Positions 1 to 64,000 of a stretch of 64,000 bases of DNA are shown here, piece by piece. Positions within the stretch are counted from its first letter, which is position 1; each line of letters begins with the position of its first letter. The DNA comes from Thermoplasmata archaeon (GTDB lineage: Archaea > Thermoplasmatota > Thermoplasmata > WALJ01), in contig JALTFR010000042.1 of assembly GCA_027006785.1 (NCBI GenBank), positions 30,113 to 94,112 of the forward strand, in the 5' to 3' direction. Under the pieces are notes generated by a model. The model ran no database searches. It saw nothing but the letters and a program-made list of their open reading frames with translations, and was not told where the DNA came from. Both the position numbers and the translations under genes were made by a program.

Positions 1-573
1 ATGAGGAAGGGGCACGAGGTCATATCTCTGCACATGGACAACCGCCCTTTCACGGACGATATTCATTTTGAGAAGGTCAAGATGCTTGTGAAAAGGCTTC
101 AGGAAGTGCACGGCAGGGAGATACCGCTGTATCTTGCACCCCACGGGATACCCTCCCAGGAGACAATAGCGAAGAACTGCACCCGCAGGTTCCAGTGCGT
201 GATGTGCAGGAGGATGATGTTCCGCACGGGCGAGGCCTTCGCAAGGAAGGTGGGTGCGGATGCGCTCCTCACCGGTGAATCCCTTGGACAGGTGGCATCA
301 CAGACCCTCAGGAACATAAGCACAGAGTCACAGGCCATAGACATTCCGGTCATACGGCCGCTAATCGGCTTCGACAAGGAAGAGATCATAGCGATAGCGA
401 AGGAGATAGGGACTTTCGATATCTCCATAATCCCATCGGTATGCTGCACGATAACACCTAAGAGGCCCAGCATAGATGCGAAAATAGATGACATTCTCAG
501 GGAGGAACAGAAGATAGATGTGAGCGCTCTTCTGGAGAAGGTGATGGAAGGGAGCGTTAGGGTGGATGTGTGA
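1..573 (+). CDS. thiI: tRNA sulfurtransferase / thiamine biosynthesis protein ThiI, C-terminal fragment (gene begins upstream of window)
   Basis: ThiI-specific 'LLTGESLGQVASQTLRNI' motif and C-terminal region; ORF runs from window edge. Confidence 0.8.
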   Translation: MRKGHEVISLHMDNRPFTDDIHFEKVKMLVKRLQEVHGREIPLYLAPHGIPSQETIAKNCTRRFQCVMCRRMMFRTGEAFARKVGADALLTGESLGQVASQTLRNISTESQAIDIPVIRPLIGFDKEEIIAIAKEIGTFDISIIPSVCCTITPKRPSIDAKIDDILREEQKIDVSALLEKVMEGSVRVDV

Positions 574-593
574 GAAAAAAATGCAATACGCAT

Positions 594-630
594 GCCATTC
601 GGGGAAATAATAGCAGAGAAACATATAAGG
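594..630 (+). repeat. Direct repeat copy 1 (19-nt perfect core tgccattcggggaaataat plus conserved tatataagg tail)
   Basis: Matches 4863..4900 at about 30/37 positions; sits 32 bp upstream of the mcrB-like start. Confidence 0.8.
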
Positions 631-661
631 CCTTTGAGTTTGAGAAAGAATAGGTTTATAT

Positions 662-3181
662 ATGGATGTTGCATTGCTTTTAAAAGGTGAGTGTATGATA
701 TATCATGAAGATGAATTTACTAAAATACCTTTTGACAATAGGGCAAAGGAGAGACTGAAACATATATACTCTATCTTATATTATCTTGAAAGAGGATATT
801 CCTATCGGAAATCTATCAAAGAAACACTGAAGAGATTTCCTAGAGTGCACAACGAGCCCACAATAGAATCAAAAGTTACGACAGAAATAGGTCTCAAAAA
901 AGAGAGTTTTATGGAGCTATACAAAAAGGGAGAGCTTTTGGACTACCTAATATCAAAAAATAACTTGAATGAACATGACGCCCAAATTTTTGCAGAGCTT
1001 TTGAGAGGGCATCGAATAAGAACTGATAAAAAATATTATGAGCAAAGTGCGGGAATGAACATAGAAAAGATCCTCAAACTGTGGAAAGATTCTCTAGAAA
1101 AGCAACCTGAAGGGGTACACTTTAAAACCTATTCGAGATATGCCAAAATTAAGAAAATGAAAGAAGAAGTGAGAGACTTTGTTTATGATCCTACAGAGGA
1201 AAACTTCATAAAATTCTGGAACGAAAAAGACATATATGCTGCTCAGAGGGTTGCATCTGCGCGAAATGTGTGGGATTCAAACAATTCTGAAATTTTGGTT
1301 AGAACCCTGTCTGAAATGCTGGATAGCGAAGAATTCAAAGAAGAATGGGTTGAAAATGTTAAAAATGCCCGTAAAGTTTTGTGGGAACTTTTTGGATTAT
1401 TGCATATCGAAAAGGTTCCTCCAATAAACTCATGTACTGAAAACGGACTGGAATTTTTTGGATACAGGGTTAAACAAGACTATAAAGATTTACTATCAAA
1501 ATTCAATGAATTCAAAGATGATGTTTATATGGAAAATACTGGTCACATAACCGCAGGAAAGGACTATGAAATTCCAATAAACTTGGAGATTGACCAACTC
1601 TTCAATGTGATAGATAAGGTAAAAGAGTCTGATCTGGAAAAGGCAGATACAGAAGAGGAAAGATTGCTATATGAGGCCGTTCTTAGGGCCAAAAAAGAAA
1701 TGGGATTGATATCTGAGACAGAAAAAGAGGATGAACACTATTTTTGGTTGAATGCGGACCCATCCAGATGGACAGTTGAAGAGATTCGTAACGGAGATGT
1801 GGTAACATACACTTCACATACCAAAAATGGAAACAAAAGGCACATGTATTCTGCGTTTCAGAAGGCTAAAAAAGGAGATAAGGTGATATTCTACGAGACC
1901 AGCCCTCACAGAAAGGTTGTGGCCCTGGGTATTGTTGAAAAAGGTCTGCACGAAGATTATGATGAAGAACATGGTGAAAATACAGAGGTAATTTCTATAA
2001 GATTTCTCCGAGATTTAGGTCCTATTGACAGAGAAGAATTAAAGACCGTTCCAGAATTGAGAGATTTTTTTCCATTGAAAAAAGGCGTACAAGGAAGCCT
2101 CTTTGAAATGACGGAGAGTGAATTCCATGCCATACTGAATTTCGCAGATGCTTATGAGAAAACAGAAAGGGCCTCGGGTTTGAAATGGAATGATTTAAAG
2201 CCTGTGATTAATCACCTTAATGATGAGAGATTTGAGATTGAAGGTGCGCTTTACTTCCCTTATAACATAAAGGAAGAACTTGAATTACGGATTGGTTCGG
2301 CCATCTCATCTGGAAAACACATAATCCTCATCGGACCGCCGGGAACCGGAAAATCCAAGCTTGCGAAGATGGTGTGTGAACACTACAAAGGTAAAGAAAA
2401 ATACATTATGAGCACTGCTAACTCAGATTGGTCCACCTTTGATACCATTGGAGGATACTTCCCAAGTTCTGATGGAAAACTGGAATTCAAGACCGGCATA
2501 TTCCTGAAATGTTTCCGTGACGAGGAAGGCAATGCAGATAACAAATGGCTGATAATAGATGAAATAAACAGGGCAGATATAGACAAAGCTTTTGGCTCTC
2601 TTTTCTCGGCCCTTACTGGAGATAACATAACACTGCCCTTTGAGATGAATGGAAAGCCGGTTAAAGTTATCGGAAACCCGGATGCTGAGATACCAGATAC
2701 ACCCAACTGTTTTGTGATTCCTGAAGATTGGAGGATAATAGCAACGATGAATACCTTCGATAAGTCCTCGCTCTATGAGATGAGCTATGCGTTCATGAGG
2801 CGCTTTGCTTTCATACCTGTTGGTGTGCCTGATGAGATCAGAGAGGATGATATTCGAAGGTATCTTAAATCCTGGAACTGCGAGAATGAAAGAATAGACA
2901 AAAAGAAACTTCTTGATATATGGCAGTCTGTCAATAAGATAAGAAAGATAGGTCCTGCCATCGTAAAAGATATATGTGAATTTGTAATCCGCACAGGTGA
3001 TGATTATGCCAGTGCAATTATCATGTATGTTCTCCCTCAGTTTGAGGGCTTGTCTGATGAAAAAATAATTTCGTTTATGAAAGACATAAGGGAAATCACC
3101 GGAGAGGCTGGGGCGGATAAAATAGAAAAATTCTCCTATGATTTCTTCTCGATTGAAAGGGTCGCTGAGAAGGAGTCCTGA
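662..3181 (+). CDS. mcrB: McrB-like GTPase (AAA+ of McrB family) with N-terminal uncharacterized ~340-aa domain and central EVE/PUA-like domain
   Basis: Walker A 'LIGPPGTGKSKLA'; McrB signatures 'IIDEINRADI' and 'ATMNTFDKS...FMRRFAF' (compare MNTADRS / RRRF); EVE-like 'KKGDKVIFYETSP...GSLFEMTESEFHAI'; 4-nt gap to McrC. Confidence 0.75.
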   Translation: MDVALLLKGECMIYHEDEFTKIPFDNRAKERLKHIYSILYYLERGYSYRKSIKETLKRFPRVHNEPTIESKVTTEIGLKKESFMELYKKGELLDYLISKNNLNEHDAQIFAELLRGHRIRTDKKYYEQSAGMNIEKILKLWKDSLEKQPEGVHFKTYSRYAKIKKMKEEVRDFVYDPTEENFIKFWNEKDIYAAQRVASARNVWDSNNSEILVRTLSEMLDSEEFKEEWVENVKNARKVLWELFGLLHIEKVPPINSCTENGLEFFGYRVKQDYKDLLSKFNEFKDDVYMENTGHITAGKDYEIPINLEIDQLFNVIDKVKESDLEKADTEEERLLYEAVLRAKKEMGLISETEKEDEHYFWLNADPSRWTVEEIRNGDVVTYTSHTKNGNKRHMYSAFQKAKKGDKVIFYETSPHRKVVALGIVEKGLHEDYDEEHGENTEVISIRFLRDLGPIDREELKTVPELRDFFPLKKGVQGSLFEMTESEFHAILNFADAYEKTERASGLKWNDLKPVINHLNDERFEIEGALYFPYNIKEELELRIGSAISSGKHIILIGPPGTGKSKLAKMVCEHYKGKEKYIMSTANSDWSTFDTIGGYFPSSDGKLEFKTGIFLKCFRDEEGNADNKWLIIDEINRADIDKAFGSLFSALTGDNITLPFEMNGKPVKVIGNPDAEIPDTPNCFVIPEDWRIIATMNTFDKSSLYEMSYAFMRRFAFIPVGVPDEIREDDIRRYLKSWNCENERIDKKKLLDIWQSVNKIRKIGPAIVKDICEFVIRTGDDYASAIIMYVLPQFEGLSDEKIISFMKDIREITGEAGADKIEKFSYDFFSIERVAEKES

Positions 3182-3182
3182 T

Positions 3183-4541
3183 ATGCCGGCAAAAGTCAAT
3201 GAAGAAACCATACTGAATGAAATCTCGGCAGATATCCCGCACTATCTTAGAAATGGAAGGATAGATGAGGTTATGAAATCTGCCGCAGAAGCGGATTTGA
3301 ACATAAAGGACCTGGACAGGCTTTTGAGGATACACTTCGTTCTTACAGAAAAGGTGAAAGAGTTCTCGGAAAAACTCGAAGGAAGGATAAGAAGAATAAA
3401 AACAACCGTCAGTTCACACAAGAGTGAATATCGAGGGCAGGTGAGAGGGCGCATATCATGGAAAGATACTTTTTCCAGAAGAATGGCCACAAATCCGCTG
3501 GATAAGACACTTTTCATGTGCGTTGAAAGGGAAAGGGAATATAATATCCCTGAAAACCTTGTGCTTAAACGAATTCTCCAGATAATCCACGATATAGTCT
3601 ATTCTGACCTGAAACCCGCCATAGACGGAAGATATAACTGGGTTGATATCTGGAGTGATGAAAAAGGTGTGAAAGAGGTTCTAAATTCGATTTATTTTAA
3701 GAATATATATCTGAAAAGGGTTTCTCTGGAGGACCTCCACATAACTGAGAACATGATTCAAAGGGCCAAAAAATCCAGGCAACCGCTTTATCGAGATGCT
3801 GCATATCTTCTGGAAAGGTACCGAAAGATAACAGGATATAACATAGACGAATCTGAAGCCCGTGAGCTCTTGAAGAACACATTCATAAAGCCTGAGAAAA
3901 CAGAGGAGCTTTTTGAGCTGTATTGGATAATAAAAATTATGAACTCCTTCGGAAAGGAAATCTGGAAGAAGCCCATTATTGAAAAAGACAACGATTCAGT
4001 CATTGCTGAAGGAATGTTTGGAGATTTCAGGTATGTTATTTATCACAACTCCACAGGCAGCTTTCATTTTCATGAAAAACTTCCTGATGACAATGATGAT
4101 CTTGCAAAAATCAATAAAGCATATCCGTTTTTGGCGAGAGAGGCGAAAGTTGTGGAAAAACTGAACGGGATGGTGGGTGTGGATGAAAATAGTCTCTGGG
4201 GTGGTCGCCCAGATATAGTGATAGAAAAATATCACAAAAACAGTGACGATCTCGTTTCTGTCTTCATAGCTGAAGTGAAATACACAAACAATAAACGCTA
4301 TGCGATTGAAGGACTGAAGGAACTTCTGGAATATCTGGCTTTTATAAAGAAAAATGAAGAATATCTGGAAAAGTTCAATTCGCTTTTTGAAGGACTTGAA
4401 AAGGTTAAAGGCGGTCTTTTCACAGACCAGATAGACAAATTTTCCATTTCTGAAGATGAGAAAATCTTCCACATCATGTTCGGGGATTCAGAAGATAAGA
4501 TACGAAAAAGGATTGTTGAACCTACGCCGGATATGGAATAG
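3183..4541 (+). CDS. mcrC: McrC-like nuclease subunit (N-terminal McrC domain with 'RGRISW' motif; C-terminal PD-(D/E)xK nuclease)
   Basis: ATG 1 nt after mcrB stop; 'YRGQVRGRISW'; C-terminal 'GRPDIVIEKY...FIAEVKY' PD..ExK motif. Confidence 0.7.
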   Translation: MPAKVNEETILNEISADIPHYLRNGRIDEVMKSAAEADLNIKDLDRLLRIHFVLTEKVKEFSEKLEGRIRRIKTTVSSHKSEYRGQVRGRISWKDTFSRRMATNPLDKTLFMCVEREREYNIPENLVLKRILQIIHDIVYSDLKPAIDGRYNWVDIWSDEKGVKEVLNSIYFKNIYLKRVSLEDLHITENMIQRAKKSRQPLYRDAAYLLERYRKITGYNIDESEARELLKNTFIKPEKTEELFELYWIIKIMNSFGKEIWKKPIIEKDNDSVIAEGMFGDFRYVIYHNSTGSFHFHEKLPDDNDDLAKINKAYPFLAREAKVVEKLNGMVGVDENSLWGGRPDIVIEKYHKNSDDLVSVFIAEVKYTNNKRYAIEGLKELLEYLAFIKKNEEYLEKFNSLFEGLEKVKGGLFTDQIDKFSISEDEKIFHIMFGDSEDKIRKRIVEPTPDME

Positions 4542-4862
4542 CTTCACTTAAATTTGATTCTTTACCTCTCTTCACCATCCTCTACACCTATCCATGCTCT
4601 CCCCTAACCCATTTCCTTTCCCTTCAGTTTTTCGATCCAGTGGAGGCTCTTCTCCATATCCCCTTTCCTTCCCATCTCCCTGAACATCTCAAGGCTTTCC
4701 TGCAGGTACTCCATGCCCTGCTCTCCCCCTGTGACGATGCCTTTCAGCCTGAGGTACCATCCCTGCCTCTCCCGAGATGAAAAGCGTGCGCCCATGCCCG
4801 CCTTCGGCATCCCTGAGGAGTGAATCCAGTTTCCCGAGCTCTGCCCCCCGGTCCGCAATGCC

Positions 4863-4900
4863 TGCCATTCGGGGAAATAATGGTATAAAGGTATATAAGG
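4863..4900 (+). repeat. Direct repeat copy 2 (same 19-nt core plus tatataagg tail)
   Basis: Identical core to 594..612; sits 250 bp upstream of the OLD-family gene. Confidence 0.8.
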
Positions 4901-5149
4901 GGTTTGGGGGGTAGATGTATATCTGTTATTTCAGAGGAAGAGCGCTCGGAGAGATAGATTTATATAATGAAAAGGCATAGTGTGGGTAAGATGATATGAT
5001 AAAGAGCGAAGGAGAACTGATGGTTTCGGTTAATCAAAAAAAGAGGAAAAGAACATGAGCAAGATTGCTACACGATTTGCCATAACATCGGTTAAACGGC
5101 TTCACACAGTGAATGCGCAGATTTTCAATAATCTTAGTGAGGAATAAGT

Positions 5150-6877
5150 ATGAAAATAAATACATTTTCAATAAAAAACTATAGATCAATCGTTGATAAA
5201 CAAGAGATAACTCTAAAAGATTTATCTATAATTATAGGTCCTAATAACGAAGGAAAATCTAACATATTAAACGCAATTACTTCTGCATTATCTATCTTAA
5301 AATCGTATGAGTATTCTTTCACCCACCTACTACGAAGATATTATCGAAAAATAGATCGTGATGAGCATACATCTTCTAGTTATGAAAGGACATCTTCTTA
5401 TAAGTGGGAGCGGGATTTTCCAATAAAGATGCAAGGCGAGAATAAGGATGGTAAGACGGTCTTCGAAGTCGTTTTTGATTTTACAAACGAAGAACTGAAA
5501 GATTTGAATAAATTAACTGGACTGAATCTCAATTACGATATTATTTTCACTTTGGAATTAGGAAAAGACTCAGAAAATATTAGTATAAATTATCCCGCAA
5601 ATCGTCGAATAAATTTGAACAAACGAAAAATAAAAATTTTAGAATATGTATCTCAACACATTGCTATTGAATATATCGGTTCTGTAAGAACTGCAGAAAG
5701 GACTGCTGACTTGATTGATAGTCTTATTAGAAGAGAACTTAATCAATTGGAATATAAAGCCGAATATGAACGGCTCTTAAAACGCTTAGAAAAAATGCAA
5801 GAACCCGTGTTAAAGAAAATATCAAAAGAGGTTAGCAAAAGCATTAAACAATTTTTGCCAAATGTGAAAAAGGTAGAAGTAACTTCTGTTGACCGCGTGA
5901 GGCGAATAATGCACGAATCATGTGAAGTTTATGTAGATGATGGAGATAAAACTCCGTTAGAATTAAAAGGTGATGGAATAAAGAGTCTGTTGGCCATATC
6001 ACTTATGCAACATCTTGCTAAGCAGAGGCATACTAACCAAGATATAGTGTTTGCTATTGAAGAGCCTAAAATTCATCTGCATCCCGATTCAATCCATAAA
6101 TTAAAAGAAGTTTTACTAGAGATATCTGAGCAATATCAAGTTATATTAACTACACATTCACCCATTTTTGTAGACAGAGGGCATCTTGATAGAAATATTC
6201 TTGTAACAAAAAATAAAATAAAAACGGTTCATGATATTTCTGAGATTAGAAACGAATTGGGCATCAGGGTTTCCGACAATTTGAAATCCGCCAGTCTAGT
6301 AATATTAACCGAAGGAGAAAACGATATTCAAATATTGAAATCGTGGTTGTTTGAAATGTCACCCAAGGTTAGAGATGCTTATGCCCGTGGGTTGTTTGCT
6401 TTCGCATCCATGGGTGGGTGTAAAAATCTTTCATATCAGGTAAACTTGCATCGGAATTTGATTTGCAGTGTATTGGTTTATCTGGATGCAGATTCTGACG
6501 GGAAATCTGCATACGAGAAAGCAAAAAGTGATGGTCTCCTTACAGATAAAGAAGTGTTCTTTCCTATTATCCGGTCATTCCGTGAAACGGAGATAGAAGA
6601 TTTAGTTAAAATTAGTATATATAAAAAAAATATTGAAGATAAATACGGGGTTAAATTGGAACGCGATATTTTCAAAAATAATAAAAATAAATGGTCTGTG
6701 AGAATTGGGGGGGTGTTTGAAAAGCAAGGAAAACTGTGGACTGGTGACATTGAGGCAGATGTAAAAAAAATAGTATGTGATGCAGTAGTAAGGGATGGTT
6801 TAAGAAGTCTAAAGCAGACTAACGCAGGTTCTATCAAAAATCTACAAAAAAGGATAGAAGAAGAATTAAATCTCTGA
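5150..6877 (+). CDS. OLD-family ATP-dependent nuclease (AAA_15/ABC-type ATPase + C-terminal TOPRIM); GajA-like, no helicase partner
   Basis: P-loop 'IIIGPNNEGKSNILNAI'; 'GDGIKSLLAISL'; Walker B 'IVFAIEEPKIHLHP'; H-loop 'ILTTHSP'; TOPRIM 'LVILTEGENDIQIL' and 'YLDADSDGKS'; SD tgagga upstream. Confidence 0.75.
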   Translation: MKINTFSIKNYRSIVDKQEITLKDLSIIIGPNNEGKSNILNAITSALSILKSYEYSFTHLLRRYYRKIDRDEHTSSSYERTSSYKWERDFPIKMQGENKDGKTVFEVVFDFTNEELKDLNKLTGLNLNYDIIFTLELGKDSENISINYPANRRINLNKRKIKILEYVSQHIAIEYIGSVRTAERTADLIDSLIRRELNQLEYKAEYERLLKRLEKMQEPVLKKISKEVSKSIKQFLPNVKKVEVTSVDRVRRIMHESCEVYVDDGDKTPLELKGDGIKSLLAISLMQHLAKQRHTNQDIVFAIEEPKIHLHPDSIHKLKEVLLEISEQYQVILTTHSPIFVDRGHLDRNILVTKNKIKTVHDISEIRNELGIRVSDNLKSASLVILTEGENDIQILKSWLFEMSPKVRDAYARGLFAFASMGGCKNLSYQVNLHRNLICSVLVYLDADSDGKSAYEKAKSDGLLTDKEVFFPIIRSFRETEIEDLVKISIYKKNIEDKYGVKLERDIFKNNKNKWSVRIGGVFEKQGKLWTGDIEADVKKIVCDAVVRDGLRSLKQTNAGSIKNLQKRIEEELNL

Positions 6878-6909
6878 GATTATCGCTTATTGAAAACAAC
6901 TCTATCCAT

Positions 6910-8283
6910 TCACTCAAACCGCACCTTCTGCCCCTCTTTGCTGTCCTCTATGATGATGCCGAGCGCCTTTAATCTGTCCCGTATCATGTCGGATGTCGCC
7001 CAGTCCCTATTCTCCCTTGCCTGCTTCCTTATGTCCAGAAGTATCTGTATTATCTCCATCTCCTTTCCCGATGACTGAGCGCTCGCGAAGAGATTGATTC
7101 CGAGGACATCTGCGATTTCCTTTGCTATTTTCAGGTATCCGGCTGTGAGGTTGGGGTTGTCCCTGTGCTTGTTGGCCTCGCTGAAGAGTGAGAAAAGGTT
7201 CGCTATGGCCTCCCTCGTGTTGAAGTCGTCGTCCATGACCTCGATGAACCTCTCCCTGAACTTCACGGCCTCCGAGATGTCCGGTTCGGAATCGCCGGCC
7301 ATTTCTTTGAGGGAGAGAGCGCTCCGCTTCATACTCTGCAAGGCCCTGTGAGTTTCTTCCAGATCATCGAAGCTGAAGTCTATCGGGCTCCTGTAATGCG
7401 TGTAAAGGAAGTAGAACCTGAGGGTGTCAGCGGGATACGTCTTCATCATCTCCCGTATGTTCAGGACATTTCCGAGGGACTTCGACATCTTCTCCCCTTT
7501 CAGGTTCAGGAATCCGGTGTGCAGCCAGTACCTCACGAAGGGCTCCTTTCCGCTGATGCTCTCCGCTATTGCTATCTCGGATTCGTGGTGCGGGAATATC
7601 AGGTCCTGCGCTCCCCCGTGCAGGTCATATTGCTCCCCGAAGTATGTGAATGTTATAGCCGTGTCCTCCACATGCCAGCCCGGCCTTCCCTTTCCCCAGG
7701 GCGATTCCCACCAGGGCTCTCCCTCCTTGTAGGCCTTCCAGAGCGCAAAGTCCTCGGGGTTCCTCTTGTTCTCGTCCGGGGCCACCCTTGCGCCGGCCTG
7801 AAGCTCGTCCATCTTCTGCCCGGACAGCTTCCCAAATCCTCCGAACTTGTTCACCTCGAAGTACACGCTCCCGTTGGATTCGTAGGCATATCCCTTCTCT
7901 ATGAGGGCCTGAACCTGACCGATTATCTCATCTATGTGGTCCGTGGCATTCGCATAAAGGTTCACGGAAGTGACACCCAGCGCCTCCATGTCCTCCATAA
8001 AGGCCTTTGTGTACTGCATAGCGAGTTCCTTTACGCTTATTCCCCTCTCGTTGGCCCTCTGTATCATCTTATCGTCAATGTCGGTGATGTTCATGAGATA
8101 GAATACCTGATATCCCCTGAACCTCAGGTATCTGGCTATCGCATCGAATGCGACATATGTTCTGGCATGGCCTATGTGTGGCATATCGTAGACCGTGGGG
8201 CCGCAGACGAACATGTTGACCCTGTTCCTCTTTATCGGCCTGAACTCTTCCTTCTCTCTTGTCAGCGTGTTGTATACCTGCAT
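6910..8283 (-). CDS. cysS: Cysteinyl-tRNA synthetase
   Basis: 'MQVYNTLTREKEEF' N-terminus; HIGH 'MPHIGHARTY'; KMSKS 'GEKMSKSLGN'. The ORF track extends to 8571 across the tRNA, so the downstream ATG is preferred. Confidence 0.85.
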   Translation of the reverse strand: MQVYNTLTREKEEFRPIKRNRVNMFVCGPTVYDMPHIGHARTYVAFDAIARYLRFRGYQVFYLMNITDIDDKMIQRANERGISVKELAMQYTKAFMEDMEALGVTSVNLYANATDHIDEIIGQVQALIEKGYAYESNGSVYFEVNKFGGFGKLSGQKMDELQAGARVAPDENKRNPEDFALWKAYKEGEPWWESPWGKGRPGWHVEDTAITFTYFGEQYDLHGGAQDLIFPHHESEIAIAESISGKEPFVRYWLHTGFLNLKGEKMSKSLGNVLNIREMMKTYPADTLRFYFLYTHYRSPIDFSFDDLEETHRALQSMKRSALSLKEMAGDSEPDISEAVKFRERFIEVMDDDFNTREAIANLFSLFSEANKHRDNPNLTAGYLKIAKEIADVLGINLFASAQSSGKEMEIIQILLDIRKQARENRDWATSDMIRDRLKALGIIIEDSKEGQKVRFE

Positions 8284-8296
8284 GAGATCACCGGAG

Positions 8297-8369
8297 TGGG
8301 CGAGGAGGGAATCGAACCCCCAGAAACCCGATCTGCAGTCGGGCACATTAGCCACTCTGTCACTCGCCC
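8297..8369 (-). tRNA. tRNA-Cys (anticodon GCA)
   Basis: Manual fold: 7-bp acceptor GGGCGAG/CTCGCCC; anticodon stem CCCGA/TCGGG; loop CTGCAGA (U33, GCA, R37); T-arm GGGGG-TTCGATT-CCCTC; 14 nt upstream of cysS on the same strand; discriminator reads A. Confidence 0.65.
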
Positions 8370-8472
8370 TTGCAGGCTGCGATTGGTATGCAGTATATGA
8401 AACTTTAGGAAAGTATGCGGAGATATCCTTAAATATTGTCTCCCTCTTTAGCACCAAAGGATGGTATAAGAA

Positions 8473-8763
8473 TTGACAGACATAAAACGACTCGTACTGG
8501 ATGTGCTTAAGCCCCACCACCCTTCCATCGTGGAGGTGTCTGAGAAACTGAGCGCTCTGAAAGGAGTGCATGGAGTGAACTGCAGCCTAGAAGAGGTTGA
8601 CCAGGAGACAGAGAGCATAAAGATAACAATAGAGGGAGATCACCTCGATTTTGACAGGATAAAGCTCACACTTGCCGACCTAGGAGCCGATATTCACTCC
8701 ATAGACAGTGTTTCGTCAGGCAGAAGAATAGTAGAAGAGGTCGAGACACCTCAGGACCGTTAA
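8473..8763 (+). CDS. DUF211-family small archaeal protein
   Basis: 'LVLDVLKPHHPSIVE...GVHGVNCSLEEVD...ITIEGDHLDFD...IHSIDSV' pattern; apparent TTG start. Confidence 0.5.
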   Translation: MTDIKRLVLDVLKPHHPSIVEVSEKLSALKGVHGVNCSLEEVDQETESIKITIEGDHLDFDRIKLTLADLGADIHSIDSVSSGRRIVEEVETPQDR

Positions 8764-9062
8764 TTCTCTTTCTCTTCCCTGTTATTTTTTATTATTTCAC
8801 CTACTTTTTTAAGAAGTTCTTGTTTCTTCATATCTGTGCTTACAAGAACCCTTCCCTCTTCCCTCCACCAGTGGGGGGGATATCGAACGTCATATTCCAC
8901 CGAATATTCCATACCCATCGATTTTACGGCGGAAAATATCTCAGGAAGCTTGGGATTCTCAACTGCAAGTGCCTTTGGAACCCTTCTTCCAGAACTTCTT
9001 TTAAGATGTGAATTGAAATAGGATGGCCAGAGGACCTTTTTGCCCTCTTTCCTTGAGACCAT
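8760..9062 (-). CDS. srp19: Signal recognition particle protein SRP19
   Basis: 'VLWPSYFNSHLKRSSGRRVPKALAVENPKLPEI' (archaeal SRP19 signature). Confidence 0.7.
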   Translation of the reverse strand: MVSRKEGKKVLWPSYFNSHLKRSSGRRVPKALAVENPKLPEIFSAVKSMGMEYSVEYDVRYPPHWWREEGRVLVSTDMKKQELLKKVGEIIKNNREEKEN

Positions 9063-9063
9063 A

Positions 9064-9444
9064 TCACTCCACCAGGACAGCGTTTATCGCTCCGTCCTGA
9101 CCGGGCCTTGAGGTTATCTTCGCATTGCCCACAGATGTCTTGATTATGGCTCCTTTGGTTATGATATTCCTCTGCACATAGTTCGGGTTCGCCGGATTCT
9201 CAACAACCGTTATTATCTCGGCCCTGACTGTCTTTCCTGTCTTAGGATCCCTTACATTTGCGTGATTCTCGGAGAGGATGCGCACCCTCGTGTTTCCTCC
9301 TCTTCCTCTCACTTTCTTTGTCCTCCTGTCACCTATGACAGCTGTCTGGAGCTCCGCCCCTATCTCGTACTTCCTCTTCTTTCTGAAGGAGTGATACCTT
9401 CCTCCTGTGGATTTCCTCACGGATCTGCCTTGCCAGAGAGCCAT
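9064..9444 (-). CDS. rps8e: 30S ribosomal protein S8e
   Basis: 'MALWQGRSVRKSTGGRYHSFRKKRKYEIG' N-terminus typical of S8e. Confidence 0.85.
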   Translation of the reverse strand: MALWQGRSVRKSTGGRYHSFRKKRKYEIGAELQTAVIGDRRTKKVRGRGGNTRVRILSENHANVRDPKTGKTVRAEIITVVENPANPNYVQRNIITKGAIIKTSVGNAKITSRPGQDGAINAVLVE

Positions 9445-9535
9445 GTTTTCACCTTTTCAGCGCCTATGAATACATTTGTTATATAAGCCTTGCTGGGAGA
9501 GTCGTACCGATGAATGGCACATATTGATGGGAAAG

Positions 9536-9543
9536 TTTAAATA
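9536..9543 (+). promoter_or_regulatory. TATA-like box (tttaaata-gg) in the S8e/dnaG divergent intergenic region
   Basis: Same T(A/T)TAAATAGG motif as upstream of 5S rRNA and the pilus ATPase; about 170 nt upstream of the preferred dnaG ATG. Confidence 0.3.
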
Positions 9544-9711
9544 GGTGTGCCACTAAGACTAATTGAAAATAGTCTATCACATCATTCCTTCATAAATTCA
9601 CATTCACTCTCAAACATGTCAGCTCAATATCCGAAAAACCCGGATTGGGGCATTAAGAGCAGCAGTACGAGGGAGAGATTTGTGGATGGACTATTTTCAG
9701 GAGATGATCAT

Positions 9712-11007
9712 ATGATCGACCCGAGTACAACGAAATACCTGATAAAAGCACATATAACCGCAGAAGGAGTTGTGGAAAAACCTGACGTGATAGGGGCCAT
9801 ATTCGGACAGACCGAGGGTCTTCTGGGAGAGGAACTGGACCTCAGGGATCTTCAGAAAGGCGCCAGGATAGGAAGGATAGAAGTAGAAGTGAAATCTGAG
9901 GGTGGAAAGTCACGAGGAGAGGTTCTGATACCATCTAGCCTTGACCAGGTTGACACCGCAATACTGGCCGCAGCCCTTGAAACTATAGACAGGATAGGGC
10001 CGTGTAAGGCCACGGTTTATGTTGAGAGCATAGCTGATGTAAGGGCTGAAAAGAGGCAGAAGATACTTGAAAGGGCGAAGGAGCTTCTGACAGACATGCT
10101 TCAGGAGTCCAAGACACTAGGAGGAAGCCTCGCTGATTCCATCAGAGACTCAGTTCACCTCGAAGAGATAACGAGTTACGGACCGGAAAAATGTCCTGCA
10201 GGACCTCTTGTGGACGTATCGGATGAGATTCTGATCGTTGAGGGCAGGTCTGATGTACTGAACTTGCTGAAACATGGAATAAAGAATACAATAGCCGTTG
10301 AAGGGACCAATGTTCCAAAGACAATACAGGAACTCAGCAAACAGAAGACCGCAACCGCATTCGTTGATGGGGACCGAGGCGGCACACTGATACTTAAGGA
10401 ATTGCTTCAGGTAGCTGAGATAGACTTCATAGCCAGAGCCCCACCGCACAACGAGGTGGAAGAACTTACTAGAAAACAGATAATGAAGGCCCTTAAAAAC
10501 AAAATGCCTGTTGCACAGTATATAGAGATGTATGGCATAGATAATGGCAGTACAAAGGATGCTCAGGAGAAAAAAGAGCCTCAGAACGGGAAGAACGGCA
10601 AAGGGAAGAATGACAACCAGATTGCACAGAAAAAAGATGAGAAAAAGGCACAGAAACCCGAGAAACAGGCCTCTAAGGAGAAAGAAAAGGAAGAGAAAAG
10701 GAAGAAACTCACGCCTCAGCAGGAGAAATTCTACGAGATGCTGAGAGATATGGCTGGAAAGAAGAAGGCAAGACTCCTGAACTCAAAAGGAGGAATAGTA
10801 ACGGAAGTTGCCACCGATGATCTGATAAAAATTCTTGGAAATGAAAAGAAATCCGTGAATGCGATAGTCTTCGACGGAGTGATAACTCAGAGGCTTGTGG
10901 ATATGGCTTACAAAAAAGGAGTTAAAATGATAGTTGGCATCAAAATGGGAAATGTGGCAAAACTTCCGTCTTCAATATCTGTGTGGACGAAAAAGGACTT
11001 TGAATGA
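9712..11007 (+). CDS. dnaG: Archaeal DnaG-type primase (TOPRIM), with a lysine/glutamate-rich insert
   Basis: 'MIDPSTTKYLIKAHITAEGVVEKPDVIGAIFGQTEGLL'; TOPRIM 'ILIVEGRSDVLNL...AVEGTN...FVDGDRGG'; SD aggag 8 nt upstream. The ORF track start at 9547 adds 55 atypical residues. Confidence 0.8.
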   Translation: MIDPSTTKYLIKAHITAEGVVEKPDVIGAIFGQTEGLLGEELDLRDLQKGARIGRIEVEVKSEGGKSRGEVLIPSSLDQVDTAILAAALETIDRIGPCKATVYVESIADVRAEKRQKILERAKELLTDMLQESKTLGGSLADSIRDSVHLEEITSYGPEKCPAGPLVDVSDEILIVEGRSDVLNLLKHGIKNTIAVEGTNVPKTIQELSKQKTATAFVDGDRGGTLILKELLQVAEIDFIARAPPHNEVEELTRKQIMKALKNKMPVAQYIEMYGIDNGSTKDAQEKKEPQNGKNGKGKNDNQIAQKKDEKKAQKPEKQASKEKEKEEKRKKLTPQQEKFYEMLRDMAGKKKARLLNSKGGIVTEVATDDLIKILGNEKKSVNAIVFDGVITQRLVDMAYKKGVKMIVGIKMGNVAKLPSSISVWTKKDFE

Positions 11008-11040
11008 GCGCGAATGCTCAAACACTCAAACCACTTACTC

Positions 11041-11051
11041 TTTTTTATTTT
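11041..11051 (+). terminator. Oligo-T tract between convergent dnaG and membrane-protein gene
   Basis: ttttttatttt immediately after the dnaG stop. Confidence 0.35.
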
Positions 11052-11069
11052 CGAAATAAAAAGTGGGAA

Positions 11070-11450
11070 TCACTTGATTCTTAGCTTTTTCTTCTTCTCG
11101 TTAAGTCTGTCCTCATATTCCTCTCCCAGATGCCATGCGATATCCTCCAGGTCCGGGAGGTTCCGCGTGAACTTCGATTTGCTGTTTGTCTCCATGAGAT
11201 CTTCAAACTTCTTCATCTTCCTTCTTGTGTCATAGAAGTACCATCCTCCGATGATAACGCCGAACGACGATAGAAGCAAAATCCAGTAATTCCATGCACC
11301 TATCGTGTTTATAGGTTTGTTTACCTCGTCGGGAAGATAGCTTTCTAACATAAAATATGAGAGAGATATCACCATACCTGCGATGCTGATTGCCAGTAGC
11401 GTTCCGGACAATACCAGGGCATGCTTTCTCATCCATTTTATTGCGCTCAT
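11070..11450 (-). CDS. Small membrane protein (2 TM plus charged C-terminal tail), hypothetical
   Basis: Two hydrophobic segments ('LVLSGTLLAISIAGMVISL', 'WNYWILLLSSFGVIIGGWYF'); internal ATG preferred over the track start 11591. Confidence 0.4.
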   Translation of the reverse strand: MSAIKWMRKHALVLSGTLLAISIAGMVISLSYFMLESYLPDEVNKPINTIGAWNYWILLLSSFGVIIGGWYFYDTRRKMKKFEDLMETNSKSKFTRNLPDLEDIAWHLGEEYEDRLNEKKKKLRIK

Positions 11451-11518
11451 GGGTTCACCGTCTGCGAGATATCTGCAGGGAATATATATGGTTTGGGGGC
11501 GAGAGCAGGGGGAAAGTT

Positions 11519-11534
11519 TATTAATGAATTCATT
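11519..11534. promoter_or_regulatory. Perfect 16-bp palindrome TTAATGAATTCATTAA about 45 bp upstream of the giant surface-protein gene
   Basis: Read directly; lies in the divergent intergenic region; candidate dimeric-regulator site. Confidence 0.4.
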
Positions 11535-11575
11535 AATCAATGAAAATACCCGGAGGGTATAACTGAGGAGATACG

Positions 11576-14500
11576 ATGAAAAAAATAGCATTAGCAGTCA
11601 GTATGATTCTTCTGCTGGGTTCTCTGTTCCCGGCAATTGTGATACTTGATGGAGAGGTAAGGGCAGAGCGCAGCAGTGAACCGGAAATAAAGTATACTTT
11701 GCATGCTCCCATAAGGATAGAGAACGATACGGATTTCGCAAACCAGGCGACGAGCGAAGGTTGGAGCGGAGATGGGAGCTCAGGAAATCCTTATCTGATA
11801 GAGAACTATGAGATAGACGCTCATGGGTCTGGAAGTGCCATTTACATTGGAAATACTACGGTTCATTTTACAATACGCTCATGTTATTTTTACAATACGA
11901 GTGATGTTTCATACCCGTATTATTATGGTTCTGGGTTGACCCTCCGTAATGTGACGACGGGAGTTGTGGAATCCAGCAGGATATGGAACAATGAGAACTA
12001 CGGGGTCTTTATGCAGTATTCGATGGGAGTCGTTGTATCCGGCAATAACATATCATACAATGACCAGAGAGGAATATATCTTATGGAATCCGTGAACAAT
12101 ACCATAGAGAACAACGGAATGTATGCTAACCAGTGGTATGGAATAGATCTCTCCACATATTCGAACAACAACAGCATCATAAACAATACCATACTGCGCA
12201 CGGCATCGCACGGCATCTCACTGTCCAACTGTAATGATACGGTTATAAGTAACAATACCATAAAGTACAACTCGCATTACGGGAGCATAGACCTCTCATA
12301 CTCGCTCGGGGCCGTGATAAAGAATAACACGATGGAAGACTATGACAGCCATGGTGGGATATATGTTTCAGGAGACCAGATGAGATACTGGAACACACAC
12401 GACATAGATACGAGCAATATCCTGAAAGGCAAGCCTGTCTACTACTGGAAGGACCGCACATCGGGTAGTGTTCCTTCGGATGCGGCGCAGGTCATCCTCG
12501 CCAACTGTTCGGGCGTATCTGTAGAGAACATGAACATCAGTATGGTTTACGAGGCCATACAGCTGGGTTTCTCAGACAAGAATCACATAAAAAATGTAAG
12601 CCTCTACAAAGATTCGTGGGGCGTGAGACTGCTGTATTCGGACCATAACATCCTTTCGGATAGCGAGATAAGAAACAATGATGACGGCATATGGATAGAC
12701 AGGTGCACGGAGAACACCATAAGGAACAACACCGTCGCGGATTCGAACTATTATGGAATATACATGGCTAGTTTTGATACGACCCCTGTTGTGTGGGGAA
12801 ACTCTTTCTACCACAATAATCTTATAAACAATGCGCATCAGTTATATTATAGCAGTAACAATGAAATAGACAGATGGAACCTGGCATATCCGCAGGGCGG
12901 GAATTTCTGGTCGAACTACAACGGTAACGATATCGAATGCGGAGAATCGCAGAACATATCCGGAAGCGATGGGATGGGGGATAGCCCTCTGACAATATAC
13001 GGGAATCAGGATGCATATCCGCTGATGGCGGCATGGGAAACAGCGCCAAAGGTCATCTCAAGCACCCCCGCAGACGGAGAGAATTCCGTTGCACTGGGAA
13101 AGAACATAAGCATCGTCTTCAGCAGGAGCATGAACACTTCGGTAATTCCCAAACTTCACCAGATAGATGGAACGGGTGTTGTCTATTCATTTTCTGGATG
13201 GTCCAGCACAAATCTGGAGAACGACACCGCAACATGGACTCATGATGACTGGAATGAGAAGGAATGGGTGGGCCTGGAACTCTGCAATTACTCCGATACT
13301 GAAGAGCGCTACGGATTGCCACACATATGGTCATTCAAGACAGTGGACCTCACTGCGCCCCATGTGTCATCGACTGACCCTGCAGACGGGGAGGCTTCCG
13401 TTTCTCTCGCTCAGGATGTGAAGGTCGTCTTCGATGAAAGCCTGGACACATCCGTCATTCCACAGTTCAGCGAACTGAGTTCTTCGGGAGTATCTTACAC
13501 CTTTGCGGGTTTTTCATCCACAAATGAAAATAACGACACCGCAACATGGACGCACGGTTCATGGCCCGAAAAATACGCGGTGGAACTGAAGGTCACGGGG
13601 GCAGAGGACAGCTCCGGTAATGTGATGGGTACGGCATATGTCTGGAACCTCACCACGGCCGACCTGACACCGCCGAATGTGATTGGGACAGAACCATATG
13701 ATGGAGAGACAGGTGTCAACAAATCGGTATCCATAGTGGTAGTGTTTTCGGAAGAGATGAACACTTCATACAATTCCGGCCACCCGACCCTTATTCTGGA
13801 GAACGGAACATACGGCGGAAGCTGGACATTCCTCGGGTGGAGCAGCACGAATGTTATGAACGATACGGCCAGATGGTCACATGATCCCTTCGAGGAAAGG
13901 GACAGGATATCACTGAGGGTGCAGAACTATGCGGACCTTGCGGGAAATGCGGGAAGCCCGTATGAATGGACATTCTACACCGAGGATACCCAGGCGCCTT
14001 CGATTACAAAGACAACCCCTGAACAGGGGGATTCCGGTGTGAACGAGAACGAGAATGTCACGATAACCTTCTCAGAAAGCATGAACACATCCGCACCACC
14101 GGTTATTACGCAGACCGGGGGAAATCCCGTAAATTACACATTCTCCCACTGGGAGAGCGTTTATGTGGCAAACGACACGGCCATCTGGACCCATGACCCA
14201 TGGTCATCGGAAGACTCCGTAACCCTCATGGTTTCAAATTACAGCGACCCTGCAGGGAACATCGGTGTCAATTACACATGGTCATTCGACATAAGAGACT
14301 ATGTGGGGCCCCATGTCCTGTCCACGGACCCTGCGGACGGCGATGTGTGGGTTCCTCTGGACAAGGTGGTTACCGTGGTCTTCTCAGAAACCATGAGCTA
14401 TGCCAGGGTCTATGGAGAAGTGGGGGTCACATACACATTCCTCGGATGGAGCACGACCTATGTCCACAATGACACCGGTATGTGGAGCCACACAAACTGG

Positions 14501-17437
14501 AGCGAGAACATGGACCTGCTGATATCTGTGGATAATCTTCAGGATGAGGCAGGAAATGCGGGAGACAAATATCAGTTCACCATACATACCGCAGACCTCA
14601 CGAAACCCCTGGTGAGCGACCTGACGCACCCCTACAATGGGCAGAAGAATGTAGCTTACGGCGCCAATGTGAGCGTCGTCTTCACGGAGTCCATGAACAG
14701 CTCGGTCACACCCACACTGGTTCAGAATGCTGGAGATATGGTGACCTACACCTTCCTCGGCTGGTTCACCACGGACAACGATAATGATACTGCGATATGG
14801 TCGCACGACGACTGGACCGATTCTGACACGGTCAACCTCACGGTTTCAAATTATAGTGACCGTGCAGGTAACATTGGTGATGCATATACATGGGAGTTCA
14901 GGGTTGAGGATCACACCGCCCCCCATGTGGTGGCCACCTCTCCCCCCGACGGAGCCATAAATGTCTCCGCACATCTGGCCAGTATAACGGTCACATGGTC
15001 GGAGCCGATGGACTCAAATGGAAATCCGGCATTGGACATCGTTGAATCGGACGGGGCAAGACCGAACATCGTATTTTACAGGTGGTTGAACGACACGACG
15101 GCGATTTTCAATGTCAGCGGAAACTTCTCGGAATCCGATAATATAGAACTGAGAGTTGGCACGGTACAGGATCCGTACAACAACGATGCGGTGACATATT
15201 ACTGGTGGATATACACCTACGACCCTGTTCCCCCGACTGTCTCTGATGCCATCCCTCTTCCGGGAGGTGCTGCGGAAAAGAACGCCACTGTTACAGTAGC
15301 ATTCAGCGAGAAGATGAATGAATCTGTCATTCCACAGATAACACAGGCGGACGGTGACCCGGGCAGCTGGGTCTTCCTCGGATGGAGCACAGGATACCAT
15401 AATGTTTCCGGAGAGATGAAAGAGGTGTCCGAGGCGAACTGGGCCCACAACAACTGGACCACCGACAGGGTTAACCTGACGGTATCCGGATACAGGGACA
15501 TATGCGGAAATTGGGGACAGCCGTATTCATGGGAATTCAATGTCTCTGTCTACGATGACCATTCCATGATACGGATAAACAGCAATGCGGAGTTCGCTAA
15601 CATGGCCTTATCCGAGGGATGGGCCGGGGACGGAAGTCCGGGCAACCCATACATCATCGAGTACTACGAGATAAACGGCGACGACGGAAGGGGAGGATAC
15701 TGCATTTACATAGGGAACACGACATCGAACTTCATAATACGCCATAACAAGCTGAACTACGCCTATACTGACAATGCGGTGTATCCATACTATCCGAGGG
15801 CATCCGTGGTCCTTTACAATGTCACGGGCGGAAAGGTGGAAGATAACAGCATGCTTGTGGAGTCGGATTTTGCAGTCTATACCTCTGAAAGCCAGAATGT
15901 GAACATAAGCGGGAACACCATACACAACGCATGGTGGAACGGAATGAACATAGAGGATTCGCAGTATATCACGATAGACGGGAACGAATTGACCGGCGGC
16001 GGGAACGGGCTTTACCTGAAGAACAGCCCGTATGCCAGCATACGCAGGAATATCCTGTCTCACAACGGTGACCAGCAGGGTATAACGCTCGAGAACTCAA
16101 GTTATGCGGTGCTCGTCGGGAATCTCATATCGGATTATGCCTATGGAATAGTCTTCGACCCCAGCGATGGAACGGATGTTAACATAACCCTGGAAGGAAA
16201 TGCCATGAAGAACTGCGGACTGATGATATGGGGATGGATGGCAGAGCACTGGACATCCCATACGATAGTGAACAACACCGTGAACAGCAGGCCGCTTGTG
16301 TTCCTGAACGGAGTGGATGATTCCCAGATAAACTACACTGTACAGGCCGGCCAGATATACCTGGTGGACTGCTACAATGTATCAGTGTCATATCAGTTCA
16401 TCGTAAGGGCAAGCATCGGCCTTTATGTGGCCATGTCACAGCACATAACCGTGGTGAACTCCACATTCGGATACAACAACTATGGAATATACATGGTGGG
16501 CAGCGACTCGAACCTGATATGGCACAACAACTTCGTGGGGAACGATGTGCAGGCCCATGATGACGGAGGCTCCGGAGATAACGCATGGAACGAGACCTAC
16601 CCGTATTCAGGAAATTACTGGGACGACTACGGAGGGAGCGATAACAACCTAGGGCCCGGGCAGAACTACCCGGGAAGCGACGGCATCGGGGATTCGCCCT
16701 ATTCGATAGACGGAGGCGGTGCGGAGGACAAATACCCGCTGATGAACCCGACGAACCTGACCCTGTACTACACTCCGGGATGGCACATGGTGGCCTTCCC
16801 GTGGCTCGACAGCCCGACGGATATAACGGATGTCCTCTCCGGGCAGTCATGGGACAGGGCAATGGTGTATGTCAACGGCACATGGCACACATACAATGCG
16901 AACAGGGATGCTAAGTTCAACGGAGATTTCCCGAAGATAGACAGGAGCATGGGGCTGTGGGTGAACTTCACGGACAACAGCACGCTGATAGCGCCCTCTC
17001 CGATACACACGGGAAACATAACCGTGTATCTACATCCGGGCTGGAACCTTGTGGAAGGCGGTCTGCCTTTCCTTGTCAGCGAGGTCTTTGAAGGAGTGGA
17101 TCACAGCCATGTGGAGAGCGCTAACCTGACGGACCCGTCTGAGATGGAGCACATGACGGAGAACGACACAATGATGCCGGGAAGGGGCTACTGGGTCTAT
17201 GTAGATGGGAATTACACGATAAGCATAGATACTGACCTCTTCGAGATAACCGTTCAGGAAGGACTCATCTATAACAGCCATCCTGTTCAGGACATGGATT
17301 CCGACCCTCCTGCAGATGTCAGCAGTTCAACAGCGCCTATCACAGACAATACGCCCGATCATACGCCTTTCATAGCGCTCTCGGTTGCGATCATCGGCAT
17401 GCTGGGAACAGCATGGGCCATAAGGAGAAGGCGCTGA
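11576..17437 (+). CDS. Giant (1953 aa) membrane-anchored surface glycoprotein: signal peptide, two right-handed beta-helix (NosD/PbH1-like) modules flanking at least 8 SbsA-type Ig-like domains, C-terminal TM anchor plus RRRR
   Basis: N-terminal 'MKKIALAVSMILLLGSLFPAIVIL'; repeated 'NNTI..N' beta-helix repeats at both ends; repeated 'VVFSESMNTSV.P'-type motif 8 times; C-terminal 'FIALSVAIIGMLGTAWAIRRRR'; dozens of N-x-S/T sequons; SD gaggag upstream. Confidence 0.8.
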   Translation: MKKIALAVSMILLLGSLFPAIVILDGEVRAERSSEPEIKYTLHAPIRIENDTDFANQATSEGWSGDGSSGNPYLIENYEIDAHGSGSAIYIGNTTVHFTIRSCYFYNTSDVSYPYYYGSGLTLRNVTTGVVESSRIWNNENYGVFMQYSMGVVVSGNNISYNDQRGIYLMESVNNTIENNGMYANQWYGIDLSTYSNNNSIINNTILRTASHGISLSNCNDTVISNNTIKYNSHYGSIDLSYSLGAVIKNNTMEDYDSHGGIYVSGDQMRYWNTHDIDTSNILKGKPVYYWKDRTSGSVPSDAAQVILANCSGVSVENMNISMVYEAIQLGFSDKNHIKNVSLYKDSWGVRLLYSDHNILSDSEIRNNDDGIWIDRCTENTIRNNTVADSNYYGIYMASFDTTPVVWGNSFYHNNLINNAHQLYYSSNNEIDRWNLAYPQGGNFWSNYNGNDIECGESQNISGSDGMGDSPLTIYGNQDAYPLMAAWETAPKVISSTPADGENSVALGKNISIVFSRSMNTSVIPKLHQIDGTGVVYSFSGWSSTNLENDTATWTHDDWNEKEWVGLELCNYSDTEERYGLPHIWSFKTVDLTAPHVSSTDPADGEASVSLAQDVKVVFDESLDTSVIPQFSELSSSGVSYTFAGFSSTNENNDTATWTHGSWPEKYAVELKVTGAEDSSGNVMGTAYVWNLTTADLTPPNVIGTEPYDGETGVNKSVSIVVVFSEEMNTSYNSGHPTLILENGTYGGSWTFLGWSSTNVMNDTARWSHDPFEERDRISLRVQNYADLAGNAGSPYEWTFYTEDTQAPSITKTTPEQGDSGVNENENVTITFSESMNTSAPPVITQTGGNPVNYTFSHWESVYVANDTAIWTHDPWSSEDSVTLMVSNYSDPAGNIGVNYTWSFDIRDYVGPHVLSTDPADGDVWVPLDKVVTVVFSETMSYARVYGEVGVTYTFLGWSTTYVHNDTGMWSHTNWSENMDLLISVDNLQDEAGNAGDKYQFTIHTADLTKPLVSDLTHPYNGQKNVAYGANVSVVFTESMNSSVTPTLVQNAGDMVTYTFLGWFTTDNDNDTAIWSHDDWTDSDTVNLTVSNYSDRAGNIGDAYTWEFRVEDHTAPHVVATSPPDGAINVSAHLASITVTWSEPMDSNGNPALDIVESDGARPNIVFYRWLNDTTAIFNVSGNFSESDNIELRVGTVQDPYNNDAVTYYWWIYTYDPVPPTVSDAIPLPGGAAEKNATVTVAFSEKMNESVIPQITQADGDPGSWVFLGWSTGYHNVSGEMKEVSEANWAHNNWTTDRVNLTVSGYRDICGNWGQPYSWEFNVSVYDDHSMIRINSNAEFANMALSEGWAGDGSPGNPYIIEYYEINGDDGRGGYCIYIGNTTSNFIIRHNKLNYAYTDNAVYPYYPRASVVLYNVTGGKVEDNSMLVESDFAVYTSESQNVNISGNTIHNAWWNGMNIEDSQYITIDGNELTGGGNGLYLKNSPYASIRRNILSHNGDQQGITLENSSYAVLVGNLISDYAYGIVFDPSDGTDVNITLEGNAMKNCGLMIWGWMAEHWTSHTIVNNTVNSRPLVFLNGVDDSQINYTVQAGQIYLVDCYNVSVSYQFIVRASIGLYVAMSQHITVVNSTFGYNNYGIYMVGSDSNLIWHNNFVGNDVQAHDDGGSGDNAWNETYPYSGNYWDDYGGSDNNLGPGQNYPGSDGIGDSPYSIDGGGAEDKYPLMNPTNLTLYYTPGWHMVAFPWLDSPTDITDVLSGQSWDRAMVYVNGTWHTYNANRDAKFNGDFPKIDRSMGLWVNFTDNSTLIAPSPIHTGNITVYLHPGWNLVEGGLPFLVSEVFEGVDHSHVESANLTDPSEMEHMTENDTMMPGRGYWVYVDGNYTISIDTDLFEITVQEGLIYNSHPVQDMDSDPPADVSSSTAPITDNTPDHTPFIALSVAIIGMLGTAWAIRRRR

Positions 17438-17453
17438 AAACCATTTCCCTACT

Positions 17454-17458
17454 TTTTA
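17454..17458 (+). terminator. Oligo-T tract after the giant gene
   Basis: ctttttatt 17 nt after the stop. Confidence 0.3.
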
Positions 17459-17494
17459 TTGCCGTGCCCTCGGAAACTTAAAATAGGATGAAAG

Positions 17495-17740
17495 ATGAGT
17501 ATAAACGGTGATAAGGTGCTCGTGAAACTGGAGATATACAGAGATGGGAAATACTGGTGCGCCAGAGGGATAGGGGAGGACATATTCACGCAGGGAAAGA
17601 CGCTTGACGAGCTTATGGACAACATAAGGGAGGCCGTAGAACTGCATTTCGAGGATGTTCTGGAGAGCGGGGAGGACATAAGGATACTCTCGATATCTGA
17701 GATAGAGGTGCGTTCAGTTGTCAAGGCTACCGGTAGTTAG
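17495..17740 (+). CDS. hicB: HicB-family antitoxin (UPF0150)
   Basis: 'IYRDGKYWCARGIGEDIFTQGKTLDELMDNIREAVELHFED' typical HicB/UPF0150 fold. Confidence 0.65.
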   Translation: MSINGDKVLVKLEIYRDGKYWCARGIGEDIFTQGKTLDELMDNIREAVELHFEDVLESGEDIRILSISEIEVRSVVKATGS

Positions 17741-17963
17741 CGGCGACGAACTGATAAGGCTTCTCACCCATATTGGTTATGAGATTGTAAGGCAGAAGGG
17801 CAGCCATGTCCGGCTGAGAAAGATGACGGATTTGGGAGAGCATAAGATAACCGTTCCAAGGCACCCTGAGATAGCAAAGGGAACCCTGAACGATATACTT
17901 TCAAAGGTGGCGCTCTGGAACGGCATACCTAAGGACAAACTCATCGAGATGCTGAAGAAGTGA
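17718..17963 (+). CDS. hicA: HicA-family mRNA interferase toxin
   Basis: 'LLTHIGYEIVRQKGSHVRLRK...ITVPRHPEIAKGTLNDILSKV' (YcfA/HicA signature); 23-nt overlap with hicB; apparent TTG start. Confidence 0.6.
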   Translation: MSRLPVVSGDELIRLLTHIGYEIVRQKGSHVRLRKMTDLGEHKITVPRHPEIAKGTLNDILSKVALWNGIPKDKLIEMLKK

Positions 17964-18016
17964 GAAATCAACAAACTTATTAAGCCGGGCATCAGTCGTA
18001 TTCCGTGCCCTCCTCG

Positions 18017-20743
18017 ATGCTGCACCCTTCAGTGAGGGATGCGGCCCGCAAGCTCGGAATACTCGAGGCCACGGAGGCGCAGAGCGCTGCCTTCGGCCCA
18101 ATGCTGTCGGGAAAGAATGTGCTTCTGATAGCGCCGACAGGGATGGGAAAGACCGAGGCTGCCATGCTGCCCGTATTTTCAAGGCTCATGGAGGAAAGGA
18201 GAAGGATCGGAGCGCTCTACATAACACCTTTGCGGGCGCTGAACCGTGACATGCTGAAGAGGCTCACAGAGTTCGGAAAGGAACTGGGGCTTCAGGTGGC
18301 AGTCAGGCACGGAGATACAACGGATAAAGAGCGGAGGATGCATGTTAAGGACCCTCCGGATGTGATGATAACCACGCCTGAGACCCTTCAGATAATGCTC
18401 ATCGGCTCGAAGCTGAGGGAGTTGCTGAAGAATGTCAGGTATGTTGTTGTGGATGAGATACACGAACTCGCGGACAGCGAGAGGGGAGCGCAGTTATCGG
18501 TTGTCCTTGAGAGGCTTGTGGAACTCTCCGGAGAATTCCAGAGGATAGGGCTGTCCGCAACGGTGGGTGATCCCGAGGAGATCGCAGCGTTCCTTTCCGG
18601 AAAGGGGAGGAGCGCTCTGATAGTGGATGTCTCGAGGGCAAGGGAGATGAGGATAGATGTGGAGATGCCGGAGCCTGAAGGAGAGGATGAGAAGGTCGCG
18701 GCCCTTCTCTCATCGGAAAAGGAATGGGTGGCATGCCTCAGGCGAGGGAGGGAACTGGTGGAGGAGAGCAAGGCATCGCTTCTCTTCGTGAATACCCGTG
18801 AGACAGGGGAAAAACTGGCCCTCCAGTACTCCATGCTGGGCTATGAGGACATGGAACTGCACCACGGCTCGCTAGCAAGGGATGTGAGAATAGAGGTGGA
18901 GAACAGGTTCAAGGCAGGGGAATTGAAGGCGCTCATCTGCACCTCATCGCTGGAACTCGGCATAGATGTGGGAAGGGTGGACAGGGTGGTGCAGTTCAAC
19001 TCTCCGCGCTCCGTCTCCCGCATGGTCCAGAGGGTCGGAAGGTCAGGGCACAGCATGGGAAAGGTGCCCATGGGAACGGTCATAGCCGTGAATGAGGACG
19101 AGTTCGCGGAAGGAGCGGTGATAGCCAGGAAGGCCATGCTGGGCGATGTGGAAAGAAAGAGGGTGAGGAAAAACAGCCTGAGCGTGCTGGCCAATCAGAT
19201 AACATCCATCGTTGTGGAGCGCAGGGAGATAGAGGCAGGGGAGATATACCAGATAGTGAGGCGAGCATATCCGTTCATTGAACTTGAAAGGGATGAGTTC
19301 GACGGCGTTGTTGAACAGCTCGTTGATATAAGGCAGATATGGAGGGACGGCGAGAGGCTGAGCAGGGGAAGGAACTCAAGAAAATATTTCTACGACAACA
19401 TCTCCATGATATCTGATGAGAGGTCGTACTGGGTCACGGACATAAACACGAGAAAGAGGGTGGCAAAACTGGACGAGAGGTTCGTTGCCGCCAACATAGA
19501 GCCCTTCTCGGTCTTCATCGTTCGCGGAAAGGCGTGGAGGGTTGTGGATATGGACGAGAACGGGATACTGGCCGAACCCGTGGGAGACCTGGGGAGCATA
19601 CCGTCATGGAGTGGAGAGGACCTTCCTGTGTCCTTCGAGGTGGCCATGGAAGTGGGAAGGCTGAGAAGGGAAAGGGAGTTTTCGAATTATCCTGTTAAAG
19701 AGGGTGACGGGGGGAGATATGTTCGATGGCTGGAGAGCGCTGAGAAGGAAGGGGGCATGGTGGCGACTGACAGGAGGATTGTGATTGAAGAAGGGGATTC
19801 CATAGTGATGAACGCCACCTTCGGCACCAATGTGAATTTGACGCTCTCCCATATCCTCGCTTCCCTTCTATCCGCAAGGTATGGAGCCAGCACAAACACC
19901 GCCGTTGACCCGTACCGGATAATGATACACGCATCCTTCTCGCTGAACGGGGAGATGATAGAGGAGACACTGAAGAACATAAGCCCTGCAACTCTTGAGG
20001 GCCTTCTGAGGGTCGTTCTGAAATCCTCAGACCCGTTCAAATGGAGGTTTCTCTATGCTGCGAAGAAGTTCGGCATAATCGAGAAAGGGGCTGACATGAG
20101 GAGCGTGAGGATGGACAGACTCATAGAGGTGTATCGTGGAACCCCGGTCTTCGAGGAGGCCATGAGGATGACCCTTGAAAAGGACATGGATGTTGAGAAC
20201 ACGGTGAATGTACTTGAGATGATACGCTCCGTGGAAATTGAAGTAGTGCGCTCCCGATTGACCGAAATAGGAAGGATGGGTCTTCGCCAGAAAGGGGGGC
20301 CTGTGCTGCCGTCGAGGCCGAGCAGGGAGATACTCGCCGCTGTGAAGAAGAGGATAGAGGGCACCGAGATAAGGCTGGTGTGCCTGAACTGCGGTAGCAT
20401 GTGGAGGGCCACGGTATCAGAGGTGGGGGATGATGTGAGGTGTCGGAGATGCGGTGCAAGGATGGTGGCCATGATAAGGCCGTATCAGAAGGAGTTTCGA
20501 GACCTCATTGAGAAAAAGGAACTGGAGCCCGAAGAACTGAAGAGGATGAAGTGGCTGGTGAAGAGCGCTGACCTCATAATGTACCACGGGCACAGGGGCG
20601 CGATGGTCCTTGCGGGAAGGGGTATAGGGCCTGACAGCGCAAATCGCATACTGTCACACTACCACCGTGACGAATGGGACCTTCTCAGAGAGATACTTCA
20701 GGCGGAGATAAACTACGCGAAGAACAGAAGGTTCTGGGATTAA
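18017..20743 (+). CDS. lhr: Lhr-type large DEAD/DEAH-box helicase with C-terminal Zn-ribbon
   Basis: 'MLHPSVRDAARKLGILEATEAQ' Lhr-like N-terminus; Walker A 'APTGMGKTEAAMLPV'; 'VVVDEIHELAD'; C-terminal 'CLNCGSMW...CRRCGARM'. Confidence 0.75.
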   Translation: MLHPSVRDAARKLGILEATEAQSAAFGPMLSGKNVLLIAPTGMGKTEAAMLPVFSRLMEERRRIGALYITPLRALNRDMLKRLTEFGKELGLQVAVRHGDTTDKERRMHVKDPPDVMITTPETLQIMLIGSKLRELLKNVRYVVVDEIHELADSERGAQLSVVLERLVELSGEFQRIGLSATVGDPEEIAAFLSGKGRSALIVDVSRAREMRIDVEMPEPEGEDEKVAALLSSEKEWVACLRRGRELVEESKASLLFVNTRETGEKLALQYSMLGYEDMELHHGSLARDVRIEVENRFKAGELKALICTSSLELGIDVGRVDRVVQFNSPRSVSRMVQRVGRSGHSMGKVPMGTVIAVNEDEFAEGAVIARKAMLGDVERKRVRKNSLSVLANQITSIVVERREIEAGEIYQIVRRAYPFIELERDEFDGVVEQLVDIRQIWRDGERLSRGRNSRKYFYDNISMISDERSYWVTDINTRKRVAKLDERFVAANIEPFSVFIVRGKAWRVVDMDENGILAEPVGDLGSIPSWSGEDLPVSFEVAMEVGRLRREREFSNYPVKEGDGGRYVRWLESAEKEGGMVATDRRIVIEEGDSIVMNATFGTNVNLTLSHILASLLSARYGASTNTAVDPYRIMIHASFSLNGEMIEETLKNISPATLEGLLRVVLKSSDPFKWRFLYAAKKFGIIEKGADMRSVRMDRLIEVYRGTPVFEEAMRMTLEKDMDVENTVNVLEMIRSVEIEVVRSRLTEIGRMGLRQKGGPVLPSRPSREILAAVKKRIEGTEIRLVCLNCGSMWRATVSEVGDDVRCRRCGARMVAMIRPYQKEFRDLIEKKELEPEELKRMKWLVKSADLIMYHGHRGAMVLAGRGIGPDSANRILSHYHRDEWDLLREILQAEINYAKNRRFWD

Positions 20744-20771
20744 TCTTTTATGAAGCGCACGATTCACGGGC

Positions 20772-21206
20772 ATGCAGTGGTGGATCTACGCCATAGGAAC
20801 GATGGTGCTCTTCGCGCTCACCAACTTCCTGGTGAAGGTGGCTGGAGAAGGAGGTATGGACAGCGTGTTCGCGGCGAACCTGATATGGCTCTCCGCAGGC
20901 GCTGTCGGCGTGGTGTTCATGATATACGGGCTTTACACCGGAAGCTTTCAGAGGGGCTTATCCGAAACGAACAGTAAGATGCTCCTTCTCCCGATAATCG
21001 CTGGAGTGTCCCTTGCCTTCGGGATGTACCTCATAAAGAAGGCCGTGACAGCCGGAGATGCCGGGCCCAGCGTTGCAATAGCCAATTCAAACGCGATAAT
21101 CGTCGCTCTCCTTGCCTGGATATTCCTGAACGAGGAACTGAGCATGAGCGAGATAGGGGGCATGGCCATGATAATCGGCGGAATAGTGGTCATGAGCGTG
21201 CTCTGA
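20772..21206 (+). CDS. EamA/DMT-superfamily small membrane transporter (half-size, 4-5 TM)
   Basis: Hydrophobic profile and 'LFALTNFLVKVAGEG' EamA-like start. Confidence 0.45.
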   Translation: MQWWIYAIGTMVLFALTNFLVKVAGEGGMDSVFAANLIWLSAGAVGVVFMIYGLYTGSFQRGLSETNSKMLLLPIIAGVSLAFGMYLIKKAVTAGDAGPSVAIANSNAIIVALLAWIFLNEELSMSEIGGMAMIIGGIVVMSVL

Positions 21207-21223
21207 CAAAGTTAATAATGTGA

Positions 21224-21466
21224 ATGCCATGCAGGGCCGTGAAGAGATACACGAAGCGCGTGAAAAAATGCCCGATGTGCGGGAGCACCGACCTTTACCT
21301 GGAGGCAGGAGGGGTCACGGGATACATATACCACTGCAACAACTGCGAGTACATAGGTGCCTTCGTTGTGGAGGAGGACATAGAATGGACGGAGGAAGAC
21401 GATGAAGAAAGCACTGGAGATACTGAGAAAAAAGAGAAAGCTCATAATGATGCATCAGAGCGCTGA
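21224..21466 (+). CDS. Small C4 zinc-ribbon protein with acidic tail
   Basis: 'CPMC...CNNC'; tail overlaps the DHH gene start. Confidence 0.35.
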   Translation: MPCRAVKRYTKRVKKCPMCGSTDLYLEAGGVTGYIYHCNNCEYIGAFVVEEDIEWTEEDDEESTGDTEKKEKAHNDASER

Positions 21467-22331
21467 CCCGGACGCCCTCGGTTCCGCCTATGCCATATCA
21501 AAGGTCTTCGGAGGAGATATAGATTTGAGCGGAGGGCTGAACAGACCTGCGAAAAGGATGCTTCCGATGCTCAAGGCAGAGGGAAAACTGATGCCCGATT
21601 ACTCCTCCTATGATGCGATAATCTCTGTTGATGCCGCTTCTCCCACGCAGCTTCCGGCGAAGGTGCATGTGGACCTCGTGATAGACCACCATATGAAAGG
21701 AGAGGACTGGGATGCGGATGTGCTTCTCATAGATGAGGATGCCTTCGCATGCACGCAGGTCGTCCTTGACCTGATAAGAGAGGCGGATGAGGAAATAGAT
21801 GAGGATGTGGCCTTCGCTCTCCTCGCCGGCATGTACTCAGACACAAAGAGGCTGAAGATAGGCGATGTGAGGCTCTTCGAGGACTTCACCGATATGCTCG
21901 AAATATCCGGCGCCGATATGGAGGACCTCGCGTCCATACTCGAGGATAGGGACATGTCCATAAGGATCTCCATAATGAAGGGCATGCAGAGGCTGAAGTT
22001 CGATACCTTTCGGGGCTTCATGATATGCACCACACATGTGAGATCATTTGAGAGCATGGTGGCCAACGCGCTGGTTGATGCCGGCGCTGACATAGCCTTT
22101 GTCGCTGCTCCCAGGAACGACGAGATAAGGGTGAGCGCCAGGGCATCGGACAGGGTTCTCAGGGAAGGCCTGCACCTCGGGGCCCTATTCAAAGAACTGG
22201 GAGCGGAGATAGACGGAGAAGGGGGAGGACACGACGGCGCTGCCGGATTCTCAACCTCGGGAGATATAGAGGCGGTGCTGAAGATGTGTATGACAAAGGC
22301 CATTGACACACTTAGGGCTCAAAAGCCTTAA
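21402..22331 (+). CDS. DHH/DHHA1 phosphoesterase (NrnA-like oligoribonuclease / archaeal RecJ-like)
   Basis: 'MMHQSADPDALGSAYA'; 'DLVIDHHM'; DHHA1 'GGGHDGAAGF'. Confidence 0.7.
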   Translation: MKKALEILRKKRKLIMMHQSADPDALGSAYAISKVFGGDIDLSGGLNRPAKRMLPMLKAEGKLMPDYSSYDAIISVDAASPTQLPAKVHVDLVIDHHMKGEDWDADVLLIDEDAFACTQVVLDLIREADEEIDEDVAFALLAGMYSDTKRLKIGDVRLFEDFTDMLEISGADMEDLASILEDRDMSIRISIMKGMQRLKFDTFRGFMICTTHVRSFESMVANALVDAGADIAFVAAPRNDEIRVSARASDRVLREGLHLGALFKELGAEIDGEGGGHDGAAGFSTSGDIEAVLKMCMTKAIDTLRAQKP

Positions 22332-22354
22332 TAACCCGTTGGAGATGAGGAACT

Positions 22355-23233
22355 GTGAAACCGGATGTCCAGAGCGAGAGAATAGAGGGGGGCTTCAGGC
22401 TCACCCGCGTAGGCGTAACAGGAGTGCGAAAGCCCATCAATGTGGAGCGCAACGGGAGAAAGCTGACGCTGACAGCCACATTTGACCTCTTCGTTGACCT
22501 TCCCTCGGAGCAGAGGGGTTCCCATATGTCCAGAAATCTGGAGGTGGTGGGAGAAATAGTGGATGAGAGCCTTGAAAGGCCGGTGAGCGCAATAGAGGAC
22601 CTTGCCGCCCAGATAACCGAGAAACTTCTCGTACGGCATGAGTATGCCAGCCGTGCGGAGGCTGTGATAAGGGCGGATTACTTCATGGAAAAGGAGACTC
22701 CGGGTGGAAGAAGGACCATAGAGGCCTATCGCATAGAGGGGCATGCCATCAACAGAAAAGGCGAAATTAAAAGATTCATAGGGGTTGAGGTTGTGGGGAT
22801 GAGCGCCTGTCCGTGCGCAATGGAAACGCTTAGGGCCATGCTGAAAGAGAAATACCCCGAGTTCAGCGAATGCATTGAAAAGATACCGATAATCACTCAC
22901 AATCAGAGAAACATAGTCACGATAAAGGTGCAGATACCCGATGGGATGAGCGTTGAAGCAGATGATTTAATAGATGTGGCAGAGCGCTCCCTGTCATCGC
23001 CTACCTTTGAGGTGCTGAAAAGGGATGATGAGGGAAGGGTTGTCTATGAGGCCCATGTGAACCCGAAGTTCGTTGAGGATGTGGTGAGGGATGCGCTCCA
23101 CAACCTTCTCCTGAAATACCCGGATATGCCAGATGCAACAGAGGTCACCGTGAAGAGCGAGAGCGAGGAGTCCATACACAAGCACAACGCATTTGCCGAG
23201 AGGACGACGACATTCGGGGAATTGAGAAAATAG
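22355..23233 (+). CDS. mptA: GTP cyclohydrolase MptA (FolE2/GTP cyclohydrolase IV family)
   Basis: 'KPDVQSE...FRLTRVGVTGVRKP...EQRGSHMSRN'; GTG start after SD ggagatgagg. Confidence 0.7.
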   Translation: MKPDVQSERIEGGFRLTRVGVTGVRKPINVERNGRKLTLTATFDLFVDLPSEQRGSHMSRNLEVVGEIVDESLERPVSAIEDLAAQITEKLLVRHEYASRAEAVIRADYFMEKETPGGRRTIEAYRIEGHAINRKGEIKRFIGVEVVGMSACPCAMETLRAMLKEKYPEFSECIEKIPIITHNQRNIVTIKVQIPDGMSVEADDLIDVAERSLSSPTFEVLKRDDEGRVVYEAHVNPKFVEDVVRDALHNLLLKYPDMPDATEVTVKSESEESIHKHNAFAERTTTFGELRK

Positions 23234-23268
23234 ATTATTAAAAACAAAAATGAAATAAAAGGGTTTTC

Positions 23269-26200
23269 TCAGAAAGACGAAACGCCCGATTCATCCTCCT
23301 GCTCTCTCTGAGGTGGGTTTTCCCCGGAGCTCTGTGGCGGTGCTTCTTGAACAGGTGGCTGGCTCTGCATTGGCATCACGGGATTCGTTTCCGGAGGTCT
23401 CTTTCTCTTTGCAATAAGTACTGCTGCGATGATGCCCACTATGACCAGTATCAGCAGAATGTACAGCCATGGCATACCGGATGAAGACTTCTTGCTGGCG
23501 GGAAGTTCCACTGCAGGAATATTTTTATGCTCTCCGGGAGAGACGCTTGTCTCAATCGTTTTCTTCTCATATCCATCCTTTGATACGGCCAGTGTGTGGT
23601 TCCCCGCATGAACCTCTATCTCGAAATGGCCGCTGGCATCCGTTATCGCTGTTTCTCCGGTATCAAGTCTTACCGTTGCCCCCTCTATCGGGTTCCCATT
23701 CTCATCCGTGACGGTTCCGGTTATGGTGGCCATATCTTCTGGAGCATTGTGTGCAGTCGTGAAATTCCATGTGTAATCCAGCCTATTGCCTGCCAGATCG
23801 GAGCCTGTTACATGAACCACATATTTCCTGCCGTGCTCCAGTTCAGAAGAGGGTGTGAATGTAAGGGTCCTTCCGCTCCAGCTAATATTTCCAGATAGGC
23901 CATCGCCAATTACCTTCACTGTGCTGACATTCATGTCCTCGGAGAATCTCACTGTTATCGTCGTATCAACGGACACATTGTTTCCTGTGGGAGATGCACT
24001 TGTAACTGAGGGTGGTGTGGTATCGGTTTCAAATCCAGCACTGGCGGTTTTTTCGTTCCCTGCACGATCTACCGCCTTAACTTCCACAGTATGGCGCCCA
24101 TCAGATATTCCAGTGAAGTCATAAGAGGTGTTCTTTCCGACGCCTATCCATGAACCCCTGTCCATTCTCACTTCGTAGTGGTCTATCTTTGAGGTGTTGT
24201 CCGAAGCATGCCACCGAACGGTCATGGAATCCGTGTTGAAAAGTCCTCCGTCTTCCGGAGAGTCTATGCTCAGATCAGGGACTATTGTATCGTATCCGGC
24301 TATGGCTTCGGCACTGTTCTTCTCCTCGCTCTTTCCCGAAGCGTCCGATGCCTTAGTGTAGAACTGATAATATCCATCACCATCGCTGAAGATGAAGTCC
24401 CTGCTTCCAGTCCATGATGTGCCCGATATGGATATGGTCACATACTTGATCCATGCGGACCATGTTGAGTTATCCTCGCTGAAGCGATAGTATATCGTTA
24501 TATTTGACAACTCTTTGTCATCGCTAGCAGTTAGTTCGAGAGTGACCTTGGATGTGTGCCAGTAGGGGGTGACCGGAGATGTGCTGGATGTGGGTGCCTG
24601 TGAATCCAAGGTTTCGGTGGTGAAGCTCCATGAATAATCATCCTTCGGAGAGCCTTCCGACGTGCCGTTTTTGTTGCCGTCCAGACTGTTGCCATTTGTA
24701 TCATTGGCTATGCTACCGTCCACTTTGACGGTGTATGTGGTCCCTCCCTCCAGATCTGAAGACGAAGTGAATGTCATGGTTCTTTTCGCTGCATCCCATG
24801 AGAAATCCCCTGTTATCGCCGGGTTTATAGAAAAGGCCTTTTCCACACTGCTGGTGTTCATGCTCTCATTGAATGTTATTGTTATAGCGGAACTGACAGA
24901 TATATCTGTACCTGTTGGAGAAACAGATACGACTGTTGGCGGTGTGGTGTCCGTTGATTCTGTGGTAAAATCGAAAGAGTAAGGAGCTCCTGAAAGTGTG
25001 TTTCCAGCAGTGTCATTTGCAGATGTTATGTTCATCCAGTATCTCGTTGCAAGAGCAAAACTTGCATGTGAGAGTGTTGCCTGTGTTTTATCGGAATTCC
25101 ATGAGACACTCCATCCGCCGGGGTCCGGTTCGCAGGTGAAATTGAATGTGCTGGCATCTATGGATTCTGAGAAGGATATCACCACATCCTGAGTGATGGA
25201 AACGCCTGTTGCTCCATCCGATGGGTTGGTCGAGCTCACTGTGGGCTGTGTGCCGTCATAGGTATAGGATGAGGCTTCCGGCGCATCGCCCGATGAAGGT
25301 GCGGACTCTCCATCACCCACGGCCATCCACCCATATGTTCCATCAGAGGGTATGGTCCAGTCGTATTGGCCATCTATGCTGGAATCGCTTCCGATGTGCG
25401 TCCATGTGTTGCCATTGTCCGTGGTGTAGTAGAGATCAACGGATGAAACGCCTACCTCATAGGTGTATTCTATGGTTATGTGTGCCACATTGGAAGGGTC
25501 GCTATTGGTTGGGCCGGTGGCCGTTGCCGTGTGTGAGGATGCAGAGACTGTATCAAAGCTCCATGTATGGTCCGCCTGAGTGTTTCCTGCCACATCCTCA
25601 GCTCCACTTACCGTGAGTTCTATGGTGTCGCTGTTATCCCAGTCGTTATGGGTCCATGTTGCGGTGTCGTTATCAACATTTGTTGTAGTCCATCCCGCAA
25701 ATGTGTATGTTACGGATGTTCCCGATGTCTGGGACAGCGTTGGGGTTACGGATGTGTCCATGCTCTCATCGAATATAACAACAATATCCTGACCTACGGA
25801 AACCTCTGTTGCTCCATCCGATGGGTTGGTCGAGCTCACTGTGGGCTGTGTGCCGTCATAGGTATAGGATGAGGCTTCCGGCGCATCGCCCGATGAAGGT
25901 GCGGACTCTCCATCACCCACGGCCATCCACCCATATGTTCCATCAGAGGGTATGGTCCAGTCGTATTGGCCATCTATGCTGGAATCGCTTCCGATGTGCG
26001 TCCATGTGTTGCCGTTGTCCGTGGTATAGTAGAGGTCCACGGATGTTGCTCCCGTGTCATTATCGTATGTTATCGTTATGTCCGCAACATTGGAAGGGTC
26101 GCTGTTGGTTGGGCCTGTGGCCGTTGCCGTTGGGCCTGAAGCGATTGTGAAATTCCACGAATAAGGTGAGCCCGACAGTCCGTCCATATCCGTATAGTTT

Positions 26201-29200
26201 GACACCTTGAGTTCCACATTGTCGGAATATGACCAATCATTATGGCTCCATGTTGCCGTATCATTGTCTGTATGTGTGCTACTCCACCCTAAGAATGTCC
26301 ATCCACCTGGGTCTGTACCTCCGGTCTGCACAATGTCCGGTGTTACGGTAGTATCCATTTCCTTGCTGAAAATGACCTGCACATCCTGGGATGCAGACAC
26401 ATCCGATGAACCGTCGGAGGGATGCTCTTCTATGACTGAGGGTGGAACTGTCGAGGTGAGCCATTCGATTATCCTGTACATGAGCAGTGTTCTATTTGCG
26501 GCACCGTTGACATCCGCAAAGTCAAAGGCTGTATAAACAACCCTGTAAACACCTGTGTCCGCTCTCGTTGCCACATAGGTGGGGGTCGGTTCGGTAAAGA
26601 ATGTTATGCCTCCATTTACAGGCGTATTATTGGTCCAGTAGCCCCATAGATTCGGGTTTGAATCTCCCTGATGTGCCGTGAAATTCAGGCCGTCACTGAT
26701 CGGGTCTCCCGCAGAGCCATTCAAAACATACGGCGTGTGCCCGCCATAGTAGTTTTGATAACTAGAATGCAGATATGTCCGATACCAGTTGCTCCAGCCA
26801 TTTGTTCCTGCATCCACTCCGGCCAGACTGCTTGAGAAATAGAGCCTTCCTCCATCATCAAGATATGTGCCAAGATTTGCTCTATCGCTCACATCCAGTG
26901 TCGGGACAGAGCCCCATGAAGTACCATAATCATTTCCCGTGAACCAGATGACAACATCGTGCATCTCCAGGGTGTTGAGGTCAGGGCTTCCCCAGTTCTG
27001 GACATCCCAGAAGTTATAGGAGTAGTTATTGTCGTCCAGAGCCGTGTAGTACCAGTTCTCTGTGTCCAATCCGGAATCGTCGTCCACCACAAGGATTGGA
27101 GCGAGAGCCTGAGTTAGAATCTCAGAACTAACATTCGCATCAGTATCGTTCTGCGATATTGCAATTATGTGTGCGATATCATAGTCTCCTAGATTTGCGC
27201 CTGAGGGAATGTCCACCTTTACGGTTATGTTAGCACTTTCCCGGGAGTTCAGGCTTATCTGACTTATCGTATTTGTCCCTGTTGAATCATAGATCGTGGT
27301 CGTCCATGTATTGTTTGATACCGTAAGATTGTAGCTGTCTGGCACATCACCGGAGTTTGTAATACGTAGGGTGTAATTAACGGTGGTAGAAGAATCTCCA
27401 AATCTCGATGCCGATGATGGAGTTAGAACGACGCCATAGGGGTATGTCAGCCAGTGAATTATCCTATACATCAGTTGGTCTCTGACACTCGAATCATTTA
27501 AATATGCAAAGTCAAAACCAGAATAAACTACTCTGTATATTCCAGTATCCATTCTTATTATTCCTGCATCGGAATTTTCAGTGAAATTGAAGGAAACCAC
27601 ACTCCCATTCACCGGTGATAGTTCCATCGTATGTCCTATAAGATTTGTATCATAGTCTCCAACTCCGGTATGGAGAACCATCCCATCTCCTATCGGATCA
27701 TGATTAAGGCCCGTGTAATTGGTTGCATAGGACCAATAGGCATTAACCAGTTCAGCATGAAGATATTCTTCATGCCACGCGCTCCACCCATTAGCCCAGT
27801 AAGCATCTACGGCAGCGGCTCCACTTGAGAAATACAGCCTTCCGCCATTATCCAGATAATCTCCGAGGTTCTGCCTGTCGGTTGCAGTAAGTGTATGGGT
27901 GCCACTATATCCATCGTCGTTCCCGGTGAACCAGATGACAACATCGTGCATCTCCAGGGTGTTGAGGTCAGGGCTTCCCCAGTTCTGGACATCCCAGAAG
28001 TTATAGGAGTAGTTATTGTCGTCCAGAGCCGTGTAGTACCAGTTCTCTGTGTCCAATCCGGAATCGTCGTCCACCACAAGGATTGGAGCGAGAGCCTGAG
28101 TTAGAATCTCAGAACTAACATTCGCATCAGTATCGTTCTGCGATGTTGCAATTATGTGTGCGATATCATAGTCTCCCGGATTTGCACCTGCGGGAAAGTC
28201 CACCCTCACAGTTATATTTGCACTTTCATTAGAATTCAGGCTTATCTGGCTTATGGGGTTTGTGCCTGTCGCATAGATCGTTGTGGGCCATGCGTTGTCT
28301 GAAACAGAGAGGTTGTAAGTGTCGTTGTTGGTTCCGATATTGTGTATGGTAAGATTGTACCATACCGATGTTCCTAAATCTCCCAAAGAGTGTTGATTTT
28401 CTGGAGTGATGGATACCAGATAGGGAAGATATGTGGAGGTCCCTTCAACTGCAAGAATGAGGTTTTCCAGCAGTTTGGAGTATCCGTGTGACCATGCCCA
28501 TTCCACAGTTTGACCGGTGGCTATCACTCGCCCATCTCCCCAGGGATAGTCCAGAAGCACAGGGTATGAACTCCCAGAATCTCCTTCGCTCAACACCGTG
28601 TCTGCCCATAAAGGCCAATCTGTAAAGTATCGGTGATATGAATTGTGCCAATTATCCAACTCTGTGTCTGTGATATTGTTCGGAAGTGTGAGGAACGGAT
28701 GGTCTGGGTAGGATATGTTGACAGTATCTCCTTCATTGTAAGTGGAGGATAGGCCACAAGGTATATCGTTGAAATCCCCCCAGTCATCGGCATGTATGTT
28801 AAGAATGCCACCGTTCTCCACATAGGATTCGAACCATTGTTTGTTATCAGATATTGCGGAATAAAGCGATGAGTCCTGCCCGTCGCCTCCGACAATTATC
28901 ACCTTATCATATGCTGAGAGATTTACTGCGCCAATGTCTCCTGGACCATATACGGTGTAGGGAATCCCCCACTCGCTCAGTATATCTCTTATTGCGGGCA
29001 AATCCCAGGGGTCCTTGGTTTGGAAAAGCGCGACGTGATGGGGGCCGTGCAGATAATAGGTTCTTATCTGTGCGTCATCTTGTACACTAGTGTCATTTTG
29101 CGATGAGGCAACAATTGCAGAGATATCGTGATCCCCCAAGTTGGCATCGGATGGAATGCCAACCTTTACCGTTATATTTGCGCTTTCACCGGAATTCAAG

Positions 29201-31467
29201 CTTATCTGGGTTATCGGATTCGTGCCAGTCATATCATAAATCGTCGTGGGCCAAGTATTGTTTGATACTGTGAGGTTATATGTGTCCGGAACATTACCTG
29301 AATTTATAATAGTGAGTGTGTAGTTAACGGTGGTGGAAGGATCTCCGAATCTCGATGCTGATGAAGGGGTGAGTGCTACACCATAGGGGGTGGTCAGCCA
29401 GTGGATTATCCTGTGCATGAACTGGTCTCTGGTGGATGAGTCATTCACATACGCGAAGTCGAAGGAGCTGTATACCACCCTGTATGTGCCAGTATTTGCC
29501 CTTATCAGCCCTGCTTCTGAGTTTCCGCTGTAGTTGAACGATACGATCCCGCCGTTTATTGGGTTGTTCCTTCCATGATATCCCCATAGGTTCCAATCCA
29601 CATCACCTGTTCCGGTCTGCAGGACCATACTGTCTCCTATCGAGTCGTAAGGGACGCCGTTGAAAGTGTAGGAACCGCCCCAGTACTCATCTATGAACTG
29701 TGCATGCAGGTATGTCTCATACCAGCCATCCCACCCGTTGTTCCAGTATGCATCCACTCCAGCCAGACTGCTGGAGAAATACAATCTTCCTCCGTTATCC
29801 AGATAATCTCCGAGGTTCTGCCTGTCGCTTGCTGTGAGGGTATAACCATTCCAACCATCGTCGTTCCCTGTGAACCAGATAGTGACATTGTGCATCTCCA
29901 GGGTGTTGAGGTCGGGGCTACCCCAGTTCTGGACATCCCAGAAGTTGTATTCATAGGCGTTATCGTCCAGAGCATCGTAGTACCAGTTCTCGGTGTCCAA
30001 TCCGGAATCGTCGTCCACCACGAGGATTGGGGCAGAGACCTGCGTGGTTATTGTTGATGTCTCGCTCGTATTCGTATCGTTCTGCGATGCTGCGGTTATG
30101 TAGGTGATATCATAGTCTCCCGGATTTGCGCCTGAGGGAATGTCCACCTTTACGGTTATGTTCGCACTTTCCCCGGAATTCAGGCTTATCTGGCTTATCT
30201 GGTTTGTTCCGCTTGCATCATATAGTGTTGTCGTCCATGTGTTGTCTGATACCGAGAGGTTGTAAGTGTCGTTGTTGGCACCATAATTTCCTATTGACAG
30301 AGCATACCACACGGTATCCCCTGGGTTATTGATAGAGTGTTGGTTGGCTGGCCTCAACAACATACGATATGGCGGTGGGATGTAGATGAATTCTATGGCC
30401 AGCCCATCTGTTATGCCCTGACTGTTATAGAGATACTGAAGGCCATCCGTCCCATCGCTGTTTTCGATGCCCACGGTCGCACTGCTGCTGTTGGCATTGC
30501 CCATCGACTCATACTGGAACCATATCTCCCCTGTCTCGTTGAGTATGGCCTCGAATTTCATGGGCCCATATCCTGAAAGAGTCCACCAATCGTCCCATTC
30601 CACTATAAACTGACGGTGTGGTTCTGTACCGATTAGCTGATAATATATACTTCCTCCATTACTTTGAAGGTCATCCCAGAACGGACAGATTATATTGCTC
30701 GGATCACCTGTGCTATGGATTGGAGCGTTGTCATACGCTCCAGAACCTGCCCCGAAACTTATAAGCCCGTTTGTGCTGAAATAGACACTGTCGTATTTGT
30801 TTTCATAAAAAGAAAAATCGAAGCCTATCGTTGCTGAGCCATAATTGTCATCACCCGTAACTCCAGAATCGGTCCCTGTCGAGTTTATCTCTATCCAGTT
30901 ATAGTTCACGGACGGATTTCCCGTACTGTTCACCCAGATATATCCCCAGTTATCCGGGCCGCCTGAATCTGACGGGTTCGGTCCCGGTTCTGCACTTCGG
31001 GTGCCCTCGCCAGTTCGTGTTCTTTTACTGACGGTAAAGGATGATTGTCTTGCCGAATCCCACGATGGCAAACTAGATTTATCCTCGCGATTCTTTATGT
31101 GCTGGGCATACAATGAGTTTAACTCGTTATCTTGCAGAAGTATCATATTCTTGTGCCCGCCTGTTGCCTCTGGATTCAAATAATGTTTTTCAAGCAATTG
31201 GTTGCGATTTTCCTTTTCTATCCTACGGTTGACCTGTTGTTCCAGTGAAACTCCATTCTCTTTTGCATTATCATTTCCAAGATTCTTCACCGCTTCGGGC
31301 CCTGCCAGAGCAGTGGATGGAGAAGTCTCATTGACTGTTACTTCATCCCCATTCACATACATTGCATTTCCCGAAATCAGAACGCCCATCCCAGATAGCA
31401 GAAGTATTGCTACAATTATAACTGAAACAAGCGTTTTTCTATTATTCCCATCCGTATTCTCTTTCAT
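23269..31467 (-). CDS. Giant (about 2730 aa) membrane-anchored surface glycoprotein/adhesin with internal tandem repeats, at least 5 SbsA-type Ig domains, a carboxypeptidase-regulatory-like domain, and a C-terminal TM plus Pro/Gln-rich cytoplasmic tail
   Basis: N-terminal 'MKENTDGNNRKTLVSVIIVAILLLSGMGV' preceded by SD aggagg; three copies of 'APILVVDDDSGLDTENWYY...'; two copies of 'ATATGPTNSDPSNVA...YDGTQPTVSSTNPSDGAT'; 'TITGTVTDENGNPIEGATVRLD'; C-terminal 'MPWLYILLILVIVGIIAAVLIAKRKR'. The ORF track start 31506 is 13 codons longer. Confidence 0.8.
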   Translation of the reverse strand: MKENTDGNNRKTLVSVIIVAILLLSGMGVLISGNAMYVNGDEVTVNETSPSTALAGPEAVKNLGNDNAKENGVSLEQQVNRRIEKENRNQLLEKHYLNPEATGGHKNMILLQDNELNSLYAQHIKNREDKSSLPSWDSARQSSFTVSKRTRTGEGTRSAEPGPNPSDSGGPDNWGYIWVNSTGNPSVNYNWIEINSTGTDSGVTGDDNYGSATIGFDFSFYENKYDSVYFSTNGLISFGAGSGAYDNAPIHSTGDPSNIICPFWDDLQSNGGSIYYQLIGTEPHRQFIVEWDDWWTLSGYGPMKFEAILNETGEIWFQYESMGNANSSSATVGIENSDGTDGLQYLYNSQGITDGLAIEFIYIPPPYRMLLRPANQHSINNPGDTVWYALSIGNYGANNDTYNLSVSDNTWTTTLYDASGTNQISQISLNSGESANITVKVDIPSGANPGDYDITYITAASQNDTNTSETSTITTQVSAPILVVDDDSGLDTENWYYDALDDNAYEYNFWDVQNWGSPDLNTLEMHNVTIWFTGNDDGWNGYTLTASDRQNLGDYLDNGGRLYFSSSLAGVDAYWNNGWDGWYETYLHAQFIDEYWGGSYTFNGVPYDSIGDSMVLQTGTGDVDWNLWGYHGRNNPINGGIVSFNYSGNSEAGLIRANTGTYRVVYSSFDFAYVNDSSTRDQFMHRIIHWLTTPYGVALTPSSASRFGDPSTTVNYTLTIINSGNVPDTYNLTVSNNTWPTTIYDMTGTNPITQISLNSGESANITVKVGIPSDANLGDHDISAIVASSQNDTSVQDDAQIRTYYLHGPHHVALFQTKDPWDLPAIRDILSEWGIPYTVYGPGDIGAVNLSAYDKVIIVGGDGQDSSLYSAISDNKQWFESYVENGGILNIHADDWGDFNDIPCGLSSTYNEGDTVNISYPDHPFLTLPNNITDTELDNWHNSYHRYFTDWPLWADTVLSEGDSGSSYPVLLDYPWGDGRVIATGQTVEWAWSHGYSKLLENLILAVEGTSTYLPYLVSITPENQHSLGDLGTSVWYNLTIHNIGTNNDTYNLSVSDNAWPTTIYATGTNPISQISLNSNESANITVRVDFPAGANPGDYDIAHIIATSQNDTDANVSSEILTQALAPILVVDDDSGLDTENWYYTALDDNNYSYNFWDVQNWGSPDLNTLEMHDVVIWFTGNDDGYSGTHTLTATDRQNLGDYLDNGGRLYFSSGAAAVDAYWANGWSAWHEEYLHAELVNAYWSYATNYTGLNHDPIGDGMVLHTGVGDYDTNLIGHTMELSPVNGSVVSFNFTENSDAGIIRMDTGIYRVVYSGFDFAYLNDSSVRDQLMYRIIHWLTYPYGVVLTPSSASRFGDSSTTVNYTLRITNSGDVPDSYNLTVSNNTWTTTIYDSTGTNTISQISLNSRESANITVKVDIPSGANLGDYDIAHIIAISQNDTDANVSSEILTQALAPILVVDDDSGLDTENWYYTALDDNNYSYNFWDVQNWGSPDLNTLEMHDVVIWFTGNDYGTSWGSVPTLDVSDRANLGTYLDDGGRLYFSSSLAGVDAGTNGWSNWYRTYLHSSYQNYYGGHTPYVLNGSAGDPISDGLNFTAHQGDSNPNLWGYWTNNTPVNGGITFFTEPTPTYVATRADTGVYRVVYTAFDFADVNGAANRTLLMYRIIEWLTSTVPPSVIEEHPSDGSSDVSASQDVQVIFSKEMDTTVTPDIVQTGGTDPGGWTFLGWSSTHTDNDTATWSHNDWSYSDNVELKVSNYTDMDGLSGSPYSWNFTIASGPTATATGPTNSDPSNVADITITYDNDTGATSVDLYYTTDNGNTWTHIGSDSSIDGQYDWTIPSDGTYGWMAVGDGESAPSSGDAPEASSYTYDGTQPTVSSTNPSDGATEVSVGQDIVVIFDESMDTSVTPTLSQTSGTSVTYTFAGWTTTNVDNDTATWTHNDWDNSDTIELTVSGAEDVAGNTQADHTWSFDTVSASSHTATATGPTNSDPSNVAHITIEYTYEVGVSSVDLYYTTDNGNTWTHIGSDSSIDGQYDWTIPSDGTYGWMAVGDGESAPSSGDAPEASSYTYDGTQPTVSSTNPSDGATGVSITQDVVISFSESIDASTFNFTCEPDPGGWSVSWNSDKTQATLSHASFALATRYWMNITSANDTAGNTLSGAPYSFDFTTESTDTTPPTVVSVSPTGTDISVSSAITITFNESMNTSSVEKAFSINPAITGDFSWDAAKRTMTFTSSSDLEGGTTYTVKVDGSIANDTNGNSLDGNKNGTSEGSPKDDYSWSFTTETLDSQAPTSSTSPVTPYWHTSKVTLELTASDDKELSNITIYYRFSEDNSTWSAWIKYVTISISGTSWTGSRDFIFSDGDGYYQFYTKASDASGKSEEKNSAEAIAGYDTIVPDLSIDSPEDGGLFNTDSMTVRWHASDNTSKIDHYEVRMDRGSWIGVGKNTSYDFTGISDGRHTVEVKAVDRAGNEKTASAGFETDTTPPSVTSASPTGNNVSVDTTITVRFSEDMNVSTVKVIGDGLSGNISWSGRTLTFTPSSELEHGRKYVVHVTGSDLAGNRLDYTWNFTTAHNAPEDMATITGTVTDENGNPIEGATVRLDTGETAITDASGHFEIEVHAGNHTLAVSKDGYEKKTIETSVSPGEHKNIPAVELPASKKSSSGMPWLYILLILVIVGIIAAVLIAKRKRPPETNPVMPMQSQPPVQEAPPQSSGENPPQREQEDESGVSSF
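25205..25430. repeat. Near-identical ~230-bp DNA repeat, copy A, inside the giant gene (600-bp period)
   Basis: Virtually identical to 25805..26030 (only about 5 mismatches seen); flanks are diverged. Confidence 0.8.
25805..26030. repeat. Near-identical ~230-bp DNA repeat, copy B
   Basis: See copy A. Confidence 0.8.
26941..27160. repeat. Near-identical ~220-bp DNA repeat, copy A, inside the giant gene (980-bp period)
   Basis: Identical run 'gaaccagatgacaacatcgtgcatctccagggtgttgaggtcagggcttcccc...' also at 27921..28140; a diverged third copy near 29880..30100. Confidence 0.8.
27921..28140. repeat. Near-identical ~220-bp DNA repeat, copy B
   Basis: See copy A. Confidence 0.8.
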
Positions 31468-31582
31468 CCATATGCCTCCTCGATCTTTAAATTTCCAGAT
31501 AGACATCTGGAAATACTATATATAGTTTTCTCAGATTACAACTCTATGCGCTCTCCGCTTGTGAAAAATAGCAAAACATATT

Positions 31583-36098
<4,516 letters not shown>

Positions 36099-36099
36099 C

Positions 36100-36882
36100 A
36101 TGCCAGGCCCCCTCTCCATTCTCCTTAATCCGACTCTTATAAAAATAGAGCTTCTGGTGGCTGTGGCATTTCTACCATCCCTGATATATGTGAGATGGAT
36201 AAGGAACGCCGAGAGGTATAACAGGGAGCCGTGGGGCGCCATAGCCCTTGTTTTCATCTGGGGCGCCATAACAGCGATAGTGATATCTCTCGCACTTGAG
36301 GTGTTTCTCTATCATATATACGGCGAATACGTCACCAGGATGTATGAATTCCTCCAGAACAACGAGACCATGAACGCACTTGTCCTGACCTGCATAATTG
36401 CCCCTTTCGTAGAAGAAGGTGCAAAAGCCCTTGGGGTGTACCTTGCAAAAAGACATATCTTCGAACTTGAGGATGGTTTCATCTATGGAGCGGCAGCGGG
36501 GCTGGGATTCGCCGCAACGGAGAATCTTTTCTATGAATCAGGAACCCTGATGACCTATGGCTTGCTGGCCTATGCACTTATTGTCATCATAAGGAGCCTT
36601 TCATCGGCTCTGCTTCACGGGAGCGCTACAGCGGTGAGCGGATACGGCATAGCCAGAAAACACATTTACGGGCGCTCTTTCATACCATTCTTCCTTCTTG
36701 CTGTCCTGATGCATGCGAGCTTTAATTTACTTGCCTCCTTTTCCCTTGTATTTGAGGGCATCTCCCTGCCTCTGCTCGGCTTCGGGCTTGTGATAGTCTT
36801 CGGAGTCTCCTCCTTCATGCTTGTAAGAAGAAAGATTCAGGAACTGGATTCCATGAGGCGCATTATGCGATATGGTGGTTGA
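36100..36882 (+). CDS. PrsW-family intramembrane protease
   Basis: Multi-TM; 'APFVEEGAKALG', 'GFAATENLFY', 'SALLHGSATAVSG' motifs; ATG 2 nt after the gyrA stop. Confidence 0.55.
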   Translation: MPGPLSILLNPTLIKIELLVAVAFLPSLIYVRWIRNAERYNREPWGAIALVFIWGAITAIVISLALEVFLYHIYGEYVTRMYEFLQNNETMNALVLTCIIAPFVEEGAKALGVYLAKRHIFELEDGFIYGAAAGLGFAATENLFYESGTLMTYGLLAYALIVIIRSLSSALLHGSATAVSGYGIARKHIYGRSFIPFFLLAVLMHASFNLLASFSLVFEGISLPLLGFGLVIVFGVSSFMLVRRKIQELDSMRRIMRYGG

Positions 36883-37176
36883 GTGGCAGTAAGAGACTTC
36901 AGAAAGAGATACATAGCATTCCTCACGGAGGACACGATGAGCAGAAAGGAGATGATATACCACCTGAACAGGATAGGGAAAGAGATAGGCGTCAGGATAA
37001 CGCTGACTGTCTTCGAGGGCGACAGAGGCATAGTGCTTGTGAAACACACAGAACAGAAAAAGACAATAGATGCACTGAATCGCTATGAAAAAGCCAGTAT
37101 AAGAACCCTAAAGACCTCTGGAACCATCAAAAAGGCGAAAATGGCTCTTGATAACGCAAAAATGGGAGATGAATAG
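36883..37176 (+). CDS. rnp2: RNase P protein subunit Pop5 (Rnp2)
   Basis: 'VRDFRKRYIAFLTED...TLKTSGTIKKAK'; GTG start immediately after the PrsW stop. Confidence 0.55.
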   Translation: MAVRDFRKRYIAFLTEDTMSRKEMIYHLNRIGKEIGVRITLTVFEGDRGIVLVKHTEQKKTIDALNRYEKASIRTLKTSGTIKKAKMALDNAKMGDE

Positions 37177-37208
37177 ATGAAGAATGGGGAGAATAGTTAA
37201 GAGGTCTC

Positions 37209-37697
37209 TCACTGCTCATCGAGCTCCCATATCTTATCACCTATGGAATGAACGGTCTTTACGGCCTTTCCACTGCTTTTTTCGACCATTTCAGTCCCGC
37301 TCATCAAAGCCATGCCTATAACAAGGGGTTTACCGTGCTTTTCCTCTCTGACCCATACTACATCCCCACTGGAAATCCCCGGATCGGCATCCACTATTCC
37401 GGGTGCCATAACATCCGCACCATTGTAAAGGAATCTCACCGCTCCGCTGTCCACGGTTACGTATTTTTTAGATGGCTCTGACTCAAGAATGCCCCTGATT
37501 GATGGGAACGCTCTTCCCTCTATTATAAGACCCAGTACCTTTCCGTGTGCGAATATGAGGGTGATGTCACCCATCTCTGCAAGGTCGACATCATCCCCTG
37601 CTGAAAACGGAGAAGAACCCGCATATCCCTCCATCTCCGCCTCAAGTCTTTTTACCTCCTTTTTCCGTATTCTCCTGCGTTTTCTGTAAATTGCCAT
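37209..37697 (-). CDS. PUA-domain RNA-binding protein (Tma20/MCT-1-like, COG2016 type)
   Basis: 'MAIYRKRRRIRKKEVKRLEAEM'; PUA region 'VTVDSGAVRFLYNGADVMAPGIV...GDVVWVREEKHGKPLVIGMALMSG'. Confidence 0.55.
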   Translation of the reverse strand: MAIYRKRRRIRKKEVKRLEAEMEGYAGSSPFSAGDDVDLAEMGDITLIFAHGKVLGLIIEGRAFPSIRGILESEPSKKYVTVDSGAVRFLYNGADVMAPGIVDADPGISSGDVVWVREEKHGKPLVIGMALMSGTEMVEKSSGKAVKTVHSIGDKIWELDEQ

Positions 37698-37701
37698 GGT
37701 A

Positions 37702-38847
37702 TCACCAGGTGCTCTTCTTACCGTCAACAGCCTCTTTTATGCGCTCTCTCCACCACAGCCCTTCTTCGTCGTCCGGAAAATAGAAGAGATATCTTTCGAT
37801 GAACTGAAGTGCGGCCCCCATCTTCCCGTTGTTGTACATCAGCTCAGCCCTTTTAAGCCATGCTTCCTCTCCGTGTTTGAGCTTTATCGCCTTCCTGTAC
37901 TCCTTATCCGCCTCGTCAACTATACCCTGAACCGCAAATATGTTCCCTTTCAGTATGCGCAAATGGGCGAAATCCGGCCTTAGAGTGATGGCCCTCGATA
38001 TGAACTGAAGTGCGGCCCCCCAGCGCCTTGTGGCAAGAGCCACGGAAGCCTTTCCTTCCCATGCATCCACCCACTTATCGTTAAGGCGTAATGCCGCCGT
38101 ATATGCCTCATCAGCGCTCTCTGTCATCTCAAGCCCCTCGTAAGCCCGCCCTATGCCTGTCATGGCCCTCGGATTGCTGTCATATTCGGGAACCATGCGA
38201 TACAGATCCAGCGCTCCCTGAAAATCTCCGCTCTTCCTTGCAAGATATGCCTGATTCACGAATATGTGCCCCCTGTGAGGCATTATCCTTTCGCCTTCAG
38301 ATAGATAATTTCGGACCTTCTCATCAAGTGCATATGCGATTTCATTCCTGTCCTTGGGTGATATCCCCCTGAGATATCGCAACCTCATGCGGGAGAAGTA
38401 ATAGAGAGATGCCAGCCGGCACAGGGTATCCTCATCAGCAGAGGAAATAAAATCGGAAAGTGATTCTGCCGCCTTCATAAGGTGAGAGAGGTTATCTATG
38501 TCCTGAACGGTGGGCTCCATGCGCTCCGCATCCTCAAGATAGAGTGGGACATCCATATGTGCCATATACATATTTATCTTCCAGAAAAGGGTCTTCGCAT
38601 CGGATTTTTCCGGATTCTTAGGAATCTTTATATCTTCCTTCAGAGATGGTGCATCTATGAAACTCTCCCTGTCATGTGCGAGTGAGAGAACAAGAAGGCT
38701 GTTTCTGGAGATGACATCCGGAACGCTGTCCCCTATGAGAAAATCACGACAATGCCAGAGTGGGTTCTCTTCAAATGCTCTGGCTGCACATTCCCCGCAA
38801 AGCTGGAAATCACCGGCCTCCTTTCCGCAAACGATACACTGCATCAC
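37702..38847 (-). CDS. TPR-repeat protein with N-terminal zinc ribbon
   Basis: 'CIVCGKEAGDFQLCGECAARAF'; multiple TPR-like helical repeats (W..A..Y..AL). Confidence 0.5.
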   Translation of the reverse strand: MMQCIVCGKEAGDFQLCGECAARAFEENPLWHCRDFLIGDSVPDVISRNSLLVLSLAHDRESFIDAPSLKEDIKIPKNPEKSDAKTLFWKINMYMAHMDVPLYLEDAERMEPTVQDIDNLSHLMKAAESLSDFISSADEDTLCRLASLYYFSRMRLRYLRGISPKDRNEIAYALDEKVRNYLSEGERIMPHRGHIFVNQAYLARKSGDFQGALDLYRMVPEYDSNPRAMTGIGRAYEGLEMTESADEAYTAALRLNDKWVDAWEGKASVALATRRWGAALQFISRAITLRPDFAHLRILKGNIFAVQGIVDEADKEYRKAIKLKHGEEAWLKRAELMYNNGKMGAALQFIERYLFYFPDDEEGLWWRERIKEAVDGKKSTW

Positions 38848-38949
38848 CCATGAGATGTCCTTTAAGAATAAAAAACCTTTCCTGCAAAAAAGTGCAAAGC
38901 TTTATATACGGGTTCTGAGTAGGCGACTTGCTCCTCAAGGAGGAATACA

Positions 38950-39411
38950 ATGACAGGCGTTAGAGATGTACCTGCAGATATGCTCATAGAGAAGAGCGCT
39001 CAGAAGCTGAAAGAAATCGAAGATATATATCCGCCTAAATGGGCACAGTATGTCAAGACAGGCATACACAGGGAAAAAAGCCCGATTGACCCCGACTGGT
39101 GGTATATACGCTCGGCAGCCATACTCAGAAAGGTCTATATCCACGGACCGATAGGCGTTATGAGGCTGAGCGCCATGTTCGGAGGAAAGGTGGACCGGGG
39201 CTCAAAGAGGTTTCATCCTTCGAGAGGAAGCAGGTCCGTTATACAGACAAGTCTTCTTCAACTGGAAAGGGCAGGATTTGTTATAAAGGACGGAAAGAAG
39301 GGAAGAAAGATAAGCCCGGCAGGCCAGAAGTTCCTTGACAATACTTCATATGAGGTGATGAAAGAAATAGCTGAGACAAGGCCTGAGATGAAAAAATACC
39401 TTAAAAAGTGA
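38950..39411 (+). CDS. rps19e: 30S ribosomal protein S19e
   Basis: 'PPKWAQYVKTGIHREKSPIDPDWWYIRSAAILRKVYIHGPIGV...GSRSVIQTSLLQLERAGFV'. Confidence 0.8.
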   Translation: MTGVRDVPADMLIEKSAQKLKEIEDIYPPKWAQYVKTGIHREKSPIDPDWWYIRSAAILRKVYIHGPIGVMRLSAMFGGKVDRGSKRFHPSRGSRSVIQTSLLQLERAGFVIKDGKKGRKISPAGQKFLDNTSYEVMKEIAETRPEMKKYLKK

Positions 39412-39746
39412 TGGAAATGGAAGACAAAGAGCTGGAAGAGATAAAGAAGAGGAAGATGCTGGAACTCCAGAGGCAGCAGGAGATGGCTGCCATGCAGGAG
39501 GAACAGATGAAGCAGCTGGAACTGGAAAGGGCTGCGCTCCTCAGACAGATAACCACGCCTGAAGCACGGGAAAGGCTCGCAAGGCTGAAGATGGCCCACC
39601 CAGAGATAGCGGAGAGCGTGGAGAACCAGCTCATTGCACTGGCCCAGTCGGGAAGGCTGGACCGCATAATAGATGATGATACTCTCAAGATGATACTTGA
39701 AAGGGCGGTACCGAAAAAGAGAGAGATAAGGATAGAAAGAAGGTGA
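39408..39746 (+). CDS. PDCD5/TFAR19-like dsDNA-binding protein
   Basis: '[37 protein letters not shown]'. Confidence 0.6.
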
Positions 39747-39750
39747 AAAG

Positions 39751-39906
39751 ATGGCCAGTCACAAACCGTATGGAAAGAAGCTCAGACTTCTCAGGAAAGT
39801 GAAGCAGAACAGGCGTGTTCCAGCATGGGTAATGCAGAGGACTGACAGGAACTTCATGAGGCATCCCAAACAGAGGAACTGGAGAAGGGGGAGACTCAAA
39901 CTGTGA
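39751..39906 (+). CDS. rpl39e: 50S ribosomal protein L39e
   Basis: Manual translation '[51 protein letters not shown]'; below the ORF-track size cutoff. Confidence 0.75.
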
Positions 39907-39915
39907 GGTGATATC

Positions 39916-40182
39916 ATGGTGGATGATGAAATAGAGAGATTCTATACCATTTCCTTCGGAAAGCTCAAAAACATACCCCGCACCCAGAGAGCACCTCGGG
40001 CGATAAAGCATATACGTGAATTTGCAGCCAGACACATGAAGGCAGAGGAAGAGGACATCTGGATAGATCACCGGGTAAACGAAATGGTCTGGGCAAGGGG
40101 AAAGAAGAAGCTTCCCTCTCGCATCAGGGTGAAGATAATAAAGTTCGAGGATGTCGTAGAGGTCCTCCCACCGGAAGAGTGA
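39916..40182 (+). CDS. rpl31e: 50S ribosomal protein L31e
   Basis: 'RAPRAIKHIREFAARHMK...IWIDHRVNEMVWARGKKKLPSRIRV'. Confidence 0.75.
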   Translation: MVDDEIERFYTISFGKLKNIPRTQRAPRAIKHIREFAARHMKAEEEDIWIDHRVNEMVWARGKKKLPSRIRVKIIKFEDVVEVLPPEE

Positions 40183-40183
40183 G

Positions 40184-40843
40184 ATGTTAAAGCTTCTGGA
40201 ATTCAATTCCAACCCCTTCTTAGGGGTCATGGGCCTGGCCACAGAGCGCTTCGCACTTGTACCCCGAGGCCTCCCGGAAGAAACTGTCAAAGAGGTTGAG
40301 AAAGCCCTTGATGTCCCTGCAATAGAGATGCATGTTGGCGGTTCGATTCTTCTTGGCTCCCTCATAGCATCCAATTCGAAAGGTGCTGTCGTATCCTATA
40401 TCATAGAGGAAGATGAGCTGAAAGAACTGGAGAAGTATGTAGATGTGCTTGTACTTGAGGACAAACACAATGCCGCCGGAAACAACATACTGGTGAACGA
40501 CAATTTCGCTCTTATACACCCGAATATAAGTGCAAGATGGGTGAGAAAGATAGAGGATGTTCTGGGTGTTCCTGCAAAGAAGGGCACTGTGGCAGACATA
40601 CCCACGGTCGGCTCTGCGGCTGCAGTTACTGATAAAGGTGGACTCGCTCATCCGGAGGCGGATGATGGAGAGCTGGAATACCTGAAAGACCTCTTCGAAG
40701 TCCCTTTCTACAGGGGCACCGCAAACTATGGCAGCGGTTTCGTGGGTGCGTGCATGATTGCAAACTCAAAAGGAGCTGTCGTGGGAAACACGACAACAAA
40801 TGTTGAGATCAGCCGCATCGAGGACGCTTTTGACCTTCTCTGA
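40184..40843 (+). CDS. eif6: Translation initiation factor 6 (aIF6)
   Basis: 'NPFLGVMGLATERFALVP...' five-fold pseudo-repeat typical of eIF6; conserved position after L31e. Confidence 0.75.
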   Translation: MLKLLEFNSNPFLGVMGLATERFALVPRGLPEETVKEVEKALDVPAIEMHVGGSILLGSLIASNSKGAVVSYIIEEDELKELEKYVDVLVLEDKHNAAGNNILVNDNFALIHPNISARWVRKIEDVLGVPAKKGTVADIPTVGSAAAVTDKGGLAHPEADDGELEYLKDLFEVPFYRGTANYGSGFVGACMIANSKGAVVGNTTTNVEISRIEDAFDLL

Positions 40844-40880
40844 GCAAAATATTTTATAGGTTGTTCTTCTTCCCCATTTC

Positions 40881-41720
40881 ATGCTTAAAAAGCCCCTTGC
40901 GGCTCTGGTCTTACTCGTACTTATGCTCTCTGCGATAGCGTCAGGTTCAGGCACATCCGGCATGAGTGTCACGGACTATGTCTGCGACCCAACATACACG
41001 AACCACATTTTCTCAAATTTCTCAAATCCCATCATATACCCCGGAAATACGGGAAACCTGAGATTCAGGTTGAACAACCCTTACAACATGACCATGCACA
41101 ACATCTCCCTGACAGCAGAGATATATGCATTTGCAACGCTTGAGGAGTACAGAACAATAGACGAGACCTTCAATGATGCTCCTATAATAGAACAGAGCGG
41201 AAGCAGATTGTACAATGACCGTGTCAGTGAACTCCTGCCCTCTATGAACATAAGCTATTCCCTCAGCATGAAAACGGAAAAAGGAACGCCTCAGGGCGTG
41301 TACTATGTACGATTTATACTTGAATTCGATTACTCCAACTCAACGAATAACTCTGCAAGCCACTTTATCATGCTCTCCATGTCATATTACTCCAAAGAGC
41401 AGTGGAAATATGCAGCACAGGAACCCACCGATTCCGATATGCCCTATTACAGACACGGAATAAACGTGACATATCTCAGTCTCTTCCACCCTGTTGATGC
41501 CATCATACCGTTCACAAGCTTTTCAGTCCACAAAGGAATACCGAAATGGCCGATGTTCGTCCTCGAAGGAGCTGCCGCATTCTTCGCCGTACTGTCATAT
41601 ATGTATTACATGAATGACAACTATGGAAAATACAGATGGTTAGACGAGAAGACCAAGCAGATGTCTGGCAAATACCAGAAGTTTAGGAGAAGACTTTACG
41701 AGAGGGCGCGCCAGAAGTGA
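40881..41720 (+). CDS. Secreted/membrane-anchored N-glycosylation-rich hypothetical protein
   Basis: Signal peptide 'MLKKPLAALVLLVLMLSAIASGSG'; C-terminal TM 'FVLEGAAAFFAVLSYMYY' plus basic tail; many N-x-S/T. Confidence 0.4.
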   Translation: MLKKPLAALVLLVLMLSAIASGSGTSGMSVTDYVCDPTYTNHIFSNFSNPIIYPGNTGNLRFRLNNPYNMTMHNISLTAEIYAFATLEEYRTIDETFNDAPIIEQSGSRLYNDRVSELLPSMNISYSLSMKTEKGTPQGVYYVRFILEFDYSNSTNNSASHFIMLSMSYYSKEQWKYAAQEPTDSDMPYYRHGINVTYLSLFHPVDAIIPFTSFSVHKGIPKWPMFVLEGAAAFFAVLSYMYYMNDNYGKYRWLDEKTKQMSGKYQKFRRRLYERARQK

Positions 41721-42779
41721 CGGATGATCTATATCTCCGATTTCACCTATTATTCTCCTTGAATTCTCGTTGTTAAGCTCGTGAATTATCTTTTCCATGT
41801 CCTTCTCCGACAGCCGGGCGTAGATTTTTCTTATGTACATGCCGTTCTTTATCTCCTTTCCGACTGATGAGCTCCATGCCCTCTGATATGCAGATAATAA
41901 TGGTAGGCACTCCTTATCCTTATCAAATGACTCAGATAGGGCATCTACCAGCATTTGGGCAGCGCTGAGCCCGGGATAAAGTCCTCCTCCCGAGAGGGGC
42001 TTTACCTGCACTGCCGAGTCTCCCACAAGAGCCACACCGGGCCCAACGATGTTTCTAGAATAACCTATGGGTATTGAACCGCCATATATGGACAGAGAGT
42101 GCCTTTCAAGCTCAGAAAAACGCTTTTTCAGTATGTCCTGGGCCGAAGGGTCACCTGAACTTGCAGTACCTATGAGCGAACCCTCATCCAGAGGAATCTG
42201 CCACGTGAAAAATGAGGATTCCGGTTCAGGCCATATCCTGACCTCGTCCACTTCTTCCGGGGACTGTGCCTGAAATGCCCCGAGAATCTCTCTGGGCCGG
42301 TCCATATCGAATCTTCTTGCGACCAGTGAACTGGCTCCGTCCGCACCCACTACGAAACGGGAGCGCACCTTCACTTTTTCACCCGATGAGCTCAAAGTCG
42401 TTATCATTCCCCTTCCATCCTTCTCGAATGAGACGACCCTCGCACCAAGCATTATATCCGCACCCGCACGTATGGCTGAAGATGCAAGCTCTCTGTCAAA
42501 CATAGCCCTATCTATGGCTATTGCCTTCACATCTCCCGACTCTATGAGAAGTTCTTCAGAGCCCGAGTACACGATGGCGGACCTGAGTTTCTTTTTTACC
42601 ACCCGCCGACTTGAGCCAGCCATATCGAGAACACGGGGACTCACAAGCCCAGAACACTGCAGAGGCCGCCCAATCTCTCTGTGCTCTTCCACGATAAGTA
42701 CTGAAAAACCCTTTTCTGCCATACCTCTGGCAACAAAAGAGCCTGCCGGTCCTCCGCCGACCACCAGGACATCATACAT
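41640..42779 (-). CDS. Geranylgeranyl reductase family (digeranylgeranylglycerophospholipid reductase-like) flavoprotein
   Basis: FAD fold 'YDVLVVGGGPAGSFVARGMAEKGFSVLIVEE'; GGR-like 'GDSAVQVKPLSGGG'. Confidence 0.7.
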   Translation of the reverse strand: MYDVLVVGGGPAGSFVARGMAEKGFSVLIVEEHREIGRPLQCSGLVSPRVLDMAGSSRRVVKKKLRSAIVYSGSEELLIESGDVKAIAIDRAMFDRELASSAIRAGADIMLGARVVSFEKDGRGMITTLSSSGEKVKVRSRFVVGADGASSLVARRFDMDRPREILGAFQAQSPEEVDEVRIWPEPESSFFTWQIPLDEGSLIGTASSGDPSAQDILKKRFSELERHSLSIYGGSIPIGYSRNIVGPGVALVGDSAVQVKPLSGGGLYPGLSAAQMLVDALSESFDKDKECLPLLSAYQRAWSSSVGKEIKNGMYIRKIYARLSEKDMEKIIHELNNENSRRIIGEIGDIDHPSLLARPLVKSSPKLLVFARHLLGLLV

Positions 42780-42783
42780 CCTA

Positions 42784-43524
42784 TCACTTCGGCGTTATCC
42801 CTCTGTTCGTGACGGAATACTCCATGATGCCCAGCCTCTCAGGATGGTTACGAACCTTCTGAATTATGAGATAATGGATGAAATTCCTGTCCTTTCTCTG
42901 TTTCTCCAGCTCTATTATCGCATCCACGATTTCTTCAACTCCGCTCTCCGTCTTCGGTTCATGCACCCCTTTCAACATGGTCACCAGCACAACACCCCTC
43001 TGATGCTGGCTATGGGCCTTTATCGTTCTAAGGGCCGACATGACCTGCTGAGGATCATAATATTCGAGGAAGAAATCAAGGGAATCTATTATGACTCTGA
43101 AAGGGGGCTTCAGCTTTGATATCTCATAAGTGACCTTCGTGAGAAAATTGACTCCTTTTGATATGTCCTGCTCCCTCAATCTCTTCAGGTCGCGTATGGT
43201 AACTCCTTCCTGACGATAACGACTTATCTCAACCTCCCTTGCAAGGACCTTCTCGTAGTATTCGCCACCTATGTTGACTATGTTAATATTGGGGTCCCAT
43301 CCGAAATGTTCCATTGTCTTTTTGACATCCTCGTCCCGTTCGTTGGTGGTGAAGTATATGACATTCTCCTTTCCCACGCCGGCGGATGCAAACTGCTTGG
43401 CAAAGAGTTCCGTACCCGAACCCGGTGAGCCCTGCACCAGTATCATGAAACCCTCGGGAACTCCACCGAGAAAATTGTCCAGTTCAGGAATTCCTATTGC
43501 TCTGTGACCGGACTCCATTACCAT
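42784..43524 (-). CDS. KaiC/RecA-superfamily ATPase-like protein with degenerate P-loop
   Basis: 'GIPELDNFLGGVPEGFMILVQGSPGSGTELFAKQF' (GxxGxGTE, no Lys); Walker B-like 'RVIIDSLDFF'. Confidence 0.6.
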   Translation of the reverse strand: MVMESGHRAIGIPELDNFLGGVPEGFMILVQGSPGSGTELFAKQFASAGVGKENVIYFTTNERDEDVKKTMEHFGWDPNINIVNIGGEYYEKVLAREVEISRYRQEGVTIRDLKRLREQDISKGVNFLTKVTYEISKLKPPFRVIIDSLDFFLEYYDPQQVMSALRTIKAHSQHQRGVVLVTMLKGVHEPKTESGVEEIVDAIIELEKQRKDRNFIHYLIIQKVRNHPERLGIMEYSVTNRGITPK

Positions 43525-44096
43525 TCCTCCGTTATCTCTATACGCTCATCACATACCATTGTCAGGGCATGGTCTATCTCATCCGAGCTCTGCTCCTTTA
43601 TTGACAACACTATGGTGTATGCATTCTTAGACCTCAGGCTGTTGAAAAGTATGTGCATGAACTCCGAGAGTATCCTTATATTGTTGTGTATGGCAAGAGA
43701 GTTTATGGAATCTATGAATATGAGCTTTCCTCTCTTGGGATCCAGCTTTCTCAGAAGATACTCAACCTTCAGCATTATGTTTTCCAGCATGGTTGCGCTC
43801 TCCACATAGAGCACGTGCCCGTTCGTCGTCTTATTGTCCATGAGAACGCTTGAACCACAATCCACGAAGTATATGTGGTCTCTTTTCATCTCCAGCAGGT
43901 CCATCACATTTATTATGGAGGCAGCCGGAAGGGTAGAATTTATGTATATCACGTCAAGATTCTTCTCTATTGAGACTTTTTCCGTAAGTGTACGAATAAC
44001 ATCGAAATAGCTCTCGGAGCTGACCTCAAGGGCTATGACCGATGCCTCACTTATGCCCTTCATCTTCTCGTATGCCTGATCCATCACTCCCATCAC
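43518..44096 (-). CDS. RecA-fold domain protein lacking a P-loop (DUF835-like), middle gene of the KaiC-like cassette
   Basis: 'KLIFIDSINSLAIHN' Walker-B-like strand, no GK[ST]; 7-nt and 4-nt overlaps with neighbours. Confidence 0.45.
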   Translation of the reverse strand: MMGVMDQAYEKMKGISEASVIALEVSSESYFDVIRTLTEKVSIEKNLDVIYINSTLPAASIINVMDLLEMKRDHIYFVDCGSSVLMDNKTTNGHVLYVESATMLENIMLKVEYLLRKLDPKRGKLIFIDSINSLAIHNNIRILSEFMHILFNSLRSKNAYTIVLSIKEQSSDEIDHALTMVCDERIEITEEW

Positions 44097-44862
44097 TCGC
44101 CACCTCCTTTGAGCATCGGAACAAGAAGGACACCTATCGGTGTGAGATCGAGCACGTATTTTGCACGGGAGTGACTGGTGCCCCTCATCTTGACGACCTG
44201 AAGCGTCCTCAGAAGGTCGCCTCTACGCTCATAGTTTCCCATCAGTATTATACCGTCTGCAATGGCCTCCTCAACACCGTACGTGGAATATCTCGCGTCG
44301 GATGGCAGTATTTCAGAGACAAGAAGGCTCGTACATCCCAGCTGCGAGAGCTTCTTCCCGAGTTTGAGTATGAAATCGCGTATCTTCTCCTCGGTCTTCA
44401 GCTGGAAGCATACAGATGTCACGGAGTCTATGACGAGCCTCTTTATGTTGAGCTCCTTTACGATGTCCCCGAGAGCATTGACAAGAAGGTCGATCTCTTC
44501 AAAGGAGAACTCGGATTTCTGAAGGCCCAGCCGTTCATATATGGCAGGCATATCTATGAATATCAGTTTTCCCTTCTTCAAAAGGTCCTCACTGAAGAAC
44601 TCATAGGGAATAAGGTTTGCAAGAAGCTTTTCTGAGGCCTCTGTTACCGAGACAAAAAGGCAGTTCTCACCGTAGAGAGCTCCGTGGACAAGAAACTCCA
44701 GACTGGTTGTTGTCTTACCCGTACCGCAACTTCCTGTTACAAGTACGGTGTTTCCCCGGGGTATCCCGCCGTTCAAAATTGCGTCGAGAGTGTCTATTCC
44801 TGTGCGGCATCGGGGTCTGTCAGAAGATTTTGCTGAGCCTTTCTTTGCAGTCTCTGAGGTCA
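44093..44862 (-). CDS. KaiC-like RecA-superfamily ATPase (intact Walker A/B)
   Basis: 'GIDTLDAILNGGIPRGNTVLVTGSCGTGKTTTSLEF'; Walker B 'RLVIDSVTSV'; start preferred at 'MTSETAKKG'. The track start 45064 adds an atypical Cys/Phe-rich extension. Confidence 0.65.
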
Positions 44863-45090
44863 TCGCAGGGGTATGAGCGCTACATACATATATCTTTTTT
44901 GCCACAGAACTCGAAAATGACCCTGTGATGTGAAAAGTTGAAAAATAAACAAGATATGTAAAGTAGCTTGAAAAAGTGTGGTTTTTTCGTGTCTGACAAA
45001 AGAAAAACCTTATATACCCATCTTCCATACAAGATGTTGTGCCCGATGAGGGGCTGAAACACAAGATGTGTGATAGACAGAGGTAGATAG

Positions 45091-45555
45091 ATGAGATGCC
45101 CGTACTGTGGAAGTGTAGACACCAAAGTCGTGGATTCCCGCTACTCCGAAGACATGGAAGCGATACGCAGGAGGAGAGAGTGCCTTAACTGCGGAAAGAG
45201 GTTCACAACATATGAAAGGGTTGAGATCGCTCCGATAATCGTGATAAAAAAGAACGGAGAGAAAGAGGAGTTCAACGCTGAAAAGATAAAGAAAGGGATG
45301 AAGCGCGCCTGCGAAAAGAGGCCTATAAACGAGGAGGACATCGACATAGCAGTGCGGGAGATTGAGAGAGACCTGAGAAAAAGGGATTCCATCGAGGTTT
45401 CAAGCATGGAAATAGGTGAGATGGTCATGGAAAAACTTAGGTCGATGGACAAGGTTGCATACATCCGGTTCGCCTCGGTCTATCGCGAGTTCGAGGACGT
45501 GGAAACGTTCCAGAAGGAAATAAACCTGATATTGGAAAAATACGGAGGCAGATAG
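45091..45555 (+). CDS. nrdR: Transcriptional repressor NrdR (Zn-ribbon + ATP-cone)
   Basis: 'MRCPYCGSVDTKVVDSRYSEDMEAIRRRRECLNCGKRFTTYERVE'. Confidence 0.85.
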   Translation: MRCPYCGSVDTKVVDSRYSEDMEAIRRRRECLNCGKRFTTYERVEIAPIIVIKKNGEKEEFNAEKIKKGMKRACEKRPINEEDIDIAVREIERDLRKRDSIEVSSMEIGEMVMEKLRSMDKVAYIRFASVYREFEDVETFQKEINLILEKYGGR

Positions 45556-45556
45556 A

Positions 45557-48025
45557 ATGGGACTGGAAAAAGTAAGGAAAAGAGACGGAAGGGTCGTGGA
45601 TTTCGACCAAACGAAGATAACTGAGGCCATAAAGAAGGCATTCATAGCCAAGGGTTATATGCCCGAGACAGCCAACCTGCTGTCTAAGAGCCTTGCGGAC
45701 AAGGTTGTCGGAAAACTTGAGAAGAGGTTTGCAGACGAGATACCTGAGATAGAGGACATTCAGGACCTTGTTGAAGCCACCCTTATAGAAGAGAACTTCA
45801 GCAAGGTCGCAAAAGCATACATATTGTACAGAAAGCAGAGAGAGGATGTGAGGAAGCTCAAGGAAACGATGCTCGAGGTTGATAGAGTAATGGACGGCTA
45901 CCTCGACAGAATAGACTGGAGGGTGAATGAGAACAGCAATTCCGATTACTCTCTTTCAGGGCTCCTGATGCATGCGGCAGGCTCCGTTGTTGCGAACTAT
46001 GTACTCACAAAAGTATATCCGAAGGAGATTGCGGATGCCCACAGGAACGGTGATTTCCACATACACGACCTTTCCATGGGAATAGCCGGTTACTGTGCCG
46101 GATGGAGCCTAAAACAGCTTCTTACAGAGGGTTTCAACGGTGTTGACGGAAAGGTTGCGTCATCTCCGCCAAAACACCTTGAGACAGCGCTCGGCCAGAT
46201 GGTCAATTTCCTCGGAACCCTTCAGAACGAATGGGCGGGTGCAATGGCATTTTCCTCCTTCGACACATATCTCGCACCCTTTGTCAGAGTGGACAACCTG
46301 AATTACAAACAGGTAAAGCAGGCCATACAGCAGTTCGTGTTCAGCCTGAATGTCGCAAGCAGGTGGGGCGGACAGACTCCCTTCACCAACATAACTCTGG
46401 ATTGGGTCGTTCCAGAGGATATGAAGGAAGAACCCGCCATAGTTGGAGGAAAGCTGGCCGACTTCAATTACGGGGATCTTCAGAAGGAAATGGATGTGAT
46501 CAACAAGGCATTCATAGAGGTCATGATGGACGGAGATGCCAACGGCAGACCGTTCACATTCCCGATACCCACATACAATATAACATCGGATTTCGACTGG
46601 GACAGCGAGAACGCCACATTGCTCTTCGATATGACCGCAAAATATGGCCTGCCCTACTTCCAGAACTTCATAAACAGCGACCTCAACCCGGGAGATGTCA
46701 GGTCAATGTGCTGCAGGCTCCAGCTGAACCTGAAGGAACTTAAGGCAAAGACAGGAGGTCTCTTCGGTTCCGGAGAGTGCACGGGTTCCATCGGAGTGGT
46801 GACTCTGAACATGCCCCGGATAGGATACCTTTCAAAGACGAAGGAGGAGTTCTTCGAGAGGATAGCGAAGCTCATGGACCTTGCAAAGGAGTCCCTTGAG
46901 ATAAAGAGAAAGGTTGTCAACCGGAACATGGAAAATGGCCTTCTGCCCTATACCAAGAGATATCTCGGAACGCTGGACAACCACTTTTCCACCATAGGCC
47001 TGGTGGGAATGAACGAAGCCGCACTCAACTTCATGGGTAAGGACATAGGAAGTGAAGAGGGAAGGAAGTTCGCAATAGAGGTGCTGAACTTTATGAGGGA
47101 CAAACTGACACAGTTCCAGGAAGAGACCGGACACATATACAACCTCGAGGCTACGCCTGCAGAGGGAACTTCCTACAGGCTTGCGAGGATTGATAAAGAG
47201 AAGTATCCGGACATCATAACCGCCGGAGAGGACGAGCCATACTATACCAACTCCACCCAGCTTCCAGTGGGATACACGGATGATATCTTCGAGGCCCTCG
47301 ACCTTCAGGATGACCTTCAGAAGCTCTATACCGGCGGAACCGTCCTTCACGGATTCCTCGGCGAAGAACTGGACAATGCGGAGTCCTGCAAGCTCCTTGT
47401 CAGGAGGATAGCGGAGAATTACAGGCTACCATACTACACGATAACACCGACATTCTCCATATGCAAGCAGCACGGATACATACCGGGTGAGCACTTCACC
47501 TGCCCCAAGTGCGGAGAGCCCACAGAGGTCTATTCGAGGGTTGTGGGCTACTTCAGGCCGGTCCAGAACTGGAACAAGGGAAAGAAGGAGGAATTCAAGG
47601 AGAGGCTTGAGTTCAACATAAAGAAGAGGGGCATAAGGCCGCCCGCACAGCATGCCGTTTCTGCACCCAAACCCGCTGAAGAGGGCCCTGCAATGGATAT
47701 AATGAGTTCCTCGTCCCCACAGGCTAGCGGAGAGGTTGCAGCGGAAGTAACGCCCATCTCTGCCGGAATACCTGAGGAGAAGAGTGTTGCAAAGTACATC
47801 TTCTTCTGGGCCGAACACTGCCCCCACTGCCCGGCGGTAAAGATGTATCTGGCGGATAAGGCTGCGGACATCCCGGGAGAACCAGTAAACGTTGACACGG
47901 AAGAAGGCAGGGAACTTGCCCTCAAATACGATATAATTGGCACTCCAACAGTGATACTTCTGGATGAGAGCGGTAATGAGCTGTCAAGGGTCAACAACAT
48001 CGGAGGACTGCGCAAATGGTTGTAA
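45557..48025 (+). CDS. nrdD: Anaerobic (class III) ribonucleoside-triphosphate reductase NrdD with N-terminal ATP-cone and C-terminal CPHC thioredoxin-fold fusion
   Basis: ATP-cone 'KVRKRDGRVVDFDQTKI'; Zn-site 'CPKCG'; glycyl-radical motif 'RVVGYFRPV'; C-terminal 'YIFFWAEHCPHCPAVKMYL...IIGTPTVILLD'. Confidence 0.85.
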   Translation: MGLEKVRKRDGRVVDFDQTKITEAIKKAFIAKGYMPETANLLSKSLADKVVGKLEKRFADEIPEIEDIQDLVEATLIEENFSKVAKAYILYRKQREDVRKLKETMLEVDRVMDGYLDRIDWRVNENSNSDYSLSGLLMHAAGSVVANYVLTKVYPKEIADAHRNGDFHIHDLSMGIAGYCAGWSLKQLLTEGFNGVDGKVASSPPKHLETALGQMVNFLGTLQNEWAGAMAFSSFDTYLAPFVRVDNLNYKQVKQAIQQFVFSLNVASRWGGQTPFTNITLDWVVPEDMKEEPAIVGGKLADFNYGDLQKEMDVINKAFIEVMMDGDANGRPFTFPIPTYNITSDFDWDSENATLLFDMTAKYGLPYFQNFINSDLNPGDVRSMCCRLQLNLKELKAKTGGLFGSGECTGSIGVVTLNMPRIGYLSKTKEEFFERIAKLMDLAKESLEIKRKVVNRNMENGLLPYTKRYLGTLDNHFSTIGLVGMNEAALNFMGKDIGSEEGRKFAIEVLNFMRDKLTQFQEETGHIYNLEATPAEGTSYRLARIDKEKYPDIITAGEDEPYYTNSTQLPVGYTDDIFEALDLQDDLQKLYTGGTVLHGFLGEELDNAESCKLLVRRIAENYRLPYYTITPTFSICKQHGYIPGEHFTCPKCGEPTEVYSRVVGYFRPVQNWNKGKKEEFKERLEFNIKKRGIRPPAQHAVSAPKPAEEGPAMDIMSSSSPQASGEVAAEVTPISAGIPEEKSVAKYIFFWAEHCPHCPAVKMYLADKAADIPGEPVNVDTEEGRELALKYDIIGTPTVILLDESGNELSRVNNIGGLRKWL

Positions 48026-48717
48026 TGAACGGGATGCAGAACACTTCGTTCATAGACTATCCCGGGAAGATAGTCACCACCATCTTCTTCGGGAACTGCA
48101 ACTTCCGCTGCCCCTATTGCCACAACTCCGACCTGGTCTTCAACAGGGACCTTCCGCAGATCGAGCACACGGTACTGCTGGAGCATCTGAAGAAGAGAAA
48201 GGGCATGCTGGACGGTATATGCATAACAGGGGGTGAGCCCACCCTCCATCCCGACCTTCCCGAACTGATAAGGGATGTGAAGGAACTGGGCTTCCTTGTT
48301 AAACTGGACAGCAACGGAACGAACCCGCGCATGCTGGAGGGACTCTTCTCCGACGGGCTGGTGGATTACATCGCAATGGACATAAAGGCACCAAAGGAGA
48401 AATACTCCGAGGTCGTGAAGGTGAATGTCAACATGGATCTCATTCAGCAGAGCATAGACCTGATACGAGAGATGGCTCCGGACTACGAGTTCAGGACCAC
48501 CATACCCAGGGAACTGCTCACCGAAGACGACATAATGTCCATAGGAGAGTGGATAAAGGGGGCGAAGAGGTATGCGCTCCAGCAGTTCAAGCCGAACAAG
48601 CCGCTTGACCCCGCATGCCTGGAATGCCATGGATATACCAAAAAGGAAATGGATGCCATGGCAGAGCGCCTGAAAGGGTACTTCGACGAGGTCCTGGTGC
48701 GGGCAAAGGACGACTGA
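48016..48717 (+). CDS. nrdG: Anaerobic RNR activating enzyme (radical SAM) NrdG
   Basis: 'GNCNFRCPYCHN' CxxxCxxC; 10-nt overlap with nrdD. Confidence 0.8.
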   Translation: MVVMNGMQNTSFIDYPGKIVTTIFFGNCNFRCPYCHNSDLVFNRDLPQIEHTVLLEHLKKRKGMLDGICITGGEPTLHPDLPELIRDVKELGFLVKLDSNGTNPRMLEGLFSDGLVDYIAMDIKAPKEKYSEVVKVNVNMDLIQQSIDLIREMAPDYEFRTTIPRELLTEDDIMSIGEWIKGAKRYALQQFKPNKPLDPACLECHGYTKKEMDAMAERLKGYFDEVLVRAKDD

Positions 48718-48750
48718 AAACCTTTTAAACCATACTTCACTTCCATTTTT

Positions 48751-48945
48751 ATGAGCGATATACCTCCTCACAAACACTGTCCCGTATGCGGGATATCTAT
48801 ACCTCCCGACCAGGAATTCTGCTCCAGAAAATGCGAGAAAGTATGGGAAGATGCCATGAGAAAGAAGAAGAAAAGTGCATACCTGCTGTGGGCTCTCATG
48901 GGCATACTGGTTGCTGTGGGAGTGTGGATGATGCTGGGGAAATGA
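48751..48945 (+). CDS. DUF2116-type zinc-ribbon small membrane protein
   Basis: 'HCPVCGISIPPDQEFCSRKCEK' plus C-terminal TM. Confidence 0.5.
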   Translation: MSDIPPHKHCPVCGISIPPDQEFCSRKCEKVWEDAMRKKKKSAYLLWALMGILVAVGVWMMLGK

Positions 48946-48946
48946 C

Positions 48947-49930
48947 ATGATATGTGTGGGCGGGACCTTTGAACACCTCCATGCGGGGCACAGGAAACTC
49001 CTGGAAACGGCATTCTCAATCGGAGGAAAGGTATACATCGGCCTGAGCACCGATGAGTTCGCATCCAAGGGACGGGAAAGGGATGTGCTTCCGTACGAAG
49101 TCAGAAGGAAGAACCTTATGAAGTACCTCGAGAGCATGGGATACGAGGATTATGATATAGAGCCCCTCGACGACAGAGTCGGAAGGTGTCTTGAAAAGGA
49201 GTGCAGCGAACTGGTTGTTTCGGAGGAAACTGAGGCTGTTGCCTCGGAGATAAACAGGACGCGCTCCGCCCTGGGCCTTCCTCAGATGAGAGTGCATGTG
49301 GTGCCCTATGTCCTTGCCGATGATTTCAGGCCCATAAGTTCCACAAGGATACATGCTGGAGAGATAGATGAGGACGGAAGGTTGAAACGCCCGCTCAAAG
49401 TAGCGGTTGGCTCGGTGAATCCAAACAAAGTTGAAGCGGTGAGATCCGTGCTATCCGAGTTCTACGATGATGTGGTCGTGCAGGGCATCGGTGTTGACCC
49501 CGGAGTTCCAGAACAACCGTTCAATGAGGACACGGTGAAAGGGGCGATGAACCGTGCCAGAAAGGCACTGAAAGGATGGGAGGATGCGGACCTGGGGGTC
49601 GGTATAGAGGCAGGGCTCGTTCTGGAAAGGACGACCGGACGGTACTATGATGTGCAGTACTGTGCCATAATGGACAGAACCGGATGGGTCACGGTAGGAC
49701 ATGGACCCGGGTTCTACTATCCGAAGAAGGTCATGTCCAGAGTTAGCGAGGGCATAAGCATAGGGGATGCCATGAAAGTGGCTTACGGTGAGGGGGACAT
49801 AGGATATCGGCAGGGCGCAATCGGTTTCCTCACAAAGGGACATTACGACAGGAAGAGGCTCAGCGAGAACGCCGTTATGATGGCCTTCGTTCCCAGGATA
49901 AAAAAAGAGGATTACAGGGAAGAGGTTTAG
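48947..49930 (+). CDS. Fusion: archaeal-type phosphopantetheine adenylyltransferase (N-terminal) + YjjX/DUF84 non-canonical purine NTPase (C-terminal)
   Basis: N-terminal '[20 protein letters not shown]' (nucleotidyltransferase H.GH); C-terminal '[19 protein letters not shown]...[25 protein letters not shown]' (DUF84 pattern). Confidence 0.6.
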
Positions 49931-51558
49931 AACTCGTCGTTTCCGAAGTCGCCGCCACCTCCGCCCGAGGACTTGCTCTCATTTCCTTTTGCGGCTATGA
50001 CGTCATCTATACGCAGCACCATGGTGGCAACATCGGTCGCAGCGCTTATGGCCTGTCTGTCCACCCTTATCGGCTCGACGACATTGCGCTCCCTCATATC
50101 CACAATATCACCTGTGAATACGTCCAATCCCGCGCTGCGTTTTCCGTCCTTGTGAGCCTTTCTCAGCTTTATGAGTGTGTCGATGACATCCAGTCCCGCA
50201 TTCTCTGCCAGAGCACGGGGTATTCCTTCGAGCGCATCGGCAAATGCCTCTATGGCCATCTGCTCCCTTCCTCCGATGGTGGCTGCATAATCCCTGAGCT
50301 GGAGGGCGATCTCCACTGCGCTGGCACCGCCGCCTGCCACAAGTTTTCCGTCCTCAAGGGCTATCGCAACTGTGTGAAGGGCATCATTTAGGATTCTTTC
50401 CACCTCGTTCACGACATGCTCGCTTCCTCCGCGTATTAGTATGCTCACGGATCTGGGGTTCTTGCATTCCATCACGAATGTCATGTCGTCATCGCCTATC
50501 TTCCTCTCCTCGACGAGGCCTGCATTTCCAAGATCATCCTTGGTTAGCTCGTCCAGACCGGTGACTATATTTGCTCCTGTTGCCCTTGCAAGCTTCTCCA
50601 TATCCGACTTCTTTACCCTGCGAACCGCATATATGCCCTCCTTTGCCATAAAGTGCTGGGCCATGTCGTCTATTCCCTTCTGACAGAATACGACATTGGC
50701 ACCCGTTGCCCTGACCTTCTCGACCATGTCTCTCAGCATCTTCTCTTCCTGGTCTAAGAAGGCCTGTATCTGAGAGGGGTCATTTATGCGTATATTCGCA
50801 TCTATCTCTGTCTTCTTTATTTCCATTGGTGCATTTATAAGTGCTATCCTTGCATTCTTAACGGAAGAGGGCATGCCGGGATGCACCTTCTCTTTGTCAA
50901 GTATTACTCCTTCTATCAGCTCTGTATCGCCTATCGAGCCCCCGTTCTTCTTCTCCACCTTTATGCTGTCCATATCCACCCGATATACCTTTCCGTCCTT
51001 TTCGGCAACGCTCTTGACGGCCTTCACCACAAGCTCTGCCAGATATTTCCTTGTCTCACCCTCTGCGCTCTTTCCTGTCATGGATGTAATCGCTATGCTC
51101 TTCAGTATCTCGTCGTCGCTCAGGTCTATTTCCTGTCCAAGGTCTTCCAGTATCTCGAAGGCCTTTGCGGATGCCATCTGATATCCTCTGGTTATGGTGG
51201 TGGAATGCACGTTCTCTTCGAGAAGTTCCTGTGCTCTGCTTAGAAGTTCACCTGCAAGAACTACGGCCGTTGTCGTTCCGTCACCGCATTCCTGGTCCTG
51301 GGACTTGGCAACCTCGATTATCATCTTTGCTGCAGGATGGACAACATCCATTTCCTTCAGGATGGTAACCCCGTCATTGGTTATTGTCACATCTCCCATA
51401 CTATCAACCAGCATCTTGTCCATCCCTTTCGGACCGAGTGTTGTCCTGACCGCATCCGCTATTGCCTTTGCAGCCTCGATGTTCTTCATCTGAGCGCTCT
51501 TTCCGGATTCCCTTTCCGTTCCTTCCTTCAGGATATATATGGGTGTTCCTCCGAGCAT
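49927..51558 (-). CDS. ths: Thermosome subunit (group II chaperonin)
   Basis: '[12 protein letters not shown]', '[21 protein letters not shown]'; C-terminal Gly-rich tail. Confidence 0.9.
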
Positions 51559-51634
51559 CTCACATCACCTCTATTCGAGTATGAATGCTCTTCTATTTAA
51601 GCATTTCTGAAAGATAGCGTCTCGACTCCGACAG

Positions 51635-51643
51635 TTATAAATA
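51635..51643 (+). promoter_or_regulatory. TATA box (ttataaata-gg) for the pilus ATPase operon
   Basis: About 45 nt upstream of the preferred ATG at 51684; SD gaggtgg between. Confidence 0.4.
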
Positions 51644-51683
51644 GGGATGGAGAATATACCCATCTGCTGAGGTGGCATATTAT

Positions 51684-53363
51684 ATGGCAGAATCAAGCAA
51701 GGTTTCAGAAAAGGATTCGAAGAAATTCGATCTCTTCTCAATAATGGAGCCATTCATACGTAAAACTCCAAAAAAGATAATGATACCCGCAAAGGAGGCG
51801 GAAGAAAAGAGCGACGAGGGTTCCATATACACGAACATACCTCCGATAACGGACCCCAACATAGACATTCTGGAAATAAAGCCCGTTATTGAGGATTTTG
51901 CATATGCCAGAATAATATATGACAATGCCAACAGCGAATACATATATGAAGCCATAGAACCTCAGTTGAATGATAAGGAAAAGGAATACCTGACACTGAT
52001 AAAGGATTCTCTCAGCAAGACAATGGACTACGAGTGGGAGAAACTTGCCGACCATGACAAAAGAGAATACCTTGTGGAGAGCATAGAAAGTTTCATTAAA
52101 AGCCGAAATATAGAACTTCCGGATGTCAGCAGGGAGAAGGTGATGTACTACCTTGTGAGGGATTTCATAGGATACGGTCGAGTTGATATCCTGATGAAAG
52201 ACGACGACATAGAGGATATCTCCTGCGATGGTACCAATATTCCGATATTCATATTCCATAAGAAGTATGAGTCAATAAAAACCACCGTGAAATTCGAAGA
52301 AGACGAGATTCTGGATTCATTTATAATATCCCTCGGGCAGCGCTGCGGAAAGAACATATCCGTGGCAACACCAATTCTAGATGGTACCAGCAAGGAAGGT
52401 CACAGGATTCAGGCCACTTATTCACACGAGGTCACCACCAGAGGCTCGTCCTTCACAATAAGGAGATTCAAAGAGAAGCCCTTCACACCTGTGGAACTCG
52501 TGAAATTCAAAACTGCCTCTCCCGAGATGATAGCTTACCTCTGGATGATGGTTGAAAACGGAAAATCCCTCATCGTCTGCGGAGGCACTGCCTGTGGAAA
52601 GACCGCAACCCTCAACGCTATAAGTCTGTTCATACCTCCTGGAGCGAAGATAGTCACCATGGAGGATACCCGGGAGATAAACCTGCCGCATGAGAACTGG
52701 ATACCCGGTGCAACAAGGAGCGGTGTGGGGGAAAGAGGTGCCGATGGAAAGGCCGCGGGTGAGATTGATATGTACGACCTTGTGAGGGCAGCATTGAGGC
52801 AGAGGCCGAACTACATCATAGTCGGAGAGGTCAGAGGTAAGGAAACATACACCATGTTCCAGGCCATGGCAACGGGCCATACCACATATACCACCATGCA
52901 CGCCGATTCCGTAAAATCCATGGTTCACAGGCTTGAGAACCCACCTATCAATACGCCAAGAATACTTCTTACCGCCCTCAATCTCGTCATAATCCAGAGT
53001 TTTGCCAGACTTAAGGATCAGCAGGTTAGGAGAATAAAAGAGATTGTTGAAATAGTCGGCTTCGAGGCGGAGACCAATGAACTCGTAACAAATCAGGTCT
53101 ATGCTTGGAATCAGATAACGGATAGCTTTATATATAAGGGTCATAGCTTTATACTGGATGCGATTATGGAAATGAAGAATATGACACACGAGGATATGCA
53201 GAATGAGATGGACAGGAGAACCGAGGTTATCGAATATATGGTAAAAAAGGACATAACGGATTACAGGGAGATTGCTAAGATAATCACTGCTTATTACAAA
53301 GACCCCGAAGAGACGATAGACCGTATTAGAGAAGAACTTGCGGAGGAAGAGAATGAGTCCTGA
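51684..53363 (+). CDS. FlaI/TadA/GspE-family secretion ATPase (pilus/archaellum-type), paralog 1
   Basis: Walker A 'CGGTACGKTATLNA'; 'IIVGEVRGKETY'; His-box 'TTMHADS'. Confidence 0.8.
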   Translation: MAESSKVSEKDSKKFDLFSIMEPFIRKTPKKIMIPAKEAEEKSDEGSIYTNIPPITDPNIDILEIKPVIEDFAYARIIYDNANSEYIYEAIEPQLNDKEKEYLTLIKDSLSKTMDYEWEKLADHDKREYLVESIESFIKSRNIELPDVSREKVMYYLVRDFIGYGRVDILMKDDDIEDISCDGTNIPIFIFHKKYESIKTTVKFEEDEILDSFIISLGQRCGKNISVATPILDGTSKEGHRIQATYSHEVTTRGSSFTIRRFKEKPFTPVELVKFKTASPEMIAYLWMMVENGKSLIVCGGTACGKTATLNAISLFIPPGAKIVTMEDTREINLPHENWIPGATRSGVGERGADGKAAGEIDMYDLVRAALRQRPNYIIVGEVRGKETYTMFQAMATGHTTYTTMHADSVKSMVHRLENPPINTPRILLTALNLVIIQSFARLKDQQVRRIKEIVEIVGFEAETNELVTNQVYAWNQITDSFIYKGHSFILDAIMEMKNMTHEDMQNEMDRRTEVIEYMVKKDITDYREIAKIITAYYKDPEETIDRIREELAEEENES

Positions 53364-54369
53364 AGTGAGCGATGCGTTCAAAGGCCTTGATACGAAGAAA
53401 TGGAGCCTTTTCCACACCAAAAGAGTGAAGACAGGCGACGTAATAGAGGGTTATGGGCCACATATAGTCTATCTGCCAAAAGAGGCTGTTCCGAGCCAGA
53501 TAAAGCTCACTCCATTTCAGCAGACCGCTCTGAGGATAATGGGAAAAAAGGCGGAGAAAGAGGTGGAAAAATACCCTGATCTGGATGAATGGCTGGTAAA
53601 GGCAAGGATGAGGATGAGGGCGGAGGAATACATTGCGTACGTGCTTCTGACAACATATCTAATGTGGGCAATAGCCGGTGTCCTTGCTATCATCTTCATA
53701 GCGCTCTACAGCGTAATTGGAGTTCTTTCGATAATGATTGCTATTATAATGATAATGATCGCTTTCATGATCAAACCTCTCATGCTTTCGATGCCTAAAT
53801 CGAAGGCAAAGTCCAGGGGCAGGAACATAGATAAAAAACTGGCATCCGCAATGTCATTCGTCGCATCACTGGCATCCGCCGATGTCAACGTTGATGTCAT
53901 ATTCAAGGAACTGGCAAAACAACCAATATATGGAGAGATTCAAAAAGAGGCCGAATGGATAACGAGAGACACAGAACTTCTTGGCATAGATATTCTAAAT
54001 GCCATAAAGGAAGGAGCAAGAAGAAGCCCCTCGGTAAAATGGCAGGACTTCCTTCAGGGAGTGGTTACCACATCCACGTCAGGCGGACAGCTGAAACCGT
54101 ACTTCATAGTCAAACTGCAGGAATTCGAGAAGGACAGCCAGCTTGATAACAAGAGAAGGACTGAAACTCTGGGAATGATGGCAGAATCGTATGTCACCGT
54201 GGTCGTTGCGTTCCCACTGTTCCTTATAGTTATCATCGCTATCATGGCGATAACCAACGGACAGGCCGAATCCAGCATACCTATGCTGTATGCGGTGGAT
54301 GCCCTTATGATACCTGGCTCGCAGGGTGTGTTCATTTACATCATGTGGGGTCTTACACAGGAGGCTTGA
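53353..54369 (+). CDS. Single-T2SSF-domain platform protein (TadB/EpdJ-like half of FlaJ)
   Basis: TM segments plus T2SSF domain 'LASAMSFVASLASADVNVDVIFKELAKQ...LNAIKEGARRSPSVKWQDFLQGV'. Confidence 0.65.
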   Translation: MSPEVSDAFKGLDTKKWSLFHTKRVKTGDVIEGYGPHIVYLPKEAVPSQIKLTPFQQTALRIMGKKAEKEVEKYPDLDEWLVKARMRMRAEEYIAYVLLTTYLMWAIAGVLAIIFIALYSVIGVLSIMIAIIMIMIAFMIKPLMLSMPKSKAKSRGRNIDKKLASAMSFVASLASADVNVDVIFKELAKQPIYGEIQKEAEWITRDTELLGIDILNAIKEGARRSPSVKWQDFLQGVVTTSTSGGQLKPYFIVKLQEFEKDSQLDNKRRTETLGMMAESYVTVVVAFPLFLIVIIAIMAITNGQAESSIPMLYAVDALMIPGSQGVFIYIMWGLTQEA

Positions 54370-54370
54370 A

Positions 54371-55288
54371 ATGGCAGAAGACAGTTTCGATCTGGAAAAA
54401 GCGAAGAAAACCGCAAAAAACATCCTCTACATCTCCTTGGCCATAGCCATGATATTCATAGTGGTGGGTCTCCTAGAAACGATAGGTGCAGTTGATATAC
54501 CCCCATTCTCAGCATTCGATTACTTCATATTCGCAATAATGACGATCATGGGCCCTTATGGAATCTATAAGGGAAAGATAGACAAGACCATAGATGAGAT
54601 CGAGAAGAGGCTCCCGGACTTCCTGAGGGATGTCGCAGAGGCTGGAAGGTTCGGTATGACCCTGGCGGACGCCATAGTGGTCGCAGCATCCGGAAGATAT
54701 GGGAAATTGACTCCCGAGATAAAGAAGATGGCCGCACAGATTCAGTGGGGTGTTCCTGCAACACAGGCGCTCAAGCTCTTTGCGGACAGAATAGATACCC
54801 CTCTTGTCAGAAGGGTCACCACGATAGTCATAAAGTCCTCGGACGCAGGAGGTAATGTGGCAGATGTCCTTTCAATGGTCTCCCACAGCGTCAAAGAGGT
54901 CCACCATGCAAAAGAGGAGTTAAGCATAGAGATGGTGACATATCTGGCGGTCATTTACATAGCTTTCATGGTCTTCATAGCCACCATACTCATCCTTGAC
55001 CTGACATTCCTGCCTCAGATGGAACAGGCAGGAGAGGCTCTTTCGGGTTCTGGTGACATAGGTGGTGGGGCAGGTTCAGTTACACTGATACAGTCCCAGT
55101 ACATACCCGAGATAGAATTCATATTCACCCTTACGATCATGATACATGGTGTCGGTGATGGGCTGGTAGCTGGAATCCTCTATAAAGGAAAGATATCTGA
55201 GGGAATGAAACATGCATTCATAATGGTCTTCATAGGGTTCATCACATTCAGGATTCTCTTTGGAGGCATAGGAGTATTAGGAGGTTGA
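54371..55288 (+). CDS. Single-T2SSF-domain platform protein (TadC/EpdK-like half of FlaJ)
   Basis: ATG 1 nt after the previous stop with SD caggagg; 'FLRDVAEAGRFGMTLADAIVVAASG...WGVPATQALKLFADRIDTPLVRRV'. Confidence 0.65.
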   Translation: MAEDSFDLEKAKKTAKNILYISLAIAMIFIVVGLLETIGAVDIPPFSAFDYFIFAIMTIMGPYGIYKGKIDKTIDEIEKRLPDFLRDVAEAGRFGMTLADAIVVAASGRYGKLTPEIKKMAAQIQWGVPATQALKLFADRIDTPLVRRVTTIVIKSSDAGGNVADVLSMVSHSVKEVHHAKEELSIEMVTYLAVIYIAFMVFIATILILDLTFLPQMEQAGEALSGSGDIGGGAGSVTLIQSQYIPEIEFIFTLTIMIHGVGDGLVAGILYKGKISEGMKHAFIMVFIGFITFRILFGGIGVLGG

Positions 55289-55292
55289 TTAG

Positions 55293-56960
55293 ATGTCAGG
55301 AACAGAGGTTAAAGAGAAGAAGGGAGAAATGCCTGCGCCAGGGTTCAAAGAGCGGGTGGTCTCCTTTGCCATAGGAAAGACCCCGGTCAAGATAATGCTT
55401 CCAAAAGAGAAGACATCCAGAGACCTTTCAAAGGAGATTACTCTGATACCCAAAATCGTGGACATGCATGTGAATGAGATTGAGATAGAACCCGTTGAAG
55501 AACCGTACTCTTATGTGAGAATAAAGTATGATACGATTTCCAACGAGTACCTATATGAGGTCATAGAACCCCAGTTGAATGACGATGAAGAGGAAGTTCT
55601 GATAGCTGTGAGAAAGATTCTTGTTGACCGCTTCTCACTTGTTGACAAGGAAGAAATGGACAAGAGGGAAGATATTCTCAGAGAGATGACAGAAGATGCC
55701 ATAGATGAGACAGGGATAGAGCTCAGCGAGGTTTCACGTGAAAGGATTTTCTACTACATAAAAAGGGATTTCCTCGGCTTCGGCGCCATACATGTTCCCA
55801 TGATAGAGAAACAGGTCGAGGATATATCCTGCGACGGTGTGAACATCCCAATATACATCTACCACAGGAAGTACGGCTCCATAAAGTCGAACATAAAGTT
55901 CGAGAGCGCTGAAGAACTGGATAATTTCGTTGTGTGGCTGGCACAGAGGTCCGGAAAACACATCTCGGTTGCAAGCCCGATGCTGGATGCGACCATGCCG
56001 GATGGCTCCAGACTTAACGAAACACTTGGAACCCATGTTACAAAGAGAGGCTCTTCCTTCACAATAAGGCGTTTCAAAGAGGACCCGTTCACTCCGATAG
56101 ACCTCATAAGATTCAAGACAATGAGCTCGGAGATGATGGCTTATCTCTGGATCGCCATAGAGAACGGGCAGTCCATGCTCATATGTGGAGGTACTGCGTC
56201 TGGTAAGACCACCACGCTGAACGCAGTCCTTCTGTTCATTCCTCCTCAGATGAAGATTGTAAGTATAGAAGATACAAGAGAACTCAACCTTCCGCATGAA
56301 AACTGGGTTCCGACCCTTACGAGGAGCGGTTTCGGCGCAAAGAATACAGTAACGGGAAAAGCGGCTGGAGAGATAGATATGTTCGACCTTCTGGCTGCAG
56401 CATTGAGGCAGAGGCCACAGTATATGATGGTCGGAGAGGTTCGAGGTGCCGAGGCATATGTGGTCTTTCAGGCAATGGCAACGGGAAAGAGCGCGTACAC
56501 CACATTCCACGCAGAGGATGTTCAGGCAATGGTGCACAGGCTTGAAAATGACCCGATAAACCTGCCAAGGTCGCTCATAGCAGCTCTGGATATCGTTCTT
56601 CTGCAGGGACAGGTGAAGGTCGGAAAGAACATGACGAGGAGGGTTAAAGGACTTATAGAGATAGTCGGAACCGACCCTCAGACAGACGAACTGATAACAA
56701 ACAACGCATACATGTGGAACCCTGCAGACGACACATTTAACTACAGCGGACACAGCTATGTGTATGAAAAGGTCGCACTTTCCAAGAACTGGTCTGCCAG
56801 AGAGATGGAACGCGAAGTGAAAAGGAGAAAGGACATCCTGGATTACATGAGGAAGATTGAGGTCAGCAACTACAGAGAGGTCGCCCGCATAGTCTCCGCA
56901 TACTACAAGGACAAGAAGAAGGTCATGGAAGAGGTCAGAAGGGTGCTCGAAGAGGAATGA
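55293..56960 (+). CDS. FlaI/TadA/GspE-family secretion ATPase, paralog 2
   Basis: Walker A 'CGGTASGKTTTLNA'; 'MVGEVRGAEAY'; 'TTFHAED'; same domain order as paralog 1. Confidence 0.8.
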   Translation: MSGTEVKEKKGEMPAPGFKERVVSFAIGKTPVKIMLPKEKTSRDLSKEITLIPKIVDMHVNEIEIEPVEEPYSYVRIKYDTISNEYLYEVIEPQLNDDEEEVLIAVRKILVDRFSLVDKEEMDKREDILREMTEDAIDETGIELSEVSRERIFYYIKRDFLGFGAIHVPMIEKQVEDISCDGVNIPIYIYHRKYGSIKSNIKFESAEELDNFVVWLAQRSGKHISVASPMLDATMPDGSRLNETLGTHVTKRGSSFTIRRFKEDPFTPIDLIRFKTMSSEMMAYLWIAIENGQSMLICGGTASGKTTTLNAVLLFIPPQMKIVSIEDTRELNLPHENWVPTLTRSGFGAKNTVTGKAAGEIDMFDLLAAALRQRPQYMMVGEVRGAEAYVVFQAMATGKSAYTTFHAEDVQAMVHRLENDPINLPRSLIAALDIVLLQGQVKVGKNMTRRVKGLIEIVGTDPQTDELITNNAYMWNPADDTFNYSGHSYVYEKVALSKNWSAREMEREVKRRKDILDYMRKIEVSNYREVARIVSAYYKDKKKVMEEVRRVLEEE

Positions 56961-56961
56961 A

Positions 56962-59067
56962 TTGAGACTCGCCGATATTGTAGACAGAGAAATAGCGGAC
57001 ATATTCGCAGAGGAAGGGATAGATGAGCTATATGATACGCAGGTATCGCCGCTTATGGCCGTGCAGAGTGGGAAAAGCGTCGTTGTGGCATACCCGACAG
57101 CCAGCGGTAAATCTCTGATAGCGTATGCAGGTGCTCTTCGCTCAGTTCTTAACGGAAAAAAGGCCCTGTATATGGTCCCTTTGAGAGCTCTCGCATCGGA
57201 AAAATACGAAGACCTTATGAGCTTCCGGAAGATCGGTGTCAGGGTTGGCATAAGCACGGGAGATTACGACAGAAGGGATGAGAGGCTGGGCAGGAACGAC
57301 ATAATCATAGCCACATCCGAGAAGATAGACTCTCTTATACGACATAAAGCAGGGTGGATGAGCGAGATAGGTACGATAATAGCAGATGAGGTCCACCTGA
57401 TTAACGATGCTAGCCGCGGGCCGACCATGGAGGTCACGCTCTCCAAACTGAGAAAACTGAATCCGGAATCTCAGGTCATCGCTCTCTCGGCAACCATAAG
57501 CAACTCGGATGATATCGCGGAGTGGCTGAACGCAGAGCATTTCAGAAGCGAGTGGAGGCCTGTTTCCCTTAGAAAAGGAATATATTATGACAGAAGCATA
57601 TCCTTCACGGATGGAGAGGAAAGGGGGCTCGGAAGGGCAGGGGTTGAGGGAATCGTATCCGATGCCCTGAAACGCGGTGGTCAGGCCCTCGTTTTCGTAT
57701 CCACACGAAGATACACGGAATCTCAGGCTGAAAAGCTGATTGATATTGCACGCAGCCATCTCGGGCCTCTGGATACCTCGGAGATTGCTGACCTCGGAGA
57801 TGACAGGACCGCAGACAGACTTTTAAAATGCCTGAAAGGAAGGGTTGCCTTTCACCATGCCGGGCTCTCATCGTTGCAGAGAAAGACCGTGGAGTCTCTC
57901 TTTAAAGAGCGAAAGATAGCGGTGATAGTTGCGACACCCACACTTGCAGCCGGAATAAACCTGCCTGCAAAGACCGTGGTGGTGAGAGATACCAAGAGAT
58001 ACGATATATCCGGATACGGGTGGATGGATCTGCCTGTCATGGAGGTGGAACAGATGCTCGGAAGGGCTGGAAGGCCGAAATACGATAAAGAGGGAGAGGG
58101 AGTGATAGTGGCGAAGACGAAGGAGGATGTCGAAAGGATACAGGAGAGGTATCTAGAAGGGGACAGCGAGCCTGTGAGGTCCGCACTCGGTTCCGAGGAG
58201 TCCCTGAGAACGCATACTCTGGCACTGATATCCACCTTCGGCATATCCTCCGAGGATGAGCTGTATGAATTCTATTCCTCAACATTCTACGGAAAACAGA
58301 ACGATGTCCGCAGCCTTGAAAGGAGCATATGGAGGGTTCTTCAATTCTTATTTGACAACGACCTGATTGAGATGGGCAGCGGAGAGCTCAGGCCCACGGA
58401 TTTCGGGATACGAACATCGGAGACATACATAGACCCGATGAGCGCCGTCATAATAAGAAAGGCCCTTGAGAGCCCTGATGAGATAAGCGATTTCGGATAC
58501 CTGCATACAATCGGCCTGACCCCCGACATGTACACGTTATATCCGAAGAAAAAGGAGGAGAAGACGGTATACGGGCTCATAGAGAGCGATGGATATGAGA
58601 CCCCGATAAGCCCTTACGATGTCAGGGAGGCGCTCTATGTCGGCGCTTTCAAGGTTGCTCTTGTCCTCAATGACTGGATAGACGAGGTTCCGGAAAAGAG
58701 GATTACGGAAGACTGGTCAATATATCCTGGAGACCTCGCATCAAGGGTGGAACTGGCAGAATGGCTCATAACATCCGCAAGGGAGCTTTCAAGGCTCTTC
58801 CGCCCCGAAGATACTCACAGGCTGTCCGTTCTTGGAGAGAGGATACACCACGGGGTTAGGCCGGATGTGCTCAACATGATGAAACTTGAAGGCATCGGAA
58901 GGACCAGAGGGAGAGCGCTCTACAGAGCAGGATTCCGCAGCATATCGGAGCTTGCGAGGGCAAGCGAAGATGAGCTCATGGCGGTTCCCGGAATCGGCGA
59001 GGCACTGGCAAAGAGGATAAAGAAACAGGTTGGTGGCAATACATACCGGGCGTACTGGGAAGTTTAA
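56962..59067 (+). CDS. hel308: Hel308/Hjm Ski2-like DNA helicase
   Basis: Walker A 'AYPTASGKSLIA'; 'IIADEVHLIND'; C-terminal HhH 'GIGRTRGRALYRAGFRSISELA'. Confidence 0.85.
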   Translation: MRLADIVDREIADIFAEEGIDELYDTQVSPLMAVQSGKSVVVAYPTASGKSLIAYAGALRSVLNGKKALYMVPLRALASEKYEDLMSFRKIGVRVGISTGDYDRRDERLGRNDIIIATSEKIDSLIRHKAGWMSEIGTIIADEVHLINDASRGPTMEVTLSKLRKLNPESQVIALSATISNSDDIAEWLNAEHFRSEWRPVSLRKGIYYDRSISFTDGEERGLGRAGVEGIVSDALKRGGQALVFVSTRRYTESQAEKLIDIARSHLGPLDTSEIADLGDDRTADRLLKCLKGRVAFHHAGLSSLQRKTVESLFKERKIAVIVATPTLAAGINLPAKTVVVRDTKRYDISGYGWMDLPVMEVEQMLGRAGRPKYDKEGEGVIVAKTKEDVERIQERYLEGDSEPVRSALGSEESLRTHTLALISTFGISSEDELYEFYSSTFYGKQNDVRSLERSIWRVLQFLFDNDLIEMGSGELRPTDFGIRTSETYIDPMSAVIIRKALESPDEISDFGYLHTIGLTPDMYTLYPKKKEEKTVYGLIESDGYETPISPYDVREALYVGAFKVALVLNDWIDEVPEKRITEDWSIYPGDLASRVELAEWLITSARELSRLFRPEDTHRLSVLGERIHHGVRPDVLNMMKLEGIGRTRGRALYRAGFRSISELARASEDELMAVPGIGEALAKRIKKQVGGNTYRAYWEV

Positions 59068-59089
59068 TCTATGAAAGAGATTTCCGGTC

Positions 59090-59662
59090 ATGCTCAGCGA
59101 GAAAGGTGCCCGTGTGGAGGAGTCGCTTCTTGTCCTCATAGACTTTCAGGAAAGGCTCTTTCCATCGGTTGACGAAAGATACAGGAAAAGGATACTTGAT
59201 TCGGTTCCGAAACTGGCAAAGGCCGCAAAGATACTGGGTATTCCAGTAATACACACTGAACAGTATCCCAAGGGCCTTGGAAAGACGATTCCCGATATCG
59301 CAAAACATCTGGATACTAAGCCCATAGAGAAGAGCTCTTTCAGTTGTTTTGGCTCCGAGAAGTTCAGGGACGCTGTTGTGGAAAGCACCGCGAGATACCT
59401 CATAATAGCCGGAATAGAGACCCACATATGCGTCAATCAGACCGTCTTTGACTCGATGGACATGGGCTATACCCCGATACTCGTGGAGGATGCGACGGGG
59501 AGCCGGAGGACGTCGGACCATGAAATCGCAGTTAGAAAGATGGAGAACAACGGTGTTCTGGTAGAGAGCTCGGAGATGTTGATATATGAATGGCTGGAGA
59601 GCGCGGGCAACAGAAATTTCAAAAGGATACTGGAACTTGTAAAGGAAAATGAAAAAGATTGA
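59090..59662 (+). CDS. Isochorismatase-family hydrolase (nicotinamidase-like)
   Basis: 'SLLVLIDFQERLF', 'LIIAGIETHICV' (catalytic Cys context). Confidence 0.6.
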   Translation: MLSEKGARVEESLLVLIDFQERLFPSVDERYRKRILDSVPKLAKAAKILGIPVIHTEQYPKGLGKTIPDIAKHLDTKPIEKSSFSCFGSEKFRDAVVESTARYLIIAGIETHICVNQTVFDSMDMGYTPILVEDATGSRRTSDHEIAVRKMENNGVLVESSEMLIYEWLESAGNRNFKRILELVKENEKD

Positions 59663-59687
59663 GATATTTAATGGGGCAGGCCCGGCC

Positions 59688-60425
59688 TCAGTAGTTCTCA
59701 ACCCTCGGAGCGAGAAGATACTTCACCGAACCATTTCCAGATGCTATATCAAAAGAAAGGTCCAGCGGGTAATCACTGCCTATCTTCAGAGTTACGTTAG
59801 GGCTCTTTATTGTGGAGATTATCTTCGAAAAATAATCCAGCGGATATGTGCTTTTTGCAGGGGCCTTGACATCCAGTTCTATAAGGTCCTCTTTTGACAG
59901 GTGGAGGCTTGCCTGATCCGCCCCCTCGGACTTGGAGGTAAGGTCAAAACCATTCTCATCTATCATCAGGATTATGTTATCGCCTATTGATTTGGCGGCA
60001 CTCACCCCCTTCTTTATCTCAACTACAGGAGCGATGACCTTCGCCGGAAGGTCCAGACTGGGGACCTTGGGCTCGGTCATGTTGCTGTCATCTATCAAGG
60101 GCATCTTCCTTGTTATGTTTCCGACCTTTACTATGAAGAGATTGGACTCCTCATCCTTATCAAGGGTTGTATCCGCATCCAGAGAGCCAAGCTTGAGGAC
60201 ATCTCTGAGCTTCTCCATATCAACACCGAAAGATGTATCGTCCGCATCATATTCCTCGAATGCAGAACTGTTAAGGTCAAGTGCAATCATGGCTATTCTC
60301 GATGGATCTACAGCCTTGATATGTATGCCTTTGTCATCTATGTCGAACCTGGCTTCCGGAACGAGCGTGTATATTATATCTGCCATTTCTCTCAGTATAT
60401 TGAGTTTGCTCTTTGCATGGAACAT
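59688..60425 (-). CDS. pcn: DNA polymerase sliding clamp PCNA
   Basis: 'MFHAKSKLNILREMADIIYTLVPEARFDIDDKGIHIKAVDPSRIAMI' PCNA N-domain; TATA-like ttttataag on the minus strand about 31 nt upstream. Confidence 0.8.
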   Translation of the reverse strand: MFHAKSKLNILREMADIIYTLVPEARFDIDDKGIHIKAVDPSRIAMIALDLNSSAFEEYDADDTSFGVDMEKLRDVLKLGSLDADTTLDKDEESNLFIVKVGNITRKMPLIDDSNMTEPKVPSLDLPAKVIAPVVEIKKGVSAAKSIGDNIILMIDENGFDLTSKSEGADQASLHLSKEDLIELDVKAPAKSTYPLDYFSKIISTIKSPNVTLKIGSDYPLDLSFDIASGNGSVKYLLAPRVENY

Positions 60426-60478
60426 GTTATCACTCAGGTAACGAGCATTTTCTTATAAAACTTGCGAGTGGAGAAAGC

Positions 60479-60486
60479 TATAAATA
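60479..60486 (+). promoter_or_regulatory. TATA box (tataaata-gg) of the 5S rRNA gene
   Basis: Centred about 26 nt upstream of the 5S 5' end. Confidence 0.55.
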
Positions 60487-60507
60487 GGATATCGAATTAG
60501 ACGGAAT

Positions 60508-60629
<122 letters not shown>

Positions 60630-60634
60630 TTTTT
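60630..60634 (+). terminator. Oligo-T terminator after 5S rRNA, followed by a hairpin (actctttc/gaaagagt)
   Basis: ttttt immediately after 5S; inverted repeat 60636..60658. Confidence 0.45.
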
Positions 60635-60697
60635 CACTCTTTCATGTGAGAAAGAGTAAAGGTTTTAATATCGCTTTGAATAAGGGGGAACGATAAC

Positions 60698-62587
60698 ATG
60701 AAAAAACGCTTTCTCGTTGCAACTATGGCCATAGTTTTCGCGGCCATGCAGATATCCATGCTCGGAGCAGGTGTTGCCAGTGCTGATACACAGGTTAACG
60801 GAGGATATACCGAATGTGATACGACCCTTCAGATGATACCTATGACACATACGATAGGTGGAGGGACCATACACTGGCATATCACCGGAGAGAATGCAAA
60901 GGAACTCCGAACGCTCATACTGGAAAGACTTGACAATGCCAGTATAAATTATGAAGGAAGGCTTCTGCTTCCCAATGACACTGCAGCCGGTAGAAAACAG
61001 GGAGTGATAGATGAGGCCGAAGTATGGGCCTATGTTGCAGCTGGAGATCATTCTTTCCTTCAGAACTATCTTCAGGGAATACAGAAGATGTGGGTGAATA
61101 ACCAAACAGGTGTCTTTGAGATGAATCCCTCCGGAGATAATTACAAAAGCATAATGTTCCATGGTGTGGATATAACGAGGGCGTCCCTCTCGAATAACAG
61201 AATGTATGTGGATACGAGCGGACTTCTGAACCAGGGTGTGGACTCCACTGCAGATATTGACATCTTCATGACAATAAGCATGAAGGACACCGTAAGGGTC
61301 AATGACATAGACCTGTCCAATCCGGCAGTGCTCGAGGCTCCTTTCAGATGCCTCACAGCCTTCGACAGGAATGGGGATGCCATTGATACAGTTAATTATC
61401 ATGGGGACGGAAGTATGCAGCACTGGACAATCAGTGTTGGGTTTGACAGCTTCTACAATCCAGAGATTAGAACAGGTAAACTCTATCTGATTCGGACTCC
61501 TGCCGGCGAATTATACAGGTATCAGGGAAATGTTCAGGACGGTTCCATCATACAGGAGAGTATGCAGCACAGTGATTTCAACCCTGTTGAGAACCCCCAG
61601 ATACTCTTCATAATCATGATGGTCTTCGGCTATCTTACGGTTGCTCTACCCGGTCATTTCTATCTGAAATACAGGAGCAAATACCCCAAAAAACACCGGA
61701 GCGAGGCGAAGAAACTTAAGGGTGTTCACTGGACCGCAAGGATATTCCTGCTGCTCCTGATACTCCTCTATTTCTGGCCTGTTCTCGGTACTTTCTACCT
61801 GACGGGAGCGATGTACATCGGACTGAGTGTGGGATTCGTAATAATCTCCGGAGCCGTCGGAAAGTTCGCATATGAACGTGCGGAAAATGCCATACCTCCG
61901 GAGTATTTCGAGAAAAAGGAGAAGAAAAAAGTGCGTACATTTGCCCCGGTTGCCCCTCTCAGCGATGACCTGGAGGCCGAACCGTACATATCGGATACCG
62001 AAAAGATACACTGCATCCGCTGCGGAGCACTCATAACCATAAAGAACGGTGAAAACCTCCTTAAGGTCAAATGTCCGGTCTGCGGAGCACTTCAGAAAAA
62101 GGTTGAAAGGGGATACAACCACCTTATACTAGACAGCAACCTGACCAACACCTACAATATGTTCGCTGACTTCCTCAGGGATGGAGATACCGCACTCTGC
62201 ATGAGCACAACAATGCCCGGTAAACTCAAAAGAAACTACGGACTGTCGGGCAAACTTAAGTGCGTATGGCTGACCTCAGCAGGTGGGAAGGACACTCTGG
62301 ATCCGGGAGACATAAATAAGATTGCAGAGACCGTTGAACGGTTTGCAGAGAAATTCCCGGCATCACTGGTTCTCTTCGATGGACTCGAGTATATGGTTGT
62401 TGACCACGGCTTTGACGCGGCATCGAGATTCCTGAAGAGAATCACAGACGTGGCCTCCATGAAGGATATCACTCTCCTCGTTCCGATAAATCCTGCATCT
62501 CTGACAGAAGAGGAGCTCACGGCGCTCAAGGCCATATTCGACAGGGTCGAAGCGCTGGAGGATATAGATGAAAGGGAATTCTTCTGA
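60698..62587 (+). CDS. Receptor-like membrane protein: secreted N-terminal domain, TM block, cytoplasmic zinc ribbon + DUF835/degenerate KaiC-like domain
   Basis: Signal peptide 'MKKRFLVATMAIVFAAMQISMLGAGVASA'; TMs about aa 300-390; 'CIRCGAL...CPVCGAL'; C-terminal 'LVLFDGLEYMVVDHGF...ITLLVPINPASLTEEELTALK'. Confidence 0.5.
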   Translation: MKKRFLVATMAIVFAAMQISMLGAGVASADTQVNGGYTECDTTLQMIPMTHTIGGGTIHWHITGENAKELRTLILERLDNASINYEGRLLLPNDTAAGRKQGVIDEAEVWAYVAAGDHSFLQNYLQGIQKMWVNNQTGVFEMNPSGDNYKSIMFHGVDITRASLSNNRMYVDTSGLLNQGVDSTADIDIFMTISMKDTVRVNDIDLSNPAVLEAPFRCLTAFDRNGDAIDTVNYHGDGSMQHWTISVGFDSFYNPEIRTGKLYLIRTPAGELYRYQGNVQDGSIIQESMQHSDFNPVENPQILFIIMMVFGYLTVALPGHFYLKYRSKYPKKHRSEAKKLKGVHWTARIFLLLLILLYFWPVLGTFYLTGAMYIGLSVGFVIISGAVGKFAYERAENAIPPEYFEKKEKKKVRTFAPVAPLSDDLEAEPYISDTEKIHCIRCGALITIKNGENLLKVKCPVCGALQKKVERGYNHLILDSNLTNTYNMFADFLRDGDTALCMSTTMPGKLKRNYGLSGKLKCVWLTSAGGKDTLDPGDINKIAETVERFAEKFPASLVLFDGLEYMVVDHGFDAASRFLKRITDVASMKDITLLVPINPASLTEEELTALKAIFDRVEALEDIDEREFF

Positions 62588-62588
62588 G

Positions 62589-62975
62589 ATGAAGGTGGCA
62601 GTTGCCGCGCTCTTCATCAGCGAGGGAAAGGAGTCTATGAGGAGAGAAGAGGCGCTCGCTGCAATATCCTTCAGAAGAAGGTGGATGAATCCAGAACTGG
62701 CAGAGCTTTTCATCAAAAAAGCACTTGATTCTGGTTTTATAACAGAGGATAAAGGGCGGCTGAAACCCTCATTCGACCCGTCGGAAATCGATATTCCCTT
62801 CGGATATTACTTTGACGAGAGATTGCTGGAAGAGGACGAAGACATTCCTGAAGAGGCTCTTTCCATGGACTATCCCTTCACAGACCGGGTTAAATACATA
62901 CTGTACCTGATGAAAGAGGGAAAGGACATCGACGAAGAGCTTAAAATTGCAAAGAAAGAACTACTCGGCAAATGA
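62589..62975 (+). CDS. Small acidic hypothetical protein (DUF2240-like?)
   Basis: 'ALAAISFRRRWMNPELAELFIKKALDSGFITED-GRLKPSFD' pattern; ATG 1 nt after the upstream stop. Confidence 0.3.
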   Translation: MKVAVAALFISEGKESMRREEALAAISFRRRWMNPELAELFIKKALDSGFITEDKGRLKPSFDPSEIDIPFGYYFDERLLEEDEDIPEEALSMDYPFTDRVKYILYLMKEGKDIDEELKIAKKELLGK

Positions 62976-62991
62976 AAAGAGGGAAAGGTTT

Positions 62992-64000
62992 TCAGCTGAC
63001 AAAATCGATTTCATCCGATTCTTCTTCTGCGCCCCCGAAGCTCCTTGATTCCGAGCCAACTATCTGATTGGACTTAACACCAGTTATAACTATCAGTACC
63101 CGTATTGTCCTCTCGAGTTCGGGTTCCACAGAGCAGCCCCATATTATTCTCGCCTGAGGGCTTATGCTCTCGCTAACCATCTTCGCAGCTCTCTCGGCCT
63201 CTCCGACAGTCATGTCCGGCCCGCCAACCACCCTTACGAGAGCGCCTTTTCCTTCACTTATATCCACATCACCCAGAAGTGGGGATGTCAGTGCCTCTTT
63301 CATAGCCACCTCGACCCTGTCTGATGCGGCATCGGATTCACCTATGCCTATTATGGCCATCCCCGCACCCTCCATAATGGTGCGAACGTCGTTATAGTCC
63401 AGGTTTACAAGCCCTGGTTTGGTGATTATCTCGGTAAGGCCCTTTATGGACTGCATGAGTATCTCGTCCGCAACCTTGAAAGCAGCCTCAAGTGGCATGT
63501 GAGGGACGAGCTCCAGCAGCTTATCGTTTGGTATAACTATCGTTGTATCACAGACCCTTCTGAGCTTCTCCACACCCTTCACTGCATTCTCCATCCTCTT
63601 TATTCCTTCGGCCTTGAAGGGGAGGGTAACAACGGCCATCACTAGTGCACCGGCTTCCTTTGCCTTTCTGGCGGTATAATATGCCGTACCTGTTCCCGTT
63701 CCTCCACCCATACCTGCAGTAATGAAGACTATGTCCGCATCTCCGATGGCATTTTCAATTTCATCCTCTGCCTCCTGAGCGGCTTTTTCTCCTATTTCCG
63801 GAATAGCACCTGCACCGAGGCCTCTTGTAAGCTTCTTGCCGGTGAGTATCTTCTTATGTGCCTTTATGGTGAGAAGATGCTTTGCATCCGTATTGAGAGC
63901 GATGAGGTCCGCCCCGACTATTCCTTCCTCGTAAAGCCTGTTCACTGTGTTTGAGCCTCCGCCACCGCAGCCAAGTATCCTTATCTTGACCTGCAGACTT
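62992..64000 (-). CDS. ftsZ: Cell division GTPase FtsZ (N-terminus beyond window end)
   Basis: Reverse-complement of the window end gives 'KVKIRILGCGGGGSNTVNRLYEEG'; 'GTGTGTAYYTA' tubulin signature GGGTGTG; T7 loop region. Confidence 0.85.
   Translation of the reverse strand, partial: SLQVKIRILGCGGGGSNTVNRLYEEGIVGADLIALNTDAKHLLTIKAHKKILTGKKLTRGLGAGAIPEIGEKAAQEAEDEIENAIGDADIVFITAGMGGGTGTGTAYYTARKAKEAGALVMAVVTLPFKAEGIKRMENAVKGVEKLRRVCDTTIVIPNDKLLELVPHMPLEAAFKVADEILMQSIKGLTEIITKPGLVNLDYNDVRTIMEGAGMAIIGIGESDAASDRVEVAMKEALTSPLLGDVDISEGKGALVRVVGGPDMTVGEAERAAKMVSESISPQARIIWGCSVEPELERTIRVLIVITGVKSNQIVGSESRSFGGAEEESDEIDFVS

Follow-up and report, generated by a model that had tools for sequence, protein, structure and literature searches.

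A conserved Thermoplasmata operon of one predicted active and two inactivated KaiC-family proteins, with type IV pili as a candidate output

Organization of the Cassette and Gene Boundaries

The window, by which we mean the whole 64,000-nt stretch of Thermoplasmata archaeon DNA that was analysed, contains three minus-strand open reading frames (ORFs), here called g1, g2, and g3, in the arrangement first described for them. They are listed with the two regions that flank them:

44864..45090, no strand: intergenic region separating the divergent genes g1 and nrdR, sequence read directly, holding a TATA-like ATATAT
44093..44863, minus strand: g1, single-domain KaiC-family ATPase of 256 aa, catalytic activity predicted
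43518..44096, minus strand: g2, short inactivated KaiC-fold protein without a P-loop, 191-192 aa
42784..43524, minus strand: g3, KaiC-family pseudo-ATPase of 244-246 aa, Walker A lysine lost
41640..42779, minus strand: FAD-dependent geranylgeranyl-reductase-family gene, beginning 4 nt past the g3 stop

The original prediction placed the three ORFs at 42784-44862, a span that holds except that its end falls one base short. The g1 ORF covers 44093..45064; initiation at its conserved ATG (44863-44861) yields a protein of 256 aa, and this ATG lies no more than about five residues from the starts of g1 orthologues. The 4-nt (GTGA, g1/g2) and 7-nt (g2/g3) overlaps first reported are those of the longest ORFs, g2 then measuring 192 aa from a GTG start. 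Close relatives are annotated from in-frame ATGs at 44093 (g2, 191 aa) and 43518 (g3, 244 aa), and with these starts each overlap is 1 nt (TGATG and TAATG). A Shine-Dalgarno-like GGAGGA at 43530-43525 is a better match for the 43518 ATG of g3 (6-nt spacer), and a similar GGAGGTG at 44107-44101 is compatible with both g2 starts (spacer of 4 or 7 nt). To judge from these junctions, g1, g2, and g3 are tightly coupled whichever starts apply.

The TATA-like element occupies 44893-44888 and precedes the g1 ATG by about 27 nt; the 44864..45090 region may serve as the promoter of g1. A scan for bacterial-type promoters and terminators, whose model is not applicable to archaea, gave no excess over shuffled sequence. 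At the other end, the junction between g3 and the geranylgeranyl-reductase gene reads TGA tagg ATG, and the same gene order is found in the six closest loci (L005-L010); the L005 ortholog of this gene is listed with FAD_binding_3, Lycopene_cycl, and similar Pfam families.

One Canonical and Two Inactivated KaiC-Family Proteins

The identification of g1 as a KaiC-like ATPase is secure (Pfam KaiC PF06745, E = 1.3e-57, 195.3 bits for a gathering threshold of 26.6). We took as KaiC motifs a Walker A GxxGxGK[ST], a Walker B hhhhD, a catalytic Glu after strand 2, and a K-x-R finger in KxRG..H; g1 carries GSCGTGKT (G44-SCGTGK-T51, containing the GTGKT noticed initially), RLVIDS, SVTE, and VKMRGTSHSR, each conserved in at least 90% of 78 orthologs. 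Walker A takes the form GxxGTGKT in 76 of these 78, and the conserved stretches read SVTE, RLV.DS.TS (Walker B), GVEEAIADG, and VKMRGT.HSR (Lys/Arg finger). These motifs align to the CI domain of KaiC, and among PDB sequences g1 matches KaiC (9.4e-54), PH0186 (7e-41), FlaH (6.9e-5), and RecA (about 2e-4). The protein is thus predicted to be a catalytically competent single-domain ATPase. A weak PADLOC match to mad8, arising from generic P-loop similarity, was rejected as a sign of a defence role.

The g3 protein also belongs to the KaiC family (8.5e-30, 104.3 bits vs. 26.6; DUF7504, 4.6e-9) and aligns with g1 in a profile comparison (hhalign, E = 2e-12). As was noticed at the outset, its Walker A motif ends in GSGTE (G32-SPGSGT-E39) and its Walker B residue (D147) is retained. 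It also keeps a KxR finger (QKVRNH, near residues 221-226). The degenerate loop is itself constant: in all 43 orthologs the residue after GxPGxG is hydrophobic or small, and the next one is E (42 cases) or D (one case), so that both the lysine and the Ser/Thr of Walker A are replaced in 43/43. Other conserved stretches are DSLDFF, Y.T.E, and K.RNHPE. With the P-loop lysine missing, normal nucleotide binding is predicted to be precluded. By its sequence, g3 is an inactivated KaiC (iKaiC), a KaiC-family member that has lost the catalytic P-loop residues; we use the term for the concept of Makarova et al. (2017), as cited in PMC5847659.

The g2 protein is more divergent. GxxxxGK[ST] is absent along its whole length, and none of 38 aligned members of its family has a P-loop. 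All Pfam matches of g2 itself are below threshold (KaiC, 3.9e-4, 20.3 bits vs. 26.6; DUF7504, 0.039; DUF835, 0.11, 12.7 bits vs. 33.1). Within the 38 sequences, KaiC is matched by 36 (E < 0.01), DUF7090 by 21, DUF7504 by 12, and DUF835 by 11, the strongest DUF835 match having an E-value of only 8.7e-4. An AlphaFold2 model of g2 is confident (pLDDT 89.3, pTM 0.88), and Foldseek aligns it with PH0284 (2dr3, TM-score 0.71-0.73) and also with 2w0m, KaiC, and FlaH (4wia/4yds), the top scores going to the KaiC-like proteins PH0284 and SSO2452. The fold is seen by structure comparison only, the family profile matching no PDB sequence at E ≤ 1; hhalign comparisons of g2 with g1 and with g3 (E about 2e-3) are in the correct register, have a low probability, and are suggestive only. 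The family has 27 invariant columns over 38 sequences that are 40-50% identical, and its invariant stretches include VESPTMLENIMLKVEYL and DSINSLAIHNN.KILSEFLH. On the modeled structure, g2 is a second iKaiC, with a KaiC/RecA fold and no nucleotide-binding loop. The RecA fold without a P-loop first proposed for g2 is therefore borne out by the model, whereas its description as DUF835-like is not. Like the g2 domain, DUF835 (PF05763) is short, gives no canonical P-loop match, and occurs as a cytoplasmic tail on membrane proteins of archaea; the two nevertheless form distinct families.

Conservation of the Operon in Relatives

Scanning one genome per species, we found 189 stretches that encode a g2 relative. 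In 78 of 80 nonredundant loci the gene immediately upstream of g2 is g1, the other two loci being cut by contig ends, a regularity far above what chance would produce; g3 is present in 43. In most loci the g1/g2 and g2/g3 junctions fall between -8 and +6 nt, and the triad also occurs in Aciduliprofundum sp. MAR08-339, with genes of 255, 191, and 247 aa. A distant stand-alone g2-like gene likewise follows a g1 ortholog (45% identical, E = 1e-72); this distant pair is followed by a SepRS gene. The g1-g2 pair is thus the old core of the cassette. The three genes form a real operon conserved across Thermoplasmata archaea, all of them are conserved, and none is a decaying duplicate. The gene after the triad varies, from the geranylgeranyl reductase of the window to DUF763 in Aciduliprofundum and an NTP-transferase at another locus (L088), which does not imply a fixed output.

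One active ATPase accompanied by pseudo-ATPase paralogs is what the original prediction likened to the archaeal KaiC hubs of Makarova and colleagues, and the likeness stands: iKaiC modules (Makarova, Galperin & Koonin 2017, mBio, as cited in PMC5847659 and PMC10983859) also place an active single-domain KaiC homolog beside inactivated homologs. The cassette of the window is mostly a well-behaved member of this already proposed class. It also makes a compact and highly conserved test case, with an active subunit, a P-loop-less subunit, and a lysine-less subunit that keeps its finger. To our knowledge, many archaeal KaiC-like genes have no established role, and we know of no experimental test of inactivated and active KaiC copies working together.

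A Possible Link to Type IV Pili

Two features absent from the original prediction concern type IV pili, namely pilin genes beside the cassette in relatives and pilus machinery within the window. Of 37 relatives' loci with long flanks, 31 have Pilin_N genes directly downstream of the cassette and on the same strand, in the slot that the geranylgeranyl-reductase gene fills in the window. Both flanking marker genes are kept in 22 of these 31 loci, and part of the adjacency may therefore reflect inherited synteny; in seven others the pilins are kept though neither marker is conserved. The gap between cassette and pilins is about 130 nt, and the pilin genes probably have their own promoter. Thus, if regulators of type IV pili are recognized by being encoded in or beside a pilin or machinery operon, the cassette is so placed in 31/37 relatives, whereas the 64-kb window contains no pilin detectable with the family HMM and the class III signal-peptide motif. 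What the window does contain, outside the operon, is the machinery:

51672..56960, plus strand: type IV pilus machinery, two ATPase genes (51672-53363 and 55293-56960) enclosing the two platform halves

Its genes match T2SSE (6.5e-36 and 6.8e-32) and T2SSF (1.7e-10 and 3.9e-16) and lie 6.8 kb from the cassette, with unrelated genes between. In Cuniculiplasma divulgatum, the CdiP machinery is laid out likewise: it has a pair of ATPases and a split platform, and its pilins are encoded elsewhere (PMC12448462). An association of archaeal type IV pilus loci with KaiC-family ATPases has been described more generally (PMC4858521); according to that source, cultured Methanomassiliicoccus has no such pilus ATPases.

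The reading that we prefer, and to which we give an even chance of being right, is that the cassette is a translationally coupled Thermoplasmatota operon encoding a KaiC-type, ATP-driven switch, pilus production being the likeliest process under its control because pilin genes are directly downstream in most relatives. A KaiC-family group was reportedly counted by Makarova and colleagues in 2016 among the regulators associated with type IV pili. The g1 protein, which resembles the CI domain of KaiC, would bind and hydrolyze ATP and presumably form rings; g2 would most likely be a docking or adaptor subunit on the g1 ring; g3, with its Walker B motif and a Lys/Arg finger acting in trans, could complete or regulate a neighboring g1 active site. 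Which partners the complex binds would then depend on the nucleotide state of g1, and binding of partners according to nucleotide state is the working mode of KaiC and of the archaellum protein ArlH. Adjacency to the pilins would have been lost in the lineage of the window. On this reading, the pilin genes found beside the cassette in most Thermoplasmata are a concrete candidate output, and the cassette could plausibly supply the control element that is missing for the pili of Thermoplasmatales, whose machinery has two ATPases and no known regulator.

Two characterized proteins offer partial precedents. ArlH (FlaH) is a single-domain KaiC-like protein whose gene accompanies those of a type IV filament; it binds the filament ATPase in a nucleotide-dependent manner (PMC5019145, PMC10983859) and gates the archaellum ATPase (PMC10983859). 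Its structures (4wia, 4yds) align with g2, but the ArlH model gives only 37.7 bits for g1 and 39.5 for g3 against a cut-off of 215, and g1 matches the FlaH structure sequence at only 6.9e-5. Moreover, the cassette lies outside any arl operon (no archaellum gene lies near it in the window) and is not beside a filament ATPase, and it comprises three paralogs instead of one. CirA of Haloferax volcanii is likewise a KaiC-like ATPase genetically implicated in pilin-dependent regulation, its loss suppressing the motility defect of the pilA1-6 deletion (PMC10983859). Unlike the cassette, CirA is located within the archaellum gene cluster, and the available parts of the source describe no inactivated paralog partners for it.

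Receptor Tails and Other Readings of the Cassette

The homologs of g2 (n = 146) are all about 190 aa long. The family as a whole matches 1447 cluster representatives at E ≤ 1e-3, and 36 of the best 150 of these exceed 300 aa, with the g2-like domain C-terminal in nearly all. Domain layout was scanned or read in seven long representatives (P0154, P0160, P0161, P0164, P0185, P0194, and P0255), where the g2-like domain comes after a transmembrane segment and after signal-peptide, Ig-like, or TPR regions. By these architectures, g2 is the free-standing form of a domain used as a cytoplasmic tail by receptor-like membrane proteins, a kinship that suggests a route by which membrane receptors might plug into KaiC ATPases. 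Fusion of iKaiC-type domains to sensor or receptor regions is also reported as a feature of iKaiC modules. In two proteins (P0194 and P0148), a g2-like domain and DUF835 share one polypeptide, indicating that the two domain types work together somewhere in archaea.

A protein of this general kind is encoded in the window:

60698..62587, plus strand: receptor-like membrane protein that has a zinc ribbon and whose C-terminal domain is DUF835 (tail, residues 471-629)

Its cytoplasmic domain had been assigned to the same degenerate family as g2, with the hint of a shared pathway. The receptor does carry DUF835 (PF05763, 3.3e-23, 82.4 bits vs. 33.1, residues 484-614). A family shared with g2 is not borne out: comparison of the g2 family profile with this domain is not significant (E = 0.1), so that no closer tie than a common superfamily can be asserted. 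With the receptor DUF835 domain alone as query, a protein search returned no matches, and its single-sequence AlphaFold2 model (pLDDT 53.8) is too poor for a fold search. The hint of a shared pathway finds no footing in gene order, since the receptor lies 16 kb from the cassette on the opposite strand, and ribonucleotide reductase, thermosome, pilus-machinery, helicase, and PCNA genes intervene. The one syntenic relative found in the metagenome scan (L090, 69% identical) sits in the same unrelated neighborhood; neither it nor the window provides neighborhood evidence linking receptor and cassette.

These data bear on a broader reading, to which we grant a real but clearly minor chance, that the cassette is, in line with the original prediction, a general KaiC signaling hub with no special pilus link, fed by receptor tails of the DUF835 or g2 type, for example that of 60698. 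The DUF835 domain of this receptor, the fused tails of P0194 and P0148, and the lineage-specific gene after the triad would all fit, as would the NCBI name given to g3 in Aciduliprofundum ([quoted passage not shown]). The position of the receptor, the conserved unrelated setting of its ortholog, and the profile comparison speak against the hub, and it leaves the pilin adjacency of 31/37 relatives unexplained.

A more specific form of the pilus-switch reading, which we consider rather unlikely in its entirety, is a mixed KaiC ring in which ATP hydrolysis would fall to g1 alone, the finger of g3 would act in trans, and a docking face would be offered by g2, the whole gating a two-ATPase pilus machine of the Cuniculiplasma type or pilin production. 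The sole support for such a hetero-oligomer of g1, g2, and g3 is the tight translational coupling of their genes. If true, it would give Thermoplasmata pili an ArlH-like switch not described before, and an archaeal counterpart to the Elp4/5/6 or Rad51-paralog rings. These rings also combine several RecA/KaiC-fold paralogs, some without catalytic motifs; PAXNEB (Elp4) is weakly matched by g1 and g3, and Iki1 (Elp5) by 17 of 38 g2 relatives, all below Pfam cut-offs, so the likeness should be taken as an analogy and not as membership.

That the three proteins are instead RadB/Rad55-type mediators of recombination or repair, namely RecA-fold paralogs assisting a recombinase, seems improbable to us. 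Source annotations do include "RAD55 family ATPase" and "recombinase RecA", and DMC1, RAD51 paralogs, and RecA are among the Foldseek matches of g2. Against this, g1 is far closer to KaiC than to RecA, its NCBIfam RadB scores are 26.9 bits vs. 278 and 26.2 vs. 172.4 (g2 and g3 have no RadB match), the best TM-scores of g2 are with KaiC-like proteins, and repair genes do not recur in the neighborhoods examined. The closest sequence match of g1 being cyanobacterial KaiC, a KaiC-based timekeeper, circadian or hourglass, might also be envisaged; we deem it highly improbable, as g1 is a single domain and not a CI+CII pair (NCBIfam KaiC, 150 bits vs. 408 and 114 vs. 546) and no kaiB or kaiA gene occurs in any neighborhood examined. 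In the alignment, the positions of the CII phosphorylation sites read EEAIAD in g1, with no Ser/Thr, so that a phosphorylation-based switch is not evident. Finally, the loss of catalytic motifs might suggest that g2 and g3 are functionless decaying duplicates of g1, a view that retains practically no credibility given their intact ORFs, phylum-level conservation, and own invariant motifs, the constancy of the degenerate g3 P-loop (GxPGxG in 43/43, final E in 42/43), and the confidently folded model of g2.

Organization of the KaiC Cassette

The cassette is a well-conserved new member of the class in which KaiC proteins accompany inactivated KaiC proteins. It consists of three genes, g1 to g3, followed by a reductase gene; reading the ORFs in their longest forms gives

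44093..45064, minus strand, g1, longest form
43518..44096, minus strand, g2
42784..43524, minus strand, g3
41640..42779, minus strand, geranylgeranyl-reductase-family gene, beginning 4 nt after the g3 stop

The g1/g2 junction (GGAGGTG gcga GTG ATG) contains the g1 stop TGA and the g2/g3 junction (GGAGGA ATG GTA ATG) contains the g2 stop TAA, so that the longest ORFs overlap by 4 nt and 7 nt, respectively, as the original prediction had stated for three minus-strand genes. With the internal ATG starts of g2 and g3, which are those annotated in close relatives (191 and 244 aa, respectively), each overlap is 1 nt. The longest g1 ORF is over-extended, as conservation starts near its residue 73 in a comparison of 78 orthologs; translation from the ATG at 44863-44861 yields a 256-aa protein. 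A TATA-like ATATAT (44893-44888) can be read ~27 nt 5' of this ATG, a spacing that would match expectation for a leaderless archaeal transcript.

On the plus strand, the 3' end of a gene at 40881-41720 runs ~80 nt into the convergent reductase gene. Its product (279 aa) combines a signal peptide with a membrane anchor at the C terminus, has no Pfam match, and is also kept in the close relative L005.

One Active-Type and Two Inactivated KaiC Proteins

Judged from its sequence, g1 is a KaiC-family ATPase, as was first proposed, with a canonical GTGKT. It matches Pfam KaiC at 1.3e-57; among proteins of solved structure, its closest relatives are cyanobacterial KaiC (9.4e-54) and PH0186, a single-domain archaeal protein (7e-41), with FlaH reaching only 6.9e-5. 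At least 90% of g1 orthologs keep the Walker A GxxGTGKT, the SVTE glutamate, the Walker B RLV.DS, and the VKMRGT.HSR finger motif. Where the KaiC CII domain has its phosphorylation sites, g1 reads EEAIAD, and the same holds for the KaiC CI domain. In NCBIfam, g1 falls below every equivalog cut-off for KaiC, ArlH, and RadB.

The family assignment of g3, likewise based on sequence comparison, is also KaiC (Pfam KaiC 8.5e-30, DUF7504 4.6e-9; hhalign against g1, E 2e-12), and its expected combination of a mutated Walker A with a retained Walker B was found. In 43/43 orthologs the P-loop reads GxPGxG, with a hydrophobic or small residue next and E last (D in one), and the lysine is therefore never present. 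The protein retains its Walker B (DSLDFF), a single glutamate, and the K.R within K.RNHPE.

For g2, the prediction of a RecA fold lacking a P-loop held, whereas the label "DUF835-like" proved wrong. Alone, g2 yields sub-threshold Pfam matches only; when 38 members of its family were scanned singly, 36 matched KaiC, 21 DUF7090, 12 DUF7504, and 11 DUF835. The family is nonetheless strongly conserved: the alignment of these 38 sequences (40-50% identity) has 27 invariant columns, and none of the members has a P-loop. A confident AF2 model (pLDDT 89.3, pTM 0.88) has KaiC/RecA folds as its best structural matches, namely PH0284 (TM 0.71-0.73), then SSO2452, KaiC, and FlaH. The fold, the absent P-loop, and the family matches together identify g2 as an inactivated KaiC-fold protein.

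Weak sub-threshold Pfam matches to Elongator subunits were also observed (PAXNEB/Elp4 for g1 and g3, Iki1/Elp5 for 17/38 g2 relatives). Because Elp4/5/6 is a hetero-hexamer built from RecA-fold paralogs, we read the cassette's resemblance to it as a suggestive analogy only.

Distribution of the Cassette

A large protein collection contained 146 g2 homologs, each of ~190 aa, from Thermoplasmata or Methanomassiliicoccales-type assemblies, and 189 stretches encoding a g2 relative turned up when one genome was scanned for each species. ORFs called in 80 fetched loci and in the earlier loci were searched with the window proteins. Among the 80 non-redundant loci analyzed, g1 immediately precedes g2 in 78 and g3 was found in 43, a subclade lacking g3 having its next gene straight after g2; in most loci the junctions among the three cassette genes range from -8 to +6 nt. 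A distant stand-alone g2-like gene also follows a g1 ortholog (45% identical, 1e-72), with no pilins nearby. From this survey, the g1-g2 pair appears to be an old core, with g3 as a frequent third member; pilin adjacency appears to be widespread, yet not universal.

The gene at the 3' end of the operon varies by lineage. It is the geranylgeranyl reductase in the window, DUF763 after the complete triad of Aciduliprofundum sp. MAR08-339 (L093 10749-11834), NTP-transferase after the triad of a Methanomassiliicoccales genome (L088 11341-12192), and pilins in most others.

A Plausible Link to Type IV Pili

Pilin genes (archaeal Pilin_N with the class III signal peptide AVSPVIATILMVAITVVLA) lie downstream on the same strand in 68/86 loci, in one to four copies per locus. 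The gap between them and the cassette is ~130 nt, and a promoter of their own is probable. Requiring at least 4 kb of upstream and at least 5 kb of downstream sequence leaves 37 loci, of which 31 have pilins; seven of these 31 retain them with neither flanking marker gene conserved. The window is among the six that lack pilins, as are L006 and L010, two of its closest relatives; across L005-L010, all close relatives of the window, the downstream position is filled by the reductase gene. A search of the whole 64-kb window found no pilin gene.

Pilus machinery is encoded 6.8 kb from the cassette, beyond nrdR, nrdD, nrdG, an NTPase gene, and a thermosome gene:

51672-56960, plus strand, domain matches in order to T2SSE ATPase, T2SSF platform half, T2SSF platform half, T2SSE ATPase

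This unusual layout, two ATPases flanking a platform protein split in two genes, matches the published description of the Cuniculiplasma divulgatum CdiP pilus, whose pilins are encoded ~500 kb away (PMC12448462); it is therefore likely that the organism of the window produces type IV pili. We propose pilus output for the cassette on the basis of the relatives' gene neighborhood, the general association of KaiC with pili (Makarova et al. 2016, PMC4858521), and the precedents of CirA and ArlH (PMC10983859). Caution is called for, as the gene after the cassette differs between lineages and the window has no pilins; the tie is plausible but unproven.

Receptors with g2-Type Tails

A pathway shared with the DUF835-tailed receptor-like protein at 60698-62587 (plus strand) had been suggested, and the general idea fared better than the specific one. 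An exhaustive g2 profile search gave 1447 cluster representatives at E<=1e-3 (514 at E<=1e-10). Of the best 150, 36 exceed 300 aa, with the g2-like domain C-terminal in nearly all of them; ten long proteins were scanned and three sequences read. Seven of them are receptor-like (P0154, P0160, P0161, P0164, P0185, P0194, and P0255), with a signal peptide, Ig-like/TPR regions, a transmembrane segment, and then a domain with g2 motifs, and P0194 and P0148 carry a g2-like domain and DUF835 on a single chain. These fusions and tails lend real, if indirect, support to DUF835 receptors and the cassette belonging to one kind of network. The link to the 60698 receptor itself is weak, because profile comparison of g2 with its DUF835 domain gives E 0.1, its gene is on the opposite strand at a distance of 16 kb, and its sole detected ortholog (L090 10001-11884) occupies the same unrelated syntenic position.

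This receptor evolves faster than its neighbors (69% identity to L090, 77% in the DUF835 tail, versus 80-91% for flanking genes), and its tail alone found no match among 5.8 billion proteins.

Proposed Mechanism

The combination of an active-type KaiC with pseudo-ATPase paralogs is observed, the interpretation originally attached to it being borne out in part. Following the example of KaiC and ArlH, g1 would pass cyclically from one nucleotide state to another, and the inactive g2 and g3 might read or modulate that state. The g3 protein retains residues acting in trans on a neighboring subunit's ATP site, while g2, in which neither the P-loop nor the C-terminal finger region survives, looks adaptor-like. 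The tight translational coupling of the three genes would fit a stoichiometric assembly. Readings of the cassette as a repair mediator, clock, defense system, or pseudogene are disfavored.

Other Features of the Window

662-6877, plus strand, low-GC stretch (38-41%) encoding, by domain content, an EVE + AAA_5 (McrB-like) protein and an AAA_15/AAA_21 ATPase
3138-4541, plus strand, 467-aa partner ORF overlapping the EVE + AAA_5 gene
11576-17437, plus strand, giant predicted surface protein (1953 aa), by domain content
23269-31506, minus strand, giant predicted surface protein (2745 aa), by domain content

The low-GC stretch looks like a restriction or defense islet. The two giant proteins carry beta-helix/NosD, Big_5, NPCBM_assoc, and CarboxypepD_reg domains. 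At 45091-48717 (plus strand), in an archaeal setting, the genes for anaerobic ribonucleotide reductase, nrdD and nrdG, are directly preceded by a gene for an NrdR-type repressor (zinc ribbon and ATP-cone). NrdD, 822 aa long, has a C-terminal thioredoxin-like CPHC domain, at which the L005 ortholog has a faint Thioredoxin match.

Follow-up and report, generated by a model that had tools for sequence, protein, structure and literature searches.

From which donor does the anaerobic ribonucleotide reductase (RNR) encoded at 45557..48025 draw its electrons, and what does the thioredoxin-like tail at its C terminus do? The window (the whole stretch of 64,000 nucleotides of a Thermoplasmata archaeon that was analyzed) carries here three consecutive genes; they, the parts of them described below, and the promoter and boxes ahead of them are on the forward strand. 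The first gene, nrdR (45091..45555, 154 aa), codes for a repressor made of a Zn-ribbon (C3, C6, C31, C34) and an ATP-cone. The second, nrdD::trx (45557..48025), is a single unbroken open reading frame (ORF) for a fused class III RNR of 822 aa. The third, nrdG (48016..48717), codes for a radical-SAM activase of 233 aa with the motif CNFRCPYC; its product scores 224 bits against NCBIfam TIGR02495 (NrdG2, cutoff 131) and also matches Pfam Radical_SAM. In the ORF list, the end of nrdR and the start of nrdD are 1 nt apart, and the start of nrdG overlaps the end of nrdD by 10 nt. The set nrdR–nrdD::trx–nrdG is, as predicted from the sequence, one operon for anaerobic dNTP synthesis in this archaeon.

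Enzyme and tail had been proposed in a preliminary description to form one protein. In the window, the reading frame runs without a stop codon from the glycyl-radical motif into the thioredoxin domain. In eight independent Thermoplasmata assemblies (L001–L008), core and thioredoxin domain again share one frame, in a single ORF of 817–837 aa with a linker of variable length, and more than 10 protein clusters hold one frame across unequal linkers. An assembly or sequencing error that merged two genes, nrdD and a small redoxin gene, would find some precedent in DPANN loci, where the redoxin is truly a separate gene, and in one relative (P0121), the tail of which is called as a separate protein of 109 aa; P0121 is also the one match obtained when the 88-aa tail by itself was the query of a word-indexed search for homologs. 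However, the scaffold of P0121 contains ‘NN’ at the frame break, so that its separate call is explained as a gene-calling artefact and P0121 is not retained as a separate redoxin. Against the common frame of the assemblies and clusters, the chance that the fusion is artefactual is negligible. The fusion is thus conserved in relatives, and the frameshift or separate small gene considered previously is excluded by the single ORFs of L001–L008.

The linker (residues 690–745, 47624..47791) is 56 aa long and predicted to be disordered, with pLDDT values of 26–37 for residues 690–741 in the full-length AlphaFold2 model. Its Ala/Pro/Ser-rich character had been recognized correctly (46%, with A10, P8, and S8) and its length overestimated (about 70 aa). 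Linker sequence and length differ among homologs. The folded domain, first put at about 100 aa, is a minimal thioredoxin-fold domain of only 77 aa (residues 746–822, 47792..48022) according to Pfam, AlphaFold2, and Foldseek. Pfam Thioredoxin (PF00085) matches residues 748–806 marginally in the full protein (24.3 bits for a gathering score of 23.5) and with 28.4 bits (vs. 23.5) in the isolated tail. The model of the tail has a pLDDT of 95.3 and a beta-alpha-beta-alpha-beta-beta-alpha topology; the top 50 PDB entries listed by Foldseek are all thioredoxins, thioredoxin-fold proteins, or Trx-tagged constructs (probability 1.00, TMq 0.64–0.78). The C-terminal tail is, as modeled, a thioredoxin fold.

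All the motifs quoted in the preliminary description are present: RVVGYFRPV (661–669), CPHC (755–758), and GTPTV (795–799). The redox motif C755-P-H-C758 (47819..47830) is the same as in PDB 1FO5. In GTPTV, Pro797 (47945..47947) precedes directly strand beta-3 in the AlphaFold2 model and corresponds to the invariant column P57 of alignment A1; it is a candidate for the cis geometry, in agreement with the cis-Pro-like assignment made at first. Across 14 homologous tails (alignment A1), both cysteines, the proline between them, and the cis-Pro are fully conserved. The residue x of CPxC differs across the family, with CPNC the most common form. The invariance of CPxC and of the cis-Pro, while the linker drifts, points to selection on a redox-active domain.

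The label “DsbA-type” is appropriate for the motif and not for the kinship. Only the tetrapeptide agrees with DsbA: x varies in the family, there is neither a helical insert nor a match to DSBA in Pfam, and the enzyme to which the domain is attached is cytoplasmic. The M. jannaschii thioredoxin MJ0307 (1FO5) has the same minimal fold of ~80 aa and a CPHCPA.K motif identical to that of the window domain; MJ0307 is a standalone general thioredoxin, whereas the window domain is the tail of NrdD. With 27.2 bits for a cutoff of 92.75 in TIGR00411, the tail is related to the MJ0307 family but falls outside it. It scores far under the cutoffs of the named thioredoxin equivalogs of NCBIfam. Among its NCBIfam matches at E ≤ 0.1, there is no NrdH model and the best ones are generic thioredoxin models.

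The body of the protein is a class III NrdD. It scores 679 bits against Pfam NRDD (PF13597, threshold 26.2, residues 125–686), 590 bits against TIGR02487 (cutoff 326), and 1154 bits against NF006126 (cutoff 548). At the N terminus, residues 5–96 (45569..45844) form an ATP-cone, the allosteric activity site (PF03477, 85 bits), so that the ATP-cone, NRDD, and Thioredoxin families expected from the preliminary description are all matched. In the glycyl-radical domain, the Zn-binding segment (C636, C649, and C652; 47462..47512) has its three cysteines invariant in alignment A2. It is followed by the glycyl-radical motif RVVGYFRPV (47537..47563), in which G664 (47546–47548) corresponds to G621 of Thermotoga maritima. 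The match above curated cutoffs, the RVxGY sequence after a Cys-rich Zn site, and the adjacent nrdG are thus all found.

The subtypes of NrdD differ by finger-loop motifs (PMC9669993) and NrdD2 is defined by a third active-site cysteine and a glutamate (PMC4493059). In the alignment to the T. maritima structures (4coi/4u3e), Cys180 (46094..46096) is the beta-A active-site cysteine (C125 in T. maritima). The finger loop M384-C385-C386-R387 (46706..46717), of the double-Cys MCCR type, pairs residue by residue with S328-C329-C330-R331 (SCCR), and Glu531 (47147..47149) is equivalent to E495, the glutamate that separates NrdD2 from NrdD1 and NrdD3; the same position is Leu or Tyr in the NrdD1 structures (T4, P. 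copri, S. thermophilus). C180, the CC finger loop, and E531 are invariant in 24 homologs (alignment A2). Third cysteine and glutamate are therefore both present. NrdD3 (M. barkeri type) has the third cysteine without the glutamate, whereas E531 is present and invariant here; NrdD1 has a single-Cys MGCR loop and no glutamate, whereas the loop here is MCCR and the glutamate is present. The window NrdD carries, by alignment, the thioredoxin-type (NrdD2) signature C180, M384-C385-C386, and E531, and the placement in the thioredoxin-dependent subclass made initially stands on these residues.

The reading that we prefer, with a probability of roughly 0.7, is that nrdR–nrdD::trx–nrdG would be a self-contained operon, autoregulated by NrdR, in which the tethered thioredoxin would re-reduce the active-site disulfide. 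The direction of electron flow and the cysteine pairing that we infer are as follows. NrdG would put the glycyl radical on G664, and the radical would move to C385 or C386 in the finger loop, where nucleotide reduction would begin. C180 and the other finger-loop cysteine would supply the two reducing equivalents, E531 would serve as proton shuttle, and an active-site disulfide would be left after reduction, as in the Neisseria bacilliformis NrdD2 enzyme. The thioredoxin domain (C755/C758), held on a disordered tether of ~56 residues leaving the enzyme just past the glycyl-radical loop, could then re-reduce this disulfide by thiol–disulfide exchange, in cis (own subunit) or in trans (dimer partner). 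A thioredoxin reductase (TrxR) or a ferredoxin-dependent reductase, with its gene elsewhere in the genome, would in turn recharge the domain.

One residue counts against such a relay. Met384, the methionine that NrdD1 uses, is kept in the window NrdD and is invariant in alignment A2, so that the formate/thiosulfuranyl chemistry of NrdD1 may still operate (PMC9669993). According to Burnim et al. (2022), MCCR enzymes could in principle take either reductant, and Met is retained in 83% of double-Cys NrdDs, which hence have components of both routes (PMC9669993). The MCCR core with its glutamate might then use formate or the disulfide relay, the fused thioredoxin being the alternative under formate shortage; the many close relatives that have the same active site and no linked redoxin would agree with this. 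Yet no characterized enzyme is reported to use both reductants, Glu531 and the Cys pair are the requirements of the formate-independent route, and nothing on formate metabolism is seen in the window, all of which makes dual use quite improbable. Overall, the arrangement suggests that electrons reach the enzyme through a disulfide relay and not from formate. Of the earlier statement to this effect, the relay is supported, by the NrdD2 residues, the gene linkage, and the TrxR-like gene of Clostridia described below; with Met384 retained and either reductant possible for MCCR enzymes, we only infer the part “rather than formate.”

The gene linkage of the redoxin extends over several phyla. The redoxin is fused to NrdD in Thermoplasmata, Latescibacterota, Fibrobacterota, and Clostridia; in DPANN archaea, it is encoded between nrdD and nrdG; in many bacteria, it is joined to a detached glycyl-radical peptide. 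The locus survey gives ~24 fused loci, ~12 with a separate gene of 80–94 aa between nrdD and nrdG, and 4 with the detached glycyl-radical peptide. In a reverse search from the redoxin, with a profile of the CPNC subgroup (alignment A4), all confident metagenomic members (19/19) sit between the glycyl-radical segment of nrdD and nrdG, and every partner NrdD that was covered is C/MCCR/E. In 84 of the best 150 representative clusters of an exhaustive search, the glycyl-radical motif is present; small standalone proteins account for 48. By this linkage, the CPxC redoxin belongs to a putative family dedicated to NrdD, and NrdD with a tethered thioredoxin is widespread and apparently undescribed.

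The active site is C/MCC[RH]/E in all 80 core sequences (79 fetched loci and the window, all of one NrdD subtype), whether redoxin-linked or not, so that the comparison of linked and unlinked enzymes cannot separate a role in turnover from one in activation. For 44 of the 80, no redoxin occurs within the flanks and the active-site residues are identical; the tethered domain is therefore not needed for the chemistry itself.

Padovani, Mulliez and Fontecave reportedly found in 2001 that thioredoxin is required for activation of the E. coli class III RNR. With this precedent, the domain could serve in maintenance, keeping C636, C649, and C652 reduced for NrdG, with formate as turnover reductant through C180 and Met384. 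The attachment right after the Zn-ribbon and glycyl-radical segment would fit, as would the split forms, in which the redoxin accompanies that segment and not the catalytic body, and the invariance of Met384. On the other hand, the third cysteine and the glutamate, missing from formate-type enzymes, are present in every redoxin-linked NrdD examined (within the one subtype sampled). In addition, five loci of Clostridia have a TrxR-like gene 3–5 nt downstream from nrdD::trx. Its product matches TIGR01292 end to end (287 bits, under the strict equivalog cutoff of 343.45) and has a CA[IV]CD motif. With this gene, a full putative chain from NAD(P)H to TrxR, Trx, and NrdD would be present in one operon, and a TrxR-like gene in the same operon fits a stoichiometric supply of electrons better than occasional repair. 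A role restricted to maintenance or activation is thus unlikely, although it retains some weight.

For the turnover relay that we prefer, the reductase would lie outside the window: a motif scan of the 64 kb, with a check of the neighbor genes, found neither TrxR CxxC nor FTR CPC motifs. A flavoprotein of 379 aa (41640–42779) was considered as the reductase partner and set aside; its matches are to FAD_binding_3 and to families of the geranylgeranyl-reductase-like kind rather than to TrxR.

Several known systems share elements with this one. The NrdD2 enzymes of N. bacilliformis and T. maritima (Wei et al. 2014, as described in PMC4493059 and PMC9669993) have in common with the window NrdD the beta-A cysteine, the two adjacent finger-loop cysteines, the glutamate, and NrdG. 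Their electrons come from Trx/TrxR, as proposed here. They have SCCR and a free thioredoxin encoded elsewhere, whereas the window NrdD has MCCR and the redoxin attached after the glycyl-radical domain. The NrdD3 of Methanosarcina barkeri (Wei et al. 2015; reductant table in PMC9176816) is likewise an archaeal class III RNR with a small dedicated co-encoded redoxin, there NrdH-like and accompanied in the operon by a ferredoxin disulfide reductase. In that account, it has no active-site glutamate and its redoxin is separate, whereas the window NrdD has E531 and a fused redoxin; near the window operon, unlike in M. barkeri, no ferredoxin disulfide reductase was found.

Fusions of a redoxin to an RNR are known. 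In Facklamia ignava Grx::ATP-cone::NrdB, the fused Grx reduces a class I RNR and is by experiment the physiological reductant (PMC6187632), which offers a precedent; it is N-terminal and glutathione-dependent, whereas the window NrdD bears a C-terminal CPxC minimal thioredoxin. Table S1 of the same paper contains a single Glutaredoxin:NrdD, in Lachnospiraceae bacterium TWA4 (PMC6187632). This uncharacterized protein has a Pfam Glutaredoxin on an NrdD of the NrdDd subclass; the window domain, in contrast, is on a different NrdD clade and is widespread. In the PilB-type Trx::MsrA::MsrB (PMC12288474), a thioredoxin likewise recycles the catalytic disulfide of the enzyme that carries it; the client enzyme is unrelated, and the thioredoxin N-terminal and extracytoplasmic, unlike in the window NrdD. 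A review on F. nucleatum was discarded as a report of an NrdD–thioredoxin fusion, the fused thioredoxin domain there being that of MsrAB.

The reductant has been determined for few class III RNRs, and Burnim et al. (2022) left the choice between formate and thioredoxin open for most double-Cys enzymes, those having MCCR with Glu (PMC9669993). In archaea and in several bacterial phyla, a redoxin is fused to MCCR and Glu enzymes or shares their operon, and one clade has a TrxR-like gene directly after them; at the level of genomes, this is evidence for the disulfide route. Enzyme and reductant on one polypeptide would also simplify reconstitution in vitro, with only NrdG and a reductase to be added. 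Many bacteria encode the glycyl-radical loop, which makes up the final ~30 residues of the NrdD profile, apart from the catalytic body; the detached protein, of 150–210 aa, begins with a helix and continues through this loop and a linker to the thioredoxin. We propose tentatively, at somewhat less than even odds, that the minimal thioredoxins with CPxC form a so far undescribed redoxin family, dedicated to NrdD and marking a modular class III RNR. The detached protein, with both the radical site, which is oxygen-labile, and the reductant on it, would be a replaceable cartridge similar to GrcA/YfiD, the spare part for pyruvate formate-lyase, and the window gene would be the fully fused end of the series. 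If so, the linkage of this family to MCCR and Glu enzymes would settle that the largest double-Cys group of class III RNRs uses a disulfide relay.

The presence of nrdR ahead of the operon, already recognized, is confirmed by 197 bits against TIGR00244 (cutoff 124.65) and by Pfam Zn_ribbon_NrdR (PF22811) and ATP-cone (PF03477). The earlier comment on its rarity in archaea is out of date, as 22% of archaeal genomes have NrdR (PMC13584703) and, in many archaeal loci, nrdR is directly upstream of this type of nrdD. Upstream of nrdR, a putative archaeal promoter (45003..45016) consists of a purine-rich BRE-like stretch and a TATA box TTATATA (45010–45016), with TTATA.A kept in 8 Thermoplasmata upstream regions (alignment A3). 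Two candidate NrdR boxes follow. Box 1, ATACAAGATGTTGTGC (45027..45042), matches 6/6 of the highly conserved positions (C4, A6, A8, T9, T11, and G13; PMC13584703) and box 2, ACACAAGATGTGTGAT (45059..45074), 5/6. The spacer is 16 bp (32 bp center to center), and the canonical one is 15–16 bp (PMC12051234). In 8 relatives, the six critical positions of box 1 are invariant and positions 5, 7, and 10 vary; the left half of box 2, ACACAA.AT, is also invariant in relatives.

This is the sole such pair in 64 kb. Shuffled sequences contain a mean of 0.76 box pairs per 64 kb, with at least one pair in 33% of shuffles, and the 9-mer ACAAGATGT occurs 2 times for 0.55 expected. The pair is thus not significant by count, and the case rests on its position and on which positions are conserved. 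The nrdR–nrdD–nrdG operon lies behind a canonical, putative NrdR box pair, through which NrdR would repress its own operon. It would be a defined case of a bacterial-type NrdR and box pair on an archaeal TATA promoter. Further upstream in the window, the region 40374–41643, where Rfam gives no match, is occupied by the ORFs 40184–40843 and 40881–41720.

The nrdD::trx gene (45557–48025, +) is a single ORF of 822 codons. A single nucleotide separates its start codon from the end of the nrdR gene (45091–45555, +; NCBIfam TIGR00244, 197 bits), and nrdG (48016–48717, +; NCBIfam TIGR02495, 224 bits) starts 10 nt ahead of its stop, so that the three genes form a tightly coupled operon. In the NCBIfam scan, the protein matches the NrdD model NF006126 (1154 bits). 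Pfam gives an ATP-cone at residues 5–96, the NRDD core at 125–686 (679 bits), and a Thioredoxin domain at 748–806 (24.3 bits with the full protein, 28.4 bits with the tail scanned by itself; gathering score 23.5).

In the protein, the motifs named in the preliminary description are all present (RVVGYFRPV at 661–669, CPHC at 755–758, and GTPTV at 795–799), with smaller dimensions for the tail, the linker and domain that follow the glycyl-radical motif. The linker measures 56 aa (residues 690–745, with 10 Ala, 8 Pro, and 8 Ser) instead of ~70 aa, and the folded domain 77 aa instead of ~100 aa. An alignment of 14 homologous tails shows no variation at the two Cys and the intervening Pro of CPxC, or at a further Pro located 39 residues past the second Cys. 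AlphaFold2 on that alignment yields the topology beta-alpha-beta-alpha-beta-beta-alpha (pLDDT 95.3). The top 50 Foldseek matches in the PDB are thioredoxins, thioredoxin-fold proteins, or Trx-tagged constructs (probability 1.00, TMq 0.64–0.78), and they include the redoxin chain of a B. subtilis RNR complex. Since alignment, AlphaFold2, and Foldseek all point to a thioredoxin fold, the proposed fold is upheld and the objection that the tail is something else fails. The full-length model agrees, with pLDDT of 26–37 at residues 690–741 and 81–92 at residues 746–821, and describes the C-terminus as a disordered tether with a folded domain at its end. The label “DsbA-type” fits the tetrapeptide only, because CPHCPA.K recurs in MJ0307 (1FO5), a thioredoxin of archaea. 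In NCBIfam, the tail scores far under the cutoffs of both the MJ0307 and TrxA equivalogs and matches no NrdH model.

The fusion (817–837 aa) is kept in eight Thermoplasmata assemblies (loci L001–L008; L001, 90% identical, is the best genomic match to the window) and in the protein clusters P0001–P0010, where core and tail share one frame despite differing linker lengths. The match to L001, together with the KaiC-like, thermosome, and ribosomal protein S19e genes that flank the operon, marks the window as DNA of a Thermoplasmata archaeon. A separately called tail is seen once (P0121), and its scaffolds carry “NN” exactly at the frame break. With one frame in the relatives and “NN” at that break, a frameshift between two genes is therefore refuted, and an artefactual fusion has a negligible probability.

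In a residue-level core alignment with T. maritima NrdD (4coi/4u3e), C180, E531, and G664 of the window enzyme correspond to C125, E495, and G621, and the finger loop M384-C385-C386-R387 aligns to S328-C329-C330-R331. At the position of Glu531, Leu or Tyr is found in the structures of formate-type enzymes (T4, P. copri, S. thermophilus). As defined by Aurelius et al. (PMC4493059), NrdD2 (thioredoxin-dependent) has the third Cys and the Glu, with Met sometimes present, NrdD3 has the third Cys without the Glu, and NrdD1 (formate-dependent) has neither. By its residues, third Cys and Glu531, the window enzyme is therefore an NrdD2 and not of the M. barkeri NrdD3 type, which lacks the active-site Glu. 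C180, the CC finger loop, and E531 are invariant in 24 homologs, fused and unfused, and in 80/80 core sequences (79 fetched loci and the window). Met384 is still present, and for MCCR, which makes up 83% of the double-Cys class, either reductant is possible in principle (Burnim et al. 2022, PMC9669993); we consider a dual-reductant enzyme very unlikely here.

In the best-supported reading, to which we give a probability of about 0.7, the tail serves NrdD as a built-in reductant for turnover. Each nucleotide reduction would leave C180 and a finger-loop Cys as a disulfide, the tethered domain would re-reduce it, in cis or in trans, and a reductase encoded elsewhere would recharge the domain. Domain architecture, fold, residue signature, conservation, and gene linkage are observed directly; the path of the electrons, the cysteines that pair, the choice between cis and trans, and the reductase involved are inferred. 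Within the 64-kb window, we recognised neither a thioredoxin reductase nor a ferredoxin:thioredoxin reductase. In five Clostridia loci (rumen and gut MAGs; L059:1252-4535, L069 and L070:3995-7275, L076:1120-4429, L063:290-3573), nrdG is not adjacent and a gene for a flavoprotein of 304–307 aa starts 3–5 nt after nrdD::trx. This flavoprotein carries the redox motif CA[IV]CD and aligns over the full length with TIGR01292 (thioredoxin-disulfide reductase); its score of 287 bits falls short of the equivalog cutoff of 343.45. Such an operon encodes a complete putative chain, NAD(P)H -> TrxR -> Trx domain -> NrdD. The TrxR-like gene argues against the main rival, in which the role of the domain is to hold nearby cysteines, those of the Zn site and the glycyl-radical domain, in the reduced state that activation needs. 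So does the restriction of the redoxin to CC+Glu enzymes in the loci sampled, which hold no NrdD1 enzymes. Thioredoxin reportedly has a role in activation of the E. coli class III RNR (Padovani et al. 2001, cited in PMC4390871), a precedent for that rival, and in split forms the thioredoxin domain goes with the glycyl-radical peptide; we regard this rival as unlikely.

With the tail HMM scanned over all 80 loci, the redoxin is fused to full NrdD in ~24 (Thermoplasmata, Latescibacterota, Fibrobacterota, Bacteriovoracaceae, Clostridia), stands as its own gene (80–94 aa) with nrdD on one side and nrdG on the other in ~12 (DPANN or other archaea), and is joined to a detached glycyl-radical peptide in 4. 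In a neighbour-joining core tree that, having no bootstrap, is indicative only, these states are spread over five or more clades, with unlinked NrdDs in between. An exhaustive profile search against 1.84 billion representative proteins yields 2867 matches at E <= 1e-3. The best 150 comprise 84 proteins of 131–330 aa with the glycyl-radical motif, 48 standalone proteins (<=130 aa), and 7 mid-size proteins in which no such motif is recognisable; the other 11 are large and unrelated, most of them containing several Trx-like repeats. This library is clustered at 50% identity, so that full-length fusions disappear into clusters with unfused NrdDs. In the CxxC motif of the family, CPNC prevails (78 of the matches <=330 aa) and CPHC is a minor variant. 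Sampling redoxin-first, with the CPNC subgroup profile run against metagenomes, places 19/19 confident matches between the nrdD glycyl-radical segment and nrdG, every covered partner being C/MCCR/E; the six weakest matches have no nrdD nearby. The CPxC redoxin family therefore appears, from gene linkage, to be dedicated to the MCCR+Glu type of NrdD.

Thioredoxin-dependent class III RNRs and redoxin–RNR fusions are already known. In the searchable literature, only one fusion of a redoxin with NrdD is recorded: Lachnospiraceae bacterium TWA4 has a Glutaredoxin:NrdD that belongs to subclass NrdDd (PMC6187632 Table S1). The class III C-terminus is described as the glycyl-radical domain only (Burnim et al., PMC9669993). 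That literature, two primary papers of Wei et al. aside, gave us no account of an NrdD that ends in a CPxC thioredoxin. Public records label these fusions just “ribonucleoside triphosphate reductase.”

The detached subunits of related loci are a more surprising lead than the fused gene. In L066:723-3381 and L056:666-3356 (also P0125, P0127, P0135, and ~80 more representative clusters), the NrdD body stops at NRDD profile position 532/562, by which point it includes the Zn-site CPKC and a short helix. An ORF of its own, 150–210 aa long and preceded by a GGGAGG Shine–Dalgarno sequence, encodes first an N-terminal helix and then the glycyl-radical loop (motif at ~residue 31; profile positions 532–562), which a linker connects to the CPxC thioredoxin. 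Met is the first residue in 83 of 84 detached proteins of this kind. By analogy with GrcA/YfiD, they could be replaceable radical-plus-reductant subunits. Woesearchaeota and Nanoarchaeota show another split (L023:3983-6689, L024:3974-6694, L028:1492-4005, L033:3962-6494, L046:276-2836): a body of ~675 aa terminates within the Zn-ribbon, a 66-aa ORF ~18 nt on (M[AT]KCGM.CEIFSRVVGYHRPVQNWN...) carries the glycyl-radical loop (profile positions 526–562), and a separate redoxin gene of 80–85 aa (MKYKLFTTPMCPKCP...) follows.

A TATA box (TTATATA, 45010–45016) lies 5′ of nrdR, followed by two candidate NrdR boxes of 16 bp, box 1 at 45027–45042 (ATACAAGATGTTGTGC, 6/6 critical positions) and box 2 at 45059–45074 (ACACAAGATGTGTGAT, 5/6). 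The critical positions are C4, A6, A8, T9, T11, and G13 (PMC13584703), and the 16-bp spacer falls in the canonical 15–16 bp (PMC12051234). The count of pairs, one in 64 kb, is weak evidence alone because random sequence gives 0.76 on average; the case for the boxes is carried by position and conservation. In eight Thermoplasmata relatives, box 1 is invariant at precisely its six critical positions and varies at positions 5, 7, and 10. We expect box 1 to overlap the start of transcription, an arrangement that would fit repression by occlusion. NrdR, called uncommon in archaea in the preliminary description and rare in literature of 2022 and 2025, is present in 22% of archaeal genomes in a 2026 survey (PMC13584703). 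Among the loci sampled, those of Methanomicrobia, Thermococci, and Aenigmatarchaeota and many from DPANN archaea have nrdR directly 5′ of this type of nrdD.

In DPANN-type archaea (L062:3866-6139, L067:3491-6139, L074:1221-3839, L080:3521-6118; P0120), the NrdR Zn-ribbon (PF22811) and NrdD share one ORF, with one shared ATP-cone in L062 (757 aa) and P0120 (738 aa) and two in L080 (865 aa). Such an enzyme would bear the DNA-binding domain of its own repressor; the NrdR literature examined makes no mention of this fusion.

Divergent from nrdR, three KaiC/RecA-superfamily ATPase genes stand in a row (42784–45064, −), the middle one a weak match and possibly degenerate. Immediately 3′ of nrdG are a DUF2116 zinc-ribbon/membrane protein (48751–48945) and then a cytidylyltransferase-like domain fused to NTPase_I-T (DUF84, inosine/xanthosine triphosphatase family; 48947–49930), which could be a nucleotide-pool house-cleaning enzyme beside the RNR operon; L001 has the same neighbour. 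Two very large ORFs (11576–17434, +, 1953 aa; 23272–31506, −, 2745 aa) both have a hydrophobic segment at the N-terminus and are presumably surface proteins, and a 157-aa ORF with CxxC nested in the first (16401–16871, −) is probably spurious. The thermosome gene (49927–51558, −) precedes a cluster (51672–55285, +) of a type IV pilus or archaellum-like assembly ATPase (T2SSE) and two T2SSF-family membrane proteins.

Follow-up and report, generated by a model that had tools for sequence, protein, structure and literature searches.

The four genes at positions 51684-56960 of the window, by which we mean the whole 64-kb stretch of DNA analysed, probably encode the core machinery of a CdiP-type adhesive type IV pilus, with a rebuilt platform and two motors, of which A2 would be the canonical and A1 a specialised one, and with pilins supplied in trans. 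The CdiP machinery (CdiPE1, CdiPFa, CdiPFb, CdiPE2) was described in Cuniculiplasma divulgatum (ISME J 2025; PMC12448462), and with it two ATPases in one pilus locus are already published. The two-ATPase, split-platform layout is moreover the rule for the phylum Thermoplasmatota, the same cassette being found in at least 51 of the 78 species-level genomes sampled. Since the layout is the phylum standard and was published for C. divulgatum in 2025, the locus is an ordinary example of a known arrangement. The genes and the elements that surround them are the following:

49927-51558, - strand: thermosome gene, divergent neighbour of A1
51635-51643, + strand: TATA-box-like element TTATAAATA, 41 nt 5' of the A1 start codon
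51669-51675, + strand: Shine-Dalgarno-like GAGGTGG, 8 nt 5' of the A1 ATG
51684-53363, + strand: ATPase A1, 559 aa; GspE/FlaI-family secretion ATPase, derived paralogue, CdiPE1 orthologue
53353-54369, + strand: platform half F1, 338 aa; one T2SSF domain, N-terminal half of FlaJ/PilC, CdiPFa orthologue
54371-55288, + strand: platform half F2, 305 aa; one T2SSF domain, C-terminal half of FlaJ/PilC, CdiPFb orthologue
55293-56960, + strand: ATPase A2, 555 aa; GspE/FlaI-family secretion ATPase, conservative (ancestral-like) paralogue, CdiPE2 orthologue
56962-59067, + strand: Hel308-like helicase gene (Pfam DEAD, Helicase_C, Helicase_dom4_arc), after a 1-nt spacer from the A2 stop

The preliminary description had placed four genes in the order ATPase, platform, platform, ATPase, and its coordinates were right; all four lie on the + strand. 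A1 and F1 overlap by 11 nt (A1 stop 53363, F1 ATG 53353), F1 and F2 are separated by 1 nt (stop 54369, ATG 54371) and F2 and A2 by 4 nt (stop 55288, ATG 55293), with a GGAGG 7 nt 5' of the F2 ATG and another upstream of A2; gaps or overlaps among the four genes are of 11 nt or less both in the window and in relatives. The preliminary description gave the 1-nt and 11-nt junctions but neither the 4-nt one nor the helicase gene that begins 1 nt after the A2 stop. The element TTATAAATA, located in the 125 bp that separate A1 from the divergent thermosome gene, may serve the operon as an archaeal promoter; this element, the GAGGTGG and the junctions were read from the sequence. The position of GAGGTGG favours the ATG at 51684 over the GTG at 51672 as the start of A1, and the 559-aa product is identical to database protein P0001. 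At the other end, the Hel308-like helicase gene is probably co-transcribed with A2 and lies outside the pilus machinery; its adjacency to A2 is restricted to the window's own clade (L084-L086), and a helicase stands beside the cassette in none of the 78 other genomes. KaiC-like genes are found 6.6 kb upstream of the operon on the opposite strand, but elsewhere such genes are not linked to the cassette (at most 2 of the 78 genomes).

The split of the platform is genuine and is not a frameshift, in agreement with what had been proposed. F1 and F2 carry exactly one T2SSF domain each (Pfam; E = 1.7e-10 and 3.5e-16) and align to successive parts of the 555-position ArlJ/FlaJ profile, F1 to 4-225 and F2 to 262-542, such that the order of the halves is N then C, colinear with unsplit FlaJ. 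The two-gene split was seen at every related locus examined, and the junction is, as described before, a stop, one nucleotide and an ATG served by a Shine-Dalgarno sequence.

Both ATPases match T2SSE and PilB3_C in Pfam (A1 6.5e-36, A2 6.8e-32), with a weak PilB3_N match in A2; both keep full N-terminal domains, and the two proteins share 52% identity across 523 residues. Walker A, Asp-box, Walker B and His-box are all intact in A1 (G300-GTACGKT307, E327-DTRE331, G381-E382, H406) and in A2 (G299-GTASGKT306, E326-DTRE330, G381-E382, H406), which upholds the earlier statement on the Walker motifs of two full-length ATPases; neither looks catalytically dead and, judged by these motifs, both look competent. 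A. fulgidus GspE (2OAP) scores 434 and 437 bits against A1 and A2, respectively, FlaI 288 and 303 bits, and CpaF structures only 138-151 bits, and the TadA model TIGR03819 reaches 140 and 145 bits with a cut-off of 373. Because 2OAP scores above FlaI and FlaI above CpaF, with a low TadA score and PilB3_C present, we assign A1 and A2 by sequence to the afGspE/PilB3-type archaeal pilus ATPases of the euryarchaeal clade-2 pili (Makarova 2016). An archaellum was considered and rejected: the archaellum model NF058587 (FlaI/ArlI equivalog) gives 430 and 436 bits, below its cut-off of 550, and archaellin and Arl accessory genes were not found in the window.

In a neighbour-joining (NJ) tree the A1 sequences (n = 57) and the A2 sequences (n = 56) each form a clade with bootstrap 100, and the sister grouping of A1 and A2 within the phylum has an NJ support of only 68%; the two are old paralogues, and their duplication falls within archaea. 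At 13 paralogue-specific columns the outgroup state is found in A2 at 9 and in A1 at 1, and all outgroup ATPases score higher with the A2-clade HMM than with the A1-clade HMM, by 50-199 bits; A2 is therefore ancestral-like and A1 derived. The signature of A1 is D233-G-T-S-K-E-G-H-R241, the counterpart in A2 being the ancestral motif D-A-T-M-P-D-G-S-R, and the invariant A1 substitutions G234, E238 and H240 surround the conserved R241; the equivalent residue in afGspE is R208, an ATP-contacting arginine. A1 and A2 are under similar constraint, with mean pairwise identities over 49 genomes of 0.642 and 0.661, and their divergence across genomes is correlated (r = 0.95), as shared phylogeny alone would lead one to expect.

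By their annotation, nearly all carriers of the cassette belong to Thermoplasmatota, Methanomassiliicoccales and DHVE2 among them. The DHVE2 genomes of the Aciduliprofundum group (L026, L028) have it in the order PIL-A1-F1-F2-A2, and a locus with two ATPases had been noted in Aciduliprofundum boonei (PMC4858521). Two ATPases in one operon had been called unusual; this is so for archaea in general, but it does not apply within Thermoplasmatota. At some loci A2 is alone with the platform (L058, L062) and at others A1 is located elsewhere or alone (L061, L039), so that A1 is not strictly needed in cis. These loci bear on the idea of an obligate mixed ring, in which A1 and A2 would build one heterohexamer, for example of alternating subunits, that acts as the sole functional motor with its roles partitioned. 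The equal constraint on the two copies and their correlated divergence fit such a ring, as do the complete catalytic motifs of both and the ATPase genes that flank the platform genes in translational coupling, which favours near-equimolar synthesis. However, the rate correlation is accounted for by phylogeny, and A2-only platforms and orphan A1 genes are difficult to reconcile with a ring that needs both proteins; we consider it unlikely.

The comparison with C. divulgatum was made at two levels. F1 is 34.6% identical to the CdiPFa part given in the paper's supplement (E = 4e-38), and F2 32% identical to the CdiPFb part (E = 8e-36). Gene order was compared on the Cuniculiplasma-like contig L087, where Fa shares 88% identity with the published CdiPFa and 36% with F1; here the order is ATPase-T2SSF-T2SSF-ATPase, with no pilin adjacent. 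Its E1 matches A1 best (422 vs 374 bits) and carries the A1 signature, its E2 matches A2 best (427 vs 370 bits), and both are reciprocal best matches. By these matches, each of the four window genes has its orthologue in the CdiP machinery. Abundant adhesive pili of C. divulgatum are attributed to that machinery, with the pilin genes located some 500 kb from it, and the link between operon and filament comes from homology and expression, not knockouts (PMC12448462).

The preliminary description had suggested that the two ATPases are possibly an extension/retraction pair. In such a pair A2 would polymerise the pilus and A1 would be a dedicated depolymerising motor; duplication of the assembly ATPase would have given rise, independently, to an archaeal counterpart of PilB/PilT. 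Two active-looking ATPases are indeed retained in one operon phylum-wide, A1 is the derived copy with its invariant residues around R241, and bacterial two-motor systems operate in this manner. However, neither copy is PilT-like: the PilT model TIGR01420, whose cut-off is 319, gives 46.5 and 37.4 bits, such that membership of A1 or A2 in the PilT/PilU family is rejected, PilT structures give about 30-41 bits, and both ATPases have their N-terminal domains in full. C. divulgatum possesses both ATPases and was seen to adhere but not to twitch (PMC12448462). Moreover, retraction does not call for a second motor, since single ATPases such as CpaF do both extension and retraction (PMC12019362). The pair finds no support in the sequence, and we judge it improbable. 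Similarly doubtful, in our opinion, is the wider proposal that a two-motor type IV pilus evolved independently in Thermoplasmatota, where the assembly ATPase was duplicated long ago and the 5' copy, A1, gained fixed changes beside R241 (D-G-T-x-x-E-G-H-R instead of D-A-T-x-P-D-G-S-R) and now retracts the filament or switches its direction; in such a machine A1 might dock on one half of the platform and A2 on the other. If true, it would overturn the view of archaeal pili as single-motor systems, which is how archaeal type IV pili are otherwise regarded (PMC12019362).

The absence of pilin, prepilin peptidase and archaellin genes from the window, claimed earlier, was borne out by every search. 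Pfam, run on almost all ORFs of appreciable size in the 64 kb, found none of the three, tblastn over the same 64 kb gave no pilin with the pilin-like neighbours of related loci and no match with the CdiPB pilin, a profile HMM of 54 pilin-like neighbours reached a best E of 1.4 against the six-frame translation, and a scan of the window for the GxGDxK motif of A24 peptidases found none. In most relatives a pilin-like gene of roughly 300 aa (DUF7289, class-III signal) accompanies the cassette, adjoining it in at least 51; this gene is missing in the window, by the profile HMM, and in the window's clade, which is one real local difference from most relatives. With no pilin in cis and this usual companion absent, and given weak matches to the BasE/BasF bindosome models, the operon could be read as something other than a pilus, namely a bindosome-like surface assembly, or a device for protein secretion or DNA uptake. 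However, the BasE and BasF scores of 184-212 and 28-58 bits are far under the cut-offs of 1000 and 1300, the orthologous operon comes from a piliated organism, C. divulgatum, and in most relatives the operon includes a pilin-like gene with a class-III signal, which makes this reading very unlikely.

A distant pilin supply would also suit A1 and A2 as interchangeable motors that share F1 and F2, each serving a different pilin set or condition. Pilins are remote in C. divulgatum and not within 64 kb here, and it has been argued that one archaeal ATPase/TadC module can serve several sets of pilins in trans and that the use of paralogous modules may differ (Makarova 2016, PMC4858521). Nevertheless, a single tightly coupled operon makes differential transcription unlikely, and expression of the C. 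divulgatum machinery showed no growth-phase difference (PMC12448462), such that we give this alternative little credence.

We therefore return to the adhesive CdiP-type pilus, of which the four genes would supply the cytoplasmic and membrane core. F1 and F2, the halves of a fission, would rejoin in the membrane as one PilC/FlaJ platform unit, on which hexamers of A1 and A2 would dock from the cytoplasmic side; hydrolysis of ATP by A1 and A2 would then drive the transfer of pilin subunits from the membrane to the growing filament. The major pilin, small and CdiPB/PilA-like, the prepilin peptidase and probably a minor pilin of the DUF7289 type would be encoded at other places in the genome and act in trans. 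A2, the conservative copy, is most likely the canonical assembly motor, and A1, anciently diverged and equally constrained, its specialised partner on the same platform, either as a second motor that alternates with A2 or together with it in a mixed ring. That the organism makes the pilus and uses it for adhesion, and that A1 and A2 divide the labour, is what we infer from these genes.

Among known systems, the euryarchaeal clade-2 pili (H. volcanii PilB3/PilC3, A. fulgidus GspE) share with the window afGspE as the closest ATPase and PilB3_C in both copies. Loci of this clade often have two tadC-like genes, and pilins can be supplied in trans (Makarova et al. 2016, PMC4858521). Its signature minor pilin, arCOG02911, is a protein of 250-550 aa, all-beta, with a class III signal peptide (PMC4858521). 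Unlike the window, clade-2 loci mostly have one ATPase, and an arCOG02911-like minor pilin is missing in the window (profile HMM best E = 1.4); by its description, DUF7289 would be an arCOG02911-like protein.

In Tad loci the order is tadA-tadB-tadC, with the C-half-like tadB before the N-half-like tadC, whereas in the window the N half precedes the C half. The Tad (TadA/CpaF, TadB, TadC) and Epd (EpdJ, EpdK, EpdL) systems produce adhesive pili, as the window system probably does. They also have the platform as two one-T2SSF-domain genes, which were produced by fission, and a single motor ATPase with a TadZ/FlaH-type partner (PMC6668835). The earlier label Tad/Epd-like is appropriate for the two one-domain platform genes but not for the ATPases, which are not of the TadA/CpaF type (CpaF 138-151 vs afGspE 434-437 bits); Pfam found, in or beside the operon, no TadZ/FlaH-type ATPase, no short Flp-like pilins and no dedicated peptidase. 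With PilB/PilT of the bacterial type IVa pili the window shares two hexameric ATPases of one superfamily acting on one platform; its pair differs in being assembly-type GspE/FlaI-like paralogues, 49-52% identical, neither of them a PilT, and duplicated within archaea.

The CdiP machinery is the nearest counterpart. The Cuniculiplasma-like proteins are only 33-43% identical to those of the window, whose host belongs to another Thermoplasmatota lineage and has a Hel308 helicase gene abutting A2. Both have their pilin genes away from the machinery (in the window, over the 64 kb searched), and both combine two full-length ATPases with a platform encoded as N-half and C-half genes, in the order E1-Fa-Fb-E2 with an orthology to A1-F1-F2-A2 that, through L087, is position-specific.

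The operon of two secretion ATPases and two platform genes set out in the preliminary description at 51684-56960 (+) agrees with the genes, Pfam domains and junctions that we recovered, and the locus is real, rightly described and biologically coherent. Its genes, together with the elements ahead of the first of them, are as follows.

51635-51643, TATA-like TTATAAATA upstream of A1, within the 125-bp divergent region
51669-51675, GAGGTGG preceding the ATG of A1
51684-53363, +, A1, first ATPase of the GspE/FlaI family, 559 aa, Pfam T2SSE and PilB3_C
53353-54369, +, F1, first platform gene, 338 aa, a single Pfam T2SSF
54371-55288, +, F2, second platform gene, 305 aa, a single Pfam T2SSF
55293-56960, +, A2, second ATPase of the same family, 555 aa, Pfam T2SSE and PilB3_C

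A1 and the thermosome gene are divergent, with an intergenic region of 125 bp between them. Read from the sequence, A1 and F1 overlap by 11 nt, and spacers of 1 nt (F1/F2) and 4 nt (F2/A2), each with a GGAGG before it, separate the genes that follow. Because the TTG start of a Hel308-like helicase gene (56962-59067, +) lies 1 nt past the A2 stop codon, this gene probably shares a transcript with the pilus genes; its adjacency to A2 is kept only in the window's own clade.

On the ArlJ/FlaJ model (NCBIfam, 555 positions), F1 occupies positions 4-225 and F2 positions 262-542, so the two are the N-terminal and C-terminal halves of a single platform, in colinear order. A sequencing frameshift as the cause of this split was ruled out, in keeping with what had been claimed, since all the relatives are split alike. 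One-domain platform genes are known as fission products in Epd-like and Tad systems (Denise 2019, PMC6668835). A pilus assembly motor is the best-supported reading of A1-F1-F2-A2, in which F1 and F2 together would rebuild one platform, two ATPases predicted from their motifs to be active would work on it, and pilins and peptidase would be provided in trans.

A1 and A2 are 52% identical, and both carry the Walker A GGTA[CS]GKT, the Asp box EDTRE, the Walker B VGEVRG and the His box T[MF]HA. The Walker motifs had been called intact in both ATPases, and so they are; a catalytically dead copy was ruled out, as every motif is intact in A1 and A2, in the window as throughout both clades. The best matches were to the A. 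fulgidus GspE (afGspE, 2OAP; 434/437 bits for A1/A2), followed by FlaI (288/303 bits), CpaF (138-151 bits) and PilT (about 30-41 bits). The FlaI equivalog gave 430/436 bits, below its cut-off of 550, and the scores on the TadA, Bas, Ups and PilT models were far under the family cut-offs; an archaellum remnant, a bindosome (Bas) and an Ups pilus were ruled out on such scores. With ATPases nearest to afGspE and so far from the TadA model, the label "Tad/Epd-like" stands for the split-platform architecture but not for family membership: the likeness to Tad/Epd pili lies in the one-domain platform genes. Two tadC-like genes occur in many euryarchaeal clade-2 pilus loci, and a single A. boonei locus contains two ATPases (Makarova 2016, PMC4858521).

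Homologues of A1 number in the thousands; the closest of the named ones, about 67% identical, come from MAGs of Thermoplasmata or Methanomassiliicoccales. Taking one genome per GTDB species, we surveyed 78 loci, drawn almost entirely from Thermoplasmatota. In 41 of them the cassette is clean and preceded by PIL, a pilin-like gene of about 300 aa (PIL-A1-F1-F2-A2), six more have the same content allowing for ORF splitting or ordering, and four (Saliniplasma and relatives) have the order A1-F1-F2-A2-PIL. A1-F1-F2-A2 is thus the standard cassette across this sample; two ATPases in one operon are present as had been described, but in the surveyed Thermoplasmatota they are the usual layout rather than an unusual one. 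Variants include PIL-F1-F2-A2 without A1 (L058, L062), an orphan A1 (L039), an A1 placed 6 kb from A2-F2-F1 (L061), and PIL-A1-A2-F1-F2 in a Thermoplasmatales MAG (L046, 8997-14988), whose A1 has the intermediate motif DGTLPEGSR. Nine of the 78 loci have just one ATPase ahead of F1 and F2, six from Methanoregula, other Methanomicrobiales and Methanolobus and three from Thermoplasmatota MAGs (L065, L073, L075). Truncated or duplicated single-ATPase versions occur in Methanoculleus (L083) and Thermoplasmata (L068, L071, L076), one of which, L076, has two tandem ATPases, both of the single-ATPase type.

In PIL, the class III signal peptide and the hydrophobic N-terminus are strongly conserved (...R-x-x-G, then VASTVGTIMALLVFL, then ...YVPVWM..NE), and two representatives give weak Pfam DUF7289 matches close to the family cut-off. 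By its description PIL may correspond to arCOG02911, known as the "signature" minor pilin in euryarchaeal clade-2 pili (Makarova 2016, PMC4858521). The claim that the window holds no pilin, peptidase or archaellin gene held up in every search: a Pfam scan of essentially all its sizeable ORFs found no Peptidase_A24, pilin or archaellin, tblastn of the window with the pilin-like neighbours of relatives or with the CdiPB pilin of Cuniculiplasma divulgatum gave no match, and a profile HMM built from 54 pilin-like neighbours reached at best E = 1.4 against the six-frame translation. A first class-III signal-peptide scan, which recovered 30 of 64 known pilin-like neighbours in its positive control (47% sensitivity), was not relied on; the profile HMM took its place, together with a motif scan independent of the start. 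What the window does encode is housekeeping (gyrase, CysRS, NrdD/G, thermosome, PCNA, FtsZ and ribosomal proteins), with two giant surface proteins, KaiC-like ATPases and a defence-like island. The window's clade (L084 at 89% identity, L085 and L086 at 82%) shares the synteny NrdDG-DUF2116-CTP transferase-(thermosome)-A1-F1-F2-A2-Hel308-isochorismatase-PCNA, and PIL is absent from its other loci too; therefore the absence is a feature of the clade, which has lost the minor-pilin-like gene encoded in cis, and not an accident of assembly.

In an NJ tree of 132 ATPases (520 columns, 100 bootstraps, rooted on S. acidocaldarius FlaI), A1 (n=57) and A2 (n=56) form clades with bootstraps of 100 each, and the two group with L042 and the L046 pair at 68% support, apart from the single-ATPase systems and afGspE. 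At thirteen columns each paralogue is conserved to at least 90% while A1 and A2 differ; the state of the single-ATPase relatives is common to A2 at nine of them and to A1 at one, and every outgroup, afGspE and FlaI included, scores 50-199 bits more on the HMM of the A2 clade than on that of the A1 clade. These states and scores make A2 the conservative and A1 the derived copy, although A1 holds the ancestral 5' position. The two are under equal constraint, with mean pairwise identities of 0.642 within A1 and 0.661 within A2; the paralogues are old and asymmetric. The most striking changes of A1 lie beside R241, where it reads D233-G-T-x-x-E-G-H-R241 and A2, afGspE (D200...R208) and FlaI read D-A-[TS]-x-P-D-G-S-R. 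We take R208 and R227 of the afGspE N-terminal domain to touch the nucleotide, as in structural work; if this role of R208 is right, A1 differs in the coupling of ATP binding to domain closure.

A2 is probably the canonical assembly motor, and A1 would be its specialised partner. The two intact ATPases could also be read as an extension/retraction pair, as an obligate mixed ring or as cargo-specific motors, or the cassette could have a non-pilus function, and these readings are inseparable by sequence alone. The assembly motor remains the best-supported of them.

Several neighbours of the operon were considered as parts of the system. The KaiC-like genes (42784-45064), a DUF835 protein, Hel308 and the giant surface proteins were ruled out, being found in at most two of the 78 other genomes with the cassette. 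Three consecutive KaiC-family genes, one with DUF7504/DUF7090, lie at 42784-45064 (-), 6.6 kb upstream of the operon, and the arrangement is kept in the closest relative, L084. A role as pilus regulators has been put forward for KaiC-like ATPases (PMC4858521), but across the 78 other genomes they showed no link to the cassette. A 629-aa protein (60698-62587, +), conserved in L084, carries DUF835/DUF7504 at its C-terminus; it also has a signal peptide, membrane segments, an extracellular part of large size and a CxxC...CxxC stretch resembling a zinc ribbon. The giant secreted or anchored proteins at 11576-17437 (+) and 23269-31506 (-) are probably cell-surface or adhesin proteins, one (1953 aa) with NosD/beta-helix, seven Big_5 matches and CopC, the other (2745 aa) with Big_5, FixG_C, CarboxypepD_reg and other Ig-like domains. 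In two Methanomassiliicoccales/Thermoplasmata genomes (L003, 15554-21788; L004, 16840-21372), the cassette has just downstream of it giant CARDB-domain proteins (1510-1611 aa) that also match zinc ribbons and that may, in these lineages, be surface proteins linked to the pilus locus. On a Cuniculiplasma-like contig (L087), two Ta1207-family genes (4526-6484, -) precede the pilus machinery genes in divergent orientation. The anaerobic ribonucleotide reductase NrdD (45557-48025, +, 822 aa) has a C-terminal extension with a CPHC motif, which in L084 gives a weak Thioredoxin match and appears to be a fused redox partner. The stretch 662-6877 (+) is low in GC (0.38-0.41 vs about 0.48-0.50 elsewhere), looks like a small defence island and was possibly acquired horizontally.

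662-3181, +, McrB-like AAA_5 and EVE-domain protein (Pfam)
3138-4541, +, 467-aa protein with no Pfam match, adjoining the McrB-like gene
5150-6877, +, AAA_15/AAA_21 ATPase (Pfam)

Current reviews take archaeal pili as single-motor systems (PMC12019362). The machinery operon of the C. divulgatum CdiP pilus has two ATPases, CdiPE1 and CdiPE2, described as "unique" and an "outlier", with the pilin genes about 500 kb away and twitching not observed (2025, PMC12448462). With the CdiPFa/b sequence from the supplement of that paper as query, the first part matched F1 (34.6% identity, E = 4e-38) and the second F2 (32%, E = 8e-36), and CdiPFa found an 88%-identical protein on L087. There the order is that of the window, ATPase(525)-T2SSF(324)-T2SSF(284)-ATPase(529) with no pilin adjoining; the first ATPase matches A1 best (422 vs 374 bits for A2) and carries the A1-specific motif, and the second matches A2 best (427 vs 370 bits for A1). 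By these matches, the order and the motif, the window locus is an orthologue of the CdiP machinery. What is new is comparative: the two-ATPase cassette is standard across the phylum, not the peculiarity of one species, and it holds two orthologous ATPase lineages, a conservative A2 and a derived A1, so that the defined residues and the many natural variants (A2-only loci, orphan A1, tandem A1-A2 among them) can serve to ask why a second motor is needed in an archaeal pilus. The window locus itself is an ordinary copy of the machinery already described in Cuniculiplasma.
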